From IMG/VR virus record IMGVR_UViG_2974778117_000001, positions 95,515-159,514 of that record: a DNA stretch of 64,000 bases. One strand, written 5' to 3'. Positions 1 through 64,000 of this stretch are shown here, piece by piece; within the stretch, counting starts at the first letter, position 1, and the number at the start of each line of letters is the position of its first letter. The notes below the pieces were generated by a model. It was not told where the DNA came from. It saw only the letters and a program-made list of their open reading frames with translations, and ran no database searches. Source of the stretch: a virus (lineage: Duplodnaviria; Caudoviricetes). Both the position numbers and the translations under genes were made by a program.

Positions 1-3
1 TTC

Positions 4-1374
4 ATGCCGCAGTACAAGGCTGGACGATGGGACGGAAAGATCCGGATGTTTGATGTCAAGACCAGAGGGTTCTACATCGGACTGCTGGAGCGTCTGTTTG
101 ATTGGACGGAGGAGCAAGGCTACACCATCGGCTTTGCTCACCCGGAAGACTTCAAGAATGAGGTCCAGTTTGAGGATGACCGCTTCCAGAAGATCCTGAA
201 GATCGGCAAGTTCGATCCGAAGTGGTATCAGAAGGATGCTCTGCAAGCCGTTCTCGAGAACAACAAGCTGATCATTCTCTCCCCAACCGGATCGGGTAAG
301 TCGTTCATCATCTACCTGATCATTCGGTACATGCAGGAAGTTCTGGAATCGGACATTCTGATCACCGTTCCATCCAAGATGCTTGTCGAGCAGCTGTTCG
401 CTGACTTTGACGACTACTCGGTGGATGGCTGGAGCGCTGAGGAGAATGTTCACAAGCTGTATGGCGGCAAGGACAAGATGGAAACCAAGCCGGTGACCAT
501 CTCGACTTGGCAGACAGCGGTGAAGATGCCCCAGTCGTGGTTCAACCGTTTCGGCACCTACATCTGTGACGAGGCTCATGGCGCGGACGCGAAGTCGATC
601 AGCGGTATCATCGACAAGCTGGCTCATGCTCCGATCCGAGTAGGCCTAACCGGAACGCTCGATGGAACCGTGATGCATCAGCTGGACATGGAAGCCCGCT
701 TCGGTAAGATCGTTCGAGTCGCATCGACCAAGCAGTTGATGGATGAAGGTGATCTGGCGGATCTGGACATTGACTGCATCCAGCTCAAGTACAAGAAGGA
801 AGACGTTGACACGGTCAAGCACCTCAACTATCAACAGGAGGTTGACTTCATCGTGTCGCACGAGCGACGCAACAAGTTCCTAGCGGCTGTAGCGATGCAG
901 ACCAAGGGTAACACCTTGATGCTGTTCAACTACATCCAGCGCCACGGTGAGATCTTATATCGCATCCTGGAGCCGCTCTGCAAGGCGCAAGGCAAGACAC
1001 TGTATTACATTCATGGACAGACTGACGTCGATGATCGCGAGAGAATCCGTCAGATCCTTGAGAAAGAGAACAACGCGATCCTGCTTGCATCTTTCGGCAC
1101 CTTGTCTACCGGCGTGAACATCAAGAACCTGCACAACGTCATCTTCTGTCACCCGTACAAGGCGGTGATCAAGACCCTGCAGTCGATTGGACGTACGCTT
1201 CGCTTGGCGGCTGGTAAAGATAAGGCAACTCTCATAGATATCGCGGATGATCTCTCTTATACTACCAAGGGTGGAGTGAAGAAACAGAACACGATTCTTC
1301 GCCACTTCCTGGAGCGACTCAAGGTGTATGTCACCGAACAGTTCAAGTACAAGATCATTCCGGTAAATCTATGA
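4..1374 (+). CDS. uvsW: UvsW SF2 DNA helicase (probably 5'-truncated by the window edge)
   Basis: Walker A SPTGSGKS, DEAH box, LTGT, QSIGRTLR; lies upstream of gp55/47/46 as in T4-like phages. Confidence 0.95.
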   Translation: MPQYKAGRWDGKIRMFDVKTRGFYIGLLERLFDWTEEQGYTIGFAHPEDFKNEVQFEDDRFQKILKIGKFDPKWYQKDALQAVLENNKLIILSPTGSGKSFIIYLIIRYMQEVLESDILITVPSKMLVEQLFADFDDYSVDGWSAEENVHKLYGGKDKMETKPVTISTWQTAVKMPQSWFNRFGTYICDEAHGADAKSISGIIDKLAHAPIRVGLTGTLDGTVMHQLDMEARFGKIVRVASTKQLMDEGDLADLDIDCIQLKYKKEDVDTVKHLNYQQEVDFIVSHERRNKFLAAVAMQTKGNTLMLFNYIQRHGEILYRILEPLCKAQGKTLYYIHGQTDVDDRERIRQILEKENNAILLASFGTLSTGVNIKNLHNVIFCHPYKAVIKTLQSIGRTLRLAAGKDKATLIDIADDLSYTTKGGVKKQNTILRHFLERLKVYVTEQFKYKIIPVNL

Positions 1375-1796
1375 GCGAAAACGACAAGCCAACAGAGCAA
1401 GAACAGAAAGCGATACTTGCGGAATCGGGTAAAGCCTACCCGATCCGCATGATGCACTTCATGGACGGCACACTGATTGTAGGGTTTGTCATTTCAGTGC
1501 AACCTGACCATATCATGATGCTACATCCGTATGAACTCCGGGCGAACGTGTCGGAGGATGAAGAAGGTGATGAGAACATCACGCAGTACCAGCTCACACC
1601 TTACATGGATCAGCTGATCGAGAATGATCCCGAAACACTGGTACCCGTTCCATTCATGGTCTCAGCCACCGTATCACCGGCGATCATCCCTTCAGCTCAC
1701 GTCCGTCAGTTCTACATGACACACGTGCAGTTGAAGATCCGAGAGTCGATGATCGCTCGTGGCGTCACAATCACGAGACCAACAACGCTTCACTGA
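1371..1796 (+). CDS. hypothetical protein (possible Sm-like beta fold)
   Basis: ATG overlaps uvsW stop; phage-like codon usage. Confidence 0.7.
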   Translation: MSENDKPTEQEQKAILAESGKAYPIRMMHFMDGTLIVGFVISVQPDHIMMLHPYELRANVSEDEEGDENITQYQLTPYMDQLIENDPETLVPVPFMVSATVSPAIIPSAHVRQFYMTHVQLKIRESMIARGVTITRPTTLH

Positions 1797-1804
1797 AAGA
1801 GGTT

Positions 1805-2280
1805 ATGATGACACAGAAAAGCAATCACTACGTTGATAAGCAAGTGCTATATGATGATCTGTGTGAGTGGCACTCAAGGAAAGAGGCAGCACTAGCGGCA
1901 GGACAGCCGGCACCACCACTTCCAAACAGCATCGGGGCAGTCATCCTCCGCCTAGCGGATGGCATGGTCAGTCGCCCCAACTTCCGGAATTACACCTGGG
2001 CAGACGAGATGCGCGGCGACGGCATCGAGGCGGCAGTCAAGGCAGCCAACAAGTTTGACCCCAAGCGCGTGAACAAGTCCGGCGAAGTCAATCCCTTTGG
2101 TTTCCTCTCACTGGTCGTCTGGCGCGCGTTGTTAGCCGCATCAAGTTTGAGAAGAAGATCAACAAAGCGAAGATGGACTCCATGATGGACCCGACGACCG
2201 AGACATTCGATCAAGGTCAGGACGAGTACCAGATCGACAATGGAGGCATCAATCAGTTCTTCTACGAGAATCGTGCATGA
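1805..2280 (+). CDS. 55: gp55 late-transcription sigma factor (apparent 1-nt deletion ~2130)
   Basis: HYVDK, RPNFRNYT..DEM..DGIE, NPFGF motifs; after the shift reads SRIKFEKK...YENRA* with ATGA overlap into gp47. Confidence 0.92.
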
Positions 2281-3338
2281 AGGTCGCCATGATCACGGAC
2301 ATCCACTTTGATGTCCGCAACGGCTCTCGCTACTTCCTTGACAAGTACGAGAAGTTCTTCCGGGAAGTGTTCTTCCCGACCCTCGACCGAGAGGGAATCA
2401 AGACGGTCCTGCACCTGGGCGACAACTGGGAATACAGGACCAAGCTGAACGTCTACTCGATGAATCGCACCTTCAAGATGTTCTTTGATGAACTGGAGAA
2501 GCGAGACATCAAGCTGATCATGCTGAAAGGCAATCACGACGTTGTCTTCAAGAACACCAACGAGTACAACAGCGTTGACTTCTTGCAGAAGATGTATGCC
2601 AATGTCCACGTTGTCCAAGAGACCGAGACGATTGACTTTGACGGCTTCCCGATCAACTTCGTGTCGTGGGTCAACAATGAGAACCTTGACCGCTGCCTGA
2701 AGTTCATCAACGAATGCCCGCCTACTGTCCTCTGCGGTCACTTTGAGATCAAGTCGTTTGAGATGATCAAGGGTCAAGTCGCTACCCACGGATTTGACAA
2801 AGAGATCTTCCGCCGATTCGACAAGGTGTACTCCGGTCACTTCCACACGGTCAGCACCGACGGACGCATCTTCTACATCACGAACCCGTTCCAGACCAAC
2901 TGGTCCGACTACTCGCTTGACAAGGGTTTCCGAATCTTCGACACCGCAAATCAGGACTTGCAATTCATTCCAAATCCGTTTGACGTGTATGACAAGATCG
3001 CGTATACTGACGACATAGACCTCATGGAGTTCGACTACGAGTCGTTCCGGGACAAGATCGTCCGAGTCTATATCGAGTCTTATGCGAAGACCAATCAGGC
3101 TAAGCTGAGTCTCTTCCTGGAGAAGATCCAGAATGTGACGTACTCTTGCGACTTGCAGGAGATTGACGACACAGTCTATGTGAACGAGAACGGAAACATC
3201 GAGTTCGTGGATACGACTCAGATGATCGAGACATACATCCGTGACGTCGTTCAGAACCCCAACATCGACAATGACAAGCTTCTAGGCAAGTTCATGGATA
3301 TGTTCCATGAAGCCCGGAATCTGGTGGAGACAGAATGA
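2277..3338 (+). CDS. 47: gp47 Mre11-like recombination nuclease
   Basis: TDIHF, LGD, GNHD, GHF, SGHFH metallophosphoesterase motifs. Confidence 0.95.
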   Translation: MKVAMITDIHFDVRNGSRYFLDKYEKFFREVFFPTLDREGIKTVLHLGDNWEYRTKLNVYSMNRTFKMFFDELEKRDIKLIMLKGNHDVVFKNTNEYNSVDFLQKMYANVHVVQETETIDFDGFPINFVSWVNNENLDRCLKFINECPPTVLCGHFEIKSFEMIKGQVATHGFDKEIFRRFDKVYSGHFHTVSTDGRIFYITNPFQTNWSDYSLDKGFRIFDTANQDLQFIPNPFDVYDKIAYTDDIDLMEFDYESFRDKIVRVYIESYAKTNQAKLSLFLEKIQNVTYSCDLQEIDDTVYVNENGNIEFVDTTQMIETYIRDVVQNPNIDNDKLLGKFMDMFHEARNLVETE

Positions 3339-5059
3339 GTAGGATCGTATTCCGTAAGGTGCGCTGGAAGAACATCATGTCCTACGGGAACATGTGGACG
3401 GAGATCTATTTGGATCGCAATCCGTCCACCATGATCCTTGGCACGAACGGCGCAGGCAAGTCGACATTCACGGACGTGCTGATGTTCGGTATGTTCGGTA
3501 AGCCATTCCGCAAGATCAAGAAGGGACAGCTGATCAACACCAAGAACGGCAGAGATGCCGTGGTCGAGATCTACTTCGACTGTGATGGTGACGAGTACCT
3601 GATCAGACGAGGCATGAAGCCGGACATCTTTGAGGTCATCAAGAACGGCGAGCTGCTCAACCAAGAGGCATCCAGCCGAGACTATCAGAAGATCCTGGAG
3701 AACACGATCCTCAAGATGGACTACGAGTCGGCTTGTCAGATCGTGTGTGTCGGCAAGGCACAGCACCAGCCGTTCATGCAGCTGGACAGTTCCAAGCGAC
3801 GCAAGTTTGTGGAGGTGATCCTCAATCTGGTTGTTTTCTCGAACATGTCGAAGCTGCACTACAATCAGACATACGAGATCAAGAACAAACTGCAAGACCT
3901 TCGCTCCGCGGTTACGGTGTCGAAGGAGAAGGTCAAGATCCGCCAGCGATACATTGACGATCTGGAGTCTGCGGATCGCCAGAATCAGATGGAAGAGCTG
4001 GAGCGAATCGAGGTTCAGCTGGTCAAGCTCCGAGGTCAGATTGACGAGATCAATAGGCGTCGGACCGAACTGGGCGAAGCGAACCCGATTGACGACAAGG
4101 CGATGGAGAAAGCCAAGTCGGACCTTCAGCAGCACATCCGCTTGCTCACGCAGATGGACACGAAGATCGGAGAGATCAGCAAGCAGCTCAAGTCTCTGAA
4201 CGAGAACACCAACTGCTACGCTTGTCATCAGCCGCTTGACCCGATCAAGATTGACAGCCAGAAGGACGAGCTGCAGGCAAAGTCGATCCAGCTGGAAGGT
4301 GCCAAGTCTGACCTATCCGAGCAGATTAAGAAACTGGAACGAATTGTCGATGACTTCCAGCGTGAGTATCAGGTATACTACGAACATAGATCGAAGCTGT
4401 CCGACTTGGACTCAGAGGCACGCTCGATCCGGAATCGTATTGCAGACCTGGAGGAAGAGAAGTCACGTGAGCGTACAAGCAACGCTGAGAAGATCCAGGA
4501 AGCAAAGGCAGAGCTGGCGGGGATGGAAGACATCTACATCCGACTTGCCGACAAGCTCCAAGAGGTGCAGGAACGCGCCGACTACTTGCAGGTGATCGGA
4601 ACCATCCTGCAAGACAAGGGCATCAAGTCAATGATGATCAAGCGTTTCGTTCCGATCATCAACGCGACCGTCAACAAGCATCTCGCCCACCTTGGGCTAT
4701 TCGCCAAGTTCAGTCTTGACGAGAACTTTGACGAGACTATCCAGTCGCGTGGATTCGACACTCTCGGTTACAACAGCTTCAGCGAAGGCGAGAAGCTGCG
4801 AATGGATATGGCTCTGCTGATGGCGTGGCGTGATATCGCCAAGATGCAGGGTAACGTATCAACCAATCTCCTTGTCTTTGACGAGGTGTTTGACTCCAGC
4901 CTTGATGGAAACGGGGCTGAGGCGCTTGCAGAGATGCTGACACAGATGGAAGGCCTGAACGTGTTCATCATCACTCACGCGCCAGAGAAGATCATGGATA
5001 AGGTCCGATCAGTGATTCGGATTGATCGAGTAGACGGATACAGCAAGTTGGTTTCTTGA
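3335..5059 (+). CDS. 46: gp46 Rad50-like ATPase
   Basis: GTNGAGKST, coiled coil with CYAC zinc hook, FSEGEK, LVFDEVFD. Confidence 0.96.
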   Translation: MSRIVFRKVRWKNIMSYGNMWTEIYLDRNPSTMILGTNGAGKSTFTDVLMFGMFGKPFRKIKKGQLINTKNGRDAVVEIYFDCDGDEYLIRRGMKPDIFEVIKNGELLNQEASSRDYQKILENTILKMDYESACQIVCVGKAQHQPFMQLDSSKRRKFVEVILNLVVFSNMSKLHYNQTYEIKNKLQDLRSAVTVSKEKVKIRQRYIDDLESADRQNQMEELERIEVQLVKLRGQIDEINRRRTELGEANPIDDKAMEKAKSDLQQHIRLLTQMDTKIGEISKQLKSLNENTNCYACHQPLDPIKIDSQKDELQAKSIQLEGAKSDLSEQIKKLERIVDDFQREYQVYYEHRSKLSDLDSEARSIRNRIADLEEEKSRERTSNAEKIQEAKAELAGMEDIYIRLADKLQEVQERADYLQVIGTILQDKGIKSMMIKRFVPIINATVNKHLAHLGLFAKFSLDENFDETIQSRGFDTLGYNSFSEGEKLRMDMALLMAWRDIAKMQGNVSTNLLVFDEVFDSSLDGNGAEALAEMLTQMEGLNVFIITHAPEKIMDKVRSVIRIDRVDGYSKLVS

Positions 5060-5132
5060 CACAGTATCTAGATTCCCTTGGGTTATGAGCCCAACACCAT
5101 TACAATCATTGTTCGTTAAACAGGAGTACATA

Positions 5133-5785
5133 ATGCTTCAGAATGCAACCATCGAAACCCTCGAGAATTTCGCATCGATCAACAAGGGTCTCGTCTTCAA
5201 GCCGGGCAATCGCCTGCGTACCGTCTCGATCCTGAAGAACGTGTTCGCAGTTGCCGAGGTGCCCGACACCTTTGACCGTGAGTTTGCGATCTACGATCTG
5301 AACGAGTTCCTGGCGGTGCTGAGTCTGCTGAACAAGCCGGCGCTGGACTTCAAGGACGAGTACGTGCTGATCACCGACGGCAAGTCGAAGATCAAGTACT
5401 TCTACTCGAGCCCGGCAGTCGTGCAGGCACCGCCGGACAAGGACATTGTCCTGACCGATCCGGAACTGACCCTGACCCTGACCAAGGATGACCTGACCCG
5501 CATCAGCAAGGCATCGGCAGCACTGAAGCTGACCGTCCTGAGCCTGTCGCAGGGTAAGGTGGTCGCCGCTGATCCGACTGCATCGAGCAAGGACGCAGCA
5601 ACAGCCTGAACATCGAAGTCGAGACCTCGGGTGAAAGCGACAACGTGCGCGCCATCAAGATCGAGAACATGAAGATGATCCCGGGCGACTACTCGGTGTC
5701 GGTGTTCGAGCGCGCAGTGGAGTTCAAGAACAAGGACCGCGAGGGTTTGGTCTACATCGTCGCAGTCGAACAGGAGAAGAAGTAA
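5133..5785 (+). CDS. 45: gp45 sliding clamp (apparent 1-nt deletion ~5595)
   Basis: LENFASIN, FAIYDLNEFL; after the shift KIENMKMIPGDYSV...YIVAVE; AGGAG RBS. Confidence 0.92.
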
Positions 5786-6243
5786 TGCAGGAGCGTTACG
5801 ACACCTTCGCCGAAATCGCCGACGCCGCCTTCGGTTCCATCCTTGACTTTGTCGAATCTGACAAGGCCAAGGAAGTTCGGAAGTATCTCCCCAGGGGTCA
5901 GTTCGTCCGTGATTACGCTACTCTGAGACTGAACCTCGGTCGGCAGACCGGCAAGACCGAGTGGATCGTTAACAACGCAGCCCGGTCAGACATCGTCATC
6001 GTCGCCACCCAGGCGCAGGTGGAAGAGCTGACCCAGCGATTCAAGGAAAAGGACTATCCGGTTCCGTACATCTTGAAGGCTGAGTCGGTGCAGTATCGGT
6101 TCCGTGGTCAGCGCGATCTGGACAAGATCGGCGAGACGATCTTTGTGGATGACGCCTCGTATCTGGATCAGGCGAAGCTGAATGCCGCGATCAACGAGAT
6201 TGCGATCCACATCAAGCCGGACCACATCGTTTTCCTGGGCTAA
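5785..6243 (+). CDS. small P-loop protein
   Basis: LRLNLGRQTGKT Walker-A-like and IFVDD Walker-B-like motifs. Confidence 0.6.
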   Translation: MQERYDTFAEIADAAFGSILDFVESDKAKEVRKYLPRGQFVRDYATLRLNLGRQTGKTEWIVNNAARSDIVIVATQAQVEELTQRFKEKDYPVPYILKAESVQYRFRGQRDLDKIGETIFVDDASYLDQAKLNAAINEIAIHIKPDHIVFLG

Positions 6244-6259
6244 GCAATAGGAGTTTGTA

Positions 6260-7198
6260 ATGAGTACTGAACAGTATCTGTGGAATGAAGCCTTCCGTCC
6301 TCACAAGGTGGCAGATTGTATTCTGCCACCGGAGATGAAAAAGTACTTCCAGCAACTGGTGGACGCCAAGAATCTGGATCACATGACTCTGGTCGGTGGT
6401 CCGGGTACTGGCAAGACGACCGTTGCGCGGGCGATGTGTGAAGAGCTGGACATTGACTACATCGTCATCAACGCATCGGAAGAAGGTAACATTGACACAG
6501 TGCGAACCAAGGTGCGTCAGTTCGCGTCCACGGTTTCACTGATGGACGGACACAAGGCGATCATCCTGGACGAGGCGGATTACCTCACCCCGACAGCACA
6601 GGCGGCACTCCGCGGTGCGATTGAAGAGTTCAGCGCCAACTGTCGTTTCATCTTCACCGGCAACTACGCCAACAAGATCATCGACGCGATCAAGTCCCGA
6701 GCTCCGGTCGTGGAGTTCAAGATCGACAAGTCGGATCGACAGCAGCTGATGATCCAGTTCCTGACCCGCGTTGAGGAAGTCCTGAAAGACAAGGGCATCC
6801 TGTATTCGGTGGAAGAGCTGGTTCAGGTCGTCAAGAAGAACTTCCCAGATTACCGCAAGACGTGGAACCTGCTGCAGCGCTATTGCGCGACTGGCGAGTT
6901 GAAGATCAACAGCCAGCAGGGCATCACCGAAGCGACGCTGAAGGAGCTGACCACGCTGCTGAAGGAAAGCAACTTCACCGAGATGCGGAAGTGGATTGTC
7001 GACAACCTTGACAATGACGGTGCAGCTCTTCGACGTGCGATCTACGACAAGGTCAGCCTTGAGATGAAGAAGGCGAGCATCCCCAATCTGGTCCTGATCC
7101 TTGCGGAGTATGATTACAAGGAAGCATTCGTGGTCGACAAAGAGATCAACATGGTGGCCTGCTTGACGACCATCATGACGGAATGCAACTTCGAGTAA
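6260..7198 (+). CDS. 44: gp44 clamp loader AAA+ subunit
   Basis: GGPGTGKTT, INAS, IILDEAD, AQAALR, SR motif. Confidence 0.96.
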   Translation: MSTEQYLWNEAFRPHKVADCILPPEMKKYFQQLVDAKNLDHMTLVGGPGTGKTTVARAMCEELDIDYIVINASEEGNIDTVRTKVRQFASTVSLMDGHKAIILDEADYLTPTAQAALRGAIEEFSANCRFIFTGNYANKIIDAIKSRAPVVEFKIDKSDRQQLMIQFLTRVEEVLKDKGILYSVEELVQVVKKNFPDYRKTWNLLQRYCATGELKINSQQGITEATLKELTTLLKESNFTEMRKWIVDNLDNDGAALRRAIYDKVSLEMKKASIPNLVLILAEYDYKEAFVVDKEINMVACLTTIMTECNFE

Positions 7199-7218
7199 TT
7201 ACAAGTGAGGGATTGGTT

Positions 7219-7608
7219 ATGGCAGAGAAATTGTCGCCTTTTGAGATCACAGGGAACCTGAACGAGAAGAAGGGACACCTGGATGTCAGCGAAGTCGGTT
7301 ATGATGCGTTTGTCATCAATCGCGTGATGTCTAACACCATTGACACGGTGCTGTTTGCCAACGAGATGAATCGTTGCTGGGGCGCTGAAAAGCAATGGCA
7401 GTATGACTTCTACTACTATGGTCTTCCGAAGAAGAAGCGCTACGGGAAGTGGCACAAGCTGACCGAAGAGAAGGACGCGATCAAACTCATTCAAGCCCGG
7501 TTCGGATACAGCCACAACAAGGCTAAGGATGTACTTGACATCCTCCGACCACACCTCCCTCAGATCGAACAAGAACTGAAAACAGGTGGACGCAATGGAA
7601 AGAAGTGA
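7219..7608 (+). CDS. 62: gp62 clamp loader small subunit
   Basis: YDAFVINR, FANEMN, QYDFY, KKKRYGKW; follows gene 44. Confidence 0.92.
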   Translation: MAEKLSPFEITGNLNEKKGHLDVSEVGYDAFVINRVMSNTIDTVLFANEMNRCWGAEKQWQYDFYYYGLPKKKRYGKWHKLTEEKDAIKLIQARFGYSHNKAKDVLDILRPHLPQIEQELKTGGRNGKK

Positions 7609-7612
7609 TGTG

Positions 7613-8014
7613 ATGGATGAGTTTTTCGAGATCGAGGCCTTGGACCGGGACCAGTTCCTGAAGGTCCGCGAGACCTTGACTCGGATCGGTATCAGCACCA
7701 AGCGAACCGATGAAAATGGCAAGCAGACCTTGTGGCAGACATGCCACGTTCTGCATAAGCGTGGACGGTACTACATTTGCCACTTCAAGCAAATGTTCCT
7801 GTTGGACGGTCGCACCAAGTCGACAGACTTCACTGATGAAGACTACGACCGGACCGAGTACATCGTGGCGCTGCTGCAGGATTGGGGTCTGGTAAAGGCT
7901 CTTGATGAAGTGATCAAGCCACCGACCAATGTCATGGTGGTCAAGCACTCCGACAAGGGGAATTGGAATCTGAGATGCAAGTACACAATTGGAGCTAACA
8001 ATGGCAAAGCGTAA
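7613..8014 (+). CDS. regA: RegA translational repressor
   Basis: FLKVRETLTRIG, QTCHVLHKRGRYYICHFK, LLDG. Confidence 0.95.
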   Translation: MDEFFEIEALDRDQFLKVRETLTRIGISTKRTDENGKQTLWQTCHVLHKRGRYYICHFKQMFLLDGRTKSTDFTDEDYDRTEYIVALLQDWGLVKALDEVIKPPTNVMVVKHSDKGNWNLRCKYTIGANNGKA

Positions 8015-8624
8015 GACTGAAGAGAACACCGTCGTAGATCAGAAGGGTCCGGATCTGGGCGAACTGGTGATGAAGAGCCCAGCTGAAATCCTGCCCGGTG
8101 AATCGCCCGTGACCCTGGGTTTCCTGACCGAAGGTGATGCGCCGGTTCCGACCTACGCATCGGCTGAAGCATCCGGCATGGATCTGGCAGCGTATCTGGT
8201 AGAGGGTGGCACGGTTCGCGTTCATGACAGCGCCAACAACGAAACCCAGCGAGCCATCCGCGGACTGAATGGCGAAGCCCGTCATGTCCTGCTGGAACCG
8301 TTTGACCGTGCACTGATCCCGACCGGTGTCAAGGCACAGATCCCGCACGGTTATGCACTGGCGATTCGTCCGCGTTCCGGAACCAGTTTCAAGAAGGGTT
8401 TGGGCCTGACCAATTCGGTTGCGACCATCGACAGCGATTACACGGGTGAGCTGTTCGTCAGCATCATCAACCTGTCGGGTGCGCGTGTCAAGATCGAAGA
8501 CGGTGAGCGTATCGCTCAGATCCTGGTCGAGAAGGTGTATCGCTTGGACGTGACCAAGCTGGAAGCGATCACCAAGGAGACCGAGCGCGGCGAGGGTGGT
8601 TTCGGTTCGACTGGCACGAAGTGA
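8001..8624 (+). CDS. dut: trimeric dUTPase
   Basis: GMDL, RPRSG, TIDSDYTGE, RIAQ, RGEGGFGSTG. Confidence 0.95.
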   Translation: MAKRKTEENTVVDQKGPDLGELVMKSPAEILPGESPVTLGFLTEGDAPVPTYASAEASGMDLAAYLVEGGTVRVHDSANNETQRAIRGLNGEARHVLLEPFDRALIPTGVKAQIPHGYALAIRPRSGTSFKKGLGLTNSVATIDSDYTGELFVSIINLSGARVKIEDGERIAQILVEKVYRLDVTKLEAITKETERGEGGFGSTGTK

Positions 8625-8635
8625 GGGAGTAGTAC

Positions 8636-8902
8636 ATGATCAAGATTGCATTCACGTCTCAGGGTCAGATCATTGGCGATTGGGAAGAGCTGGAAGATGC
8701 TCTGGAGGTCGAGAACCCGGCGATCATCAACGTGACACCGCAAGGCGTCCAGTTGGTTCCGCTGCTGATCATCACTGAGTCGAATCGCATTCAGGTGAAC
8801 TACACAGACATCCTGGGTGGCGCGCTAGTCGAGCCGGTTCCCCAGATGCGGAACGTATACAACGAGCAGTTCGGTAGCGGCATTCAGCTGCTGACCAAGT
8901 AA
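8636..8902 (+). CDS. hypothetical protein of the type found before gene 43 in T4-like phages
   Basis: GGGAG RBS; IIG..LEVENPA, YNEQFGSGI. Confidence 0.7.
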   Translation: MIKIAFTSQGQIIGDWEELEDALEVENPAIINVTPQGVQLVPLLIITESNRIQVNYTDILGGALVEPVPQMRNVYNEQFGSGIQLLTK

Positions 8903-8907
8903 GGGGC

Positions 8908-8937
8908 AAAAAGAGAGCCGGGATCAACCCGGCTCTT
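8908..8937. terminator. intrinsic terminator between convergent genes
   Basis: AGAGCCGGG-ATCAA-CCCGGCTCT hairpin preceded by an A run (U tract on the - strand). Confidence 0.7.
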
Positions 8938-9306
8938 GCCTTGTGACTGCGGACTCTGATCCGCCATATTTTGATGCGATGAAACTTGTTAGTACTTGCG
9001 CTGATGCTACTACTGCTAGGTAGATCAGCCAGATGAACTCCAATCCAGCAGAGCCTGGAGCGGCTGCATTGATTCCGAGGAACGCCACAGTGGCTACAAA
9101 GTATGCGATTGACGACCAGAACTTGTTCGGCGAGACCTTACCGTCCGATCCGAGGAAGAGCGTAGTTAGATCTACTTCGTCAAAGCTTTGAATAAGAAGC
9201 CGGCAAGTATTAACATAAAGACTGCGGAGAACAATGTCCCGGCTACCGGGATCAGGTTCTCTAGAAGCAGTCTTAGCAGCTCTACTGATTGAGAAGGAGA
9301 TGGCAT
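8924..9306 (-). CDS. three-TM membrane protein, putative holin (apparent 1-nt deletion ~9184)
   Basis: Reconstructed MPSPSQSVELLRLLLENLIPVAGTLFSAVFMLILAGFLFKA(F)DEVDLTTLFLGSDGKVSPNKFWSSIAYFVATVAFLGI...EFIWLIYLAVVA; three hydrophobic segments; TAAATA upstream on the - strand. Confidence 0.6.
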
Positions 9307-11986
9307 GTTTTACACGTTCTGTGAGAAAGTAGGGAGCAGAATCTATCACCGGTACGTGACAGCCGATGGTGAGAGAAAGCAAGAAGTGGTATCTGAAGTG
9401 CCTCTGGAACTATTTATGAAGTCCCGTGACGGTGAGGTCCGCTCGCTGTATGGCGACCGTCTGAAGAGGTTCCAGTTCAACAGCATCAGCGAAGCCGCCG
9501 ACTTCGAGAAGCGCATGGAGGGGGTCGAGCCGATCTTCGGACAGACTGACCCAGTCCAGCAGTTCATTTCACAGAAGTACAAGGGCAAGATCAAGTTTGA
9601 CTTCAACAAGTTCCGCATCCTCAACTTCGACATTGAAGTCCGGACTGACGGCTACGATGATGAAGACGAGGCGCAAGTCCGTCGCGTGTTCTCGAATGAA
9701 GCCGAGACCTGGACTGTCGGTGAGATTCGCAACTACGATGGTGCAGCGCAGTATGAAGTCTATGACCTCATGCACGATCGCTGGTATCCGATTGAGAGCT
9801 GTCCTCAGTTGATGGTCGGCGGCTTCCCGGAAGCGGATGAAGCGAAGTATGAGATCACATCCATTGCGATGAAGATGTTCGGCAAGGACAAGAAGATCAC
9901 CCTCGGTCAGAAGGACTATCAGCCGAAGGACAAGAATCAGATCTACACGCGATTCAACAGCGAGGCTGAACTGCTGCTGGAGTTCGTGAACATCGTGCGC
10001 ATGCTGGACCCGGACATCCTGACCGGGTGGAACATCGAAGAATTCGACATTCCGTATGTCGTTCATCGTCTGCAGAAGCTGCACGGCGAAGAGACGGCGA
10101 ATCGCCTCAGCCCGTTCCACAAGGACACGAAGAAGTGCCTGCAGCATTACATCGCTGACAAGGACAACGATATGCCGTCGTATCGCATCCTGGGTGTGAC
10201 GGTTCTGGACGGTCTCAAGCTGTTCAAGAAGTTCGTGCTCCGCAAGTACGAGAGCTATCGACTGGACTACATCGGTGAGTCGGTGGTCAAGGAACGCAAG
10301 ATCGACTACAGCGAGTACAACAACGATCTGAACAAGCTGTATATGATGGACTTCGACAAGTTCATCGCATACAACGAGAAGGACGTTGAGCTGGTCGAGA
10401 AGATCGACAAGAACAAGCAGTTGATCCGACTTGCGATCACCATGATCATGATGACCAAGTCCAAGTACCGAGACGTCATGGGTAAGGTCAAGTTGTGGGA
10501 CAACCTGATCTACAACATGCTCTTGGAAGACAACATCGTGATCCCTCCGGCGGTTCGTCGCAGATCGGAAGGTAAGATCATCGGTGCGTGGGTGAAAGAC
10601 CCGGTGGCAGGTAAGTACCGATACGTTGTGTCGCTCGACTTGACATCGCTGTATCCTTCGATCTGTATGATGTACAACATGTCGCCAGAAACCCTGGTCC
10701 GTGAGGAGATGGGAACCCTTGACTATGTGACACGTTTGGTCGGCGGTGAGGATCTTGCGGTTGACATGAAGGCGAAGGGCTATTGCATGGCGGCGAACGG
10801 TTCGGCTTACAGGCTGGACATTGTCGGCGTTCTACCTCGCGGAATGCGATACGTCTTCGACACGCGTCAAGACTACAAGAAGAAGATGAAGGACGTCAAG
10901 CAGAAGCGAGAGGACGTTCTGGCTGCTGGCGGCAAGAACACAGACCCGGAATACATCGAGTGGGATGAACTGGTGTCGGAGTTCAACGCGGCTCAGGAAG
11001 CAATGAAGGTGCTGGCAAACTCCGGTTACGGCGTGACGGCGCAGGACAGCTTCCGGTACTACAACCGCAGCATTGCCCAGGGTATCACCTTGACGGGTCA
11101 GGTGACCATTCAGACGGTGGTGCTCAAGACGAACGAGTACCTCAACAAGCGATTCGGGACAACTCGAGATTACGTCATCACAGCGGATACGGACTCAATG
11201 TATCTGGCTCTGGAGAACGTGCCGACGAATGCAACCGATGCAGCCGCTGCAATTGAAGAGCTTGACCAGTTTGTCGAGAAGGAGCTTCAGCCGTTCATCG
11301 ATCAGACCTTCCGCGAGTTGTCGGATCGGATGGGATGCCCGAAGAACATGATGGATATGAAGCGCGAAGCTCTCTCGGACGTCGGCATCTGGCGCGCCAA
11401 GAAGAACTACGTGCTGCGCGTTTGGGACATGGAAGGCGTCCGGTACGCGGAACCGGAAATGAAGATGATGGGTATCGAGACTGCCAAGAGCTCGACACCG
11501 ATGATCGTCCGCAAGGAGCTGGAAGAGTGTCTGAAGATCATGTGCTCCGGCACCGAGAAAGAACTTCAAGATGAGCTTGCCCGGTTCAAGAAGGTCTATT
11601 ACAATAGTGGAATCGAGGAGATTGCCAAGCCGCTCGGTGTCTCGGACCTGACCAGCTATTCACTCAATGACAAGCGAATCCCGTATCAGAGCAAGGCAGC
11701 GATCCTGCACAACAAGCTGATCCAAGAGAAGGGGCTGAGCAAGACCGTCGAGCGAATCAGAAACGGCAACAAGGTGAAGCTGATCCTGTTGAAGGAGCGT
11801 AACCCGCTCCGGAACAAGTACATTGCCTTCATCGGTGAGTTGCCGAAGGAGTTTGGTCTGGACGAGTATGTGGATTATGATGGTCAGTATGAATCGACCT
11901 TCATGAGTCCGGTGAAGTCGTTCACCGATCTGATCGGTTGGAAGACAGAACAGATCTCGAGCTTGGAAGATCTTTTCGGTTGGTAA
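9305..11986 (+). CDS. 43: gp43 family B DNA polymerase
   Basis: FDIEV, GWNIEEFD, YNEKDV exonuclease motifs; DLTSLYPS, KVLANSGYG, DTDS; C-terminal SLEDLFG clamp-binding peptide. Confidence 0.98.
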   Translation: MFYTFCEKVGSRIYHRYVTADGERKQEVVSEVPLELFMKSRDGEVRSLYGDRLKRFQFNSISEAADFEKRMEGVEPIFGQTDPVQQFISQKYKGKIKFDFNKFRILNFDIEVRTDGYDDEDEAQVRRVFSNEAETWTVGEIRNYDGAAQYEVYDLMHDRWYPIESCPQLMVGGFPEADEAKYEITSIAMKMFGKDKKITLGQKDYQPKDKNQIYTRFNSEAELLLEFVNIVRMLDPDILTGWNIEEFDIPYVVHRLQKLHGEETANRLSPFHKDTKKCLQHYIADKDNDMPSYRILGVTVLDGLKLFKKFVLRKYESYRLDYIGESVVKERKIDYSEYNNDLNKLYMMDFDKFIAYNEKDVELVEKIDKNKQLIRLAITMIMMTKSKYRDVMGKVKLWDNLIYNMLLEDNIVIPPAVRRRSEGKIIGAWVKDPVAGKYRYVVSLDLTSLYPSICMMYNMSPETLVREEMGTLDYVTRLVGGEDLAVDMKAKGYCMAANGSAYRLDIVGVLPRGMRYVFDTRQDYKKKMKDVKQKREDVLAAGGKNTDPEYIEWDELVSEFNAAQEAMKVLANSGYGVTAQDSFRYYNRSIAQGITLTGQVTIQTVVLKTNEYLNKRFGTTRDYVITADTDSMYLALENVPTNATDAAAAIEELDQFVEKELQPFIDQTFRELSDRMGCPKNMMDMKREALSDVGIWRAKKNYVLRVWDMEGVRYAEPEMKMMGIETAKSSTPMIVRKELEECLKIMCSGTEKELQDELARFKKVYYNSGIEEIAKPLGVSDLTSYSLNDKRIPYQSKAAILHNKLIQEKGLSKTVERIRNGNKVKLILLKERNPLRNKYIAFIGELPKEFGLDEYVDYDGQYESTFMSPVKSFTDLIGWKTEQISSLEDLFGW
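9411..9416 (-). promoter_or_regulatory. putative late promoter (TAAATA) for the holin
   Basis: TATTTA on + strand, about 105 nt upstream of the holin ATG. Confidence 0.5.
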
Positions 11987-11990
11987 GTAC

Positions 11991-12013
11991 AGTGCGGAGA
12001 CAACCTCCGCACT
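11991..12013 (+). terminator. stem-loop after gene 43
   Basis: AGTGCGGAG...CTCCGCACT inverted repeat. Confidence 0.55.
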
Positions 12014-12029
12014 AAAATCTGGAGCTAAA

Positions 12030-13115
12030 ATGGCAAATCAAAGTCTGGCTGAACGCATTCTCAAAAACTCTGTGATCAAGGAAGCAGCGGTCCTTGACAA
12101 GTCCCAATTCTTCAAGAAGAAGGACCTGGTGCGCACAATGATTCCGCTGCTGAACCTCGCCCAGTCGGGTGAGCTGGATGGTGGGTTTGGTTCGGGCTTG
12201 ACTGTCTGGGCTGGTCCGTCGAAGCACTTCAAGACCTCTCTGCTGCTGGCAAGTCTGAAAGCGTATCTGGACAAGTTCTCGGACGCAGTTGCAATCTTCT
12301 ACGATTCGGAATTCGGTACGCCGCAGAGCTACTTCACGTCGTTCGGCATCCCGCTGGATCGTGTCATTCACATTCCGATCACCAACATCGAGATGCTGAA
12401 GTTCGACATGATGCAGCAGCTGGAAGGCTTGCAAAAGGGCGACAAGGTCTTCATCGCGGTCGACTCGGTCGGCAACTTGGCGTCGAAGAAGGAAGTGGAA
12501 GACGCGATCAACGAGAAGTCCGTTGCGGATATGACCCGCGCGAAGGCACTGAAGTCGCTGTTCCGAATCGTGACCCCATACTTCACCTTGAAAGACATCC
12601 CGTGTCACGTGGTCAACCACACGTACAAGACTCAGGAGATGTATTCCAAGGACGTCGTGTCGGGTGGTACTGGTATCTACTACTCGGCGGACAACATCTT
12701 CATCATCGGTCGTCAGCAGGACAAGAAGGATGACGAGCTGTTGGGTTATCGCTTCATCCTGCGCGCTGAGAAGAGCCGCTACGTGCGAGAGGGCTCCAAG
12801 TTCCCGCTGACCGTGTCCTTCGACAAGGGTATCAGCAAGTGGTCGGGTCTGCTGGATCTGGCACTGGAAACTGGTCACGTGGTCAAGCCGTCGAATGGTT
12901 GGTACTCACACGCGGGCGACGACAAGAAGCTCCGCCTGAACCAGACCGAAACCTCCGAGTTCTGGCTGCCGATCCTGACTGGCACCGACTTCGCCGAAAA
13001 GCTGAAAGAGAAGTTCCAGCTGTCGCTGAGCCAGATGATCGAAGCGGGTGACATCGACTACGCCACTGGAGAAGTCCTGAAGCGCGAAGAGGATGAGGAA
13101 GATGACGCCGATTGA
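12030..13115 (+). CDS. uvsX: UvsX RecA-like recombinase
   Basis: AGPSKHFKT, YDSEFG, DSVGNLASKKE, DMTRAK, VSGGTG. Confidence 0.97.
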   Translation: MANQSLAERILKNSVIKEAAVLDKSQFFKKKDLVRTMIPLLNLAQSGELDGGFGSGLTVWAGPSKHFKTSLLLASLKAYLDKFSDAVAIFYDSEFGTPQSYFTSFGIPLDRVIHIPITNIEMLKFDMMQQLEGLQKGDKVFIAVDSVGNLASKKEVEDAINEKSVADMTRAKALKSLFRIVTPYFTLKDIPCHVVNHTYKTQEMYSKDVVSGGTGIYYSADNIFIIGRQQDKKDDELLGYRFILRAEKSRYVREGSKFPLTVSFDKGISKWSGLLDLALETGHVVKPSNGWYSHAGDDKKLRLNQTETSEFWLPILTGTDFAEKLKEKFQLSLSQMIEAGDIDYATGEVLKREEDEEDDAD

Positions 13116-13341
13116 GATTGGACAGGCAATCCTGGACGTCTTGAATCGAGGCGATGAAGTCCGCGTGACATTCACCAAGAAGGACGGGTCTGAGACGACC
13201 CGTTCCTTCGGCAGGGGCAAGGACTTCGTACCCAATGGACCCCGATTGACAGAAGACACAAAGTATTTGAATCTCTGGTCGATTGATGACGCGGGTTATC
13301 GTACAATCATACTCGAGTCGATCAAAATGGTGGCTTGCTAA
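13102..13341 (+). CDS. small SH3/WYL-like protein
   Basis: VTFTKKDGSETTR...WSIDDAGYRTI pattern. Confidence 0.6.
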   Translation: MTPIEIGQAILDVLNRGDEVRVTFTKKDGSETTRSFGRGKDFVPNGPRLTEDTKYLNLWSIDDAGYRTIILESIKMVAC

Positions 13342-13595
13342 TGCAGATCTACGTACATGAGGCAACCGAGAATTCCATCTCGGTGGTGAACATTGAGTAT
13401 CCGGAGTTCCGGCATACTTTCAGAGAAATCCGGGTGGAACCGGAGGGAGTGACTGCCGTCCATTCTGTCGAAATCAGCGAGCAGGAAGTCGGTAAGTACA
13501 ATGGCGATGACCAGGAGCAATTCCTGGAAGACCAAGGGACTGAGATCTTGAACGAGTTGATCAAGATCATTGACCGACAGTCGCAAGTCGCGTAA
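13341..13595 (+). CDS. hypothetical acidic protein (in the position of T4 gp40)
   Basis: TAATG coupling to the previous ORF; position after uvsX. Confidence 0.5.
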   Translation: MQIYVHEATENSISVVNIEYPEFRHTFREIRVEPEGVTAVHSVEISEQEVGKYNGDDQEQFLEDQGTEILNELIKIIDRQSQVA

Positions 13596-13625
13596 ACTAT
13601 ATTCCACGTCAACCAAGGAAACAAT

Positions 13626-14314
13626 ATGGCATTGCAGAAACACAAGTGTGATCCGGCTCTCGGCGCTCGCGTCTTTGAGCACCTGAAGCAGAAGGGTTTG
13701 CACACCCCAGTCGTGGAAGAAGCTCTCTTCCAACATGAAGGCAGCAAGATCGACAAGATCGAAGCGCTGCAAACCCAGGTTCTGAACTGCTGGGTCTTGA
13801 CCTCTCCGATGACAGTCTGATCGAGACTCCCCGACGCATTGCCAAGATGTACGTCAGCGAGCTGTTCTGGGGCCTGCATCCGGATCACTTCCCGAAGTGT
13901 ACCACGGTCGAAAACAAGATGCGCTACGATGAAGTCGTCATCGAGAAGGCATCCGTGAAGTCGGTGTGTGAGCATCACTTCGTGTACTTCGGCACCAGCC
14001 ACCGCCCGGACCTGGGATGCTGGATCGCGTATGTCCCGAAGGAGAAGGTGCTTGGTCTGTCGAAGATCAATCGCATCGTCGAGTACTTCGCTCGTCGTCC
14101 GCAGATTCAGGAACGCCTGACCGAGCAAATCGCCGAGACCCTGAAGTTCATCCTGGAAACGGATGACGTCGCGGTCGTGATGAAGGGTCAGCACTTCTGT
14201 GTTCTGACTCGCGGTGTGGAAGACTCGGACGGTATGACCATCACCAGCGCGCTGCACGGTCGATTCCGTGACGAACTGCCGATGCGTCAGGAACTGATGA
14301 GTCTGGTACGATGA
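13626..14314 (+). CDS. folE: GTP cyclohydrolase I (apparent 1-nt deletion ~13785)
   Basis: DSLIETPRRIAKMY, SVCEHHF, GLSKINR, RRPQIQERL, HFCVLTRG. Confidence 0.95.
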
Positions 14315-14508
14315 CCGATCTCTCGATCAAGGTCGAGCAAGAGATGGTATATGCAAGTCCCCGGAAGCTGAGAGGTTTCCGGGTGACTCGCAGGAAAGGG
14401 AATCGGAAGTTCATCTTCCGCGTTCCATGGGTGATGGAAGAAGTGCAACCCATCCGCGCCTACTACTCAGGCAATTCCGCTCTGAGATCAATGCGCGTTA
14501 ACAACTGA
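14311..14508 (+). CDS. small basic hypothetical protein
   Basis: ATGA overlap with folE stop. Confidence 0.5.
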   Translation: MTDLSIKVEQEMVYASPRKLRGFRVTRRKGNRKFIFRVPWVMEEVQPIRAYYSGNSALRSMRVNN

Positions 14509-14527
14509 AATAACTGGAGATTTGAAA

Positions 14528-15778
14528 ATGAGCAAGATCAAAGTAGCTGTCGTTGGTGTTGGTAACTGCTTCTCGTCCCTGTATCAGGGTGTTGGCTACT
14601 ACAGCAACCGTCCCGATGAAGTGATCTCGGGCATCGCCCATGTGGACATTGGTGGCTACAAGGCTACTGATCTGGAGTTCGTCCTTGCTATCGACGTTGA
14701 TCACCGCAAGGTGGGGCAGTCGCTGAGTGACGCGATCTTCGCAGAACCGAACGTCGCGCGTGTGTTCCACACCGAGCCGGCTCCGGGCGCAAATCCGATT
14801 GTCAAGATGGGTGCTCGTCTGGATGGTGTCTCGACGTTCATGGAAACCGAACCGGCAAGCCGTGGCTTCCGCCCGGTCCCGACCGACGAGCCGACCGAAG
14901 CCGCCAAGGCGCGACTGGTTGAACACCTGCGTTCCAGCGGTGCGGACGTTCTTCTGAACTACCTGCCGGTCGGATCGAATCAGGCAACTGAGTTCTACGC
15001 TGAGTGTGCACTGGAAGCGGGCGTGAGCTTCATCAACAACATCCCGGTGCTGAACCTGAACCATCCGGATTGGGAAGACCGCTTCATCGACGCAGGCATT
15101 CCCTACATCGGTTCGGACATCAAGAGCCAGTTCGGCGCTTCGATCCTGAGCCAGATGCTCCAGGAGCTGGCGTTCGACCGCGGTATGGAAGTTGACTTCC
15201 ATCAGCAGCTGAACGTGGGTGGCAACACCGACTTCAACAACATGATGGTTCAGAGCCGTCTGCTGGATAAGAAGGTCTCCAAGGAGAACGTGATCCGTGC
15301 TCAGAATGACCTGCGAGACATCCCGGTCAATGAGGATGCACTGTTCGCCGGTCCGTCCACCTACATCCCGTACCTGAAGGACAACAAGGTCGCCTACTTC
15401 AACCTTCGCCTGCGCGGTTTCGGTGGCGCTCCGGTGGATGTGGACGTCAAGCTGTCGGTGCAGGATTCGGAGAACAGCGCGGGCGTCGTGATTGATGCGA
15501 TCCGATTCATCAAGGTGGCACGTGAGCTGGGCATTCGTGGTTGCCTGCGTGGACCGAGCGCGTTCACCCAGAAGTCGCCGCCGAAGCAGCTGACCATGGA
15601 AGAAGCTAAGTACGAGTGTGACGCACTGGCGAATCGCAAGCTGACCCCGATCACCAAGCGTCAGCTGACGAACCGGTCGGCAAAGGAATTCGCTCGTCAG
15701 GAGCTTGCCGAAGGCGGAATGGACTACTTGCGCGTGTTGGACAAGAAGCGCCAGTCGAATGCAGAGCGTGGAATTTAA
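14528..15778 (+). CDS. ino1: myo-inositol-1-phosphate synthase
   Basis: VAVVGVGNC Rossmann motif, NYLPVGS, DIKSQFGA, QLNVGGNTDF, DNKVA, LSVQDSENSAG, KSPP; GGAG RBS. Confidence 0.93.
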   Translation: MSKIKVAVVGVGNCFSSLYQGVGYYSNRPDEVISGIAHVDIGGYKATDLEFVLAIDVDHRKVGQSLSDAIFAEPNVARVFHTEPAPGANPIVKMGARLDGVSTFMETEPASRGFRPVPTDEPTEAAKARLVEHLRSSGADVLLNYLPVGSNQATEFYAECALEAGVSFINNIPVLNLNHPDWEDRFIDAGIPYIGSDIKSQFGASILSQMLQELAFDRGMEVDFHQQLNVGGNTDFNNMMVQSRLLDKKVSKENVIRAQNDLRDIPVNEDALFAGPSTYIPYLKDNKVAYFNLRLRGFGGAPVDVDVKLSVQDSENSAGVVIDAIRFIKVARELGIRGCLRGPSAFTQKSPPKQLTMEEAKYECDALANRKLTPITKRQLTNRSAKEFARQELAEGGMDYLRVLDKKRQSNAERGI

Positions 15779-15799
15779 CCTTTAGAATCAAGAGGTTAC

Positions 15800-15826
15800 G
15801 TTGAAGGGTCTTCGGACCCTTCAAAC
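15800..15826 (+). terminator. UUCG-capped stem-loop after ino1
   Basis: TTGAAGGGTC-TTCG-GACCCTTCAA; weak U tract. Confidence 0.6.
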
Positions 15827-15891
15827 GTCTTTACCCTTTGAAATCAAGTAGTTATCAAATTCCGCTTAAGAATTAGCCATGAGGGACTATA

Positions 15892-16263
15892 ATGAGAGCG
15901 CAACACTCCTTTGACATTGACGGCGTGATCAGCATTGGCATCCGCCCCAGCCCCGGAGCAATCATCATCACCGGGCGCAGCTATGAAGAACGTGCCGAAA
16001 CGGAAGCGTATCTGAAACACCTTGGCATCAGCAACGATGTCTTTTACAATCCTTTGAAGTGGTCGGAGAAGTCTCGGACCTCGTCGGGCGAGCACAAGGC
16101 GGAGATCATCAACCTGCAGGGAGTCACCCGTCATTTTGAGGATGACCCGGTACAGGCACAAGTGATCCGCGAACGCTGCCCCAATTGCTACGTTGTCGAG
16201 ATTGTCTCCGATCTGGTGGAGCTCGAGAACGTGCGTCATACCTTCACGGGAGAACCGAATTGA
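15892..16263 (+). CDS. small HAD-family phosphatase
   Basis: FDIDG (motif I), ITGR (II), K (III), FEDD (IV). Confidence 0.85.
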   Translation: MRAQHSFDIDGVISIGIRPSPGAIIITGRSYEERAETEAYLKHLGISNDVFYNPLKWSEKSRTSSGEHKAEIINLQGVTRHFEDDPVQAQVIRERCPNCYVVEIVSDLVELENVRHTFTGEPN

Positions 16264-17009
16264 GTAAGAAGATCCTGATCCTGTACAGTGGTGGCTTGGA
16301 TTCCATGATGATGGAGAAGCTGGCACAGTGGACCAACCCGACCGCCGAGATCACCTGCGTGTTCTATGAGCATGGTCAGGACAGTCTGGAAGCTGAGATT
16401 GCAGCGTTGCCGTGGTATGTCAAGCGTCGCAAGCTCGACTGGTTGGACGGAGAAGTGAAGGCAGTCCCCAAGAAGTCTGATCCGTTCGCGGGTGCGATCT
16501 ACATCCCGGGACGTAATCTGGTGTTCGCAGTCACCGCAGCGTCGCAGTTCCTCCCGGACGAGATCTGGATGGGAACTCTGTTCGATGAATGCAACGAGCA
16601 GGCAACCGATAAGAACAACATCTTCCTGGAGAAGACCAACGCGGTTCTCAAGTATGTCCTGAGTCCGTTCGGTAATCCGGTCGTCAAGTTCCCGTTCGTG
16701 GAGCGCGGCTGGACCAAGACTGATGCCCTGGGTTGGCTGCTTGCCAGAGGCGTTGTAAGTAAAGAGGACATTGCGAAGACCACTTCATGCTGGCACAATG
16801 ACGGTCTCCCTTGCGGTGAATGCAAGCAGTGTCTGAAGCGCGCACTGATCATGGATCAGTTCGATATCTATGAACACCATGCCGGACTCCACCCGCTCGA
16901 CCCGACCAACAAGTTCTGTGCTGATCTGATCGAACAGTATGAAGCATGTCTGGAACCGAACATTGACGAGCGCGAAGTCCAGCGATTGATCCGAAGCTGG
17001 AGAGCTTGA
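16260..17009 (+). CDS. queC: QueC-like 7-cyano-7-deazaguanine synthase
   Basis: LYSGGLDS PP-loop, HGQ, YIPGRNL, SCW..CGECKQC zinc site; TTG start with GGGAG RBS. Confidence 0.9.
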   Translation: MSKKILILYSGGLDSMMMEKLAQWTNPTAEITCVFYEHGQDSLEAEIAALPWYVKRRKLDWLDGEVKAVPKKSDPFAGAIYIPGRNLVFAVTAASQFLPDEIWMGTLFDECNEQATDKNNIFLEKTNAVLKYVLSPFGNPVVKFPFVERGWTKTDALGWLLARGVVSKEDIAKTTSCWHNDGLPCGECKQCLKRALIMDQFDIYEHHAGLHPLDPTNKFCADLIEQYEACLEPNIDEREVQRLIRSWRA

Positions 17010-18220
17010 TGAAGATTGGATACGAATACGTGATGTCGGGTCTAGGATACACCCGCATCAAGGGAACGCACCTGATTGATTGGACGCATCACAAGTTCGA
17101 GCGTGACTTCCATGATTCCAAGTTTGCGATCCTGTACAACGCATTCACAGAAGCAGAGTATGGACGTCGATTCAAGGACGTCCATTGCAACGTGTATGCC
17201 GACTCGGGCGGTCTGCAGATGATGACCCGAAACCTCGGAATCACGCCGGAACTGAAGGACAAGGTCTATCAGAACCAGTCCGACTGTTCGCAGTTCGCCA
17301 TGTGCTTTGACGAGATTCCTCTCCGCAAGGCAGAAGATAAGGGCAAGATCGGCAGCCAGCAGGGTCGCTTCTTTGATCGAACCCTGATCAAGGAGAAGGC
17401 AACCGAGACCGCGCTGAACATCCGTCGTCAGATCGAGCTCTTTGAGGAGACTGGCACGGCGGCGCGTCCGGTGGCAATTATCCAAGGCAACTGTGCCGAG
17501 ACGATGCTGGAATGGGCTGATGTGTTGTTCGATCAGGTCGGCGACAAGGCTGACAAGATCGCATCGGTGGCTATCTCCGGTATCTGCATTGGCAACAAGA
17601 CGATGGAGGAACTGGAACGCAGCTTTGTGTTCAGTCAGATCCATCGGAACTACAAGATCGATCACCTCCACTTGCTGGGAGTCGGATCGGTCAATCGTGT
17701 GTCACCGTTTGTGGTCTTCGACCGCTTGCTGGAACGAGACATCTTGATCAGCTATGATAGCACGTCGCACGTCCAGTCGACAACCTACGGCTATCACTTC
17801 TGGGAAGAAGGTCTCGTCAAGATCCAGAAGGGCTACTACCACAAGTGGGATGACATGGCGGCGCGTATCGCCGAGTTCTCGGAAGGCACGTTCGTTGTTG
17901 ATGGTCCGGAGCTGTACAAGCTCTGCAACACCAACATCAAGGGCATGACCGACGAACAGAAGGACAAGGTACGCGATGCATTGTTCATGATGGCGGCAAT
18001 TCAGGCATACAAGATGTCTGACTTCGTGGAACGGACATGCAAGGACTTCGAGAGCAGCCTGATCCATCACGATCAGCACTTGTGGCTCCCATTGCGAGCA
18101 CTTCACGATGATGTGTCGACGGTGCAGGACTTCAATCAGTGGCGTCGGGACTTCCAGCGCTACATCCCGACAAGTCGTGTATCTTCTTCGCATAACTCCT
18201 TGGATGACCTGTTCGGTTAA
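17009..18220 (+). CDS. dpdA: TGT-fold base-exchange enzyme, DpdA-like DNA 7-deazaguanine transglycosylase
   Basis: ADSGGLQ, FDEIP, IIQG, HLHLLGVG, SYDSTS; flanked by queC and queE; ends SLDDLFG. Confidence 0.85.
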   Translation: MKIGYEYVMSGLGYTRIKGTHLIDWTHHKFERDFHDSKFAILYNAFTEAEYGRRFKDVHCNVYADSGGLQMMTRNLGITPELKDKVYQNQSDCSQFAMCFDEIPLRKAEDKGKIGSQQGRFFDRTLIKEKATETALNIRRQIELFEETGTAARPVAIIQGNCAETMLEWADVLFDQVGDKADKIASVAISGICIGNKTMEELERSFVFSQIHRNYKIDHLHLLGVGSVNRVSPFVVFDRLLERDILISYDSTSHVQSTTYGYHFWEEGLVKIQKGYYHKWDDMAARIAEFSEGTFVVDGPELYKLCNTNIKGMTDEQKDKVRDALFMMAAIQAYKMSDFVERTCKDFESSLIHHDQHLWLPLRALHDDVSTVQDFNQWRRDFQRYIPTSRVSSSHNSLDDLFG

Positions 18221-18254
18221 GCGATAATCATAGAACGAAATAGGAGAGTACATC

Positions 18255-19147
18255 ATGGCAAAGTTTGAAGTATCCGAAGTGTTCATGTCGTTGGAAGGTG
18301 AGGCACAATTCACCTTCCATCCGACTGCATACATTCGGTTTGCACGGTGCAACCTGAGTTGCCCGTTTTCAACAACCCGGAACGTGAGAAGACGCCGACC
18401 GGGTATGCGCCGCTGACCTTCGACCCGAAGGATTACAGCAAGCTGGAAGAAATTCCGCTGATCACCAAGGGTTGCGATTCGCAGTATGCGGTGAACCCGA
18501 TCTTCTCTCACATGTGGAAGAAGCTGGAAGCGGACGAGCTGGTTGATGAGTTGCTCTCGGTGATTCCGGGTAACAAGCTGGTGTATGACACGGGTTTGCC
18601 GGTGATCGTGAGTCTGACTGGCGGTGAGCCGACGCTGAAGTGGAAGCAGCTTCCAGAGATCATGTTCCATGAGAAGATGAAGGATTGCAAGCACTTCTTG
18701 GTCGAGACCAATTGCGCCGTCCCATTCAAGGACGAGTTCATCAGTCAGATCCACAAGTGGCTCAACGAGGATGACAGTCGTCAGTGGACGTGGTCGAACA
18801 GTCCGAAGCTGAACTCCAGCGGTCACACCCGAACCGAGGCGATCAAGCCTGCGATTGCTCTGATGCAATCGGCGTTGTTCAAGTCCAACGCTGGTCAGAT
18901 CAATCAGTATTTCAAGTTCGTGGTAGACGGTTCGGAAGAAGACTACGCGGAAGTGAAAGAGGTCATGAAGATCTATCATGACGCTGGTCTGGCTCTGGAC
19001 ACTCCGATCTGGATCATGCCTCAGGCTTGCACGCAGGAACAGCAAGTGGAGCTGGCGCGATCAGTTGCACGTCGCTGCATGGTCGAAGGCTGGCTGTACT
19101 CACATCGTGTTCAGAATGACCTCTGGGGTAATGGAGTTGGCACTTGA
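18255..19147 (+). CDS. queE: QueE 7-carboxy-7-deazaguanine synthase, radical SAM (apparent 1-nt deletion ~18367)
   Basis: EVFMSLEGE, IRFARCNLSC...GCDS, TGGEP, VETN, SPKL, KFVV, IMP, HRVQ..LWGN. Confidence 0.92.
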
Positions 19148-19365
19148 TCACCGTAGAATTCATTGACGCGTTGATCGCGATCCACGGACGCAAGTCTGTC
19201 ATGCAAATTCTGGGCGAGGTGATCTACAATGATGACGTTTCATGAGTGGATGGCTCATCACGGTTACTGGGCGGGGCGGTGTGGTGCCGGAAAGTCTATG
19301 TATCAGGACATGTATGGCAAGTACTGCCGTGAGTGGCGTCAGAACAACCCAGCTTGAGGTAGCAG

Positions 19366-20775
19366 ATGAGTGACATTTCCAATGAGCGCTTGATTCTGGC
19401 GGCGCTTGTAAAGAACGAGGAGTATCTGCGAAAGATGCTCCCGTTCTTGAAGCCAGAGTACTTTGAGGATGCGGCGGAAGGTCGTATGCTCAAGATGATC
19501 TTTGAGCATGCTCAGCGATACAACGAACTGCCTGACAAGTCAACCCTGATCGTCGCAGCGAAGAACGATCAAAGCCTCTCAGAAGGCCAAGCTGATGCGC
19601 TGCATGAAACGATCTTGGACGTATTCAGCATCATCCCATCCAAGAACGTTGAGTATCTGTCGGAGACAACAGAGCAGTTCGTCCAGAAGACCGAAGTCTA
19701 TCTGGCGATTCAGAAAGCGATTGCGATCTATCAAGGTGAAGACCTGAAACAGACTGTCGCGGCGATCCCGGACATCTTGGCGAAGGCGCTGGCAGTCAGC
19801 TTTGACATCAAGATCGGCATGGAGTACTTCGATACCGCTGCAGAGCGATTCGACTTCTACTCCAACCCGGAAAGCCGAGTCCCGTTCCGACTGGAGTCCT
19901 TCAACGAGATCACTTGTGGAGGCGTGATCCGAAAGACGATGAATCTTCTGGTCGCGGGCGTGAACGTTGGTAAGACAATGGGTCTTATCAGTCTTGCAGC
20001 CGATTATGTGCGAGACGGTTACAACGTCCTGTACATCTCAGGCGAAATGCGAGAGGAGATGATCTCCCAGCGACTGGACGCGAATCTTCTCGGCACCAAC
20101 GTCAACGATCTGGTCAAGCTCGGCAAGGAGAAGTTCCTGAGCCGAGTCGAAAGCCTCAAGCAGAAGTCCTACGGTCGATTTGTCGTCAAGGAGTTTGCTC
20201 CGGGTACGGCAACGAACCTGTCCATCAAGCACACGATGGACGACCTGAAACTGAAGAAGAACTTCGTACCCGACATCATCATCTGCGATTACCTGCAGAT
20301 CATGGCATCGAGCCGTATGGCATATGGTTCGCAGGGTAGCTACTACTACTACAAGGCAGTCGCGGAAGAGTTGCGAGCCCTGGCGGTAGCGACGAACACG
20401 GTTCTCTGGACAGCGGCACAGTTCAACCGAGGAGGCATGAACAGCTCTGAGGTGGGTATGGAGGACATTGCAGAATCGACAGGTATTGCCCAGACAGCAG
20501 ATGGTATGTGGGCGCTGATCAGAACGGAAGAGTTGGATCAGGTCAACAAGCTGATGGTCAAGCAGTTGAAATCACGATACGCTAACAAGGCGGTGAAACT
20601 GAAGTTCACCATCGGCGTGGACGTTGACAAGCAGACGCTGTATTCAGTCGAGGACGATAACGCCGATCAGTACATGGACGAGTCGAAGGGATCGAACTAC
20701 TCTCAGGCGGACATCAAGGAGCAGTTCATGAAACAGAACGGCGGATCGAAAAGAGACATGTCAAAACTGAAATGA
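19366..20775 (+). CDS. 41: gp41 DnaB-like replicative helicase
   Basis: AGVNVGKT, DYLQIM, AEELR, AAQFNR, KQLKSRY. Confidence 0.96.
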   Translation: MSDISNERLILAALVKNEEYLRKMLPFLKPEYFEDAAEGRMLKMIFEHAQRYNELPDKSTLIVAAKNDQSLSEGQADALHETILDVFSIIPSKNVEYLSETTEQFVQKTEVYLAIQKAIAIYQGEDLKQTVAAIPDILAKALAVSFDIKIGMEYFDTAAERFDFYSNPESRVPFRLESFNEITCGGVIRKTMNLLVAGVNVGKTMGLISLAADYVRDGYNVLYISGEMREEMISQRLDANLLGTNVNDLVKLGKEKFLSRVESLKQKSYGRFVVKEFAPGTATNLSIKHTMDDLKLKKNFVPDIIICDYLQIMASSRMAYGSQGSYYYYKAVAEELRALAVATNTVLWTAAQFNRGGMNSSEVGMEDIAESTGIAQTADGMWALIRTEELDQVNKLMVKQLKSRYANKAVKLKFTIGVDVDKQTLYSVEDDNADQYMDESKGSNYSQADIKEQFMKQNGGSKRDMSKLK

Positions 20776-20834
20776 GGCCTTGACGGCTTCACATTCATCA
20801 GGTATCATATAGTCTCAATCAAGGAGACGTAGCG

Positions 20835-21139
20835 ATGAATGAGAATGTGAAGCCGGCAGAGTTCAAGCGAGTGTTCAACAGCCGTGAGCAGATCCGCGAT
20901 AACACCCTGGTGGCTGGTCTGGAAGCGTTCTACAACGTCTGCAATCGAGATCCGCAGAACTGGATCTACACGATGGTGTCGCACAATGGTGCGGTCGTGT
21001 GTATGCAGGAGTACGCCAAGCTGGTGGTTTTGCGGTCCTCAAGCCATCGGAGATTCAGGAAATCGAAGCCGGCATTGTCCCGGAATGGGCTGCCAAGATC
21101 ATGGCTGAATTCGAGCGCCGCAACAACATCCGCCTCTAA
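20835..21139 (+). CDS. hypothetical protein (apparent 1-nt deletion ~21020)
   Basis: AAGGAG RBS; TTGACG/TATCAT promoter-like elements upstream; reconstructed end ...RRNNIRL*. Confidence 0.6.
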
Positions 21140-21142
21140 GAC

Positions 21143-21175
21143 GACGCCCCAGGTCCGCTTGGGGCGTCTCTTTGT
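21143..21175 (+). terminator. intrinsic terminator
   Basis: GACGCCCCA...TGGGGCGTC followed by TCTTTGT. Confidence 0.7.
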
Positions 21176-21176
21176 G

Positions 21177-21182
21177 TAAATA
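21177..21182 (+). promoter_or_regulatory. putative T4-type late promoter (TAAATA)
   Basis: TAAATA immediately upstream of a virion-type gene. Confidence 0.65.
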
Positions 21183-21214
21183 TCCTGAAGAGTTTCTTTC
21201 ACCAGGAGAATTAC

Positions 21215-22453
21215 ATGGCAGCACCAACCTACTTGCCTGAGGCGATTGCTACCGCGATTGGCTGGGCACATCCGATCACAGGCGAACAGCTGGACGTCAC
21301 CAAGGGTCTTCCTGGCGCGATCAGCTACTACAAGCCGAATGCTCGCGGACAGTCTTTCATCGATCCAGCTGGCAGTGTCACAAGCCTGATCAACTTCATC
21401 AAGAAGGGTCCGCGTAAGGTCATCTTCACGATCCAAGCGAAGAAGGCGATCAAGAAAGTCGTGACCACATTCGGTGACGCGTCCGATCCGCTGACATCTG
21501 GAGCAACATTCCTTCACGTGTATCCGGATGATCCCGCAACCAAGACCTACTCTCTGTCTTCTGTTGTGACCTACAGCGACGACACTACAGAGACTGTCAC
21601 GCTGGAAGTTCAGATCCTGGCAGGCGAAGTTGCCGCGCCGGCAAATACCGCAGTACCAACTATCACAGGTACAGCACGAGTGGGGCAGGTTCTGACGGCT
21701 GGTGATGGTACCTGGACGGGCAATCCTGCTCCGACCTTCACATACGCTTGGTTCCGTGGGACCACAGCAATCTCTGGAGCCACCAGCAAGACCTACACTC
21801 TGGTTGCAGCTGATGCCGGCTCGACCGTGAAGGTTCGCGTGACTGGAACCAATTCCGAAGGCACAGCCAATGCCGAATCGGCTCCGACTGCAAGCGTGAC
21901 GCAAGCTCCAGCTAACACCGCTGTTCCGACAGTGACTGGTACGGCTCGCGTTGGTCAGACATTGACCGCCGCTCCGGGAACATGGACTGGCACACCAACT
22001 CCGACTTACACCTACCAGTGGCAGCGTGGCACAACCAACATCAGTGGTGCGACAAGCTCGACTTATGTTCTGGTTGCAGCTGACGCAGGGCAGACAGTTC
22101 GCGTGGTTGTGACCGGCACCAACTCGGCAGGCAACGCTTCGGCGAACAGCGCCAACACGGCTTCGGTGACTCAGACTCCAGCTAACACCGCTCTACCGAC
22201 CATCACCGGAACGGCTCAAGAAGGACAGGTTCTGACCTCGACCAACGGAACATGGACTGGCACACCAACACCGACCTACACACGTCAGTGGAAGGCAGGC
22301 GGAGTTGATATCGCTGGTGCGACGGCTCAGACCTACACTCCAGTGGCAGGCGACGTTGGCAAGACCATCACCGTTGCAGTCACAGGCACCAACAGCGCGG
22401 GTAATGCAACCGCAACGTCGGCAGCCACAGCAGCGGTTGTCGCGGCGGCATAA
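21215..22453 (+). CDS. Ig-like repeat virion protein (Hoc-like decoration protein)
   Basis: three ~90-aa repeats PANTA.PT.TGTA..GQ.LT...GTWTG.P.PT.T..W; Thr/Ala-rich; late promoter. Confidence 0.8.
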   Translation: MAAPTYLPEAIATAIGWAHPITGEQLDVTKGLPGAISYYKPNARGQSFIDPAGSVTSLINFIKKGPRKVIFTIQAKKAIKKVVTTFGDASDPLTSGATFLHVYPDDPATKTYSLSSVVTYSDDTTETVTLEVQILAGEVAAPANTAVPTITGTARVGQVLTAGDGTWTGNPAPTFTYAWFRGTTAISGATSKTYTLVAADAGSTVKVRVTGTNSEGTANAESAPTASVTQAPANTAVPTVTGTARVGQTLTAAPGTWTGTPTPTYTYQWQRGTTNISGATSSTYVLVAADAGQTVRVVVTGTNSAGNASANSANTASVTQTPANTALPTITGTAQEGQVLTSTNGTWTGTPTPTYTRQWKAGGVDIAGATAQTYTPVAGDVGKTITVAVTGTNSAGNATATSAATAAVVAAA

Positions 22454-22468
22454 TCTTGAAACACTTTC

Positions 22469-22495
22469 GGGCCCAGGTAGATCCTGGGCCCTTCT
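22469..22495 (+). terminator. stem-loop terminator
   Basis: GGGCCCAGG-TAGAT-CCTGGGCCC followed by TTCT. Confidence 0.6.
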
Positions 22496-22535
22496 GTCTA
22501 TATCATACCAGGATACCAAATGATGGAGATCTGTT

Positions 22536-23456
22536 ATGGGTGGTAATGTAGTGATCAATGGAATGTCCGCTCGCCGCATTGAAGTCGAGACTCTTGAGCA
22601 GCTGGTGGACCTGAATCATGAAGTCGCAATCTTGATGCATCGGTTGCAAATGGAACCGGGCTCTTACTTCCCGACTGGCAGCTACCGTGCAATGCTCGAG
22701 AATTTCAGCCGAGTCCATCATTCCAAGCCGACGCTGGGTGACGTGGACATTGCAGTACACAAGGATTCCAAGGGACACATCATGTCGATGCTGCCGAAGC
22801 TGGAAGCGATTGATGCAATCGCGGGGTGGAAGGTCTCAGGATCGAACATCATCGTCCTGACCAACACCGGAGAGCAGATCGATCTGGAACTGACCGATGG
22901 TAGCGCATGGTCGCTATGGATCCGACAGTCAGACATTGCCGATCTGGATTGCGGCATCAAGGGATTCGCCAACATCTTCCTCTTCCGAGCTCTGACCTCG
23001 CTGACTGTCAAGGACTTTCCGGGTCTTGGTGAGATGAACGAGTATGCGTTCAGCCTGAATGGACTCCGCCGCAAGGTCGAGATGAATGGCGCTGTCGCGG
23101 AGGTAATCCCATCATCCAAGGTCAAGCCGAACGACTACATCACCGATCCGGGTACGATCCTCCAGATCCTGTTGGCAGATCGTTGCTTCCAGCCGGTCTC
23201 CAAGATCATCCCGAGCGATGTGTGGGAAGTGTCCAGTTCGTTTGTGAAGCTGTGGGCGTTCGTGTGTAGCTGGATCAAGTCGAAGAGTGATCTGGATAAG
23301 ATCAGCAATGCCCTGTATGACCTGCTGTATAGCGACAAAGCACAAAGCCTGTATCGGGATGATCCCGAACGAGATGCACAAGAGAAGGACGCAATATGGA
23401 AAGAGTTCCAGCGCACCCTCATGATGAACAAGGCGTCCGTCGCCTATGAAGATTGA
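22536..23456 (+). CDS. Pol-beta-superfamily nucleotidyltransferase-like protein
   Basis: TGS...LGDVDIAV...QIDL (GS, DxD, third D). Confidence 0.7.
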   Translation: MGGNVVINGMSARRIEVETLEQLVDLNHEVAILMHRLQMEPGSYFPTGSYRAMLENFSRVHHSKPTLGDVDIAVHKDSKGHIMSMLPKLEAIDAIAGWKVSGSNIIVLTNTGEQIDLELTDGSAWSLWIRQSDIADLDCGIKGFANIFLFRALTSLTVKDFPGLGEMNEYAFSLNGLRRKVEMNGAVAEVIPSSKVKPNDYITDPGTILQILLADRCFQPVSKIIPSDVWEVSSSFVKLWAFVCSWIKSKSDLDKISNALYDLLYSDKAQSLYRDDPERDAQEKDAIWKEFQRTLMMNKASVAYED

Positions 23457-24388
23457 GGATCTAGACGCGATCCTCCGAGACAGAAGTTCCGTACCAAGAG
23501 AGTCAGCGCAAAGCGATTGGTTGTCTACACGAGCGGGTCACGGCAAGAGCTGATGGCCCAGCTCGGCAATGAGTTCGGCGGAGTCTTCTGTCCGAACCCT
23601 GATTCATACTCGACAGCCGGGTCAACAGACTATGGTTTCTTCAAACTGTATGCGAAGCCCGACAAAGGCGCGGGCGCGAAGGCGGCTGGAATCGACAATG
23701 AAGATCTCCTTGTCAAGGCCTTGAATAGATACACGACTGATTACAAGAAGGTGACGGTCACGTTTGAGGCGCTCAATATGAAGATCAATGTCGCCGATGT
23801 CAAGTTCGCTCGGCACTCCGGTGCAGACACGAAGGGACGCAAGAAGGCTGACGTTGTGCTCGAGACTTCATCCGGTGAGGTGCCGATCTCGGTCAAGAAG
23901 GATAAGGCGGAGATGTGGGAGTCGGCTGATTCCTACTGGTCGGCGAACACAGGCATGGTCATCAATCACCTGCTGAAGAAGGGTGAGATCACCATGGAGC
24001 CGAACAAGAACGTCTACAAGATCAAGCCGAGCGTTGCCATCGAGGCAACATCAGAGGAGAAGCGTGACGTTGTGTTTGGATCGGACCTTCTCGGCAAAGG
24101 GTTCGTAGCTCAGAAGTCATATAGTGAATCAGACTTTTCCTTTAACTTGAAGGCAAAAGAGCTTAAAATCAATTGTACGCACTTGATCCAGTCTGAGGAG
24201 GACGTTCACGGCGACCACGATGTGTGGTTCCTGATTCGCCCGGACGCGACAAGGAGATCTGTGAAAGAGTGGCCAGGTGTTCGCACGCTGGCGGTTTATC
24301 AAACCCGACTGACCTCTGGCGTCAGGCGATATGAGAGGAGTGTGTTCAATGGATGCAAGTCCAAGAGTGGGAATCAAAACGTAGCTGA
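23446..24388 (+). CDS. PD-(D/E)XK nuclease-like protein (reconstructed; deletions ~23480 and ~24378)
   Basis: E..L, KKADVVL, PISVKK pattern; ATG overlaps the end of the upstream gene. Confidence 0.6.
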
Positions 24389-25154
24389 TCTGGGGCAGAC
24401 GAGGTATGAAAGCCTGTTTGTCCCTAGGAACGCGGACAACACCAAGTTCCAGTTCCGCTACATGAACGCCAAGATCAAGGTTGATGGTATCCCTTTGCGG
24501 TTTGGATTTGACGCGTCGGCTACCCCGTTCGTGGAAACCAGCCGCAGCGGATTGATCTATCACCCCTCGTCGTTCGTTCTGCATGCGAAGAATAAGCCGG
24601 ATTCCAATCCACGCAAGCCGTGGATGGTCGCAACCGCATACAAGTATCAGGATCTGGCTACACGGATTCTCAATCTGCTGCACGCCGTTCCGTTGCACAA
24701 GCGATACCGGAACCTGAAGGTCCACGCCGAGTGCTTGCCGCGATGCTTCCAGGATGCAAATGGTCGGATCGTTACCTTGTCTTACACTCTGCCAGAAGGT
24801 GCTGAACTGGTCATGTACCCGTATCAGGTGGAAGGCTCCCTTCGCGCTCCGATGGTGGTAGCTGAGGAGATTCTCCTGCGATCAACGTCGTTCCCATACG
24901 CTGATAGGCAGAGGCATAGGAAGGAGATCTTGATTGAGAATGATGCAATCACGTTGCCACTGATCGAGTCGGAGACTCAGCCTTACCCATCTGAACTGGC
25001 ACACGATATCCTTTCCGGAGTGAATGTGTATACACCTTACGGTCCAATTGAAGGTGTCATCATCCCTACAGAATACGGCGACGCGAAGGTTCAGAGTCAG
25101 ATCTATAAGGAAGAGCGCGCTAAGCTGAAGATCAAGCTGGTGGTGGAAGAATGA
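24349..25154 (+). CDS. ligase-like (KxDG) nucleotidyltransferase-fold protein (fused to the upstream ORF in the ORF track, probably by a deletion)
   Basis: GAGGAG RBS 8 nt before ATG 24349; KVDG..LRFG, HAEC, IEGVII resemble covalent nucleotidyltransferase motifs I, III and IV. Confidence 0.55.
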
Positions 25155-25650
25155 ACATCCTCTTCCCGGGACGATTCCAACCGATCCACAAGGGTCATAT
25201 CCACACCTTCAATGAGCTCAGCAAGAAGGGCAAAGTCCATATCGCTGTGATCCGTGGCGCCGTGACATCCCGGAACCTCAAGCTGAATCCCTTCAGCGAG
25301 GATCAACAGCTTGATCTGATTCAGGACGCGTTGCCTGATGTGGAACCGATCATCTTTGCGAACGGCTATCTTCCGGACATTCTGGAATGGTATAAGAGCC
25401 ACGGAATCAAGATTGACGCCATCGCCTGTGGGTCGGATCGGATAAATACCTACGCAGCCCAGCTTGCACGCGGTGGCGTAAGTGACGTGGTGATCTATCC
25501 GGTAAAGCGTCTCGGGTCGCGACAGAAGTTCGCCGTCACCTGGCGGAAGACAATCGGTTGTTGTTCCAAGCGTCTATGCCCGAATCGCTTCATGGCTGGT
25601 ACAAAATCTTGAAGAGAACGGTGGACGAATCAGATGGCAACATTGAATGA
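25151..25650 (+). CDS. cytidylyltransferase-like (HxGH) protein (apparent 1-nt deletion ~25518)
   Basis: PGRFQPIHKGH, NPF, GSDR; after the shift SATEVRR. Confidence 0.85.
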
Positions 25651-25822
25651 AGAAGAGGGTGGCGGTGGAGAAGGCGGCTCGACCTCCAACAGCACCACAC
25701 AGATCGCAAAGCCTGAAAAGCCCATGAAGGGCGACAAGATGATGCGTCGACAAGACCGCACGAAACTGGAAGAGTGGACTCTAGAAATGATGGTCCGTCA
25801 GGTCAAAGGAACGCTTTCGTGA
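25634..25822 (+). CDS. small hypothetical protein, possibly virion-internal
   Basis: TAAATA at 25443; N-terminal LNEE. Confidence 0.5.
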   Translation: MATLNEEEGGGGEGGSTSNSTTQIAKPEKPMKGDKMMRRQDRTKLEEWTLEMMVRQVKGTLS

Positions 25823-26220
25823 TCATCCCAAATGAAGGACAGGGCCTGAACAAGAAGCGACATCTGATGCCGCAGATTTCCGACTACAATGCCTTCATCG
25901 CCGATCTCGAGTCGGAGGGTGTTGACGTGACCACGGTCATGATCAAAGCCTCCCGTCTCACTCCGACCCAGTCCAACTTCAACGAGGACAAGGTCAACCG
26001 GATGATCGAGGATGAAAGCTGGAAGCGCGGAGCCATCGTGTCGTCAAAGGACGATTGCGTTCTGGACGGTCATCACAGATGGCTGGCGGCTGCACAGGAT
26101 GATTCCTCAATCCGTACCCGTCGAATCGGGATGAACATTGAGGATCTGCTCGCGTTCGTCAAGGACAAGAGCTATGTTGAATACAAGAAGATCAATGAGG
26201 CTAGACAATGGGCAAACTGA
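25819..26220 (+). CDS. ParB/Srx-like domain protein
   Basis: MPQI, LTPTQ, VLDGHHRW. Confidence 0.75.
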   Translation: MIIPNEGQGLNKKRHLMPQISDYNAFIADLESEGVDVTTVMIKASRLTPTQSNFNEDKVNRMIEDESWKRGAIVSSKDDCVLDGHHRWLAAAQDDSSIRTRRIGMNIEDLLAFVKDKSYVEYKKINEARQWAN

Positions 26221-26968
26221 GAAAGCCGACAGGCATCACCTTTGAGCTGGAACTGACCGAGCTTGGCAAGACCGTCAAGTATCGTCCGTTCAAGCTGAAG
26301 GAACAGAAGAAGCTGCTGCTTGCATCCGGCTTGAAAGACAAAGCCGTGATGACCAATGCCCTGCTTGACATCGTGGAACAATGTACGTTCGGTGAACTGA
26401 ATGTTCGCAAGCTGCCGATGCACATCACGGACTATCTGTTCACCAAGATCTACATCAAGTCGGTCGGTAACATGAGTCAAGCACAGTTTGAATGTGCGGG
26501 CGAAGTCATCGAGAAGGATGATGAAGGACATGATCATAAGGTTCCGTGCGGCGTCAAGCTGAACCTGAACCTTGATCTGGAACGTGCGACTCTCGTCTAT
26601 CCGGACACTTACCGCCCGAACGAGACGATTGAGCTGGAAGATGGGATGTTCGTCCGCCTCCGAGTTCCGACGTTTGAAGAACAACAGAAGATCGACTTCT
26701 CCAAGTCACTGACTGACGTCACCGACCAGTTCATCGTGTCGCTGATCGAAGCCATCGTGGATGGAGAAGAAATGCAGATTCCGGGTCAGGACGTCACCCC
26801 AGACGAGGTGGTGGAATGGCTGGACGAACTGTCTGCATCCTCAATCGAGAAGATCACAGGCTTCCTGCAGAATCTCCCCCAGTTGACGATGGACGTCAAC
26901 GTGACCTGCCCCAAATGTGGTAGGAAGGAGGAGTTCAAGCTCACGGGCCTTGAGGATTTTTCGGCTGA
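26208..26968 (+). CDS. 26: gp26-like baseplate hub / tail assembly protein
   Basis: VKYRPFKLKEQKKLL, IYIKSVG, CPKCG, LTGLEDF(F)G*; one T apparently missing at ~26960. Confidence 0.85.
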
Positions 26969-27132
26969 TGCTTCCGGAAGGCAAGTTGCAAGACTTGCTG
27001 AGCCATTTCCACACGATGGTGGAATATGGGTACACGGACAGCTACCTTGACGAGATGCACCCCTTTGAGCTGGAACTACAGTCTATCGTCATCATCGGCA
27101 TCAACAATGACAGAAAGGCTAACGCAACATGA
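26968..27132 (+). CDS. gp51-like baseplate hub assembly protein
   Basis: YTDSYLDEMHPFELE resembles the Y...IE.M.P.E motif; lies between gene 26 and the tape measure. Confidence 0.65.
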   Translation: MLPEGKLQDLLSHFHTMVEYGYTDSYLDEMHPFELELQSIVIIGINNDRKANAT

Positions 27133-29246
27133 TTCCAATTCTGCTTAGAGCAGCAGCCGTTCTGGGCGAAGGTGCAACAGTCAGAACAGCAGCTGGTACA
27201 TTCGCTTCACGAACAGTAGGGCAGCGTCTCGCCCGAAGCGGTATGAAGACACTCCGGGGTGCAGTGAAAACTGCCCCTGGAAAGCTGTGGAAGACAGCCG
27301 GTGGCGATAGCGTCCCGGCATTCAGAAAGGCACTTGACCTAGGTCAGCGAGGCTATAATGCTGTCCAGAATGCAAGGGCTCAGGTCGCCGAAGCTGAAAA
27401 GAGATCGACGCTTCGCCGCATCAAGAAGGAAGAGAAGCGCAACGCTCCGCAACAGGATGCCGGTGAGAAGAAGCAGCAAGCCGAAGCTCAACAGGAAGTC
27501 CGTGAGCAGGAGAACGCACAGCGCCAGCAAGCCGCTCATGCTGATGGTATGCAGAAGATCGCCGAAGAGGGCAATCAAGTAACTCAGCAGATGGCAAACG
27601 ACATTGCTGAGATCAAAGAGATCATCGCCAATCCTCCGAAGCAGGACGAGGAGAGCGGATTCCTCACCAAGCTGATGACCGGTCTGATCGGTGTGTTCGG
27701 CATTGGCGTGACCATGCTACAGGCGAAGATCACCGGCATGATCGCCGAGTTCGGCGCCAAGCTGGGACTGAAGACCCTAAGCAACATGGCTGACAAGGGT
27801 GCGGATCTGGCTGCCCGCGCTACTGGCGGAATCAAGAATCTCGCAGGCGCGCTAGCGGATAGCAGCAGCCGAACATCGCAGATGGTGCAAGGAGGATTGG
27901 CGGGAGCCGGACCACTTGGTGCTATCGGTTCGTATCTGTTCGGCAAGAACCGCAGCACTGTCGCTGGTGCAGTCGAGAAGGCTTCTGGTGTCACACAAGC
28001 TGCCGAATCCTACGGACGCACCGCAAGCGGTTTCTATGATCGTGCGGAGAAGTATGCAGACAAGAACTCAATCGCCAGCAAGCTGCCATGGTTCCCAGGA
28101 ATCTCATCAGCCAATGCGGCGGTGACCAAGCCTGCAACTCCATCCGTTCCGACGATCAGTGCTCCAATCGCCCCGGTCAAGACCTCAGCCACTGGTTCGT
28201 CAACACTGACCATGGCATCACCGACTGCAGCTGCGATCTTCGAGACCGCCAAGCCGCAGACAGACGCACTTGCAAACTCCCAGTTGATTTTGAGCGAGCT
28301 GCTGGATGCGATGACAAACTCATCGAAGGGAATCTACACAAAGCCGGCTGACGATGGACTGTTCCAGATGCCGGCAATGGGCTTCTCTGGCGCGCCTCAG
28401 ATGCTAGATAAACCGACCGGCGTGTCAACCCTTTCACCAGGTGGACGCGGCGCGATCCCAAATGTCCGGAGAGCAAACATGCCATTCAATGGCTTCGGTG
28501 CCGAGGTAGATTCACACATCGCAGAAGCGGCTCAGATGTATGGGTTGCCGGAAGATGTGCTACGCGGCTTTGTCAAGATGGAAGGTGGTTGGACAGGAAA
28601 GATGTCGCCAACAGGCGCAATCGGAACTGGTCAGTTCACCCAAGGAACCTGGAACTCGCTGGCTGGCACAGCCGAGGGTCAAGCGATTGGCATGACCCGA
28701 ATCGACAGAAGCAACTTCCGTCAAGCGAATGATCCACGACGCAACGACAGAACGAACACCCTGGCAACAGGTCTTCTGGCGAAGCAGAACGCTGACATCC
28801 TCCGTCGCAATGGACTGGACGTGACAGGTGAGAATCTGTACATGCTCCACAACATCGGACCGGGCGTGATCCCAGCACTGAAGGGTTCAAACTCAGTCTC
28901 GGCAAGTACGCTGGACGCGATGCGCAAGAACGGCATGACAGGGGACATGTCACCGACTGACTTCGTGAAGTTCCAGACCGGACGCTTCCAGTCTCACTAC
29001 GAGGCGGCGAACAGAGTCCAGGGTGTGAACACGGGTCTCGGTAAGCCGATGGCTGAATCCGCGAACGATGCACGTAAGACGCAGCAGGTTGTCCCAGTTG
29101 TGGTGCAAGCTCCGGCACAAACAGTAAAGGCTCCGGCACATGGTGCACAGAGCCAATCTGGTCCAGGAACTCCGATGGTAACACGGAACCCGGATAGTCC
29201 TGTTCGTAGGTTCAGTCAGGTCATGATCGGAACGTCGATCACTTGA
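27129..29246 (+). CDS. tape measure / baseplate hub protein with lytic transglycosylase domain
   Basis: Ala/Gly-rich helical region; MEGG, GTGQF..TW, YMLHNIG lysozyme-like motifs. Confidence 0.75.
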   Translation: MIPILLRAAAVLGEGATVRTAAGTFASRTVGQRLARSGMKTLRGAVKTAPGKLWKTAGGDSVPAFRKALDLGQRGYNAVQNARAQVAEAEKRSTLRRIKKEEKRNAPQQDAGEKKQQAEAQQEVREQENAQRQQAAHADGMQKIAEEGNQVTQQMANDIAEIKEIIANPPKQDEESGFLTKLMTGLIGVFGIGVTMLQAKITGMIAEFGAKLGLKTLSNMADKGADLAARATGGIKNLAGALADSSSRTSQMVQGGLAGAGPLGAIGSYLFGKNRSTVAGAVEKASGVTQAAESYGRTASGFYDRAEKYADKNSIASKLPWFPGISSANAAVTKPATPSVPTISAPIAPVKTSATGSSTLTMASPTAAAIFETAKPQTDALANSQLILSELLDAMTNSSKGIYTKPADDGLFQMPAMGFSGAPQMLDKPTGVSTLSPGGRGAIPNVRRANMPFNGFGAEVDSHIAEAAQMYGLPEDVLRGFVKMEGGWTGKMSPTGAIGTGQFTQGTWNSLAGTAEGQAIGMTRIDRSNFRQANDPRRNDRTNTLATGLLAKQNADILRRNGLDVTGENLYMLHNIGPGVIPALKGSNSVSASTLDAMRKNGMTGDMSPTDFVKFQTGRFQSHYEAANRVQGVNTGLGKPMAESANDARKTQQVVPVVVQAPAQTVKAPAHGAQSQSGPGTPMVTRNPDSPVRRFSQVMIGTSIT

Positions 29247-29814
29247 CCTTCTGCTTGGTGAGATTGAGGTTGTAGGCTTTCGCCTTGGCCTCAATCTCAT
29301 CTACCCATGCCTTGCAGACCCTCAGTTCTTCGACGTGGGTGTCTGCGGAGAGGGCTTGTCCGAGAAGAAATTCAGAAGCGCGTTGAGATAGGAACCCGGC
29401 TCCGGGGTAGGGTTCTGTAGCGCTGCCGGGCGAGGCGGGATTTCCAGCGCCTGCACCACTGCCACTTCCGTTGGTGGGTGCTTTGTATCCTGGGTCCTGC
29501 AGCCTGACATTGCCAAGCTTAGCAACAGCAGTGCGCAGATCAGAAATGTTCTTGATGTAGCCTTCATCTAGTTTGCCTCTTGATTCGCTGAGTTCTTTGT
29601 ACGCCGTAGCGCGTTCTTCATTCGCTGCAGCAATCTTCTTTGCAACCTCTTCGCCGTTCTTGGCGATCCAGGCTTCATGAGTAGCATTGATCGTCGCAAT
29701 GCGGTTCTCGTAATGATTCGACGTCGCCTTCCAGGAAACGCCCGCGATAGCCCCGACGGCTAGTACAGCCGCCAGCAGTTTGGCGGCTAGTTGGTATTGT
29801 GCTGGGATGATCAT
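29239..29814 (-). CDS. Rz-like inner-membrane spanin
   Basis: N-terminal TM, coiled coil, VRL, C-terminal Cys (ELRVCKAW). Confidence 0.8.
   Translation of the reverse strand: MIIPAQYQLAAKLLAAVLAVGAIAGVSWKATSNHYENRIATINATHEAWIAKNGEEVAKKIAAANEERATAYKELSESRGKLDEGYIKNISDLRTAVAKLGNVRLQDPGYKAPTNGSGSGAGAGNPASPGSATEPYPGAGFLSQRASEFLLGQALSADTHVEELRVCKAWVDEIEAKAKAYNLNLTKQKVK
29322..29567 (-). CDS. Rz1-like outer-membrane lipoprotein spanin embedded in Rz
   Basis: signal peptide and lipobox LAMSG-C; Pro-rich mature part; alternative frame fully inside Rz. Confidence 0.8.
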   Translation of the reverse strand: MKATSRTFLICALLLLSLAMSGCRTQDTKHPPTEVAVVQALEIPPRPAALQNPTPEPGSYLNALLNFFSDKPSPQTPTSKN

Positions 29815-30184
29815 AGATGGTCCAGATTGTATCGTTGGTTCATATCCCGGAGGATGTCAACCATGATCCGATTGGGATACACTTCTTCGGATACGGTGGA
29901 ATCGTACTGCCTCAGCCACATGAGAATCGCCTTGACCACGCTGAACTGACGTCGTCCATGATGACCCGGAACACTCCGGTTGTCTTCTGTGCGCCGAACA
30001 CATTCAGTAGGATCACGACATTATTGATCAGCAATTTCTCGTTCATCAAACCGGTGTTCAAGAAACGGCTGACCATTCGACGTGCTGTAGAGAACCCGGC
30101 AAAGTCCTTGTCAAACTCTGCAGCCTTGACGGGAGTGAGTGTCAACCCGTCAATGGCGATTGCTCTTGCGACCTTGAAGTCCAT
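29811..30184 (-). CDS. conserved T4-like hypothetical protein (apparent 1-nt deletion ~29950)
   Basis: EFDKDF, EKLLINNVVILLNVFG; reconstructed end ...YNLDHL* overlaps the Rz ATG. Confidence 0.7.
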
Positions 30185-30635
30185 TACGCGTCCTTCTTGT
30201 CCTTGTTCTTCTTGGCAGCCTTCTTCGCTGCAATTGCTGCCTTCTCTTCCGGAGTCTTGTTCGGCGCACCCTTCGGACGACCGCGACCACGCGCAGGCGG
30301 TAGCTGCGCGACCGCCAAGGTCTGAGCATGGGCTAGAGCAGCACCGATGTCTTCGATTCCCTTGGTGAGTGCGTCATTGGATGCACCACGGATAGGCTTG
30401 GGCTTCTCGGAGGTTTCCGGCTGCTTCGCCTCGACACGACGTGCCGCCTGAATCTTGACCTTCTCGTTGCGGGTGTAGTCGCCGAGCTTCTTGGTTCGGA
30501 CGTCATACTCGACGGGGTTCTCAAGACCACGGATCGAGACCAGCAGTTCACCATTCTCAGGCGCGACCCAGCCATAGATAGTAGGTACAGCAGTGGGATG
30601 CCAAGAAGGTGGGTTTTGGTGCGATCAATTGCCAT
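30184..30635 (-). CDS. late protein with AT-hook and Lys/Ala-rich tail (apparent 1-nt deletion ~30612)
   Basis: reconstructed PPSWHPTAVPTIYGWVAPENGELLVSIRGL...PARGRGRPKG...AAKKAAKKNKDKKDA*. Confidence 0.7.
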
Positions 30636-30687
30636 AGTGTTTCATTCCTAGATTGATGATGTACCGACAAGGGCTTACAATACGACT

Positions 30688-31773
30688 ATGAACTACCTAG
30701 ATCTCAAATACGTCCGCCTTGTCTCTGGATATTTAACCAAATGGAAGGAGGTTGGTCGCGACCTGTGGCGATTCAGATGTCCCTTCTGTGGCGACTCCAA
30801 GAAGAGTGATTCGCTTGCCCGTGGCTACTTCTTCAACCTCGAAGATAAGGCCATGTTCAAGTGTCACAACTGTGGTCTGCCGCTGAACCTCGGACAGTTC
30901 TTGGCTGAGATTGCTCCGGCACTCTTGGGTGAGTACAAGCTCGAGAAGTTCAAGCAGAAGAACCCGACCTTCGGTGACGACAAGAAGCGTGATGAGCAAT
31001 TCATCACCACAACTCAGCACCGACTCCGACGCACCGGAACGATCCTGGCATTCTGTGATAGACTGCTATCGTTGCCGGAAGATCATCATGCCCGAGTCTA
31101 TCTGGATGGTCGAAAGATCCCAGAGAGTAATCAGTCCAAACTGTTCTACATTGATGACGTCCGTGTTCTGGCGAAGAACATCCCCGGCTATGGAGAACGG
31201 GCAGCGAAGCTCCCCAAGCGCGATGCGATCATCATTCCCTTCTTCGATGAAGACGGCGCGCTGATGTATCTCCAGTGTCGCTTCTTCGATGAAAACTTCC
31301 GGTACATGACCTTCCAGATTGAAGATGAGGGGAAGAAGATCTGGGGTCTAGATCGTGTCGACTGGAGCAAGAGGGTCTACGTGTGTGAGGGTCCGTTTGA
31401 CGCTATGTTCCTTGACAACTGTGTTGCGGTCGCAGGCGCAGGGATCATGTCTGAGATTGAGTTCTTCCAGTCTAAGGCGAAAGCCGGATTGACTCTGATA
31501 TTCGACAAGGATTACCGGACCAACTTTGAGGTCCATCGGTTCATGTGTCAGGCAGTCGAGAAGGGTCACAGTGTGGTCCTGTTCGACAAAGAGTTTAAGG
31601 GCAAGGATATGAACGACCAGATCCAGAAACACTTCTGGACGCGCGAGTATCTGAAGACCTACGTGGATGCACACACATACAAGGGTCTGTCGGCAAAGCT
31701 GGAGCTGACCAAGATCAGACCGCCGAAGAACGCCTTCAAAAGTAAATCAAACTCCGGTAGGTTTGGAAGTTGA
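30688..31773 (+). CDS. 61: gp61 DNA primase
   Basis: RCPFCGDS, CHNC zinc finger; VCEGPFD TOPRIM; KDMND. Confidence 0.96.
   Translation: MNYLDLKYVRLVSGYLTKWKEVGRDLWRFRCPFCGDSKKSDSLARGYFFNLEDKAMFKCHNCGLPLNLGQFLAEIAPALLGEYKLEKFKQKNPTFGDDKKRDEQFITTTQHRLRRTGTILAFCDRLLSLPEDHHARVYLDGRKIPESNQSKLFYIDDVRVLAKNIPGYGERAAKLPKRDAIIIPFFDEDGALMYLQCRFFDENFRYMTFQIEDEGKKIWGLDRVDWSKRVYVCEGPFDAMFLDNCVAVAGAGIMSEIEFFQSKAKAGLTLIFDKDYRTNFEVHRFMCQAVEKGHSVVLFDKEFKGKDMNDQIQKHFWTREYLKTYVDAHTYKGLSAKLELTKIRPPKNAFKSKSNSGRFGS
30730..30735 (-). promoter_or_regulatory. putative late promoter (TAAATA) for the - strand operon ending in the spanins
   Basis: TATTTA on + strand about 95 nt upstream of ATG 30635. Confidence 0.55.
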
Positions 31774-31825
31774 TAGCGATTACAATACAAGGGTCGAGAA
31801 GACACTAACATCAGAGGGTGAATAG

Positions 31826-32687
31826 ATGCTTTTGATTGATGCAAGCAACCGTGTATTCAGCACGGTCCTGGAGTACCACCGCAGCACTGGCGAGCAAGCT
31901 GACATCCAGCTGATTCGTCATCTGATTACGGACGGTCTCCGGGTTGACAAGAAACGATTGGCAGAGTTCGCCGACGAGATTGTACTGTGTTTCGATGGTC
32001 GCAAGTACTGGCGTCGTGAGTTCTTCCAGCATTACAAGGCAAAGCGCGCTGCCGGACGTGAAGCTTCCAGTTTTGACTGGGACGCTTCTTCCCTGCGTAT
32101 GACCAGTTCAAGCAGGAACTCCGTGAGTTCTTCCCGATCAAGTGCGTTGAGGTTGAAGGCGCCGAAGCGGATGACATCATGGGTGTTCTCGCCTCTCGCT
32201 ATGCCGACGTGAAGAAGGTTTGTGTGGCATCGTCCGACAAGGACATGGTGCAGCTGCAGCAGAACATGAACCCGAAGATCAAGCAGTACAGTTACTTCCA
32301 CAAGAAGTTCCTGACTCCGAAGACGTCCAAGTATGATCTGTTTGAGCACGTGGTGAAGGGTGATTCTGGAGACGGCGTCCCCAACATCCTGAGTCCGGAT
32401 GACGTGCTGATCACTCCAGGTTCTCGCCAACGACCGATCAGTAGCAAGAAGCTGGAAGAGTGGCGTGCCAAGGGCGGATTGTTTGAGCCCGAAAACTTCT
32501 GTGCTGATGCACAATGTTGGAGCGCTTCCACCGCAATCGGACGTTGATTGATCTGCGGAAGATTCCAGGCGATCTGGCACAGAAGATTGATGATGCCTAT
32601 ACTGAGTATGAAGTGCCGAAGGGCAAGATGTTCGGCTACCTCACCACAAACAAGATGATGAAAATCCTAAGAGAAGGAGGTTTCTGA
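31826..32687 (+). CDS. rnh: RNase H / 5'-3' flap exonuclease (apparent deletions ~32085 and ~32514)
   Basis: LLID, YWRR..F..YKAKR, EADD, SSDKD, KGDSGDGVPN, RNRTLIDL. Confidence 0.92.
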
Positions 32688-33192
32688 TGAAAGACCCGTT
32701 GATTGAAATCCCAGTGTTGGAGATCGAGACCGCACAAGAACGATTCTTCTCCACTGCAGCGTTTGTCATCGGCTACAATTCTGGAGCTGTGAAGTTCGGT
32801 CTGGCTTACGACAATCCGGCGAAGTACGGCAGAATCCACAAGGGATTCACCATCCGATTCTGAATCTGGAAGATTACGACATACCCAATTCCGACTGGGA
32901 GACTGAATTTGTGTCTGGTTGGTTGAGTGCCGTCTCCAAGTTGTATGTGTTGAACTACAATTCCCGCACTGAAGAAGATCGTCTGCGCATTGCAATGCGA
33001 TACCTGCTGCGCGACAACAATGTGACCAAGCGTTTCAGCGAGACTACCGGCAAGCCCACCTACGCCGAACTGAAGTTCACAGTTCAGAACACTCATGACA
33101 TTGAGGATGAGATCTTCAAACAGTCGATCCAGGATCTGGAGATGCATCATCGCTTCAACATCCGCCAGACATATGGGCTGATCCAGGTATGA
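32687..33192 (+). CDS. hypothetical protein (apparent deletion ~32855)
   Basis: GGAGG RBS; TGATG coupling to rnh. Confidence 0.55.
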
Positions 33193-33841
33193 TTCGCACG
33201 TCTCCAGAAGCAGAAGCCCTCAAGGCGATCCTCGCGGCTGGATGTCCAGACAGGAAGGAAAGTTCTACGGTGTCACCCGCGTATTGGGTGGCACCAAGGA
33301 CATGTCAGGTCTAGAAGCCTGGCGTAAGCGCGTGGGTGAAGAAGAGGCTGACCGGATTGTCGAAGAGTCCAAGAGGATTGGTAACTCGCTTGACAAGCTG
33401 TTCAACGATAGCCTGGAAGATCCAGACTTCAACATCGAGGATCACAAGGATACGCTCGGTTACAAGCTGTGGATTCAGCTGCGGTCGTATCTGAAGAATG
33501 TGATCCCAGTCGCGGTCCAGATGCGAGTCTGGAACAACGATCTGAAGTACATGGGCTATCTGGATTGCCTTGGCTTCTACAAGGGTAAGCTGACACTGAT
33601 CGACTGCAAGAACTCCAAGAAGGAGAAGCAAGAGCAGTATCTGGAAGACTACTACCTCCAGTGTACAGCGTATTGCATGGCACTCTATCAGATGTATGGG
33701 ATCAAGGTCACGCAGTTGTGCCTGATGATCGCACGTCGTGATAGCAGCTTCCCGCAGGTCATCGTCCGACCGATTGCCCCCTACATCCCAAAGGTGATTG
33801 CGCGAGCACAGCAGTATCATCTTCAATCAAACACTAATTGA
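33189..33841 (+). CDS. PD-(D/E)XK (Cas4/RecB-like) exonuclease
   Basis: GVTRVL, WRKRVG, GYLDC, IDCKNS, YYLQCTAY; 5' end uncertain (33189 with a shift, or 33242). Confidence 0.85.
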
Positions 33842-33895
33842 GGGTGATGGCGGGATCAGGTAACATATCGTCATGGGTTAACGAGAGGTGATGAA

Positions 33896-34123
33896 GTGGC
33901 ATCAATGAGTGAAGTGATCTTGAAGCAGCTGGTAGAAATCAGCAGCACCCTGCAGTGTTCACTGTTTGAGGCGGCTTCTATCTACTGCGAAGAGCATGAT
34001 TTGGAACAAGAGGCGTTCGTTCAGATTCTGGACAAACACGTTCTCGACCAGATCCGTAATAGTGCGGTACAAGACCGGAAGGTGAGAAAATGTATTCAAG
34101 AGCCGACAGCCACTCTGTTCTGA
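33896..34123 (+). CDS. 33: gp33 late transcription coactivator
   Basis: SLFEA..YCEEHDLE..L...QI pattern; 33-59-32 gene order. Confidence 0.8.
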   Translation: MASMSEVILKQLVEISSTLQCSLFEAASIYCEEHDLEQEAFVQILDKHVLDQIRNSAVQDRKVRKCIQEPTATLF

Positions 34124-34725
34124 GTGGAGCGGTCCAGGCCTTTCAAGAATACGTTGGACTCAAACTTCACTTCAACAAGGACTTGGTCTGGCGCCGCGGA
34201 ATGAGATTCAATCAGGACGAGAGCACTCTCCTGAAGCGCAAAGACGCGATGTTCTTCCGACAGTTTGCAGACAAGTATCCGGATAGTGAGGACCGGATTC
34301 AAAGGTACGTCAGCGCGCTGAAGAGAGATCAGAACGCGTGGATTGGCGAGATGCTAGACATGGAGAACGTCGAGTATCATAAGCAGAGAATGCGAGTCAT
34401 TGGAGCGTTGACCTACAACCTCCGGACAGACATTGATCGGCTGGTCACCTACATGGACGAGAACGGAGTAGATATCAAGAAGCTACTCAAATCGGATGGT
34501 ACCCGTCCCTATCTGATCACCGTGATGAGTGAGATCGAGGGTGGCATCTCGGACGAAACTCTAGCGTTGATGGAGAAGGCGTTCAGGTATTGCAAACAAG
34601 AAACTCTTGACCCCTTTTGGGAACAGAAGGCCTTCATGTTGAGTAAATACCATTACTGGTTAGAGATCAAAAGCGACACACTTGATCAACAGCTCAGTAG
34701 ACTAGTAGAGGCAGGTAAGGCGTGA
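34090..34725 (+). CDS. 59: gp59 helicase loader
   Basis: YVGLKLHF, KRKD..FF, ISDETL; directly upstream of gene 32; start uncertain. Confidence 0.85.
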   Translation: MYSRADSHSVLSGAVQAFQEYVGLKLHFNKDLVWRRGMRFNQDESTLLKRKDAMFFRQFADKYPDSEDRIQRYVSALKRDQNAWIGEMLDMENVEYHKQRMRVIGALTYNLRTDIDRLVTYMDENGVDIKKLLKSDGTRPYLITVMSEIEGGISDETLALMEKAFRYCKQETLDPFWEQKAFMLSKYHYWLEIKSDTLDQQLSRLVEAGKA

Positions 34726-34776
34726 CGCCAGTAGCCTCGTGAAAAGCACAGTAAAGCACAATCAGGAGATACAAGA

Positions 34777-35706
34777 ATGTCGTTTGGTAATCTGAAGAAG
34801 AATCGTGGCTCGTTCCAGGACCTGCAGAAGAAGCTGGCAGACGAGAAGAAGGGCGGCGGTTACAGCAATGATGATCGTTACTGGGAATTCAAGGTTGACG
34901 ATGCCGGCAACGGTTTTGCCGTGATCCGATTCCTGCCCGCTCCAGCTGGCGAAGAGGTCCCATATGTGAAGCTGTACAGCCACGGCTTCAAGGACGAGCG
35001 TACCGGCAAGTGGTACATCGAGAACAGCCGCACCACTCTGGGCGAACCTGACCCGGTTTCGGAAGCCAACACCGAGCTGTGGAACTCCGGTCTGGAATCC
35101 GACAAGGCAATTGCGCGTCAGCGTAAGCGTCGTCAGAACTACATCGCCAACATCCTGGTGATTGACGATCCGAAGAACCCGCAGAACAATGGCAAGGTCT
35201 TCCTCTGGAAGTTCGGTCCTCGTCTGTTCCAGAAGATCGAAGGCGCGATGAACCCCGAGTTCCAGGACGAGGTTGCATTCAACCCGTTCGACTTCTGGGA
35301 AGGTGCCGACTTCAAGATCAAGGCTCGCAAGCTGGACGGTCAGCGCAGCTACGACAAGTCGGAGTTCACCGACCCGAGCGAACTGTTCGATGGTGACGAC
35401 ACCGCTCTGGAAGCTCTGTACAACAAGCTCTACAGCCTGCAGGCAGAGATCGCTCCGGACAAGTTCAAGCCGTATGATCAGCTGAAGACCCGCTTCCAGG
35501 CGGTGATCGGTGCGAAGAACCCGGCTCCGCGTGAAGGCGAGCGTCAGGAACGTGAACTGGATCGTGAGTTCCAGGAACCGGAACGCGAGACCCCGCGCGC
35601 TCGTCGTGAGGAAACCCCAGCACGTCGTGAAGACCCGGCACCCAGCCGTGGTGGTGATGACGGTGAGGATTCGCTGGCGAAGTACGCAGGTCTGCTGGAA
35701 GACTAA
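34777..35706 (+). CDS. 32: gp32 single-stranded DNA-binding protein
   Basis: AVIRFLP, HGFK, WYIENS, YIANILV..DP, NPFD..GADF, YDKSEF; acidic tail. Confidence 0.97.
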   Translation: MSFGNLKKNRGSFQDLQKKLADEKKGGGYSNDDRYWEFKVDDAGNGFAVIRFLPAPAGEEVPYVKLYSHGFKDERTGKWYIENSRTTLGEPDPVSEANTELWNSGLESDKAIARQRKRRQNYIANILVIDDPKNPQNNGKVFLWKFGPRLFQKIEGAMNPEFQDEVAFNPFDFWEGADFKIKARKLDGQRSYDKSEFTDPSELFDGDDTALEALYNKLYSLQAEIAPDKFKPYDQLKTRFQAVIGAKNPAPREGERQERELDREFQEPERETPRARREETPARREDPAPSRGGDDGEDSLAKYAGLLED

Positions 35707-35732
35707 TCCAGCCCTTGCGGTAGAAACAGGAG

Positions 35733-35758
35733 ACCCCGCTTCGGCGGGGTTTTCCTTT
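35733..35758 (+). terminator. intrinsic terminator after gene 32
   Basis: ACCCCGC-TTCG-GCGGGGT followed by TTTCCTTT. Confidence 0.85.
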
Positions 35759-35760
35759 GA

Positions 35761-35766
35761 TAAATA
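35761..35766 (+). promoter_or_regulatory. putative late promoter (TAAATA)
   Basis: TAAATA about 27 nt upstream of ATG 35794. Confidence 0.65.
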
Positions 35767-35793
35767 TCCAGAAATCATAACAGAGAGTGTGAG

Positions 35794-38700
35794 ATGCTTC
35801 TCCTAGAGAACAGTTTGTATGTCGGACAAGAGGCCAAGGAAAAGTTCCTCGCCGACAAGCAGAAGGTCACCGACGCCTTCTACATGAACCTCTTGGGATT
35901 CCTGAGCCTGGTGTTCATTGATTCCAAGTCGCCAGTCTTCCAGCAATACCTGGCGTCAGAACTCCGCCTTCACCCGAATCAGATCACGGACGCGAATCAT
36001 GACGTCTCGCTTCTGACCAAGGTGATGATGGACGAGAACTATATCCCGACGCCAGCTGCGATGAACCTGACCAAGCTACTGGTCAAGATCAAGCGTCGTG
36101 AAGTCACCTCTGAGAATCTGAGCCAGGATACAATCCGTGGACTCTTCGCTCAGTTCAAGATCATGAATCACCGTCCGAGCGCTCGCTTGATGCAGGTGAT
36201 TCAGAGTTTCCTGAACGGCAAGTCGGATCTGCCCAACACCTTCTTGAAGCTCGTTGCTCTGGCACGTCAGCCCGACTACAAGGCGATTGCTGGCGAACTG
36301 TACAACCTGGTCATGCGCGGAAGCTACATTCCGAAGGCCAAGGCATTGGTCAGCGCGAAGCCGGATGCGACACCTACTGCGGTTGATGATTCCAAGCCAC
36401 GCAAGGCTCCAGCTGCCGCTCCTGCGAAACCTGTGGAAGTCAGGACTCCGGCGAACACTCCAGCACCAATCAACAAGCCAATCGATCCAGCCCCAGCTCC
36501 TACTCCCGATCCGTACATGACTGCCCAGAACCTGGCTGACATGATCGTCATGGATCGCGGCGTGACTCTTCAGACCTACGCCAAGAAGAACGGCTTGCGT
36601 TTCGGTTCGGCATACCCGCTTGGTGTGTACACCAACCTGACGACTGATCAGCTGCTGTCCAAGATTCCATTCAAGGAATCTGATCCGTTCTGGTGGTATC
36701 ATAACACCTTCTTCCAGACCTTCTCGTCAATGAACAAGGTGGCGGTTGCTCTGCGGTCTCAGACCATCAAGCAGTTGACAGCTGAATCGCTGCTCAACCA
36801 GAAGAAGAACGTGAGCACTTTCCTGGGCTATGAAGACTCCGTGCAGCAGGAACTGTACAAGCAGGTCCAGAAGCTACTGCGCAACAAGAGCACCGAATGG
36901 CTGTTCAAGAACTCCGAGGGTCTGCAGCGGTTCGCCGGTCTGTCTGGACTGAAGCGTGGCAGCTTCAACTACGTCGGTGACTTCCCAATCGTCGCCGCCA
37001 TGTTCCCGACCTGGTATGAAGAGGATGCGTTCGGCGGTCTGATCCGTGAACTGAGCTACTACGATGCGGGCGTTCACACCCTTGTCATCCCGACTGAGAT
37101 CTACAACACCGGAACCGACGTTGACAAGGCGTGGGTCAAGTTGATGAAGAAGCGCAGCGGATGGGAAGTCATCGTCGCCGATCCGAACACTCTGGAATCC
37201 ATGATTGCGCGCCGCGTCAAGCTGACAGATGACGAGCGTATCGACGTCATCAAGCGAGTGACCGCATCCAAGGATCTGGCGAAGTGGGCGAAGGACAGAG
37301 ACTTCATGGAGTTCCTCCGTGCAGACTCTCAGGTCTTCGATATGACGGAGACCAAGAAGAAAGAGATTGAGGCTGCAGCAGTTGATTTCTGGAAGGCTAC
37401 CGCTGGAATGCAAGTTGAGTTCCAGAAGTCCTTCTCGGCTAACATCTCATCTGACTGGCTTGCTGCATATCACTTCGATCAGCTATCCGGAGCCAGTGAG
37501 TCGCTCGTCACCAACATGCGTAATCAGGATGCTGTAAAGTATCTGCTGCAGCGCGATGATGCCGCCCGCGAAGCCGGACAGAGTGTCTTGTCGCCGAATC
37601 AGCGCCTGCAGGTTCTGATGGCTGACAACAGCCTCGACCCGTCGAAGGAGATTGCATCCATTGAACGCGCCGGTCTGATGGCGTGGAACAAGTTCACTAC
37701 CAATCCCAAGATGATGGAGGCTTACTTCTCGATTCCTGCGAACCTGGAATATGCTCTAGCTCAGGAAGCACGAGGCGGCACCTTGCGTCTGTCGTTGTTC
37801 ATCCCAGCTGACAAGCTTCCCAATCCAGAAGCAACCTACTGGCGCCTGATTGAGCGTAGTTCGTTCCTGTCAGACATCAGCGGGCAGATGATTCGTACCA
37901 TCATCCAATGCAATCCGGGTCTGGTGGATGTGGTTCTAAGCCAGATCGACAAGAAGACAACCAGCGAACTGATCGACTGGAAGGGTGAGATCGCATCACT
38001 GGTCGACGTTGATCCGTCGCTCGGTCCGAAGGTTGCCAACAAGTTCATGGACAAGCACCTGAACGAACCAGCCGACCTTGCCACGCTATCGGTTCAGCTG
38101 GACGATGCAGACCCCAATGTGCTGCTTGATAAGATCAGCAAGATGGACCTGTCAACGTTCGACAACAAGTCGTTCTGGTCGGCATCTGAGCGCACATCGG
38201 TTTCGCGTTGTATTGCGATGGCTCTGATCAAGGCTGAGAAGGCATCATCTGGCATCTCGGACGCGTTCTTCAAGTCTCTGCCTTATGAGCTCCGCCATGG
38301 CGTGATCGACTACGTGTTGACCAGCAAAGCCCTGATCAAGTTCAACGATATCTTCCAGAACAGTGAGATCAAGCCATACGACGATATGACTGTCGACCGC
38401 CTGGGTCAGATCCTGAAGTACAACAAGATCGATCTGCCGAAGGTCAACCGTCGCAGCATCAAGACGATGGCTGACATGGAAGCAATCCTTGACACGGTGA
38501 AGATGATCCCGGATCTGGAGTTGCAACCGTTCACTGGCGATCTGGACGTGATCACCGCACAGCTGGCTGGTCACTCGAACGGACGTCACGGTCGCCAAGG
38601 TCCGAAGGTTCTGAGAGCCTGGAACGTGTCAGTGCCGGTCATGGTCGAGAACTTCCCGGGATGGCAGTCGGCTTACCTTCCGGAGACCGAGATCACAGCC

Positions 38701-39402
38701 CCGATGTTCCACGGTACAGGTTCGGTCGCAGCATCGTTCATCCTTCGCAACGGTTTCACCCTGATTCCCGAGAGCGATCCCTCCGCGGTCGGCAAGATGC
38801 TGGGCAACGGTATCTACATGTCGAACGTCATCGACAAGGTGTCGCAGTACGTGGGCGACGCTGGCTATGCTCGCGCCCAGGGAACAAGAGGCTTCATCTT
38901 TGAGATGCAAGTGAAGCTGGGACGCGAACCGGAAGAGCATCGGTCGGCAGGTCTGGGCGGCTCACGCGATGACATCCGTTCTCCAGAGTGGTGCGTCTTC
39001 ACGCCGAATAGCCAGCTCAACATTGTCAAGGTGTACGAGATTGAGCTTGTGGATGCTGAGGAAATCGAACAGATCAAGATGCAGCACTCCGCTCCAGTCG
39101 CGCCAACCTTGAGTGAGTCGTTTGAGGAGCATCTGTTGGAAGCGAAGACGGGTGGTAAGCCAGTTTCAAGCTGGGTGTTCCAGGACGGTTACATCCCGAC
39201 TGGCAACGGTAAGTGGGTTCTGTGGAACGAGTACAAGCCGAAAAAGGGAGTTGAGGTCAGCCCGTCGCAACAGGGACCGGTCGTGACTGTTGTCCACACT
39301 GATCCGGAGAGCAAGCCAGGCAGCTTTGTGGTCTACAACACCGCGGACTTCTGGCACGGCAAGACATACGAGTTCAAGCGATTCTTGCGCCTGACCAAGT
39401 AA
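35794..39402 (+). CDS. large late protein with C-terminal PARP-like ADP-ribosyltransferase domain
   Basis: MFHGT, GKMLGNGIY, EWCVF (H-Y-E triad); Pro/Ala linker. Confidence 0.8.
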   Translation: MLLLENSLYVGQEAKEKFLADKQKVTDAFYMNLLGFLSLVFIDSKSPVFQQYLASELRLHPNQITDANHDVSLLTKVMMDENYIPTPAAMNLTKLLVKIKRREVTSENLSQDTIRGLFAQFKIMNHRPSARLMQVIQSFLNGKSDLPNTFLKLVALARQPDYKAIAGELYNLVMRGSYIPKAKALVSAKPDATPTAVDDSKPRKAPAAAPAKPVEVRTPANTPAPINKPIDPAPAPTPDPYMTAQNLADMIVMDRGVTLQTYAKKNGLRFGSAYPLGVYTNLTTDQLLSKIPFKESDPFWWYHNTFFQTFSSMNKVAVALRSQTIKQLTAESLLNQKKNVSTFLGYEDSVQQELYKQVQKLLRNKSTEWLFKNSEGLQRFAGLSGLKRGSFNYVGDFPIVAAMFPTWYEEDAFGGLIRELSYYDAGVHTLVIPTEIYNTGTDVDKAWVKLMKKRSGWEVIVADPNTLESMIARRVKLTDDERIDVIKRVTASKDLAKWAKDRDFMEFLRADSQVFDMTETKKKEIEAAAVDFWKATAGMQVEFQKSFSANISSDWLAAYHFDQLSGASESLVTNMRNQDAVKYLLQRDDAAREAGQSVLSPNQRLQVLMADNSLDPSKEIASIERAGLMAWNKFTTNPKMMEAYFSIPANLEYALAQEARGGTLRLSLFIPADKLPNPEATYWRLIERSSFLSDISGQMIRTIIQCNPGLVDVVLSQIDKKTTSELIDWKGEIASLVDVDPSLGPKVANKFMDKHLNEPADLATLSVQLDDADPNVLLDKISKMDLSTFDNKSFWSASERTSVSRCIAMALIKAEKASSGISDAFFKSLPYELRHGVIDYVLTSKALIKFNDIFQNSEIKPYDDMTVDRLGQILKYNKIDLPKVNRRSIKTMADMEAILDTVKMIPDLELQPFTGDLDVITAQLAGHSNGRHGRQGPKVLRAWNVSVPVMVENFPGWQSAYLPETEITAPMFHGTGSVAASFILRNGFTLIPESDPSAVGKMLGNGIYMSNVIDKVSQYVGDAGYARAQGTRGFIFEMQVKLGREPEEHRSAGLGGSRDDIRSPEWCVFTPNSQLNIVKVYEIELVDAEEIEQIKMQHSAPVAPTLSESFEEHLLEAKTGGKPVSSWVFQDGYIPTGNGKWVLWNEYKPKKGVEVSPSQQGPVVTVVHTDPESKPGSFVVYNTADFWHGKTYEFKRFLRLTK

Positions 39403-39498
39403 GAAACAAGATCAAGACTAACTAGGTTCCGACACCGGAATCGCTTATAATAGGGTCTGTGGTAACACATAGGCCCTATTCTTTTGTGAGAGGTTTGA

Positions 39499-40098
39499 AT
39501 GAGTGATCTAGTACACGTGGTTGTCGACTTGGAAACCTTGGGTCTGGAACAGGATGCAGTTGTCCTGAGTCTGGGCGCTTCGACTTTCCGAATGGACGGC
39601 AGCCGCCCCAAGTTTGACAAGATGATCTCGGAAGGCTTCTATGCCAAGTTCGACGTCAAGGAACAGGTCAAGACCTTCAAGCGGACAATGACCGACTCGA
39701 CCATCGACTGGTGGAAGACTCAAGGTGCGGCTGCCAAGAAGGTTCTGGAAGCTACTCCGTTCGATCATCGAATGGCTGATGGCTTGATTGAGTTCAATGC
39801 GTGGCTGAAGAAGGTCGGTTACAACTTCCAGAAGTCGTACATCTGGAGTCGCGGAACCTACTTCGACTTCCCGAAGATCGAGCACATGTACCGTCAGGCG
39901 GAAGTCGAGTGCGGCTACAACGGTTGGAAGATTCGTGACGTGCGGACCTACATTGACATCTTGACTGGTGTCGACAACGGCAAGTACGAGCCGGAAGGTG
40001 GCACTCCTCAGCAGTTCGTAGCGCATGATGCTTTGCACGACGCCGCGATGGACGGCTACCGTATGCAGGAAATCTTCAACAAGATGAGCGAAGAATGA
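39499..40098 (+). CDS. dexA: DexA-like DEDDh 3'-5' exonuclease
   Basis: VDLETL, WSRG..FD, RDVRT, HDALHD. Confidence 0.9.
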   Translation: MSDLVHVVVDLETLGLEQDAVVLSLGASTFRMDGSRPKFDKMISEGFYAKFDVKEQVKTFKRTMTDSTIDWWKTQGAAAKKVLEATPFDHRMADGLIEFNAWLKKVGYNFQKSYIWSRGTYFDFPKIEHMYRQAEVECGYNGWKIRDVRTYIDILTGVDNGKYEPEGGTPQQFVAHDALHDAAMDGYRMQEIFNKMSEE

Positions 40099-40463
40099 AA
40101 CTCTACACGATCATCAATGGCAGGCAGCCCGGAATGTTGGGTGGCGTTCAGGCAGGTCATGCGATCGCCGAGATGACATTCCATTACGCTCAGAACGATT
40201 GGGTCAAGGACTTCTTCATGTTCGGTCAAGGACCGTTCGTCTTCCTCAAGGGTCCCAACACCCACGAGAAGATGCAGGAGTTGTTCCTCCAGATAGCCGA
40301 TCTGATTGAGCCGCTCGAGATTCCGATCCATGGTTTCTTTGAACCGGATCTGAACAACACGATGACAGCGATCGGCTTCATTGTCCCAACACCGCAGGAG
40401 CTGGACGTAAAGCCGATCCACGACCTGTTCGCAATCCTCGACACTTTCCACACCGCACGATAA
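40095..40463 (+). CDS. peptidyl-tRNA hydrolase type 2-like protein
   Basis: QAGHA, FFEPDL...TAI. Confidence 0.65.
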   Translation: MKLYTIINGRQPGMLGGVQAGHAIAEMTFHYAQNDWVKDFFMFGQGPFVFLKGPNTHEKMQELFLQIADLIEPLEIPIHGFFEPDLNNTMTAIGFIVPTPQELDVKPIHDLFAILDTFHTAR

Positions 40464-40474
40464 GGAGCTTCACC

Positions 40475-40765
40475 ATGGCAACTGAAAAGACCGCACCCGA
40501 TCTGTCCGTTCTGAACGATCCCCGCGTCCAGACTGCAATCCGCAAGTCGCTGATTGACATTCATGAAACCATGTCGAAGATCGACACCTACCGCGCCAGT
40601 ATGGCTGATGCGTACAAGGCTCTGTCGGAAGACACCAAGGTTCCGCTGCGCATCCTGCGTAAGCTGGGCGGTGCATATCACCGTGGCACCTTCGACAAGG
40701 AAGTGCAGGATGGCGAAGACTTCTACCTGTCGTACAACAAGGTCTTCGGTCAACAGGGGGAGTAA
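40475..40765 (+). CDS. DsbA-like dsDNA-binding protein
   Basis: helical; ILRKL..AYH..F..E....F...Y pattern of T4 DsbA-type proteins. Confidence 0.65.
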   Translation: MATEKTAPDLSVLNDPRVQTAIRKSLIDIHETMSKIDTYRASMADAYKALSEDTKVPLRILRKLGGAYHRGTFDKEVQDGEDFYLSYNKVFGQQGE

Positions 40766-40772
40766 TTCCCCC

Positions 40773-40801
40773 TTGCGGTACTGATGTAGATCGCTTATAA
40801 T
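40773..40801 (+). promoter_or_regulatory. sigma70-type promoter
   Basis: TTGCGG-17 nt-TATAAT. Confidence 0.65.
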
Positions 40802-40843
40802 CATGATTCGTTAGAAGGAGACCCGGTATGACCCCAGCATTCA

Positions 40844-41149
40844 ATGATGATCGTGAGTTCGAGATGGATGAAGAGTATGAGTTCCGTGGTTAACCCAGCA
40901 CTGAATCTCAACCTCTGGGAACAGATACAGCTCTGGTTGTTGGGCGATATCAAGCGAGAAGGTGTTGTTGACTCTATTGACCACATGATCGTGACGATTG
41001 ACGGTCAAGAGTACTGGCATACACCATGGGACAAGCCGTTCAAGGTAGGCGACTACATTGAGTTCTACGCGTGGGGTAGCAGAGACTCACATCGCCTGGA
41101 CATCAACAGCACATTCCGTGAAATCCGAATCCTCAAGGAGGCACAATGA
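40844..41149 (+). CDS. hypothetical protein (start uncertain)
   Basis: ORF coupled to the next gene. Confidence 0.5.
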   Translation: MMIVSSRWMKSMSSVVNPALNLNLWEQIQLWLLGDIKREGVVDSIDHMIVTIDGQEYWHTPWDKPFKVGDYIEFYAWGSRDSHRLDINSTFREIRILKEAQ

Positions 41150-41586
41150 GCACCAACAGCGAAAAGGCGTATCGCATCCGCGATTACCTCATCAACAAGA
41201 AGAAGGGCGGTAGCCTGTGGAACCTGGAGCCGGATAGCATCAACGAGCTGATCGATGCGCTCAACAAGTACACAGATCCGCGCGAGATCCAGAGCTACCT
41301 GGACGAGATTCACTTCTGGGGCTTCAACACCAGCATCCTCGCCGGTGAACCCGTCGACAGCGAATTCCTGGCGGCTCTGGAGTACGCGGAGAAGCCGGAT
41401 GAAGCTGATCTGGAACGTGAGATCAGCCTGGCTGCTCACAACTTCGTGGCGTGGTTCCTGAGCGGCAACAACATGCCGGCTCCGGCATACGATGCACTCA
41501 ACGAGCGTGCTCTGGACGACCTGCACCGATTGGTCAAGGCTCTGGAAGCTGGCGGCTACCGAGAAGGCTTGACTCCGCAGAATTGA
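41146..41586 (+). CDS. hypothetical protein
   Basis: AGGAGG RBS; strong codon bias. Confidence 0.7.
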   Translation: MSTNSEKAYRIRDYLINKKKGGSLWNLEPDSINELIDALNKYTDPREIQSYLDEIHFWGFNTSILAGEPVDSEFLAALEYAEKPDEADLEREISLAAHNFVAWFLSGNNMPAPAYDALNERALDDLHRLVKALEAGGYREGLTPQN

Positions 41587-41676
41587 GTCAACGCTACTCA
41601 TAGTATATGACCCCTTGTTCGAGAGTTCAAGGGGTCATCGCTATGAAAATTTCTTCAACTATTTTCGCCAAAAGGG

Positions 41677-41705
41677 TTGTAAGCGTTTCTGCCTTTCCGT
41701 ATAAT
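41677..41705 (+). promoter_or_regulatory. sigma70-type early promoter
   Basis: TTGTAA-17 nt-TATAAT with AT-rich upstream sequence. Confidence 0.75.
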
Positions 41706-41747
41706 AAACCCATAGCGAAGGGGGAATAGGTCCCCAAGGAGAAGAAG

Positions 41748-42369
41748 ATGAACAAGATCCAGAAGCGCGGTATTTGCCAGGTTTGCGGTCGTGAGCAGGC
41801 TGTCAACAAGGGTGTCATGGCAAAGCACGGTTACACGGTCGAGTACGGCTCTTCGAAGGGACCTGCCCAGGCGCTGGCAACAAGCCGCTGAACGAGACCC
41901 GCGAACTGCTGGACATCATCATCGGTCAGCAGAATGAAGTCATCGCGGAGATGGAAGTCCTGGTCGAAGGCCTCAAGACCGGCAAGAAGTTCCCGAAGCA
42001 GGTCAAGGTCTGGAAGCTGAACAAGTACGAGATGGTCGACTTCAATGACCTCAATGAATACCAGAAGGAGCGCGAAGTTCAGATCGCCATCGTGAACACG
42101 GAAGGTATGATCAAGAGCCGCCAGAACTGGATCAAGATGATGGACGCTCTGGCGGTTGCCACCCTCGGCACCGACCTCCGTGAAGTCGAGCAGGTTGCAG
42201 GCCCGGCGCGTATCGGCAGCGGCGAGAAGAAGGTCGGCGGTTCGGGTCGTGTCCTGACCAGCCTCTACCAGGACGGCGCTCGCGTCTACTACAACTACAC
42301 CAACGACGCTGGCAAGGTCCTCAAGGGTTGGGTCGGCAGCGCGGCATGGCGCAAGCTGCTGACGCCTAA
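41748..42369 (+). CDS. early protein with N-terminal CxxC...H...C zinc motif (apparent deletions ~41850 and ~42360)
   Basis: CQVCGR, KHGY, GTCPG; AAGGAG RBS. Confidence 0.65.
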
Positions 42370-42383
42370 TTTGAAGAAAGGGG

Positions 42384-42412
42384 TTGCATTCGGTTTGCAA
42401 CCCCTTTACAAT
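42384..42412 (+). promoter_or_regulatory. sigma70-type promoter within an inverted repeat
   Basis: TTGCAT-17 nt-TACAAT. Confidence 0.7.
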
Positions 42413-42439
42413 ACATACATGATAACGGGAGTCGATCAG

Positions 42440-42595
42440 ATGGACGATATGAAGGTATACAAGAAGGCGCTGAAGAATGCAGCCATCGTATTTTTGGTGA
42501 TCATCTCCGCGACAGCTGTTCTGTACACCAGCGTCTCCATATTGAAGAACAGCATTGACCAAAGCCGTGAACAGCGCTGCGAGGCGATCAAATGA
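42440..42595 (+). CDS. small membrane protein
   Basis: GGGAG RBS; one TM segment. Confidence 0.55.
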   Translation: MDDMKVYKKALKNAAIVFLVIISATAVLYTSVSILKNSIDQSREQRCEAIK

Positions 42596-42837
42596 ACAGC
42601 AAGACGATTTGCAAGATCCAAGGTCTTGCTGCAGGCGCTGCGGTCATTGCCTGCTTCGGAGTGTTCATCTTCCACTCCTACAAGTATGACAGGGAGCAGA
42701 AGTGCATGGAGATGCAAACCATCAACCAGTGCTTCTCAGACGCATCCTGCACCCGAACGTCGGAGGATTTCTTCCGTCGTGCCGAGCTCGAGAAGATCCT
42801 CGGCAACAAGTGCGAGCTGAGCATCAAGGCTCGTTAA
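42592..42837 (+). CDS. small membrane protein
   Basis: N-terminal TM; Cys-rich remainder. Confidence 0.6.
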   Translation: MNSKTICKIQGLAAGAAVIACFGVFIFHSYKYDREQKCMEMQTINQCFSDASCTRTSEDFFRRAELEKILGNKCELSIKAR

Positions 42838-42867
42838 ATATCCGTACAACAGGAAGGAGTTTCCTAA

Positions 42868-43926
42868 ATGAAGCAATACAAGCTTGCTGTGTTCATCGGG
42901 CGTTTCCAGCCCTTCCACATTGGTCATGAAGCTTCCGTCCGCGAAGCTCTGAACATTGCCGATGAAGTGCTCGTCCTCGTGGGCGACACTGGCGGTCATC
43001 GAACCATCAAAGATCCCTGGACCATCGGTCAACGCGACCAGATGCTGCGTTCCTGCTTCAGCGAGGCAGAGAATGACCGCATCACGGTGCTCGGTCAGTG
43101 GGACACTCCCAACAACTGGGAATGGATCGCAAAGGTCCATGACGCCGTCAACTGCGTCGGCACCTTCAAGGATTCGGACGTCATCCTGCTGGGTCATGAG
43201 AAGGACAAATCGTCCACCTACCTGACCTGGTTCCCGGAATGGGATCGTCTGGATACGGGGCATCTGTTCACCAAGACCGCGCTGTCGCTGACCGAAGTGA
43301 TCGACGCGACCGAGATTCGTCGGCTGCTGTTCGACCGCCGAGGCATCTACACCTCAGGTCTCATGAACGCCAACGTCAAGGAACTGATCCACCAGTGGGC
43401 TCAGTCGAATCCGGACGAGTGGAACGGGTTCTGTGAGGAGTATCAGTTCATCAAGAAGTACAAGGAGAGCTGGGCATCGTCTCCGTTCCCTCCGATCTTC
43501 GTGACGACTGATGCTGTCGTGGTCAGTGGCGCTCACGTGCTGCTCATCAAGCGTGGTCGTTCTCCGGGCAAGGGTCTTCTGGCTCTTCCGGGTGGATTCC
43601 TGGATCAGGAAGAGACCTTGCTGGCTGGCGCGATTCGTGAGCTGAAGGAAGAAACGCGCATCAAGTTGCAGGATGAAGTTCTGGAGCGTCTGCTGGTTGC
43701 GGTTGACGTGCATGATCGTGCAGGCGGAGTCAGCTTCGCAGATCGTGGACGCATCATCACCCACGCACACGTCTTCAAGCTGAACCCGGCGAAGCCGCGC
43801 CCGGAAGTCCGCGGCGGTGACGACGCAGCCTCGGCTGACTGGTACCTGATCGATGACATCAAGCCCAGCGACATGTTCAGCGATCACGGCAACATCCTGT
43901 TCACCGCTCTGAAGCACATCAACTAA
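42868..43926 (+). CDS. nadM: bifunctional NMN adenylyltransferase / Nudix hydrolase (NadM-Nudix)
   Basis: IGRFQPFHIGH, ATEIR, Nudix box PGGF..E....AIRELKEET, GGDDA, DH. Confidence 0.93.
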   Translation: MKQYKLAVFIGRFQPFHIGHEASVREALNIADEVLVLVGDTGGHRTIKDPWTIGQRDQMLRSCFSEAENDRITVLGQWDTPNNWEWIAKVHDAVNCVGTFKDSDVILLGHEKDKSSTYLTWFPEWDRLDTGHLFTKTALSLTEVIDATEIRRLLFDRRGIYTSGLMNANVKELIHQWAQSNPDEWNGFCEEYQFIKKYKESWASSPFPPIFVTTDAVVVSGAHVLLIKRGRSPGKGLLALPGGFLDQEETLLAGAIRELKEETRIKLQDEVLERLLVAVDVHDRAGGVSFADRGRIITHAHVFKLNPAKPRPEVRGGDDAASADWYLIDDIKPSDMFSDHGNILFTALKHIN

Positions 43927-43947
43927 TCAACGAGAAGGAGTTTCTCT

Positions 43948-45450
43948 ATGTTCAAGCGCAATCCCATTTTGGCAACCGACAGCTACAAGGCCTCCCACTT
44001 TCGCCAGTACCCGCCGGGTACGCAGGGCCTGTCGAGCTACATGACCGCCCGCGGTACGAAGGAAGAAGGCGTCACCGGCTGGCTCTACTTCGGTGGTCAG
44101 TTCTTCGTTCAGGACGTCCTGAGCCAGAAAGTCACCCAGGAACACATCGAAGAAGCCGATGCTTTCTTCAAGTGTCACGGCATCGAATTCAACCGTGCTG
44201 GCTGGCAGCTGATCGTGGATTCCTACGGTGGTCAGCTGCCCGTGGTGTTCTCGGCTGTCCCGGAAGGTACGTTCCTGCCCTTCGGCGTGGCGGCATACCG
44301 CATGGAAGTCGCCAATGACCCGGATCTGTTCTTCCTGATCAGCCACCTGGAATCGCTCGCCCTGAGCTACACCTGGTACGGTTCGACGGTTGCGACCAAG
44401 GGTCTATACGTCAAGAAGGCGATCCTGGAAAACCTCCTGGAGACCTCGGACGAGCCGTATGCTGGTCTGGACTTCAAGCTGCATGACTTCGGCTTCCGCG
44501 GGGTGATCCCGAACGGCGGCTACATCGGCGGCGCAGCGCACCTGGTCAACTTCAAGGGCACCGACACGATGGAAGGCATGCTGGGTGCGAGTCAGTACTA
44601 CAAGGCTGGCTTCACCGATCTGGGGTTCTCGATCCCGGCTTCGGAGCACAGCACGATGACCAGCTGGGGTCGGGATCACGAGTATGAGGCCTACAAGAAC
44701 ATGGTCGATCAGTACGCCAAGCCGGGAGCAATCTTCGCTTGCGTGATCGACAGCTACGACACCTTCGGTGCTCTGGATATGTGGGCTGATGACGACAACC
44801 CGGAAGGCAAGAGCCTGCTGGATCGTGTCCGTGAAGCCGGTGCAACTGTCGTGCTTCGTCCGGACTCGGGTCACCCGGTTGACATGCCGGTGGACGTGAT
44901 CCGCTGGCTGGTCAACGAACTGTCGGACGAGATCATCTTCAACAAGAAGGGTTACATTGTCCTGCCGAAGCACGTCCGGGTCATCCAGGGCGACGGCATC
45001 GGTCCGGAGGAGATCGTTCAGATCCTCAAAGCTCTGAAGGGTTACCAGATCAGCGGTGACAACATCGCCTTCGGTATGGGAGGCGGTCTTCTGCAGAAGG
45101 TCAACCGTGACACGTTCAAGATGGCACAGAAGTGCTCGTCGCGTCAGGACGATGAAGGTGTCTGGCACGACGTGGTCAAGGACCCCAAGACCGATCCGAC
45201 CAAGAAGAGCAAAGCAGGGCGTGTGATCACCGTCATGGACCGTACTGATCGCCAGATCAAGACGATCACCATGGACGAGTATCATGAGGACGTGAACTCC
45301 GCGGGTTTCGACGGCACGATGCGTTACGCTTCCCTGTTCTACACCATGTACGATGGCACGACCTGGGGTAGCGGCGTCCTGAACACGAACCTGAATGAGT
45401 TCCGGTACGTGCGCAGCAATGCACGTGAAGCACTGGAGCGCCTGATGTAA
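43948..45450 (+). CDS. nadV: nicotinamide phosphoribosyltransferase
   Basis: TDSYKASH, LHDFGFRG, GTDT, PASEHS, VIDSYD, RPDSG, IQGDG, FGMGGGLLQ. Confidence 0.96.
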   Translation: MFKRNPILATDSYKASHFRQYPPGTQGLSSYMTARGTKEEGVTGWLYFGGQFFVQDVLSQKVTQEHIEEADAFFKCHGIEFNRAGWQLIVDSYGGQLPVVFSAVPEGTFLPFGVAAYRMEVANDPDLFFLISHLESLALSYTWYGSTVATKGLYVKKAILENLLETSDEPYAGLDFKLHDFGFRGVIPNGGYIGGAAHLVNFKGTDTMEGMLGASQYYKAGFTDLGFSIPASEHSTMTSWGRDHEYEAYKNMVDQYAKPGAIFACVIDSYDTFGALDMWADDDNPEGKSLLDRVREAGATVVLRPDSGHPVDMPVDVIRWLVNELSDEIIFNKKGYIVLPKHVRVIQGDGIGPEEIVQILKALKGYQISGDNIAFGMGGGLLQKVNRDTFKMAQKCSSRQDDEGVWHDVVKDPKTDPTKKSKAGRVITVMDRTDRQIKTITMDEYHEDVNSAGFDGTMRYASLFYTMYDGTTWGSGVLNTNLNEFRYVRSNAREALERLM

Positions 45451-45505
45451 TCACTGAATTGTGGCCCGGACGAAATATCCGGGCCACCTTTTTGACGGAG
45501 CGAAC

Positions 45506-45811
45506 ATGGCAACCGTAGCAGAAACCAAAGCAGCAATCCTCTCCAGTCTGGCTGGTGGATCGAACTGGATCAAGGGCGCAAACGCTCGAGACATCAATGA
45601 TCTGCCGTGCCCTCCGCTCTCGGGCGAGGCAGTCAAGTGGGACATCTACGGGGCTCTGCTTGTCGCCACCAAGGACGAACCGAACTACACCCTGAGAAAT
45701 GACACCTACTTTGCGTTGCGTGATGCGATCCCGGCTGACTACAAGAACCGTGACATCGAGTCGTACAATGATGATGCGACCTGGGCTCAGCTGTCCGCAA
45801 TTCTTTCATGA
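45506..45811 (+). CDS. hypothetical protein
   Basis: GGAG RBS; WIKG..AR, IYGAL, YNDD. Confidence 0.6.
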   Translation: MATVAETKAAILSSLAGGSNWIKGANARDINDLPCPPLSGEAVKWDIYGALLVATKDEPNYTLRNDTYFALRDAIPADYKNRDIESYNDDATWAQLSAILS

Positions 45812-45859
45812 TCGCCTTGTGACTCGCAGCCGCAGGGCTTACAATCCAATGTGTTCGGA

Positions 45860-45884
45860 GGAGCCTTCGGGCTCCTTTTTCTTT
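45860..45884 (+). terminator. intrinsic terminator
   Basis: GGAGCC-TTCG-GGCTCC-TTTTTCTTT. Confidence 0.85.
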
Positions 45885-45899
45885 ATGCGAAAATGAGTG

Positions 45900-46250
45900 A
45901 CAGCTAGCCGTCGGCTAATCGTAGTCGCGACGTAAGATGCGCTGTCTTAGTTGCTGTATGTGAAGGTAACACCGGAGTTTACCGCCCGGTGCAATATGAC
46001 CTGCTCTGCCATAAGCAACAGGTGTTACATGTCAGACCTACGATCTGAGCTGGCATGTATGGCGGAAGCCCCGCGAGGGGACAAAGTGAGAGAATAGGGC
46101 GTTGCCGCTTCCTGCGTCCTGCTATGAACAGCACTCTCAAGATCGTGTGTTCACTGTCTGTTGGACTCAGAACATTCTTTTGGCTGTGATGGCCAAAGTA
46201 TGTCCCTACTGTTACCTCAGCACTTAACTTAATGAGAGATTAAGCGTTAA
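45900..46250 (+). ncRNA. candidate structured non-coding RNA of unknown family
   Basis: ORF-free; long-range AGGTAAC/GTTACCT helix enclosing several hairpins; G-U pairs and a GCGA tetraloop on the + strand. Confidence 0.55.
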
Positions 46251-46345
46251 GACTTCAATTGATGAAAAGGGTTGATCTTGTATCATGAGACGTTACAATA
46301 GTGGTAAGGTTAGAAGAGGTCAACCACCACAAAGGAGTAACGATC

Positions 46346-46543
46346 ATGGTCAGCTTGTACAATGTCTTCTTCGGTTCGCTTCCGGTCTCGTTCGAGAATG
46401 TCAGCGGCGTTGTTGATTACGTGCAGAACCTGCTGGGTATGGTCGTCGATTCTGAGACCTTCATCAACATCGCGCGTATGGCGGACGGTGATCAGCTCAC
46501 GGTTCTCAACGGCGCGGAAGCAGTCACCATCACCCTGGAGTAA
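46346..46543 (+). CDS. small hypothetical protein
   Basis: AAGGAG RBS; promoter TTGATC-16 nt-TACAAT at 46272-46299. Confidence 0.65.
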   Translation: MVSLYNVFFGSLPVSFENVSGVVDYVQNLLGMVVDSETFINIARMADGDQLTVLNGAEAVTITLE

Positions 46544-46549
46544 TACAGC

Positions 46550-46876
46550 ATGAAGATCGTCAAGTTCGCAGAGAAGGCTGGCGTCAAGTTCAGCCGTTGT
46601 GATCCCGAATGGGGTGGCACCTGGGCGTACAAGGACAATCCGGAGAAGCTACAAGGAGGATTGATGGGATACAAGTTCTACAGTCATCCCGACTACAATG
46701 CGATGTCACTCCGTGAGCTGATTGAACAGCTCCAGTATGCCATCCACAACGAGTACGCGATCTGGGATTGCTATTGCGGTTCCGAGGCGGAAGCTGAGGG
46801 TGGAGACTTCTATCCGGAGCAGATCGAGATCCTACAGATCCAGATCGCGAACCGTCTGACGGCGCTCGGCGAATGA
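46550..46876 (+). CDS. hypothetical protein (possibly two ORFs; internal AGGAGG RBS before ATG ~46664)
   Basis: ORF track and RBS positions. Confidence 0.5.
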   Translation: MKIVKFAEKAGVKFSRCDPEWGGTWAYKDNPEKLQGGLMGYKFYSHPDYNAMSLRELIEQLQYAIHNEYAIWDCYCGSEAEAEGGDFYPEQIEILQIQIANRLTALGE

Positions 46877-47376
46877 AGCGCTACGCAGGCATCGGTTCAC
46901 GGAAGACGCCGCTGGCGATCCAAGACGTCATGACCGACATTGCCAAGGATCTGAACGGCATTGATTACTGGCTTGTCTCTGGCGCGGCTGAGGGTGCCGA
47001 TCAGGCATTCGAGCGTGGCGCTGGATATAAGAAGGAAATCTGGTTGCCCGAGAAGGGCTGGCACGGTCATCGTTCTGAGCTCATCGTCACCCGCGACGCA
47101 TACGACCTGGCGGAAGACTTCCATCCTGCATGGGATTACCTCGATGCGAACGAGAAGGCATTGATCGCTCGTGACGGTCATCAGGTGCTCGGTGCTGATC
47201 TAGAGACGCCAGTCGACTTCATCATCTGCTGGACCCCTGACGGTAAGATGAAGGGTGGCACGGCGCAGGCATTGAGGCTTGCAAAAGCGTACAAGATTCC
47301 GTACTATAACATGGGTGACCGTGGTGCGAGCTACGACACTCTCCTGAAGTTCCTTGAAACCTACGTGAGGGCATAA
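46873..47376 (+). CDS. SLOG/DprA-like nucleotide-binding protein
   Basis: YAGIGSR, SGAAEGAD, ICWT, GGTAQA. Confidence 0.8.
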   Translation: MKRYAGIGSRKTPLAIQDVMTDIAKDLNGIDYWLVSGAAEGADQAFERGAGYKKEIWLPEKGWHGHRSELIVTRDAYDLAEDFHPAWDYLDANEKALIARDGHQVLGADLETPVDFIICWTPDGKMKGGTAQALRLAKAYKIPYYNMGDRGASYDTLLKFLETYVRA

Positions 47377-47378
47377 CA

Positions 47379-47672
47379 ATGAAGAACCGCTTTGCAATCG
47401 TCGCGCTGCTGACCCTGGCTCTGACAGGCTGCTATGACAGCCAGCAGATCAGCCGTGATTCGACCCAAGAGCCTGCCGCAAAGTCGCAGGCTGAGGAAGT
47501 CCTGGAAGCCAACGGATACACGGAAATCGAGCTGACGGGTTACGCCATGTTCAGCTGCAGCGATGACGACACCTTCAAGACCGGGTTCCGTGCGAAGTCG
47601 CCGGCAGGTCAGCAGGTCAAGGGTGCCGTGTGTAGCGGCTGGTTCAAGGGCGCAACGATCCGGTTGAACTGA
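47379..47672 (+). CDS. lipoprotein
   Basis: signal peptide, lipobox LTG-C. Confidence 0.8.
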   Translation: MKNRFAIVALLTLALTGCYDSQQISRDSTQEPAAKSQAEEVLEANGYTEIELTGYAMFSCSDDDTFKTGFRAKSPAGQQVKGAVCSGWFKGATIRLN

Positions 47673-48311
47673 CATGGAAATCTACATCGTTGAGCTCGGC
47701 TTGGACAGCGGTGTCCTCCGAGTCGAGATTGAAGCTCCCGAGGACGCCGACGAGGATACTCTCCACGAACTGGCGATCACCGAAGCCCACAAAGAGCTGG
47801 GCTACTGCAAACTGAGGAGTATCGAATGACCGACAACGTTGCACTGGTGCTGGAGTGCTTTCGTGAGACCCGCGTCTCCTGGACAGCAATCTCCCCATCC
47901 AGAATCTGCACGCGCATCTGATCTCCTGCGGTTACACGCAGGATGTGATCAACAAGATGCTCGACACCTACGAACGTTTCATCTGAGGAGAACAACATGG
48001 CGAACCTGACCCGCAAGCAACAGATCGAGAAGAACAAGAAGGTTCTGGCAGCCATCCAGCTGCAGCTGGAACGTGGCATTCCGGTGGACGGTCTGTCCGC
48101 TGCACTGCGTGGAACCTACACCGCCGAAGAAGTGCAGACCGCGCTGATCTGGCTGAAGAGTCAGCAGGCGTGATCCGAAAGTACAAGGCGATGCGAGCTT
48201 CAAGTTCGGCGTCGTCACATCCTTGATCATCGCGGGACTGTCATGGGTCATCCAAGACCCGGATCACATCGTCACGCTATGGTTCGAGATCGACCTGAAG
48301 GAGGAAGGACT

Positions 48312-48608
48312 GTGAGCAAGCCGATGACACTGATGGAGCACTACAATGCTCTGAACACCGACGTGCCGATCACCAACGCATACGTGATCGAGAAGGATGA
48401 CGGTCAGGGTGAAGCGGTGTTCATCTTCCCGCACTTCCTGACTGATCAGCGAGTCTATGTTGCTCTGGCATGCAGTGCCTTGCGCAACTGGTTCGAAGGT
48501 TACACCCTGGAGCCGAAGCATATCCTGTTCCGCAATGGTCGCGTGAACCCGGTCGATCAGACCGTCACGGTGACGGTCTTCTACGAACCGTCGAATGATT
48601 CCAACTAA
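48312..48608 (+). CDS. hypothetical protein
   Basis: GGAGG upstream; GTG start. Confidence 0.55.
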   Translation: MSKPMTLMEHYNALNTDVPITNAYVIEKDDGQGEAVFIFPHFLTDQRVYVALACSALRNWFEGYTLEPKHILFRNGRVNPVDQTVTVTVFYEPSNDSN

Positions 48609-48612
48609 GGCC

Positions 48613-48641
48613 TTGTAAGCCTGTCGGAAAGCGTTTATAAT
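48613..48641 (+). promoter_or_regulatory. sigma70-type promoter
   Basis: TTGTAA-17 nt-TATAAT. Confidence 0.75.
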
Positions 48642-48668
48642 CAGGGTTCATAGAGCGAGGAGTTCGTT

Positions 48669-49616
48669 ATGATTTTGATCATGGGTTCACAGGCACTACG
48701 CGCAGCGGGTATCGTCATTGATCGCCCGCGACTGGACATCGACTTCATCGGCGACCTTGAGTCAGCCGCAAAGATGATCAAGTCGTTCCAGTACACACGC
48801 GTGGAGCATTCGGAGGATGCGAAGCACATCTACGCTTTCCCGCCAGAGGGCAAGCGCGGTCCGATCCTGGACGCTGAGCTGGCATGGGAAGGCACCACAG
48901 CGGCAAGCCTGATCGAACTGGTCAAGGAGAATCCGGGTGCGCTGACCGTGGAGAAAGAGAACAGCGAGATCATGCACCTCCGTCCGGAAGTGATCCTGAC
49001 TCTCAAGATCAGCCACAAGTACAAGAAGAACAGTCGACACTTCCTGAAGACGATGCGTGACATTCAGTATCTGAAGTCCCTCGGGTACAAGGTGCCGAAG
49101 CTGCTCAGTGACTGGCTGAAGGATCGCAAGCGCGAGACGTACAACTACAAGCATCCGAAGCTGGAAGGCGGTGTTACCAAGACCGACTTCTTCAAGGATG
49201 ACGGCATCCGCTACGTGTATGATCACGACTCGATCCACGAGCACGTGAAGAAGCTGCACCAGCCGGCTTACCGCTTCTTCCAGCCGGAAGGCGAACAGGT
49301 CGGCACCAGCAAGGAAGAGTTCTTCGCGCAACCGCGTGAGGTGCAACTCCTGGCGGTTCTGGAAGAGTCCTACGTGCTCAGCCTGGAACGTTCCATCGTG
49401 CCGTTCGACCTGTTCGATGATGAAGAGAAGTGTCGTCAGGCATTCCTCATGGCGCTGAGCAAGGTCTGCACCAGCATCACGAGCGGGTGGTTTCGGAAGT
49501 TCGCCTGGGACAACTACGATGCGGTCCTGGAACTGTATGACATCGAGTACGTGTATCGCTTCCAGGCGGCAACGCTGGCGGGAGTGGTCGCTCCTTACAT
49601 CAAGCCGAGCTACTGA
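48669..49616 (+). CDS. conserved phage protein with N-terminal nucleotidyltransferase-like motif
   Basis: IMGSQAL...DIDF; KISH, YDHDSIHE, SITSGWF. Confidence 0.7.
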   Translation: MILIMGSQALRAAGIVIDRPRLDIDFIGDLESAAKMIKSFQYTRVEHSEDAKHIYAFPPEGKRGPILDAELAWEGTTAASLIELVKENPGALTVEKENSEIMHLRPEVILTLKISHKYKKNSRHFLKTMRDIQYLKSLGYKVPKLLSDWLKDRKRETYNYKHPKLEGGVTKTDFFKDDGIRYVYDHDSIHEHVKKLHQPAYRFFQPEGEQVGTSKEEFFAQPREVQLLAVLEESYVLSLERSIVPFDLFDDEEKCRQAFLMALSKVCTSITSGWFRKFAWDNYDAVLELYDIEYVYRFQAATLAGVVAPYIKPSY

Positions 49617-49617
49617 C

Positions 49618-49863
49618 ATGAGCAAGTACGCGACGATCAGAGACCTGAAAGAGTTCCTGGACCAGTTCCCGGACGAGACCGAAGTGGAGCTGATCCACTA
49701 CACTGACTATCCCCACGGTGGGTACGGACGAGAGTTCACCCTCCAGAAGGATCAGTTGTGCCCCGTTGACCCGGAGTACATCGAGAGGAATGGCTACTTC
49801 AAAGGTGGCGCATTCGAGTATTACCCGCATAGCAATTCCATTACCCTCGGCATCAGAGACTGA
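49618..49863 (+). CDS. hypothetical protein
   Basis: TIRDLKEFLDQFP.ETEV N-terminus common in small phage proteins. Confidence 0.6.
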   Translation: MSKYATIRDLKEFLDQFPDETEVELIHYTDYPHGGYGREFTLQKDQLCPVDPEYIERNGYFKGGAFEYYPHSNSITLGIRD

Positions 49864-49874
49864 AGGAGAACATC

Positions 49875-50118
49875 ATGAGCGAGAAAGACGTTCCAAGTCG
49901 GGTTCCAACGATCCCGTCATCAAGGCGAAGCTGGACCAGATCAACCGCCTGTACGGTGAGCTGGAAGAGTACGCCACCGAGAAGAACCTGCGATTCCATT
50001 ACTCCGGTCCGGCAGGCTACGGTGACGGCGGTTCGTTCGATCCGTACTACGTCGTGTATACGACGAGTACACCGGCGAAGAGTCGGATGGTTGGCAAGCC
50101 TCCAGCCAGAGCTGCTGA
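49875..50118 (+). CDS. small protein ending W-x-x-S-S-x-x-C (frameshifted)
   Basis: AAGGAG RBS; ...GPAGYGDGG...WQASSQSC*. Confidence 0.55.
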
Positions 50119-50120
50119 TC

Positions 50121-50411
50121 ATGACGATCTACGCTACCAAGGAGCTTCTTGCTGCGAACAGTGAAGCTGCAGAGATCATCGAGAGTAAGCTGAAGCAGAT
50201 CGGCAAGCTCTACGAAGAAATCGAGTATACCGCTTCGCTGGCTGGTTTCCAGGTAGGTTACAAGGGACCTGCAGGGAAGGGTGATAGTGGCACGTTCTAC
50301 CCCGCTGGAACATACGACTGGAATGATCGCTACTACTACGGCGGGGTGAAGCGCGCCCCAGACCTGAACACTGATCCGCTGTGGATGCCAAGTTCACAGG
50401 AAGGCTGCTAA
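50121..50411 (+). CDS. paralog of the previous small protein
   Basis: KLKQI..LY.E.E, GPAGKGDSG, WMPSSQEGC*. Confidence 0.65.
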   Translation: MTIYATKELLAANSEAAEIIESKLKQIGKLYEEIEYTASLAGFQVGYKGPAGKGDSGTFYPAGTYDWNDRYYYGGVKRAPDLNTDPLWMPSSQEGC

Positions 50412-50877
50412 GGAGAAAGAAGATGAGCACTGCAAACACCAAGGTCTATGAAGAGCTGAAGTCTACCTACGGCGAATGCCTGAAGAAGCTGGAGCAGATC
50501 TGCAAGGACAACGATCTGGATTTCCTGGTTCAGATCCAGTTGAGCCAAAGGACGAGTCCAACCCGAATCGCTGGGTGCGTTATGGCGACGAGGACTCCAG
50601 TAACTGGGAGCGTAGCTGGTGCTGAACCAGGTCACTTGCACCGTTGGCGGAATCCTGATCGGGGTCGGTGTGACCCTGGTCGGGATTGGTCAGTTCGAGC
50701 AACCCTTGTTCCCGACTCAGAACCCCGCAGTCTATCAGAAGATGGTAGAGCTGTGCGGGGAGTCGGAGTTCAAGGAGATAACTCTTTCGGAAACCCTTGA
50801 AAGCAAGTACCTCATTGAGGTAAAATGTATGAATGGGATCACGGCATCCGCTGAGATCAATCGCTGAGGAATTCATC

Positions 50878-51129
50878 ATGAGCAAGCTGAACAAGCTGAT
50901 CGTAGTGGCGCTGGCAGCAATGTCGTTGTCCGCCTGCAGTCAGGAACGCCTGCCGTATGCCCTAACATCGGTACAGGCGACACTGGAAGATCGCTGCGCG
51001 AACTATGGCGGCGTGAGTTCCGCTTACATCACATCCACTGAGCCCAACTCGGAAGTCGACTACACCATCAAGTACTTCTGCCAGAAAGACCACTGGGGCA
51101 CAATCCACCTGAAGGAGGCAAAGCGATGA
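50878..51129 (+). CDS. lipoprotein
   Basis: lipobox LSA-C; GAGG RBS. Confidence 0.7.
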   Translation: MSKLNKLIVVALAAMSLSACSQERLPYALTSVQATLEDRCANYGGVSSAYITSTEPNSEVDYTIKYFCQKDHWGTIHLKEAKR

Positions 51130-51740
51130 ATGAGGTCAAAGACTTCGCGCAGAAAGCCGGGTACATCCAGACCGTGACCGGTCGCAAGGTTTACATCCCG
51201 AACACCGATCCGGATAGCATCCATCACTCTGACTTCGCCTGGGCACTGAGCTGCGCTCCACGCTTCGCTGGTCATTTGACCAAGCCGCTCAGTGTCGCTG
51301 AGCACTCGATCAACGTGTCCAACTATGCCGGCTTCCTGGCAGAATCGTCTGGTCGCTCTGATGAAGAGATCGCGTTGATCAAGATGCAAGGCCTCCTGCA
51401 CGACGCAACCGAAGCGTATCTGTGTGACATCCCGACCCCGTTCAAGGTCATGATCCCCGGCTATGCCGAGATGGAACATGCGTTGTGGGAAGTGATCGCC
51501 AACAAGTATGGCGTTCCGGTCGAGATGTACACGGAGGTCAAGATCGCCGACAAGGTGATGCTGATGTCCGAGCGCGATCAGTACCGCGACGTGACTGACG
51601 ACTGGGGCGACCTGGAACTGATCGAGCGCGTGCCGCTGAAGCCGTATCCTCTCCTCCAGACCGTGGCACATCAGTTGTTCCTGATTCGCTTCCTGGACCT
51701 GAGGGACGAGGTAAATATCTACAACAACAGTAAGGTGTAA
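51126..51740 (+). CDS. HD-domain nucleotidase (YfbR/YfdR-like)
   Basis: RFAGH, SVAEHS, LLHDATEAY..DI..P.K, KIAD. Confidence 0.88.
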   Translation: MNEVKDFAQKAGYIQTVTGRKVYIPNTDPDSIHHSDFAWALSCAPRFAGHLTKPLSVAEHSINVSNYAGFLAESSGRSDEEIALIKMQGLLHDATEAYLCDIPTPFKVMIPGYAEMEHALWEVIANKYGVPVEMYTEVKIADKVMLMSERDQYRDVTDDWGDLELIERVPLKPYPLLQTVAHQLFLIRFLDLRDEVNIYNNSKV

Positions 51741-51744
51741 GACG

Positions 51745-52071
51745 ATGACGCATTTGGATTGGCTCAAGAAGCAAGAGTATGTTCTGGTTGTGCCGCAGGA
51801 AGGTGATGTTGCTGATCCGGACACCATCGTGTGGACGCGTGAGTCGAAGTACGGTGCACCCAAGTGCCTGGACAATGGCAAGATCCACGTGCAGGTGTCG
51901 CAGTTCAATGGCGAGGATGCTCCGACGTTCACCATGTCGGTCCATGGTCGCACCAAGAACCAGTTCAGCACCAGCATTGCCGCATACGATATCTCGGAAG
52001 ACACTCTGACCAAGCGTGGGCAGGCAATCGAACATCGTCTGGTGGCGGCATGGATGGAACTGGCGTCCTGA
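51745..52071 (+). CDS. hypothetical protein
   Basis: ORF preceded by TAAATA at 51712. Confidence 0.55.
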   Translation: MTHLDWLKKQEYVLVVPQEGDVADPDTIVWTRESKYGAPKCLDNGKIHVQVSQFNGEDAPTFTMSVHGRTKNQFSTSIAAYDISEDTLTKRGQAIEHRLVAAWMELAS

Positions 52072-52439
52072 TCGCTGAACAGATCGTGCAAATCCTCCTG
52101 GAAAAACGGGAGGAGTTGCTGATGGCACCCCAGCACAAGCATTGCGTTTCCTGCGGCGGCTCAACGATCACCATGGTCTATAAGAGCCCCGCAGCGTACC
52201 ATATAGCGAGGCTCCTTGATGAATACCAGAAACAAGATCATCCGTCCCAGTGACGAGTACTTCGCTGCTCGACTTGAATCATTGTATGATGAGGGTGAAC
52301 CTCCGTATGCGATGAACGCTGAGTTCGATCAGTATGAGGTCTCGTTTGAGGAACGTCGCCGCTTCATGATGGCTTCTCCTTACTACCAGTCTCCTGAGAT
52401 CAGGGGTGCGGTGGAACTCTTTGGACATAGGATCGGAAC

Positions 52440-52645
52440 ATGACCTACGGAATCGGCAACGTCATCAAGGATACCTGACCGGGAACCTCAAGATCGCTGA
52501 GGGTGACAACTCAGCGAATCGCTGGAACATCTGTCAGCAGTGTGAGTTCTTCCGACCGGCGACCTTGACCTGTGGTCAGTGTGGTTGCTTCATGCCAGCG
52601 AAGACCAAGCTCCAGAACTCAAGCTGTCCGGTGGGTAAGTGGTAA
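52440..52645 (+). CDS. small Cys-rich metal-binding protein (frameshift ~52470)
   Basis: RWNICQQC..CGQCGCFM.AK....CPVGKW. Confidence 0.65.
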
Positions 52646-53244
52646 TCAAAGCCTTGATCCTCATCTCAGCCGCCTTGATCTGGATTGAGCACCGATGGAA
52701 GAAGCAGGAAGAAGAACGGATTGTCGACAATCTCGAAACGTTGTATGAGATGGCGCCTCGAGATATTTTTGAGATTCTGCGAAATAGGCCTTGTATTCCT
52801 CAAACAGTGACGTTATCATATAGTCATAGTCGAAGAGGATCTGGTTATGAAGAAGTTCAACGTGGTGATCTCCTGGGGTAAGAACGAGAAGGACAGCGTG
52901 TCCTACGACTTCGATGCCGAGAACGGCGGTGACGCGATGTACCGGGCAGTCGAAGACGCCCGCTTCATTTCCAAGAAGGCCAAGGTCGTGGAACTCAAGG
53001 AGGTGTTGTGATGGGACGTTGAATCTCTACAAGAACGGTCGCCTGGCGGCTTCCATGATCGCATCCAAAATGGGTGGCTCGGTCTCGGTCATGTTGCATC
53101 AGGCCACCAAGCCGATCACGGGTAAGTTTGATGGCGTGGAATACCCCTGCCTGAAGGTCATCAAGGGATTCGAGTTTGGTGATCAGAACCTGACCATCAT
53201 CGCCGAAGAAGGCGACATCTTCCACCTGACCTGAGGGTTACATC

Positions 53245-53478
53245 ATGGTTCGTGTCTCACTGCTGAGCTACTTCGGGACTCCGATCTGGAGCGAACTGGT
53301 TGCAGGAATCACCCTGGAACAGTTGTGTGAGCTGTCGAAGGTGTTGACCCAACACAGCCCCGGACGCAGCTGGTATTACGATGCCGAGAACACCGGATTC
53401 GTTCAGGTGAAGCTGGGTGATGTGACCATCGAAGTGGTTCCGGGCGAGACAGTCCGCATCGAGTGTTGCGGTGAGTAA
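53245..53478 (+). CDS. hypothetical protein
   Basis: GAGG RBS; ORF. Confidence 0.5.
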   Translation: MVRVSLLSYFGTPIWSELVAGITLEQLCELSKVLTQHSPGRSWYYDAENTGFVQVKLGDVTIEVVPGETVRIECCGE

Positions 53479-53491
53479 ATAGATACACATT

Positions 53492-53568
53492 CGGGGTATA
53501 GCGCAGTCTGGTAGCGCGCCTGCTTTGGGAGCAGGATGTCGGGGGTTCGAGTCCCTCTACCCCGACCA
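53492..53568 (+). tRNA. tRNA-Pro(UGG)
   Basis: cloverleaf; anticodon loop TTTGGGA; GTTCGAGTC; encoded CCA. Confidence 0.95.
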
Positions 53569-53656
53569 ATTTACCTTGTAAGCGCCCAAGGGTGCAGAGA
53601 GTTTCGCCGGTATCTCGCTGCAACGACGTTTACAAGGGTTGGACCGGCAAAGACAT

Positions 53657-53739
53657 GGGCGTGTGGTGGAATTGGCAGACACACTGGATTTAGGTTCCAG
53701 CGCTTCGGCGTGAGGGTTCGAGTCCCTCCTAGCCCACCA
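53657..53739 (+). tRNA. tRNA-Leu(UAG)
   Basis: anticodon loop TTTAGGT; variable arm CGC-TTCG-GCG; CCA; two acceptor-stem mismatches. Confidence 0.88.
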
Positions 53740-53740
53740 A

Positions 53741-54048
53741 GTTATGGTTGTATGAAGCCAATCGAAAGGCTGTGTGGACGCGGGTTCGATTCCCGCCATC
53801 TCCACCAAGAGCACTCTTAGCTACGGTAGATCCTTGATCCGAATGTAGAAAGAGTGCTGTTGATGGGGATGCCAAGGTTTCGACATGCAGATGAATAGAA
53901 ATGAGCAGACAACCGGACAGGCGACTGACCTAATCAGCGCAAAAGCACTAAATGTCGCTGCAAACGACGACTCCTACACGGTCCGCATCGCGGCTTAAGT
54001 AGAGTACAGGACGCCAGCTCTCCTGTTTACCAAAACTGGCGCGAATTC
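53741..54048 (+). ncRNA. ssrA: circularly permuted (two-piece) tmRNA
   Basis: acceptor piece ends T-arm + CATCTCCACCA (53807); coding piece starts GGGGATG...TTCGAC (53865); G3-U70 pair; tag ANDDSYTVRIAA* (53960-53998). Confidence 0.9.
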
Positions 54049-54067
54049 AAACCTTAAATATGTCTGA

Positions 54068-54143
54068 GCCGGTTTAGCTCAGCTGGTAGAGCAACTGCCT
54101 TGTAAGCAGTAGGTCGTCGGTTCGATCCCGACAGCCGGCACCA
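54068..54143 (+). tRNA. tRNA-Thr(UGU)
   Basis: cloverleaf; anticodon loop CTTGTAA; CCA. Confidence 0.95.
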
Positions 54144-54168
54144 ATCCAACAGACATAGGAGAAACACA

Positions 54169-54507
54169 GTGAACAGTATCTTTGGCGAGTTCGCCGCACC
54201 CCGTGACAACAAGATGCCTCGCCAGGGAAATGATCCACTGGTGGCTCTTGTCGAGTCTGCATCAGCCAAGAAGCTAATTCCGGATACCTGGTACGTCTCT
54301 TTCCACGAGTATGGAAAGGAAATCTACAAGATCGGCATCCAGGAGAGCAAGACCATCACCAACCGTACACAAGCAATTGATGCGGCATACAAGGCTGCCG
54401 AGATGCGCGGTCTTGGTGGAACAGTTCAGGGCAAGAGCGTGAAGTTCAAGGTGGAGCATCGCAGATACGATCCTTCCACCAAGAAGTCGGTTGTAATCCC
54501 AGACTAA
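54169..54507 (+). CDS. small basic protein, possible internal head protein
   Basis: AGGAG RBS; downstream of TAAATA 54055; LVE-S motif. Confidence 0.55.
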   Translation: MNSIFGEFAAPRDNKMPRQGNDPLVALVESASAKKLIPDTWYVSFHEYGKEIYKIGIQESKTITNRTQAIDAAYKAAEMRGLGGTVQGKSVKFKVEHRRYDPSTKKSVVIPD

Positions 54508-54808
54508 GGAGAAGAGATGAGCGAGAACGATTTTGGTTTGATGACCAATGGTTTCGGAGCGGGAGAGTGCTATGGCGGCTTCTGATACGACCGGCTTCAC
54601 CGCAGTAGGTGAAGGATGCTCGCAGGCAACCGCTGACCTGATTACCTCAGAGGTCATTGAGGGGCTGTAACCCTCCTTCAAGACCATGGTGATACCGCAA
54701 GGTGCTAGCCATGGCGTGATAAAGAAAGGCAACCCTAATTCCCTTTGCGGGCGGACGGGTTGCCTTTATCATCTATAGTACGACAAGTGAAAGGAGCTAA
54801 TACGTTGA

Positions 54809-57130
54809 ATGGTTAAGCAATTGTATGTGACCAAGCGAGATGGCAAGAAGGAGCCATACAGCGTTGAGAAGATTCAGCGACAGATCGAGTATGCCGTCCA
54901 GGGGATTCAGGACGTGTCACAATCGATGGTCGAAATGAGTATGGATCTGGAGCTGTACGACGGCATCACCACTGAAGACCTCGACCAGATTGCAATCCGT
55001 GCTGCGGTCAACCTGATCAAAGCAGAACACGGCGACACCAACTATCAGTATGTGGCAGGACGTCTTCTCAACAGCAGCCTGCGAAAGCGAGTCTACGGTC
55101 AGTATCAGCCGCCTCGTTTGTACGAGATCGTCCAGCGCAACGTGAATGCTGGTATGTACACTCCGGAACTGTTGGAGTGGTTCAGTGAAGCAGAATGGGA
55201 TCAGATGGAAACCTTCATCGATCACAGTAAGGATGAGCAGCTTTCGCACTCCGCTCTCAGCCAGCTGGTCGACAAGTACCTGATCCGCAACCGTGACACC
55301 AAGCAGATGTACGAGACCCCGCAGGTCCGTTACATTGTGGCAGGTGCAGTTGAGTTCCACGCGGAACCGACCAAGCGTCTGGAATACATCCGAGACTTCT
55401 ACAATCAGGCGAGCAATGGCTTGTACAGCCTTCCGACGCCAGTTCTGGCAGGTCTGGGTACGCGCACCAAGCAGTTCAGCTCTTGCGTTCTGATCAAGAT
55501 TGACGATAGCCTGAAGAGCATCTACGCTGGTTCGGAGGCCATGGCCTTCTACGCCGCTAAGCGTGCTGGCATTGGTATGGACTTCGGCTCCTTGCGTCCG
55601 GCTCACGCACCCATCCGCGGTGGTGAAGCAGTCAGCTCTGGTCCGGTCCCGTTCGTCCGCAAGTTCATGAATGACCTGGGCTGCGTTTCGCAGGGTGACA
55701 TTCGCAAGTCTTCAGCTACGATGACCTTCCCGGTATGGCATTACGACTTTGAAGACCTGATCGTCCTGAAGAACAACCAAGGCACGGAAGAGACTCGCGC
55801 TCGTCACCTTGACTACTCGGTGATGACGAACAACTACTTGTGGAATCGCTACATCCGTCAGGAACAGATGACTCTGTTCAACCCGGATGAAGTGCCTGAC
55901 CTGTATCGCGCCTTCTATGAAGATGATGGTCTGTTCGGTAAGCTCTATGAGAAGTACGAGAAGGACCCCACGATCAAGTTCAAGAAGACCATCGGTGCCG
56001 ACGTGGTCTTTGATGCGTTCGTAGGTGAGCGTTCGGACACCGGTCGAATCTTCTCGGCGAACCAGACGAACATCCAGAACCAGGGTCCGATCAAGACCTG
56101 GAAGCACCCGATCTACCTGAGCAACCTATGCCATGAGATCTTGATCCCGACAGTCGGCTTTGAGTCCCGTGAGGACGAGCGCGGTCGCATCGCACTTTGC
56201 ACCTTGGGTTCACTGAATTGGGGCAAGATCAAGAAGCCAGAAGACCTCCGTCCTGCAGCTCGTCTGCTTGTCCGTGGTCTGGACAACATCCTGAACTACC
56301 AGGACTTCGTGACTGTCCAGTCGAAGCTGGCAAATGACGACTTCCGTCCGCTGGGTATTGGCGTGACCGGTCTGGCTCAGTGGATGGCTCAGCGTGGGTT
56401 CAAGTACGGTGACCGCGAAGCGCTGAACGAAATCAGCCGCTGGATGGAATACCAGACCTACTACCTGACCGAGGCCTCGATTGAACTGGCTGAGGAGCGT
56501 GGTCCGTGCGGTAAGTGGAAGGACACTTACTACGCTGATGGTATCTTCCCACACGAGCGTCGCAGCAAGCACGTTGACGAGATCCTGGACTTCAAGACTG
56601 AACTGGATTGGGAACCGCTCCGCGCTCGAGTTGTCGTCAGTGGTATCCGCAACGCCCTGCTGGGTGCAATCGCTCCGGTGGAATCGTCATCAGTGGTGAT
56701 CGAGTCGACCTCAGGCATCGATATGCTGACGGCTCACATCACGATCAAGGAGTCGCGTGGTGGTGTTTTGGTGCAGGTCGCACCGCAGTACAAGAAGCTG
56801 AAGAAGAACTACCAGATCCTCCAGGATCAGCCCGATCCGGTCAACTTCATCAAGACGTCCGCGGCGTTCGCTATCTGGATCGATCAGTCGATCAGCACGA
56901 ACACCAACTACAGCCCGAAGTGGTATCCGGGTGGACGAGTGGACCGCACCGTGGTGACACGAAACCTGATCGACGGTCATCGCTGGGGTCTGAAGACGTG
57001 GTACTACAACATCACCGAGAAGCAAGCGGCGAAGGTGACCACGCAAGAGAATCAGACTTCCGTTGCCGACGAAACTGAGATCGCTTATACTTCAGGTGAG
57101 TCAGAAGCCTGCCCATCGTGCGTGTTGTAA
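54809..57130 (+). CDS. nrdA: class Ia ribonucleotide reductase alpha subunit
   Basis: ATP cone VTKRDG, PTP, FSSC, SNLCHE, LCTL, APVESS, DQSIS, C-terminal CPSC. Confidence 0.97.
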   Translation: MVKQLYVTKRDGKKEPYSVEKIQRQIEYAVQGIQDVSQSMVEMSMDLELYDGITTEDLDQIAIRAAVNLIKAEHGDTNYQYVAGRLLNSSLRKRVYGQYQPPRLYEIVQRNVNAGMYTPELLEWFSEAEWDQMETFIDHSKDEQLSHSALSQLVDKYLIRNRDTKQMYETPQVRYIVAGAVEFHAEPTKRLEYIRDFYNQASNGLYSLPTPVLAGLGTRTKQFSSCVLIKIDDSLKSIYAGSEAMAFYAAKRAGIGMDFGSLRPAHAPIRGGEAVSSGPVPFVRKFMNDLGCVSQGDIRKSSATMTFPVWHYDFEDLIVLKNNQGTEETRARHLDYSVMTNNYLWNRYIRQEQMTLFNPDEVPDLYRAFYEDDGLFGKLYEKYEKDPTIKFKKTIGADVVFDAFVGERSDTGRIFSANQTNIQNQGPIKTWKHPIYLSNLCHEILIPTVGFESREDERGRIALCTLGSLNWGKIKKPEDLRPAARLLVRGLDNILNYQDFVTVQSKLANDDFRPLGIGVTGLAQWMAQRGFKYGDREALNEISRWMEYQTYYLTEASIELAEERGPCGKWKDTYYADGIFPHERRSKHVDEILDFKTELDWEPLRARVVVSGIRNALLGAIAPVESSSVVIESTSGIDMLTAHITIKESRGGVLVQVAPQYKKLKKNYQILQDQPDPVNFIKTSAAFAIWIDQSISTNTNYSPKWYPGGRVDRTVVTRNLIDGHRWGLKTWYYNITEKQAAKVTTQENQTSVADETEIAYTSGESEACPSCVL

Positions 57131-57139
57131 GGAGATAGA

Positions 57140-58249
57140 ATGTCGAACCTGAATCAATTCAATGTCGGTGTGTTCGCCGACTACCTGAAGCGAGACATGT
57201 TCCTCGATGACGCTGGGGTGGTGACACTCCAGCGCTTCGACCGGGTCAAGTACCCGAAGCTGAAGGAATATGAAAAGCTCTGCCGTGGTTTCTTCTGGGT
57301 TCCGGAAGAAGTCAAGCTGGAGCAGGACAAGCGTGACATGCAGCAAGCCAGCAAGGCTGAGAAGCACATCATGACGTCCAACATCCTGCGTCAGACCGTC
57401 TTGGACAGTCTGCAAGGAAAGGCACCGCTGACCATCTTTGGTCCGGTCGCATCGGTCCCGGAACTGGAAGCCCTGTTGTCTGTCTGGGGTATGTTCGAGA
57501 CCAACCTGCATAGCACCAGCTACAGCCACATCATCCAGGGCGCGTATGCTCGTCCGGGTGAAGTGTTCGATCACGTCCATGAGATTCGTCAGATCGTGGA
57601 GATGGCTGACAGCGTCGGTAAGTACTACAACGCCTTGCACAAGATGAACTGCAAGCGTGAGCTAGGAATCGAGGTTGACAAGTACGAGCATAAGAAGGCG
57701 ATCTGGATGGCGTTGCACGCATCCTACGCGCTGGAAGCGATCCGCTTCATGGCGAGTTTCGCTACCACGTTCGGCTTGATGGAGAACAAGAAGTTCATCG
57801 GTAATGGCACAACCGTTGAGCTGATCCTCCAGGACGAAATGGTCCATACCGAGATGTGCGCGTGGATCATCAATCAGATTGTCAAGGATGATCCGGACTT
57901 CACCAAGATCCAGCAAGAGATGGCGGATGAAGTCTACGAGATGTACATGAACGTGATCCGTGAGGAGATCGAGTGGGCAGGCTATCTGTTCCAGGAAGGT
58001 CCGATCATCGGCTTGAACGAGAAGATCGTCATCATGTTCATCCACTGGATCTCAGCAATCAAGCTGAAGGATGTGGGCATCAAGTACCGCTCGCCCGAAG
58101 TGCCGAAGACCCATCCGATTCCGTGGTATGAAGGCCACGTCCACCTGAAGGACAAGCAGGTCGCTCGTCAAGAGAAGGAAGACACCAGTTACGTCATCGG
58201 TGTCCTGACCCCGGAAGTGCGGTATGAAGAACTGAGACCACTGGAGTAA
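57140..58249 (+). CDS. nrdB: class Ia ribonucleotide reductase beta subunit
   Basis: FFWVPEE, LDSLQG, ETNLHSTSY, LEAIRF, DEMVH. Confidence 0.97.
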   Translation: MSNLNQFNVGVFADYLKRDMFLDDAGVVTLQRFDRVKYPKLKEYEKLCRGFFWVPEEVKLEQDKRDMQQASKAEKHIMTSNILRQTVLDSLQGKAPLTIFGPVASVPELEALLSVWGMFETNLHSTSYSHIIQGAYARPGEVFDHVHEIRQIVEMADSVGKYYNALHKMNCKRELGIEVDKYEHKKAIWMALHASYALEAIRFMASFATTFGLMENKKFIGNGTTVELILQDEMVHTEMCAWIINQIVKDDPDFTKIQQEMADEVYEMYMNVIREEIEWAGYLFQEGPIIGLNEKIVIMFIHWISAIKLKDVGIKYRSPEVPKTHPIPWYEGHVHLKDKQVARQEKEDTSYVIGVLTPEVRYEELRPLE

Positions 58250-58252
58250 GCC

Positions 58253-58513
58253 ATGGCAGCAAAGCCGAACCTAGACCAGCAAGTAGCACTAGCCCTGAGT
58301 AGCTTCGGCTTTCCTGACGGGCTGATGAGTTTCGCCGCGAAGACGCAGAAAGAGGATGACGCCGCCTTTGGTTTGCAGGAGTTCCTGCGGACCATTGGCT
58401 TCACTCCCAAGCGTAGCGGAAACTGGGTGAAACTGAAGAAGGGCAAGTACACGTTCGACTTCAATCTGGAAAATAGCTGGCGCAAGACCAGCTGGACACT
58501 TGAAATCAAGTAA
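58253..58513 (+). CDS. hypothetical protein
   Basis: GGAG RBS; ORF. Confidence 0.55.
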   Translation: MAAKPNLDQQVALALSSFGFPDGLMSFAAKTQKEDDAAFGLQEFLRTIGFTPKRSGNWVKLKKGKYTFDFNLENSWRKTSWTLEIK

Positions 58514-58521
58514 GGAAGAGT

Positions 58522-58752
58522 ATGATTGTTTTGTATTCGATGGACGGATGCCCGCAATGTGTAACCGCGGAGAACATCCTCAAGCAGCGTGGTCTCGACT
58601 ATGAAGTCAAGAAGGTCGGTCGAGACATCACCCGAGATGAGCTTGTCGCCTTGCTACCAGTCGGCGAGCGTCAGATGCCACAGTTTGAGATTGATGGCAA
58701 GATCATCGGTAGCATCAATTCATTCCAAGCACACATGAGAGGTAACCAATGA
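58522..58752 (+). CDS. glutaredoxin
   Basis: YS..GCPQC, MPQ, IG. Confidence 0.9.
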   Translation: MIVLYSMDGCPQCVTAENILKQRGLDYEVKKVGRDITRDELVALLPVGERQMPQFEIDGKIIGSINSFQAHMRGNQ

Positions 58753-58852
58753 GCAAGCCGACTTTTGAAGAGCATCTGGCAGAGCGCCAGAAGGCCAAGG
58801 ACGACGAGAACAAGAAGGTCGAAGAAAAAGACAAGCCCGATAACCAGCAGGC

Positions 58853-58881
58853 TTGACTTCCGAGGCTGGAACCCTTATAAT
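58853..58881 (+). promoter_or_regulatory. sigma70-type promoter with the -10 inside a hairpin
   Basis: TTGACT-17 nt-TATAAT. Confidence 0.75.
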
Positions 58882-58913
58882 CTAGGGGTTCCAGCCGTTT
58901 TGTGAGGTTCGTC

Positions 58914-59263
58914 ATGGTAAGTCTGATCTACACATTAGCATCAACGTACAAGCCCAAGAAGAAGCGAAAGCCGAAGGGCGAAGTGTTCCAGAAGTACAAG
59001 CCGGATAAGTCGTTCAAACCTTTGACGACCACTCCGTCTCGTCCGATCCGCCAGTCGGATCAGTACAAGTCTGCAGCGATGCCTGCAGCAAAGCCGGTTC
59101 TCCCGGTTCGTTATGAAGGTGAGATGGCTGAGCGAGAAGCTGCAGCCCAGCGCGAGATTGAGCGCAAAAGACGATGGTCGCTCCGATGTACAACAAGGGC
59201 GGCTACCAATATGTGGGTGATGTTCCGCCCGAAATCGTGAAAACCCTAGGGAGAAAAGTATGA
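58914..59263 (+). CDS. conserved basic hypothetical protein (apparent deletion ~59168)
   Basis: after the shift VAPMYNKGGYQYV...LGRKV*. Confidence 0.65.
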
Positions 59264-59703
59264 GCATGCCACGCTTTGATAAGAAGTATCTCGTCCTGGT
59301 CGAATCGTGGGTTGGCGATGCCGACCACTACGCCGTGGATACCTTTGAGGTTGATGATCTCAAGCACGCGGAAGTCATCTATGACCTCGGCGCAGCGCTG
59401 GGACGCAACTATGCACCCAATCCGACCGTGGACGGTGAGAATGGTTTCGGCGGTCGTGGCTTCACCGATGCGAACCTCCAGAAGCTGTATGATGCCTTGC
59501 GACTGAAGCACGGCGCCGCTGTAGATGCGCTCCTGCGCTGGCAAGATTCCCCGGACGATATGACTGACGTCGAGATCCTGCGTGAGAATATCTATGAGTT
59601 CTTCGCATCGGTGGGTGAAGGTTACTACGGCATGGACGACTACTGGCGCACTGTCGAGAGCGTCAAGCTGGTCCGTCTGGATTCCGTGGAGGTGATCAAG
59701 TGA
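59260..59703 (+). CDS. hypothetical protein, paralog 1
   Basis: SWVGDADHY...RTVESVKL. Confidence 0.7.
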   Translation: MSMPRFDKKYLVLVESWVGDADHYAVDTFEVDDLKHAEVIYDLGAALGRNYAPNPTVDGENGFGGRGFTDANLQKLYDALRLKHGAAVDALLRWQDSPDDMTDVEILRENIYEFFASVGEGYYGMDDYWRTVESVKLVRLDSVEVIK

Positions 59704-60131
59704 GTCTGCCATCATTCAAGCACCAGTTCGCTGTCTTCATCCGTAGCTACGTCGGCGATGCTGACTACTACGACACGACCGTGTACGAGACAGATCACGA
59801 ATCGCATGCTCTGTTCGTCCGCGATCTGGCTACCGCTCTTTTCGACTTTGACGAATACAGCGATGACCCGGATGGCGATCTGCGAACCATCATGGACACG
59901 CTGTTCAAGAATCACCGCAACGCAATGCTGGATGTGATCTTCAGTCGGAACCCGTCTGACTGGCTGCGTCAGCAAGCCAAGAACGATCCGGTCGAGATTG
60001 AGCGACTGCAGTTTGAGGAGTTCATCCGGAATGTGATCGGACACTGTGGTGAATACAGCGATTGCCAGAAGTTCCGGTCAGTCGATGCTATCAAGCTCTT
60101 CAAGATCAATTCGGTCGAACGGGTGAATTGA
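59700..60131 (+). CDS. hypothetical protein, paralog 2
   Basis: SYVGDADYY...RSVDAIKL. Confidence 0.7.
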   Translation: MSLPSFKHQFAVFIRSYVGDADYYDTTVYETDHESHALFVRDLATALFDFDEYSDDPDGDLRTIMDTLFKNHRNAMLDVIFSRNPSDWLRQQAKNDPVEIERLQFEEFIRNVIGHCGEYSDCQKFRSVDAIKLFKINSVERVN

Positions 60132-60155
60132 TTTCAATTCATTTCAAGAAAGGGG

Positions 60156-60184
60156 TTGCGTCTAGCCAACCAACCCCTTATAAT
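60156..60184 (+). promoter_or_regulatory. sigma70-type promoter within an inverted repeat
   Basis: TTGCGT-17 nt-TATAAT. Confidence 0.75.
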
Positions 60185-60212
60185 AGACGCATACCCCAAA
60201 GGAGTAGCGGAA

Positions 60213-61229
60213 ATGGCACGAGGTAAGAAGAAGGGCTTGCAGGCGGACCTGATCGCAGCGGCGACTGGCAAGCATTCGGAACCCGAGTGGAACATCCTGA
60301 CCCCGCCGGGCAAGCTGGAATTGGCGAAAGCCCTCAACTTCTACAATTACAACTTCGATGAAAAGGCGAAGAAGAAGTGGGCAATGACGTGGCTGAAGAA
60401 GCATCGTCCGGAACTGTACAGCCAGGCAGACAAGGCGCCGATGTACATGTTCGCCACCTTCGCAGTGATCATGCGGATGGAATCGAGGGGCTTGGTGCTC
60501 GAGGATAAGTACAAGGCTCAGATGATCGAGTGGGCAGAGAGCCTGGGTCCTCGCAAGTCGGATGACGACGAGGACGAGAAGCCGAAGCCCGTGAAGATCA
60601 AGAAGGTGCGGTTGGACTTCAACATGCAGGCGCTGGACGACATTCTGGACGCGGTCCTCAGTGGTGAGGAACTGGTTCCGGAGTTCGATTCGTCCAAGCC
60701 TTTCGGCGCGGTCATCAAGTACTGCGAAGAACAGCTGGAGCTGATCCGCGAGGACAATCAGCAGTATCCGAAGCACATGAAGAAGTTCTTCAAGTCGATC
60801 CTGGAACGCGCCAACAGCGTCGCGCAGATCGTGAAGACCCGCAAGGTCGTCCGGAAGCCGCGTAAGGTGGACCCGCTGAAGATGACCGCGAAGGTCAAGT
60901 ACAGCAAGCGTTACGAGGACCTGAAGATTGACGGCATGAAGCCGAGCGAAGTGGTTGGTAAGAAGAAGCTGTTCATCTTCGACACCAAATATCGTCGCTT
61001 CTTCAAGCTGGCAGCCACCGAAGCAGGGTTCGTGTTCAGCGGCACCACGCTGGCGAACATTGACCTGGCGAAGTCGAGCAGCAAGACGGTTCGCAAGCCG
61101 GAAGAAGCCCTGAAGTCTGGAATGGGCATCCGAGAGCTGGACCGTTCCTACGGTCTGATCAAGGGTAAGGAGTTCGAGCTGACTGGTGTCCGCTTCAACG
61201 ATAACATCCTGATCATCAACGCGAGTTAA
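60213..61229 (+). CDS. conserved T4-like basic hypothetical protein
   Basis: ALNFYNY, FDTKYR, GTTL, KTVRKPEE, RFN..ILI; AAGGAG RBS. Confidence 0.75.
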   Translation: MARGKKKGLQADLIAAATGKHSEPEWNILTPPGKLELAKALNFYNYNFDEKAKKKWAMTWLKKHRPELYSQADKAPMYMFATFAVIMRMESRGLVLEDKYKAQMIEWAESLGPRKSDDDEDEKPKPVKIKKVRLDFNMQALDDILDAVLSGEELVPEFDSSKPFGAVIKYCEEQLELIREDNQQYPKHMKKFFKSILERANSVAQIVKTRKVVRKPRKVDPLKMTAKVKYSKRYEDLKIDGMKPSEVVGKKKLFIFDTKYRRFFKLAATEAGFVFSGTTLANIDLAKSSSKTVRKPEEALKSGMGIRELDRSYGLIKGKEFELTGVRFNDNILIINAS

Positions 61230-61232
61230 GCG

Positions 61233-61733
61233 ATGGCAAGAGTAGACGCAAAGATTCTGATGGAAGCCCGGTTCCAAACCGGGAAGACAGGCGGACAGAA
61301 GACGCCTGGGCAGGACCCGAAGATCGCCGGTGTGAATCAATCCACATCGCTGATCCAGGACGCATCCCCAATGGATGCCGTGTCGGTGACGAAACAGAAC
61401 CGCAAGACTGCAATCCTCGTGTCGCCCTTCATGTCGGAAGACCCGGCAACGGCGACCAAGGCGTACCGGTACGCAATGCGCGCGGTTCAGGACAGCCTCC
61501 GACGCGGCGAAGCACCGATGGCAACGCACGCCTTCTTCTACGACTCGCTGTCGTACAAGAACCCGGTTGAGCGTGACATGGGACTCCAGTGTCAGATCAG
61601 CTGGCTGAAGAAGGCTGAGATGGTGGTTGTGTACACCGACGGCGGTATCACCCCGGCAATGCAGACCATCATCAACAGCGGCGAGATCAAGAACAAGCGA
61701 ATTGAGTACAGGACAATCGGAAGTTTCACTTGA
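61233..61733 (+). CDS. nucleoside deoxyribosyltransferase-like / DUF4406-like protein
   Basis: SPF, DSLRRGEAP..H, ERDMG, VVYTDGGIT..M. Confidence 0.6.
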   Translation: MARVDAKILMEARFQTGKTGGQKTPGQDPKIAGVNQSTSLIQDASPMDAVSVTKQNRKTAILVSPFMSEDPATATKAYRYAMRAVQDSLRRGEAPMATHAFFYDSLSYKNPVERDMGLQCQISWLKKAEMVVVYTDGGITPAMQTIINSGEIKNKRIEYRTIGSFT

Positions 61734-61758
61734 CATCCTGATGTAGTGACGTTACAAT
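61730..61758 (+). promoter_or_regulatory. sigma70-type promoter
   Basis: TTGACA-17 nt-TACAAT. Confidence 0.8.
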
Positions 61759-61785
61759 CTTTATGAACATTCAAGGAGACGCCTT

Positions 61786-62184
61786 ATGCAGAACGTAGCC
61801 GTGCCGCCCACTCACTTCGTGCCACCGACCCACAATTTCACTCCGAAGGAATGGAACATCTCGGAACCGGATCAGCGCGTGTACGTCGGCGATTTCATCG
61901 TCATCCAGGGTCACACCGTATGCGTCACCAAGGTGGGCATGGAGACCGGTCAGTTGATCTCTGTCCCGTCCATGGATCGCTACAGCGATGCCACGTTCGA
62001 CCTGCAGTATGACCCGGAAGTGCCGAAGCCGGAAGAGTTCATCTCGGACTTCGAGCGTTCCAAGCCGGTGGGTCTGGATCTGACTCGCGGTCGCTTCTTC
62101 ATCACCGAGACTGACCTGACCAACTTCCTGAAGTGGACCAATGGTCATGCGACCTCGTGGCGTCGCTGGGGTGGCTCGGTATGA
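61786..62184 (+). CDS. hypothetical protein
   Basis: AAGGAG RBS. Confidence 0.65.
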   Translation: MQNVAVPPTHFVPPTHNFTPKEWNISEPDQRVYVGDFIVIQGHTVCVTKVGMETGQLISVPSMDRYSDATFDLQYDPEVPKPEEFISDFERSKPVGLDLTRGRFFITETDLTNFLKWTNGHATSWRRWGGSV

Positions 62185-63473
62185 TCTACGATATCCTGCA
62201 GCGAGTCGCATCGACCAGCAGCAAGCTGGAAAAGATCGCGATCCTGACCGCCAACAAAGACGAGCCTCTACTGAAGGATGTGTTCTTCCTGACGTACGAT
62301 AAGCAGACCAACTTCTACACCACCAAGGTGCCGGACTCGGTCTACTGGGGCACAGCCGATACGTTCATCTCTTTGGCTGAAGCCCTGTCGTCGCTGACGC
62401 GCCTGTCGAAGCGAGAGATCACCGGCAATGCAGCCGAACTCTGGCTGGCGGAACAGTTCACGAAACTGAACCCGTTCGACGCTTCGATCTTCTCCCGAGT
62501 GATCCTGCGTGACCTCCGAATCGGCGCGACAGCTGGCACGGCGAACAAGGTCTGGGAAGGCTTGATCCCGAAGCCGGACTTCATGCTAGCGGAGACGGAC
62601 CCGAAGAAGATCGTGTATCCGGCTATCAGCCAGAACAAGGAAGACGGCGCCCGCAGCAAGTTCCAGTACGCTGGTCCGGTCAACGGTGTCACTCTGGTCA
62701 GCCGCAACGGCAACGAGATCATCGTCCATGGTGTGTTTGATGCTTGGGCGAACGAGAACCTTTTCGCAGGTGATGATCTGGACGGCGAACTGATCGCGGT
62801 CGACAAGGACGGCAAGCGCCTGCCCCGGAAGATCGGCAACGGTATCGTCAACAAGGCAATCAAGGGCACGATCAGCCTGGAGGAAGCACAGTCGCTGCGG
62901 TTCGTGGTGTGGGACATTGAGACCCGCCCAGAGATGCCGTATGAGGATCGCCTGGCATGGCTGACCGAGCGAGTGACGGAGAACACCACGGTCATCCTGA
63001 TCGAAGGTGAAGAAGTCAAGAGCTACGAGGAAGCCGTTGCCCACTTCAAGTCGCGCCGCAAGCTCGGTCTGGAAGGTACGATCCTCAAGAACAAGCACGC
63101 GTTCTGGCAGCCGCGTCGGTCCTTCGACATTGTCAAGTTCAAGGCGGAAGTCGAGATTGACATGAAGGTTGTTGGCGTCGAAGAAGGTAAGGGAAAGAAC
63201 AAGGGACGCCTCGGTGCATTGGTAGTCGCATCGCAAGATGATCGTATCACCTGCAGCGTGGGCATCTTCAAGGACTTCCCGGATTCGATCCGCGACGAGT
63301 GGTTCACCGATCCGCCGCCTTTCGTGACCGTGCTCTACAACGAACGCATCAGCAAGAAGGGATCACCAACCGAGTCCTTGTTCCTGCCCCGCGTGACTGC
63401 TGGTCGCTGGGACAAGACGGAAGGCGACACCTACGAACGCATCCTGGAAATCGAGAGGAGCACCCTGGAATGA
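62181..63473 (+). CDS. 30: gp30 ATP-dependent DNA ligase
   Basis: KEDGAR, SRNG, DGEL, WD, EGTILK, KFK, SLFLP. Confidence 0.95.
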   Translation: MIYDILQRVASTSSKLEKIAILTANKDEPLLKDVFFLTYDKQTNFYTTKVPDSVYWGTADTFISLAEALSSLTRLSKREITGNAAELWLAEQFTKLNPFDASIFSRVILRDLRIGATAGTANKVWEGLIPKPDFMLAETDPKKIVYPAISQNKEDGARSKFQYAGPVNGVTLVSRNGNEIIVHGVFDAWANENLFAGDDLDGELIAVDKDGKRLPRKIGNGIVNKAIKGTISLEEAQSLRFVVWDIETRPEMPYEDRLAWLTERVTENTTVILIEGEEVKSYEEAVAHFKSRRKLGLEGTILKNKHAFWQPRRSFDIVKFKAEVEIDMKVVGVEEGKGKNKGRLGALVVASQDDRITCSVGIFKDFPDSIRDEWFTDPPPFVTVLYNERISKKGSPTESLFLPRVTAGRWDKTEGDTYERILEIERSTLE

Positions 63474-63826
63474 AGGTACTACTGAACGACCTGGTCTATG
63501 ATGTGGTGGACGTGAACATCACCACAGACGAGCACTTCGATCCGAACTGCGACGTGTGTACTCAGTACCTCGAGTACTTCGATGAAAGCCTGAACCGCCT
63601 CGGTGAGTTTCGATTCACCACGGTCAAGGAGCCTTTCCTGCAGCGTGATGAAGGCGGCAAGCTCTATGTAACCGTGAAGAACGGTGACCTGGAAGGCGTG
63701 GTCGAGTGGTTCATCGACCAGATGGGAGAAGTGGGCAAGTTTGCCCATGTGTACAGCGTGGAACTGAAAACGGCTGATGGCATCGTCCATCGTGTACTGA
63801 CTGATTATGAGGAGAATGAAGCATGA
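63470..63826 (+). CDS. hypothetical protein
   Basis: ATGA overlap with ligase stop; GAGGAG RBS. Confidence 0.6.
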   Translation: MKVLLNDLVYDVVDVNITTDEHFDPNCDVCTQYLEYFDESLNRLGEFRFTTVKEPFLQRDEGGKLYVTVKNGDLEGVVEWFIDQMGEVGKFAHVYSVELKTADGIVHRVLTDYEENEA

Positions 63827-64000
63827 CTTTCAAACGTGATCTGTCTGACCTGCGAGTAGAGCTGGTCACCTTGCAGAAGCGCAAGAACGAACTCACCGAG
63901 AAGGTGCTGAACGTTGTCACGGCGGCAGCCGTCAAGGCCATCGAAGATATGCCGGAAGATGGTGACGAGGACGAGGTGATCGAAGATCAGATCCGTGACG

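Follow-up and report, generated by a model that had tools for sequence, protein, structure and literature searches.

The window analysed here, a 64,000-nucleotide stretch of a Caudoviricetes virus (IMG/VR record IMGVR_UViG_2974778117_000001, positions 95,515 to 159,514), is 97–99% identical to Menderavirus phages of Stenotrophomonas. On its + strand lie, in order, folE, a 65-aa ORF, a MIPS gene, the gene for a 123-aa HAD protein, a QueC-like gene, dpdA2 and queE (Table 1). The gene order and coordinates of the preliminary description are borne out, and the overlap that it had noted between the HAD stop and the queC start is confirmed (TGA at 16261–16263, TTG at 16260–16262).

Table 1. Genes and features of the cluster in window coordinates.
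Feature	Position	Strand	Evidence or annotation
folE, GTP cyclohydrolase I	13626..14314	+	PF01227 E 2e-42; NF006824 194 bits
65-aa ORF, function unassigned	14311..14508	+	annotated hypothetical in Mendera, Ps15; matched in Moby
MIPS, myo-inositol-1-phosphate (inositol-3-phosphate) synthase homologue	14522..15778	+	PF01658 E 1e-21, 77 bits; phrog_33138 840 bits
GC-rich hairpin with UUCG loop, between MIPS and HAD	15798..15828	+	RNA fold -30.6 kcal/mol, z -2.4
123-aa capless HAD phosphatase	15892..16263	+	phrog_415 (polynucleotide kinase, phosphatase part) E 2e-15
QueC*, divergent QueC-like PP-loop ATPase	16260..17009	+	PF06508 40.6 bits (cut-off 22)
DpdA2-type DNA guanine transglycosylase, long form (404 aa)	17006..18220	+	tblastn, motifs, Hutinet 2019 listing
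queE-like radical SAM CDG synthase	18255..19147	+	phrog_2076 E 5e-44; TIGR03365 E 2.5e-6

Compared with YB07, Mendera and Ps15, a 1-nt deletion at 13782 splits folE into two ORFs (13626–13820 and 13847–14314) and another at 18365 splits queE; the folE CDS is intact in Mendera, Ps15 and YB07 (690 nt), as is that of queE in the relatives (894 nt). Since about 40 similar lone 1-nt deletions are spread through the 64 kb, with RNase H split too, we attribute both breaks to assembly errors and not to pathway decay. A queD gene is present about 90 kb from the cluster (G000:C1:18755-19144) and, judged from sequence, the deazaguanine pathway is complete, with folE, queE, the QueC-like gene and dpdA2 in the window and queD elsewhere in the genome. 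The 65-aa ORF has no match in Pfam, PHROG or NCBIfam and, among the viral loci, is found in Moby (L008) only.

The transglycosylase is 32–36% identical to DpdA2 of Vibrio phages nt-1, VH7D and KVP40 (tblastn, E 1e-32 to 1e-37), has full-length tblastn matches also in phages X1, BUDD and BUCT-ZZ01, and carries the motifs DSGGLQ, LLGVGS and YDSTSH. Its C-terminus, SLDDLFG, is clamp-binding-like, and the DNA polymerase of the same phage ends in SLEDLFGW. Phages of this type already figure, with their deazaguanine genes, in a published catalogue (Hutinet 2019, PMC6884629), the IME-SM1 protein AKO61693 being listed there as a DpdA2 of the DpdA2/preQ0 group (Supplementary Data 1). Members of DpdA2 from Vibrio phages put preQ0 or preQ1 into DNA (Hutinet 2019, PMC6884629; Cui 2023, PMC10516641). 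The systems of nt-1 and VH7D described in these two studies resemble the present one in combining FolE, QueD, QueE, a QueC-family enzyme and DpdA2, but here DpdA2 is of the long form with the clamp-binding-like tail, the QueC belongs to a divergent, virus-only clade, and MIPS and HAD occupy the place held elsewhere by QueF, Gat, ArcS or DpdL/M/N tailoring genes.

The MIPS homologue scores 308 bits over its full length against TIGR03450, below the equivalog cut-off of 638. Its best solved structure is Ino1 of M. tuberculosis (1GR0; E 1e-85, full length), whose signature blocks are kept and to which it is about half identical, as judged by eye from the alignment. In cells, inositol is synthesized by Ino1 together with an inositol monophosphatase, and the first steps of mycothiol synthesis involve Ino1, MshA and a phosphatase. 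Here too MIPS is paired with a phosphatase, but one of the capless Pnkp type rather than of the IMPase family, and in a viral DNA-modification setting. The four HAD motifs of this small protein (I–IV: DxDGV, ITGR, HK and EDDP) do not vary among 32 homologues. Its structure model (pLDDT 91) best fits the 3′-phosphatase domains of Pnkp (4xrp_A, Z 11.3; 5uj0_B, Z 11.1; 1ltq_A, Z 10.3), with an rmsd of 2.0–2.6 over 101–106 residues, as against Z scores of 9.3 or less for generic small-molecule HADs; on this modelling, it looks like a polynucleotide phosphatase rather than an inositol monophosphatase. Between MIPS and HAD, a promoter scan detected a promoter-like TTAAGA-16-TATAAT at 15866–15893, 3′ of the strong hairpin, at whose position the Ps15 authors annotated a terminator. 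The cluster may thus not be a single transcript, which weakens a one-operon picture.

The QueC-like protein, which we call QueC*, reaches 37 bits against TIGR00364 (cut-off 150). It keeps the SGGLDS ATP loop, the C-x8-C-x2-C-x2-C zinc motif and PxRN; the best PDB matches of its profile are the QueC structures 2PG3 and 3BL5, and its model ranks 3BL5 first, then 2PG3, then Cap9 (9NTO). The equivalents of Y35 and Y131 are substituted. As the same substitutions are common to many viral QueC-likes unlinked to MIPS, the motifs do not prove a new reaction. Outside Menderavirus, phage homologues exist for DpdA2, FolE and QueE, but none was detected for QueC* at E<1e-4, nor did a motif scan across 185,579 species genomes turn one up. 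The clade into which QueC* falls (SH-aLRT 98, stem length 0.99, in a tree that, like the others used here, comes from a quick search and is midpoint-rooted) is thus divergent and, so far as these tests reach, confined to viruses. MIPS immediately precedes the QueC-like gene in 17 of the clade's 22 rows but in only 2 of the 40 other viral QueC-likes, and the genes flanking the MIPS–QueC* cassette differ in order between loci: QueC* and MIPS travel together. Missing linkage between phage ino1 and que/dpd genes had been named beforehand as refuting the inositol idea; this survey did not refute it. Against the cassette stand four loci of the clade without MIPS; two of these were examined, and both have a SAM methyltransferase directly upstream instead. 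Moreover, T4-like phages are the source of every QueC*–MIPS locus, and the co-occurrence may partly reflect common descent.

In the sister phages X1 and BUDD, the interval between folE and dpdA2 houses a different PP-loop ATPase together with a GT4 glycosyltransferase, and in BUCT-ZZ01 two glycosyltransferases flank DpdA2. By this comparison of gene content, the interval is a variable tailoring slot, in keeping with the earlier remark that the inositol genes sit where tailoring genes usually do. The reported lack of queF and ArcS in the window also holds, and extends to the whole genome, in which we found no QueF, GT4 glycosyltransferase, 5-hmdU DNA kinase, amino-acid:DNA transferase or P-loop kinase 3, and no ArcS-type or other known tailoring gene. 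With the known tailoring and thymine-hypermodification enzymes absent, deazaguanine is the only modification system here with which MIPS–HAD could pair.

The pair is not confined to this setting. A HAD homologue adjoins MIPS in 70 of 80 viral loci from IMG/VR, and likewise in two cultured phages, Cr30 and RP13. A DNA-base modification gene, namely PF18723 (5-hmdU DNA kinase), PF18724 (amino-acid:DNA transferase) or a que gene, lies within about 10 kb in 70 of 83 loci; the kinase or the transferase is the neighbour of MIPS–HAD in about 64 viral loci as well as in Cr30 and RP13, both of which are devoid of any que gene. The genome of RP13 is heavily thymine-hypermodified (PMC12686479). The MIPS tree intermingles the three settings, with L009 (amino-acid:DNA transferase), L010 (que) and L011 (kinase) forming a clade with the window (SH-aLRT 96). 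MIPS–HAD is a module that recurs among viruses, set within DNA-modification clusters of three kinds.

We propose that MIPS, HAD and QueC* constitute a tailoring cassette that adds a cyclitol to a 7-deazaguanine base, to which we give about an even chance; its substrate, linkage and order of steps we infer as follows. FolE, the distant QueD and QueE would make CDG, and DpdA2, probably acting at the replication fork, would swap G in phage DNA. Into this DpdA2-type pathway MIPS, the capless HAD and QueC* would be inserted as a three-gene unit: MIPS would turn glucose-6-phosphate into inositol phosphate, QueC* would, like QueC, use ATP to activate the 7-carboxyl of CDG and hand it to inositol or inositol phosphate instead of ammonia, and the Pnkp-like HAD would strip the phosphate, possibly only once the group is already on DNA. 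Such a transfer has parallels in Cap9 (type IV CBASS) and QatC (Qat defence), which carry out ATP-dependent carboxy-deazaguanylation of a protein N-terminus (PMC13329287). Like QueC*, these have the QueC fold; they activate CDG and move it to a nucleophile other than ammonia, but they serve bacterial defence and act on proteins, whereas QueC* is viral, lies in a DNA-modification cluster and has a putative acceptor. Thymidine hypermodification, which according to Lee 2022, as cited in PMC12686479, relies on 5-hmdU DNA kinase and amino-acid:DNA transferase in phages ViI, M6, PhiW-14 and SP10, would follow the same logic, in that a substituent of the base is first activated at the expense of ATP and then attacked by a small nucleophile; the present genome, in contrast, is without kinase and transferase and has a purine pathway with a PP-loop ATPase as would-be activator.

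The inositol-decorated 7-deazaguanine first suggested for this cluster is thus partly supported, by genomic linkage; the CDG–inositol conjugate then named is only one of several possible products. In the literature searched, we found no earlier publication linking inositol and deazaguanine and, which tells against the cassette, no chemical analysis of Menderavirus DNA. We know of no deazaguanine derivative with a cyclitol and of no enzyme that joins inositol to deazaguanine. Two further objections are that a carboxyl ester would be chemically labile and that the TGT-fold pocket may reject so bulky a base. In addition, the DpdA2 clusters of Vibrio phages function without MIPS (PMC6884629, PMC10516641).

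Alternatively, the pathway may be an ordinary dPreQ0 pathway, in which QueC* is a fast-evolving canonical preQ0 synthase, DpdA2 inserts preQ0 and MIPS–HAD is a passenger that landed by chance. On this account MIPS–HAD would be an independent auxiliary metabolic module in a hyperplastic early-gene region, supplying free inositol for other use. The placement of IME-SM1 in the DpdA2/preQ0 group, the motifs retained by QueC* (its loop being of the general form SGGxDS), the horizontal acquisition of MIPS from bacteria proposed in the Ps15 paper, the hairpin and promoter-like site that part MIPS from the downstream genes, and the que-less loci of Cr30 and RP13 are all consistent with it. We nevertheless consider it unlikely: chance leaves unexplained why MIPS–HAD recurs, in several arrangements, among DNA-base modification enzymes and why MIPS so regularly precedes QueC* despite reshuffled flanking genes, and the HAD resembles a polynucleotide phosphatase rather than an inositol monophosphatase.

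Since MIPS–HAD is found beside systems of different chemistry (5-hmdU kinase, amino-acid:DNA transferase and que), one role shared by them all is an attractive idea. The pair might then serve DNA modification away from the deazaguanine side chain, the cyclitol or its phosphate being placed on another base, the sugar-phosphate backbone or a preQ0-derived group, or acting as a cofactor or regulator for the modification enzymes; a preQ0-derived group would come from an unrecognised enzyme. The Menderavirus cluster does lack a recognisable dedicated transferase, and no function is known for the 65-aa ORF or for several ORFs close by. This role is doubtful, however, as the tight MIPS–(HAD)–QueC* adjacency implicates the QueC-like step specifically and the genome is without thymine-hypermodification enzymes and GT4 glycosyltransferases. 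It is improbable that the MIPS-like enzyme makes another cyclitol, such as the five-membered one of Ari2, so that something other than inositol would be appended: Ari2 (6K96) ranks second among the solved relatives (E 2e-53) and the score falls under the TIGR03450 cut-off, but the full-length match to true Ino1 is far stronger. Least probable of all is the Ps15 paper's reading that the cluster serves to raise queuosine in the tRNA of host or phage and does not act on DNA, for although the phage has many tRNA genes and the 404-aa protein bears the label 'queuine tRNA-ribosyltransferase' in some records, this protein is a DpdA2, of which the Vibrio phage members modify DNA, it shares the SL(E/D)DLFG tail with the DNA polymerase, and the genome is without QueF, with QueA, QueG and QueH absent from all viruses analysed by Hutinet 2019 (PMC6884629).

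Returning to the tailoring cassette, its outcome would be a bulky, cyclitol-bearing 7-deazaguanine that shields the phage DNA from nucleases. Beyond Menderavirus, the presence of MIPS–HAD inside the modification gene sets of many unrelated phages suggests that the module probably helps to build a DNA base bearing a sugar alcohol.

The window is the final 64 kb of a single-contig phage genome of 159,514 bp, and positions 13600-19200 are 97-99% identical to the corresponding region of the S. maltophilia phages YB07, BUCT608, Mendera, Marzo, Ps15 and Moby, all of the genus Menderavirus. The Xanthomonas phages X1 and BUDD form the sister group in a published phylogeny (PMC13384950). The gene order and coordinates given in the preliminary description are correct, with all six genes that it named (folE, ino1, the HAD phosphatase gene, queC, dpdA and queE) lying on the plus strand in that order, and the overlap it reported between the HAD stop codon and the start codon of the QueC-like gene is present as TTGA. 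The queD gene is sited elsewhere in the genome (G000:C1:18755-19144, on the whole-genome contig).

Features of the deazaguanine-inositol cluster in the window (MIPS, myo-inositol-phosphate synthase)
Feature	Position	Strand
folE	13626-14314	+
65-aa ORF	14311-14508	+
MIPS homologue	14522-15778	+
123-aa HAD phosphatase	15892-16263	+
QueC-like PP-loop ATPase	16260-17009	+
DpdA2-type transglycosylase	17006-18220	+
queE	18255-19147	+

In this assembly, one T is missing from folE (13782) and one from queE (18365) as compared with three relatives, and each loss breaks the reading frame. Decay of the pathway as the cause of these frameshifts was rejected, since about 40 similar lone 1-nt deletions, with almost no lone insertions, are found across the 64 kb relative to phage YB07 (e.g. 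at 2128, 5594, 13782, 18365, 32084 and 32513) and split not only folE and queE but also the essential RNase H gene and other genes. We interpret them as assembly errors; the pattern is typical of an assembly of low accuracy, so that ORF calls in this record need comparison with the relatives. The 113-nt gap between the MIPS and HAD genes contains a strong UUCG-tetraloop hairpin (15798-15828), followed on its 3′ side by a promoter-like site, TTAAGA-16-TATAAT (15866-15893). The authors of the Ps15 genome annotated a terminator at the position of the hairpin, which may mark a boundary between transcripts or affect RNA stability within the cluster.

The MIPS homologue matches the catalytic domain of inositol-1-phosphate synthases (PF01658) with 77.1 bits against a cut-off of 27 and aligns with the solved Ino1 1GR0 essentially over its full length (E 1e-85, residues 4-364). 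In the latter alignment, the N-terminal NAD-binding GxGxxxS block of the phage protein, VAVVGVGNCFSSL, is paired with VAIVGVGNCASSL, with NVGGNxDF, KKxSK and DSxNSAG also retained. The score against TIGR03450 lies below the equivalog cut-off (307.7 versus 638 bits); the protein is a member of the family, not an equivalog of actinobacterial Ino1. Its putative product is inositol-3-phosphate, made from glucose-6-phosphate, and an Ari2-type chemistry may be an alternative. Among cultured phages outside Menderavirus, MIPS occurs only in Caulobacter phage Cr30 and Ralstonia phage RP13 (42-43% identity). Both encode a HAD homologue (45% and 41% identity, respectively) no more than about 0.7 kb after MIPS, and its four HAD motifs are invariant. 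A scan of IMG/VR recovered at least 329 viral contigs with MIPS; in 70 of the best 80 of these loci, which were examined, a HAD homologue is located just downstream.

Motifs I-IV of the HAD phosphatase (D8, D10, T27, K69 and D84-D85) show complete or almost complete conservation among 32 sequences, and the structural model (pLDDT 91) is that of a capless HAD with a Rossmannoid fold. Foldseek returned generic Rossmann-like matches only, with E>1e-3. In a wide structure-alignment search, the best matches were 3′-phosphatase domains of Pnkp (4xrp_A, Z 11.3 and rmsd 2.0 over 101 residues; 5uj0_B, Z 11.1; 1ltq_A, Z 10.3), with many other HADs at Z 7-9 and ordinary small-molecule HADs ranking below the Pnkp domains. 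Capless members of the HAD superfamily tend toward macromolecular substrates. This tendency is a hint, though no proof, that the enzyme removes the phosphate from a group attached to nucleic acid.

To describe the surroundings of the MIPS-HAD pair, ORFs from the 80 viral loci, the window, Cr30 and RP13 were clustered and the commonest neighbours annotated. Three settings were found. The first, in about 49 loci, has the gene order ThyA-like, DUF6378, dUTPase-like, 353-aa protein, MIPS, HAD and 5-hmdU DNA kinase (PF18723), with an FkbM methyltransferase gene in some cases between the last two. In the second, found in 15 loci including Cr30 and RP13, an amino-acid:DNA transferase (PF18724) gene is followed by those of MIPS, HAD and P-loop nucleotide kinase 3, in that order. 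The third consists of the window, Moby and four IMG/VR loci, in which MIPS neighbours a QueC-like gene, and folE, queE and a DpdA-like gene are nearby. In RP13, a 5-hmdU kinase gene lies 3 kb from that of MIPS, and the DNA of this phage is described as heavily thymine-hypermodified and hard to sequence (PMC12686479). In Cr30, the transferase gene lies 1 kb from that of MIPS; within 5732-10257 of the Cr30 locus, the transferase (gp123, PF18724 E 1e-52) is followed by MIPS (gp121) and HAD (gp118), and gp122 has a weak match to TET-associated glycosyltransferases (E 8.5e-4).

Neither the 5-hmdU kinase (PF18723) nor the amino-acid:DNA transferase (PF18724) was found in the 159.5-kb genome of the window by the same searches that recovered those of RP13 (E 2e-48) and Cr30 (E 2e-54); P-loop kinase 3 and a homologue of the 353-aa protein were not found in this genome either, and searches of Cr30 and RP13 detected no QueC and no DpdA2. 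The ORFs directly downstream of the cluster (21215-22453, 22536-23456 and 23517-25154) were considered as thymine-hypermodification genes and rejected, having no ADDT or HMUDK match, as was the case genome-wide.

On the MIPS tree, which like the QueC tree comes from a quick search and is midpoint-rooted, the three settings are interleaved. One clade (SH-aLRT 96) unites the window and Moby with three further loci, one of each setting (L010 with que genes, L009 with the transferase and L011 with the kinase), and the que label changes at least three times across well-supported branches. This interleaving implies that the MIPS-HAD pair has moved between pyrimidine and purine modification clusters, a movement that would be hard to explain unless the pair serves DNA modification. 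In all three settings, an ATP-using activating enzyme adjoins the pair.

The commonest unannotated neighbour of MIPS is the protein of about 353 aa, which carries a GDSHS motif, corresponds to phrog_13881, has no Pfam match and is encoded directly upstream of MIPS in the kinase loci (8892-9953 of locus L077 and 56 other viral loci, alignment A3). Its assignment as a remote amino-acid:DNA transferase is unsupported (hhalign probability 0.2%). It could supply the transferase missing from the 5-hmdU kinase system.

In the pathway known from other systems, FolE, QueD and QueE produce CDG, the carboxyl of which is activated by QueC with ATP and converted with ammonia to ADG and then preQ0, and DpdA2 exchanges guanine in DNA for a 7-deazaguanine. 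The DpdA2 of Vibrio phage VH7D can insert preQ1, preQ0 and, less well, CDG (PMC10516641). The QueC-like ATPase of the window belongs to the QueC family: it scores 40.6 bits against PF06508 (cut-off 22), though it misses the equivalog cut-off of TIGR00364 (37.1 versus 150.3 bits). It retains the ATP loop LYSGGLDS and the zinc motif C-WHNDGLP-C-GE-C-KQ-C, in agreement with the patterns SGGxDS and C(x)8CxxCxxC. Sequence searches of the PDB with this protein and with DpdA2 gave no match, whereas a profile search with the former did recover QueC, 2PG3 and 3BL5 being its best profile and fold matches. The canonical QueC signature comprises YxQxHxxE, VPxRN and YPDC, with Y35, R99 and Y131 essential in E. 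coli (PMC13329287). In an alignment of about 20% identity, the phage protein departs from it, having H at the equivalent of Y35 and ATDK(N) in place of YPDC, while PGRN is kept. We rejected the idea that these changes (Y35 to H; YPDC to TDKN) prove a new function, since most other viral QueC-like proteins in que clusters depart from the signature too and the changes therefore do not discriminate.

Homologues of DpdA2, FolE and QueE of the window occur in Vibrio, Xanthomonas, Synechococcus, Acidovorax and Pseudomonas phages. For the QueC-like ATPase, none was found outside Menderavirus in 50,697 phage records at E<1e-4, and relatives were absent from a motif scan of 185,579 species genomes, a weak negative because the scan relies on short motifs. 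Scanning IMG/VR with an alignment of the protein yielded 78 loci, and MIPS is encoded directly upstream in 19 of the 25 loci whose protein is at least 39% identical to that of the window. The linkage between viral MIPS and que genes that the preliminary description had proposed to survey is thus present: in the clade of the window's ATPase (22 rows, SH-aLRT 98, stem length 0.99), MIPS lies upstream in 17 rows, is absent from four and falls on a cut contig in one, as against 2 of 40 rows outside the clade. The surrounding gene order varies (folE-dpdA2-MIPS-HAD-queC-like; queD-queE-MIPS-methyltransferase-queC-like-folE-dpdA-like; dpdA2-MIPS-HAD-queC-like-queE-queD-folE), yet despite this reordering MIPS, then HAD or a methyltransferase, then the QueC-like gene remain contiguous. 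Shared descent contributes to this co-occurrence, since all loci come from T4-like phages.

Two of the four clade loci lacking MIPS were examined, and these, together with the related locus L110, have a methyltransferase gene upstream instead. SAM-dependent methyltransferases are encoded directly upstream of the QueC-like gene in L096 (7401-7997), L103 (7390-8013), L112 (7291-8001) and L115 (7219-8007), replacing HAD in some of these loci and the whole MIPS-HAD pair in others. In another locus, L026 (11691-12896), the gene immediately following MIPS and a methyltransferase-like gene encodes a QueC-like domain preceded, in one polypeptide, by an SIS (phosphosugar isomerase-like) domain at the N-terminus, physically linking a sugar-phosphate-binding domain to a QueC-family ATPase.

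The DpdA2 of the window is 32.5-33.8% identical over residues 7-260 to the tested DpdA2 proteins of Vibrio phages nt-1 and VH7D (E 3e-32 to 5e-35), and its TGT-type motifs YADSGGLQ, HLLGVGS and SYDSTSH are invariant in alignment A7; it is predicted to insert a 7-deazaguanine into DNA. In some loci with the QueC-like ATPase, the family f57 is a DpdA2-like protein of TGT fold (hhalign probability 98.2%), so that a DpdA2 or DpdA2-like gene is present, within the stretch analysed, in most of these loci examined. The C-terminus of DpdA2, NSLDDLFG (18190-18220), resembles that of the DNA polymerase, SSLEDLFGW (11960-11986); the DpdA2 proteins of X1 and of Synechococcus phage BUCT-ZZ01 end in QQSLEELFG and ASLDSFFD, respectively. 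The shared tail suggests a clamp-binding-like motif by which base exchange might be tethered to the replisome.

In X1, the frame is the same as in the window (DNA polymerase, UvsX, folE ... dpdA2, queE, primase-helicase) and the contents of the slot differ: between folE and dpdA2, X1 encodes a PAPS-reductase-like PP-loop ATPase, two unannotated proteins and a GT4 glycosyltransferase. The PP-loop ATPase occupies the usual QueC position (L091, 4125-8209). In BUCT-ZZ01 (L092, 4668-8825), a GT4 glycosyltransferase gene lies on either side of that of a long DpdA2, and in locus L099 one lies between dpdA2 and MIPS. Judging from X1, BUCT-ZZ01 and L099, sugar-type enzymes often accompany the long form of DpdA2, in keeping with the earlier remark that the inositol genes occupy the place of tailoring genes. 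We know of no description of a glycosylated 7-deazaguanine; the X1 and BUCT-ZZ01 clusters are candidates for producing such bases.

The deazaguanine cluster itself is already known. Stenotrophomonas phage IME-SM1 encodes DpdA2, FolE, QueD, QueE and QueC and lacks QueF, Gat-QueC and ArcS (Hutinet 2019, PMC6884629 Supplementary Data 1), and by this gene content it falls in the predicted dPreQ0 group. In the paper describing Ps15, the que genes were read as genes for tRNA queuosine, and MIPS was mentioned apart, as of probable bacterial origin (PMC9025141). The literature searched contained only this paper and unrelated mentions, and no published link of inositol to deazaguanine, thymidine hypermodification or phage DNA modification was found. 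As to the inositol-decorated 7-deazaguanine of the preliminary description, the genomic association of inositol and deazaguanine genes is well supported, while the chemical outcome is unproven.

How might such a base be made? Cap9 and QatC are QueC-family enzymes that pass activated CDG to a protein amine (PMC13329287), indicating that the QueC scaffold tolerates nucleophiles other than ammonia. The QueC-like ATPase would couple CDG, whether still free or after insertion into DNA, to inositol or its phosphate supplied by MIPS, and the Pnkp-like HAD would then strip the phosphate. The scheme resembles thymine hypermodification, in which a kinase activates 5-hmdU before a transferase adds the nucleophile: in both, an ATP-activating enzyme is combined with a nucleophile supply, and MIPS-HAD adjoins the activating enzyme in all three settings. 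For cyclitol tailoring of the deazaguanine by these three proteins, the steps, linkage and order of which we infer, the arguments appear to us about evenly balanced. A cyclitol ester linkage would be labile, and the pocket of DpdA2 may reject a bulky base. In its fullest form the proposal is more tentative, and we hold it somewhat doubtful: Menderavirus DNA would contain a 7-deazaguanine with a side chain derived from the C7 carboxyl and bearing myo-inositol or a methylated or phosphorylated cyclitol, installed by a QueC-family ligase with inositol phosphate instead of ammonia as its nucleophile, after which a DNA-directed HAD phosphatase would complete the base, with MIPS-HAD acting as a portable ‘cyclitol kit’ for thymine, hydroxymethylcytosine and guanine pathways.

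Since about ten Menderavirus phages, as well as Cr30 and RP13, have been cultured, the idea lends itself to direct testing, and Cr30 would also allow its thymine version to be addressed. If true, cyclitol-bearing bases would constitute a new chemical class of natural DNA modification and the first bulky sugar-like decoration of a 7-deazapurine. QueC-family enzymes would then be able to ligate CDG to small-molecule acceptors, and a portable module for nucleophile supply would be common to pyrimidine and purine hypermodification. Such bases govern the escape of phages from restriction enzymes, CRISPR and DNA glycosylases, account for the poor sequencing of some phage genomes, and offer tools for obtaining nuclease-resistant DNA.

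Follow-up and report, generated by a model that had tools for sequence, protein, structure and literature searches.

Why should an enzyme that exchanges bases in DNA end in almost the same peptide as the replicative DNA polymerase of its own phage? The question is raised by a 64-kb stretch of DNA (the window, here always the whole stretch analysed) from the 159.5-kb genome of a T4-like myovirus of Stenotrophomonas maltophilia, genus Menderavirus. At the DNA level the window is 96-99% identical to phages Moby, Mendera, YB07, BUCT608 and Ps15. It carries a T4-type replication module with gp55, gp47/46, the gp45 clamp, the gp44/62 loader, regA and gp43, together with uvsX, the gp41 helicase, the gp61 primase, RNase H, gp33, gp59 and gp32. 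A 7-deazaguanine cluster, made up of folE, ino1, a HAD-like gene, queC, a gene for a TGT-fold protein and queE, sits between uvsX and gp41. The TGT-fold protein, DpdA, probably rides the replication sliding clamp, because its C-terminal peptide and that of the polymerase stay matched across many related phages.

The ATG of dpdA, at 17009, shares bases with the stop codon of queC (TGATG), and the reading frame is open from 17006. The gene is clustered with the preQ0-pathway genes folE, queC and queE, which flank it, in keeping with a DpdA2; QueD in the relative Ps15 is encoded elsewhere in the genome, outside the cluster (PMC9025141). The presumed receptor of the DpdA tail, the gp45 clamp, and its gp44/62 loader are both encoded within the window (Table 1). 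Three genes are interrupted in this assembly: the gp45 reading frame is split by a 1-nt deletion near 5595, gp55 is frameshifted at about 2129, and the queE-like gene, intact in Moby, is split by a 1-nt deletion at about 18366.

Table 1. Features of the window that bear on the proposed docking of DpdA, with the basis for each assignment
Feature	Position	Strand or place	Basis or remark
gp55 late sigma factor, end ...GGINQFFYENRA	1805..2278	+	counterpart of the T4 gp55 clamp epitope SLDFLYEAND
gp45 sliding clamp, presumed receptor	5133..5785	+	Moby orthologue annotated as T4 gp45 homologue; both halves translated
gp44 clamp-loader subunit	6260..7198	+	ORF list; Moby annotation (T4 gp44/gp62 homology)
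gp62 clamp-loader subunit	about 7219-7608	after gp44	Moby annotation
gp43-type family-B DNA polymerase	9305..11986	+	Pfam DNA_pol_B and exonuclease domain; PHROG 262, E 1e-271; Moby annotation (T4 gp43 homology)
Polymerase C-terminal peptide SLEDLFGW, counterpart of T4 gp43 SLDFLFG	11960..11983	+	T4 tail read; function from PMC2988020, PMC6212786
queC-like gene directly 5' of dpdA, translationally coupled	16260..17009	+	Pfam QueC, PHROG 1550, Moby annotation
dpdA, DpdA2-family DNA-guanine (7-deazaguanine) transglycosylase gene, 403 aa	17009..18220	+	PHROG 10773, AF2, Foldseek, tblastn
DpdA flexible linker IPTSRVSSSHN, about residues 386-396	18164..18196	+	low pLDDT, no DSSP structure, no consensus
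DpdA C-terminal peptide SLDDLFG, candidate gp45 clamp-docking motif	18197..18217	+	stop codon 18218-18220
queE-like radical-SAM gene directly 3' of dpdA	18255..19147	+	PHROG 2076 matches both pieces

The identity of the enzyme rests on several lines of evidence. Its reading frame matches PHROG 10773 (E 4e-162). Pfam, including its TGT family, returned no match for the protein, nor did a PDB sequence-profile search with a 52-sequence alignment, and the fold was therefore established by AlphaFold2 and Foldseek. The failure of sequence profiles on DpdA2 has been reported before (PMC6884629). The Pfam TGT profile (PF01702) also gave no match in the phage 9g record; this profile does not detect DpdA1. 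The AlphaFold2 model, built on 52 homologues, has a pLDDT of 93.6 and a pTM of 0.91, and Foldseek assigned it the TGT fold with probability 1.0, matching many tRNA-guanine transglycosylases and the DNA preQ0 insertase DpdA (7ui4) at a TM-score of about 0.5. By tblastn, residues 7-260 are 34-36% identical to Schizotequatrovirus proteins (KVP40, VH7D and phi-ST2; E 4e-37 to 5e-35, 63% of the query covered), from which the C-terminal third has diverged. D65-S-G-G-L-Q and D250-S251 are invariant in the 52-sequence alignment, their equivalence to the catalytic Asp of TGT enzymes being drawn from likeness of motif, not from superposition. The TGT-fold protein is a member of the DpdA2 family, and its predicted product is most likely duplex phage DNA in which guanine has been swapped for 7-deazaguanine. 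The DpdA2 enzymes of VH7D and nt-1 have been shown in E. coli to insert preQ1/preQ0 into DNA (PMC10516641), in agreement with an earlier, sequence-only reading of the window, which took the substrate to be DNA rather than tRNA.

That reading had also noted SLDDLFG at the end of the TGT-fold protein and SLEDLFGW at the end of the gp43 homologue, and had likened them to the (S/T)LDFL(F/L) tails of T4. Translation bears out both ends: the TGT-fold reading frame finishes ...RVSSSHNSLDDLFG and the family-B polymerase ...EQISSLEDLFGW, each followed by a stop codon, with tails NSLDDLFG and SSLEDLFGW. The T4 record NC_000866 confirms such tails, gp43 ending KASLDFLFG and gp55 ending SLDFLYEAND. The DpdA tail differs from the SLDFLFG of T4 gp43 at a single position, and it fits the acidic-hydrophobic consensus resembling (S/T)LDFLF to which gp43 and gp55 (SLDFLY) belong. 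Its motif stands one residue before the stop codon, at the extreme C-terminus.

Such peptides are rare in the window. The pattern [ST]L[DE][DEF]L[FL] has exactly two matches in the six-frame translation of the 64 kb, a search space of about 128,000 positions. They are the tails of DpdA and the polymerase, each in a real gene and 1-2 residues ahead of its stop codon. When the pattern was loosened and run against the last 12 residues of every ORF of at least 40 aa in the complete 159.5-kb genome (2173 ORFs), these two were again the only matches in credible genes. The codons are AGC TTG GAA GAT CTT TTC GGT in the polymerase tail and TCC TTG GAT GAC CTG TTC GGT in that of DpdA. We rejected the idea that the tail is a recent DNA copy of the polymerase gene, because synonymous codons differ between the two.

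In the AlphaFold2 model of DpdA the folded core ends near residue 385, and over the last two 10-residue blocks the pLDDT drops from about 96 to 73 and then to 56. The linker, 11 residues long, has no secondary structure by DSSP, a short helix is predicted at residues 398-402 (LDDLF), and the tail makes no contacts with the core. The motif leucine, L398, is at least 90% conserved in the 52-sequence alignment, where the linker has no consensus residues, and linker length and sequence vary among homologues. This layout is that of a short linear docking motif. The helical form of the tail in the model fits the LDFLF peptide of T4 ligase, which is helical on gp45 in the crystal (PMC6212786).

The sequence-only reading depended on the tail being conserved in homologues, and it is; sequence data bore out each of the predictions of that reading that they could test. 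Across more than 300 homologues, about 80-100% end in a (T/S)L(E/D)x(F/L)F tail, despite a core identity of only about 30%. In IMG/VR, the 78 homologues whose 3' end is complete have it without exception. The 90%-identity clusters point the same way: of the best 120, for the most part just 28-38% identical to the query, 59 show the strict ending [LI][DE]x[LFM]F x0-2 and 104 a relaxed one, the other 16 having mostly related acidic-hydrophobic C-terminal peptides. Searching 1.84 billion cluster representatives (50% identity) without a word index yielded 144 full-length top matches that we examined; at least 117 match the tail patterns, and the remaining 27 are mostly similar (for example TFDDFFE, SLEDFV and ILEFFN). 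The three independent samples agree, with the consensus (T/S/N)-L-(E/D)-x-(F/L)-F-(x)0-1-COOH.

As background, 80 of 1635 ORFs of at least 100 aa from related loci have the strict tail. Once the DpdA-length ORFs, one truncated DpdA and the polymerases are set aside, only four other strict-tail proteins are left, a low background: the gp26 baseplate protein, a GT1 glycosyltransferase adjoining dpdA (at locus L072), a deoxyribosyltransferase-like protein and a 298-aa protein of unassigned family.

We compared each DpdA with the polymerase of its own genome. The two could be paired in 25 genomes or long contigs. The polymerase was not found on 7 of 25 metagenomic fragments searched, and at locus L062 it ran past the 10-kb flank, the flanks alone being insufficient to pair these DpdAs. 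Tail class (LF, FF, TLDF or LxxF) is the same as in the own polymerase in 22 of 22 tail-bearing DpdAs (examples in Table 2), with only about four independent changes behind this count, each trait changing four times on the tree of DpdA cores. We report the concordance and the four state changes as descriptive, because the LF/FF contrasts are too few: LF against FF alone provides 1-2 independent contrasts, for which a sign test is without power and significance unreachable. With one representative per clade, tail identity within genomes was higher than in shuffled pairings (4.41 against 3.75 positions, p about 0.002, in a shuffle that ignores phylogeny). The matching of the two tails is suggestive, not conclusive.

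Table 2. C-terminal peptides of polymerase and DpdA from the same genome or contig (-stop, peptide given up to the stop codon)
Genome or locus	Polymerase	DpdA
Window	SLEDLFGW	SLDDLFG
X1	SLESLFG	SLEELFG
ACP17	SLDDLFE	TLDELFE
BUCT-ZZ01	TLDDFFS	SLDSFFD
L072	SLDDFF-stop	DLEDFF-stop
L062	DLTDFFE	TLSEFFA
L075	NTLDF-stop	NILDL-stop
L088	LLDFG-stop	LELEF-stop

The gp26 baseplate protein served as a control. It ends GL(E/D)xFF in every T4-like phage examined (GLKEFFELL in T4) and stays FF where the polymerase and DpdA are of the LF class. As its tail is constant and independent of polymerase class, we treat gp26 as a look-alike and rejected it as an additional clamp client. Its similar tail shows that proteins other than DNA enzymes can end this way.

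From these comparisons we consider it likely that SLDDLFG is a gp45-docking peptide, and SSSHNSLDDLFG is the tail peptide that we put forward as a binding candidate for gp45. Matching with the polymerase tail shows a shared partner only, not which one, so the tail might instead dock on another partner of the polymerase tail, or on a component of the replisome or of late transcription; gp26, with a similar tail and no known clamp link, lends this some colour. Against it, the homologous gp43 tail of T4 and RB69 has one established ligand, gp45, and the two studies that describe that ligand report no other partner of a gp43-type peptide (PMC2988020, PMC6212786). We regard a different partner as unlikely.

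It is similarly improbable that the tail serves DpdA itself, in dimerisation, autoinhibition or stability, with its likeness to the polymerase a convergence on a simple acidic-hydrophobic peptide. TGT enzymes are dimers, the motif is short and compositionally simple, DpdA2 enzymes are active in E. coli without the phage clamp, and one clade has lost the tail. Yet in the model the tail lies free of the core, with a low pLDDT, and it hangs on a linker whose length and sequence vary. The lineage quirks that DpdA has in common with its own polymerase, such as the terminal E of ACP17, the short TLDF form, FF versus LF, and T/S at the acidic position of L062, would not be expected from an internal role.

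Since proteases can recognise hydrophobic C-termini as tags, the tail might be a degradation or turnover signal for a host protease that limits the lifetime of both polymerase and DpdA. Known tags, however, are not marked by acidic residues or by an exact likeness to a clamp ligand defined by crystallography, and no result of this analysis favours such a role, which we think very unlikely. Chance resemblance, conceivable for a motif of only 6-7 residues, deserves next to no credence and is already refuted by conservation, since the only two matches among the six-frame positions are both C-terminal and the tail persists in hundreds of homologues whose cores have diverged so far.

Docking on gp45 must also accommodate the one clade in which DpdA does without the tail. 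In the long-branched KVP40/K566/pf16 clade the motif is missing (KVP40 ends ...AEFPAFKEQE) or degenerate (TLDLMCA in pf16), and the polymerases of the same clade do carry tails, TLESFFG or SLEDFFS. The only bench-tested DpdA2 enzymes, those of VH7D and nt-1, belong to this tail-less clade. In E. coli, where no phage clamp is present, they modify plasmid DNA; in DpdA2 phages of the KVP40-like clade, the modified share of G is below 0.1% (PMC10516641). The clamp is not required for catalysis, because tail-less DpdA2 enzymes still modify DNA in E. coli. Clamp docking can be at most an enhancer or targeting device for DpdA.

The published view is that 7-deazaguanine enters phage DNA after replication. 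We propose that the neighbouring FolE, QueC and QueE would supply the 7-deazaguanine, and that DpdA would put it in place of guanine in duplex phage DNA while its tail, on the flexible linker of about 11 residues, docks in a gp45 pocket. Clamps loaded at forks and left on the nascent duplex would then hold DpdA on fresh phage DNA. Such tethering may raise the local concentration of the enzyme, permit scanning along the DNA, and bias DpdA towards replicating phage DNA over tRNA or host DNA. DpdA would share the three sites of the gp45 trimer with the other clients and, if it works as proposed, the tail would improve targeting or efficiency. We infer both the binding to this phage's gp45, with its coupling to replication, and an effect of the tail on modification level.

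What is known of T4 gives the proposal its shape. There, gp43, gp55 and gp33 use their acidic-hydrophobic C-termini to contact one and the same face of gp45, and one such tail can stand in for another (PMC2988020). T4 ligase has an internal LDFLF loop whose Kd for gp45 is about 10.7 uM (PMC6212786). T4 alpha-glucosyltransferase (alpha-GT) co-purifies with gp45, an interaction judged not to be the main determinant of its modification share (PMC13216743).

A wider and more doubtful possibility is that T4-like phages run a replication-coupled toolbelt for DNA modification, in which unrelated tailed enzymes alternate on gp45 and the presence of a tail sets the modified share of the genome. Its members might be DpdA, the adjoining GT1 glycosyltransferase and the nucleoside-deoxyribosyltransferase-like protein, which would hypermodify DNA directly behind the fork. 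If true, this would explain why so little of the G is modified in the tail-less KVP40-type DpdA2 phages.

DpdA2 and the gp45-binding tail are each known; their combination, and its near-universality outside the KVP40 clade, is not described in the literature that we searched. In a full-text search, DpdA and 'sliding clamp' came up together only in unrelated papers, with no DpdA-clamp link, the word 'clamp' is absent from the main DpdA survey (PMC10516641), and the DpdA2 papers (PMC6884629, PMC10516641) do not mention a clamp. Levels of modification in phage DNA span below 0.1% to 100%, and the tail offers a testable mechanism, recruitment to new DNA via gp45. If true, a DNA-hypermodification enzyme would join the polymerase, gp55, gp33, ligase and alpha-GT as a gp45 client. 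In phage genomes the tail may also serve as a simple sequence marker for telling TGT homologues that act on DNA from those that act on tRNA, and adding or removing it is a suggested route to tuning modification levels for studies of restriction evasion.

Among known systems, the nearest are the gp45 ligands of T4 and RB69, the tails of gp43, gp55 and gp33 and the ligase loop, which share with DpdA an acidic-hydrophobic peptide of the (S/T)LDxLF type. The C-terminal ligands of T4 type resemble DpdA further in that the peptide lies at the extreme C-terminus, on a flexible linker, in a genome that encodes gp45 and its loader. They differ in their carrier, which here is a DNA base-exchange (hypermodification) enzyme with predicted docking, and not a polymerase, sigma factor, co-activator or ligase. 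With the DpdA2 enzymes of nt-1 and VH7D, DpdA has in common a homologous TGT-fold core, neighbours of the folE/queC/queE type and a T4-like myovirus as its home (PMC6884629, PMC10516641). In contrast, those enzymes belong to the KVP40-like clade, with a diverged C-terminal part that ends ...AEFPAFKEQE without a clamp-type tail.

T4 alpha-GT is a further case: it modifies DNA after replication in a T4-type phage and binds the sliding clamp (Sommer et al. 2004, as cited and confirmed in PMC13216743), although the clamp interaction has little effect on its modification share (PMC13216743). It differs from DpdA in having no canonical C-terminal tail, since it ends ...KEQFDIITK, and in glucosylating hmC where DpdA would exchange a base. 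In eukaryotes, the PIP boxes of DNMT1 and UNG2 tether base-modifying and base-excising enzymes to PCNA on newly replicated DNA. These proteins are unrelated to DpdA and use another clamp and another motif, the PIP box, but the logic would be common to both.

Other proteins encoded near dpdA in related phages also carry tails. Directly upstream of dpdA in L072, a complete 162.9-kb IMG/VR genome, lies the gene for a GT1-family glycosyltransferase whose C-terminus, NLDAFFG, stands beside SLDDFF on the polymerase and DLEDFF on the DpdA of the same phage; this glycosyltransferase is a second candidate for a clamp-tethered DNA-modifying enzyme. As the loci L031 and L087 each also hold a DpdA with a tail, a nucleoside 2-deoxyribosyltransferase-like protein in the first and a protein in the second that had no match in Pfam or PHROG are possible further clients of gp45.

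The tail of the baseplate hub protein gp26 is a clamp-tail look-alike. All T4-like phages checked have a GL(E/D)xFF(x) C-terminus on this protein (Moby GLEDFFG, X1 GLDDFFL, ACP17 GLDDFFV, ZZ01 GLETFFA, pf16 GLQDFFH, KVP40 GIEDFFV, T4 GLKEFFELL), placed directly after a CxxC zinc-ribbon-like element, and in these phages it does not track the polymerase tail class.

Within the 7-deazaguanine cluster, flanked by folE and queC, lie two genes that are kept across Menderavirus: one encodes a small HAD/PNK-phosphatase-like protein, the other myo-inositol-1-phosphate synthase (Pfam Inos-1-P_synth, E 1e-21). The overlap of the queC stop and dpdA start codons suggests that these two genes are translationally coupled.

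Single bases are missing from the window relative to phage Moby, mostly at short homopolymer runs, and the losses break essential genes, including gp55, the gp45 clamp, folE, queE and the gp26 tail. Because every indel is a deletion on the window side, the broken genes look like products of faulty sequencing or assembly and not like pseudogenes, and ORF calls in the window need a frameshift-aware reading.

Coordinates of the features discussed
Feature	Location	Strand	Detail
Inositol-phosphate synthase and HAD/PNK-phosphatase-like genes	window 14522-16263
queC stop/dpdA start	window 17007-17011		TGATG
gp26 homologue	window about 26200-26960
gp26 homologues, relatives	L014:19121-19882; L133, L134, L135, L136, L138
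GT1 glycosyltransferase	L072:8626-9993	+	Glycos_transf_1 (Pfam), E 6e-11
Deoxyribosyltransferase-like, 134 aa	L031:5949-6353	+	tail ALDELF
298-aa protein	L087:4227-5123	+	tail NTLESLFA
DpdA2, no polymerase-type tail	L005:3989-5368 (KVP40); L007:3992-5365 (K566); L006:7995-9317 (pf16)
1-nt deletions	window 2129, 5595, 9176, 13783, 18366, 21020, 21144, 23484, 24376, 25519, 26957, 29948, 30611, 32085, 32513, 33250		versus Moby

The DpdA2 proteins of KVP40, K566 and pf16 form a clade in which the C-terminal third has diverged and the polymerase-type tail is absent. The tails of the KVP40 and K566 enzymes have a T-x-(D/E)-(F/Y)-P-x-F element in common. It is in this clade that the experimentally characterised DpdA2 enzymes fall.
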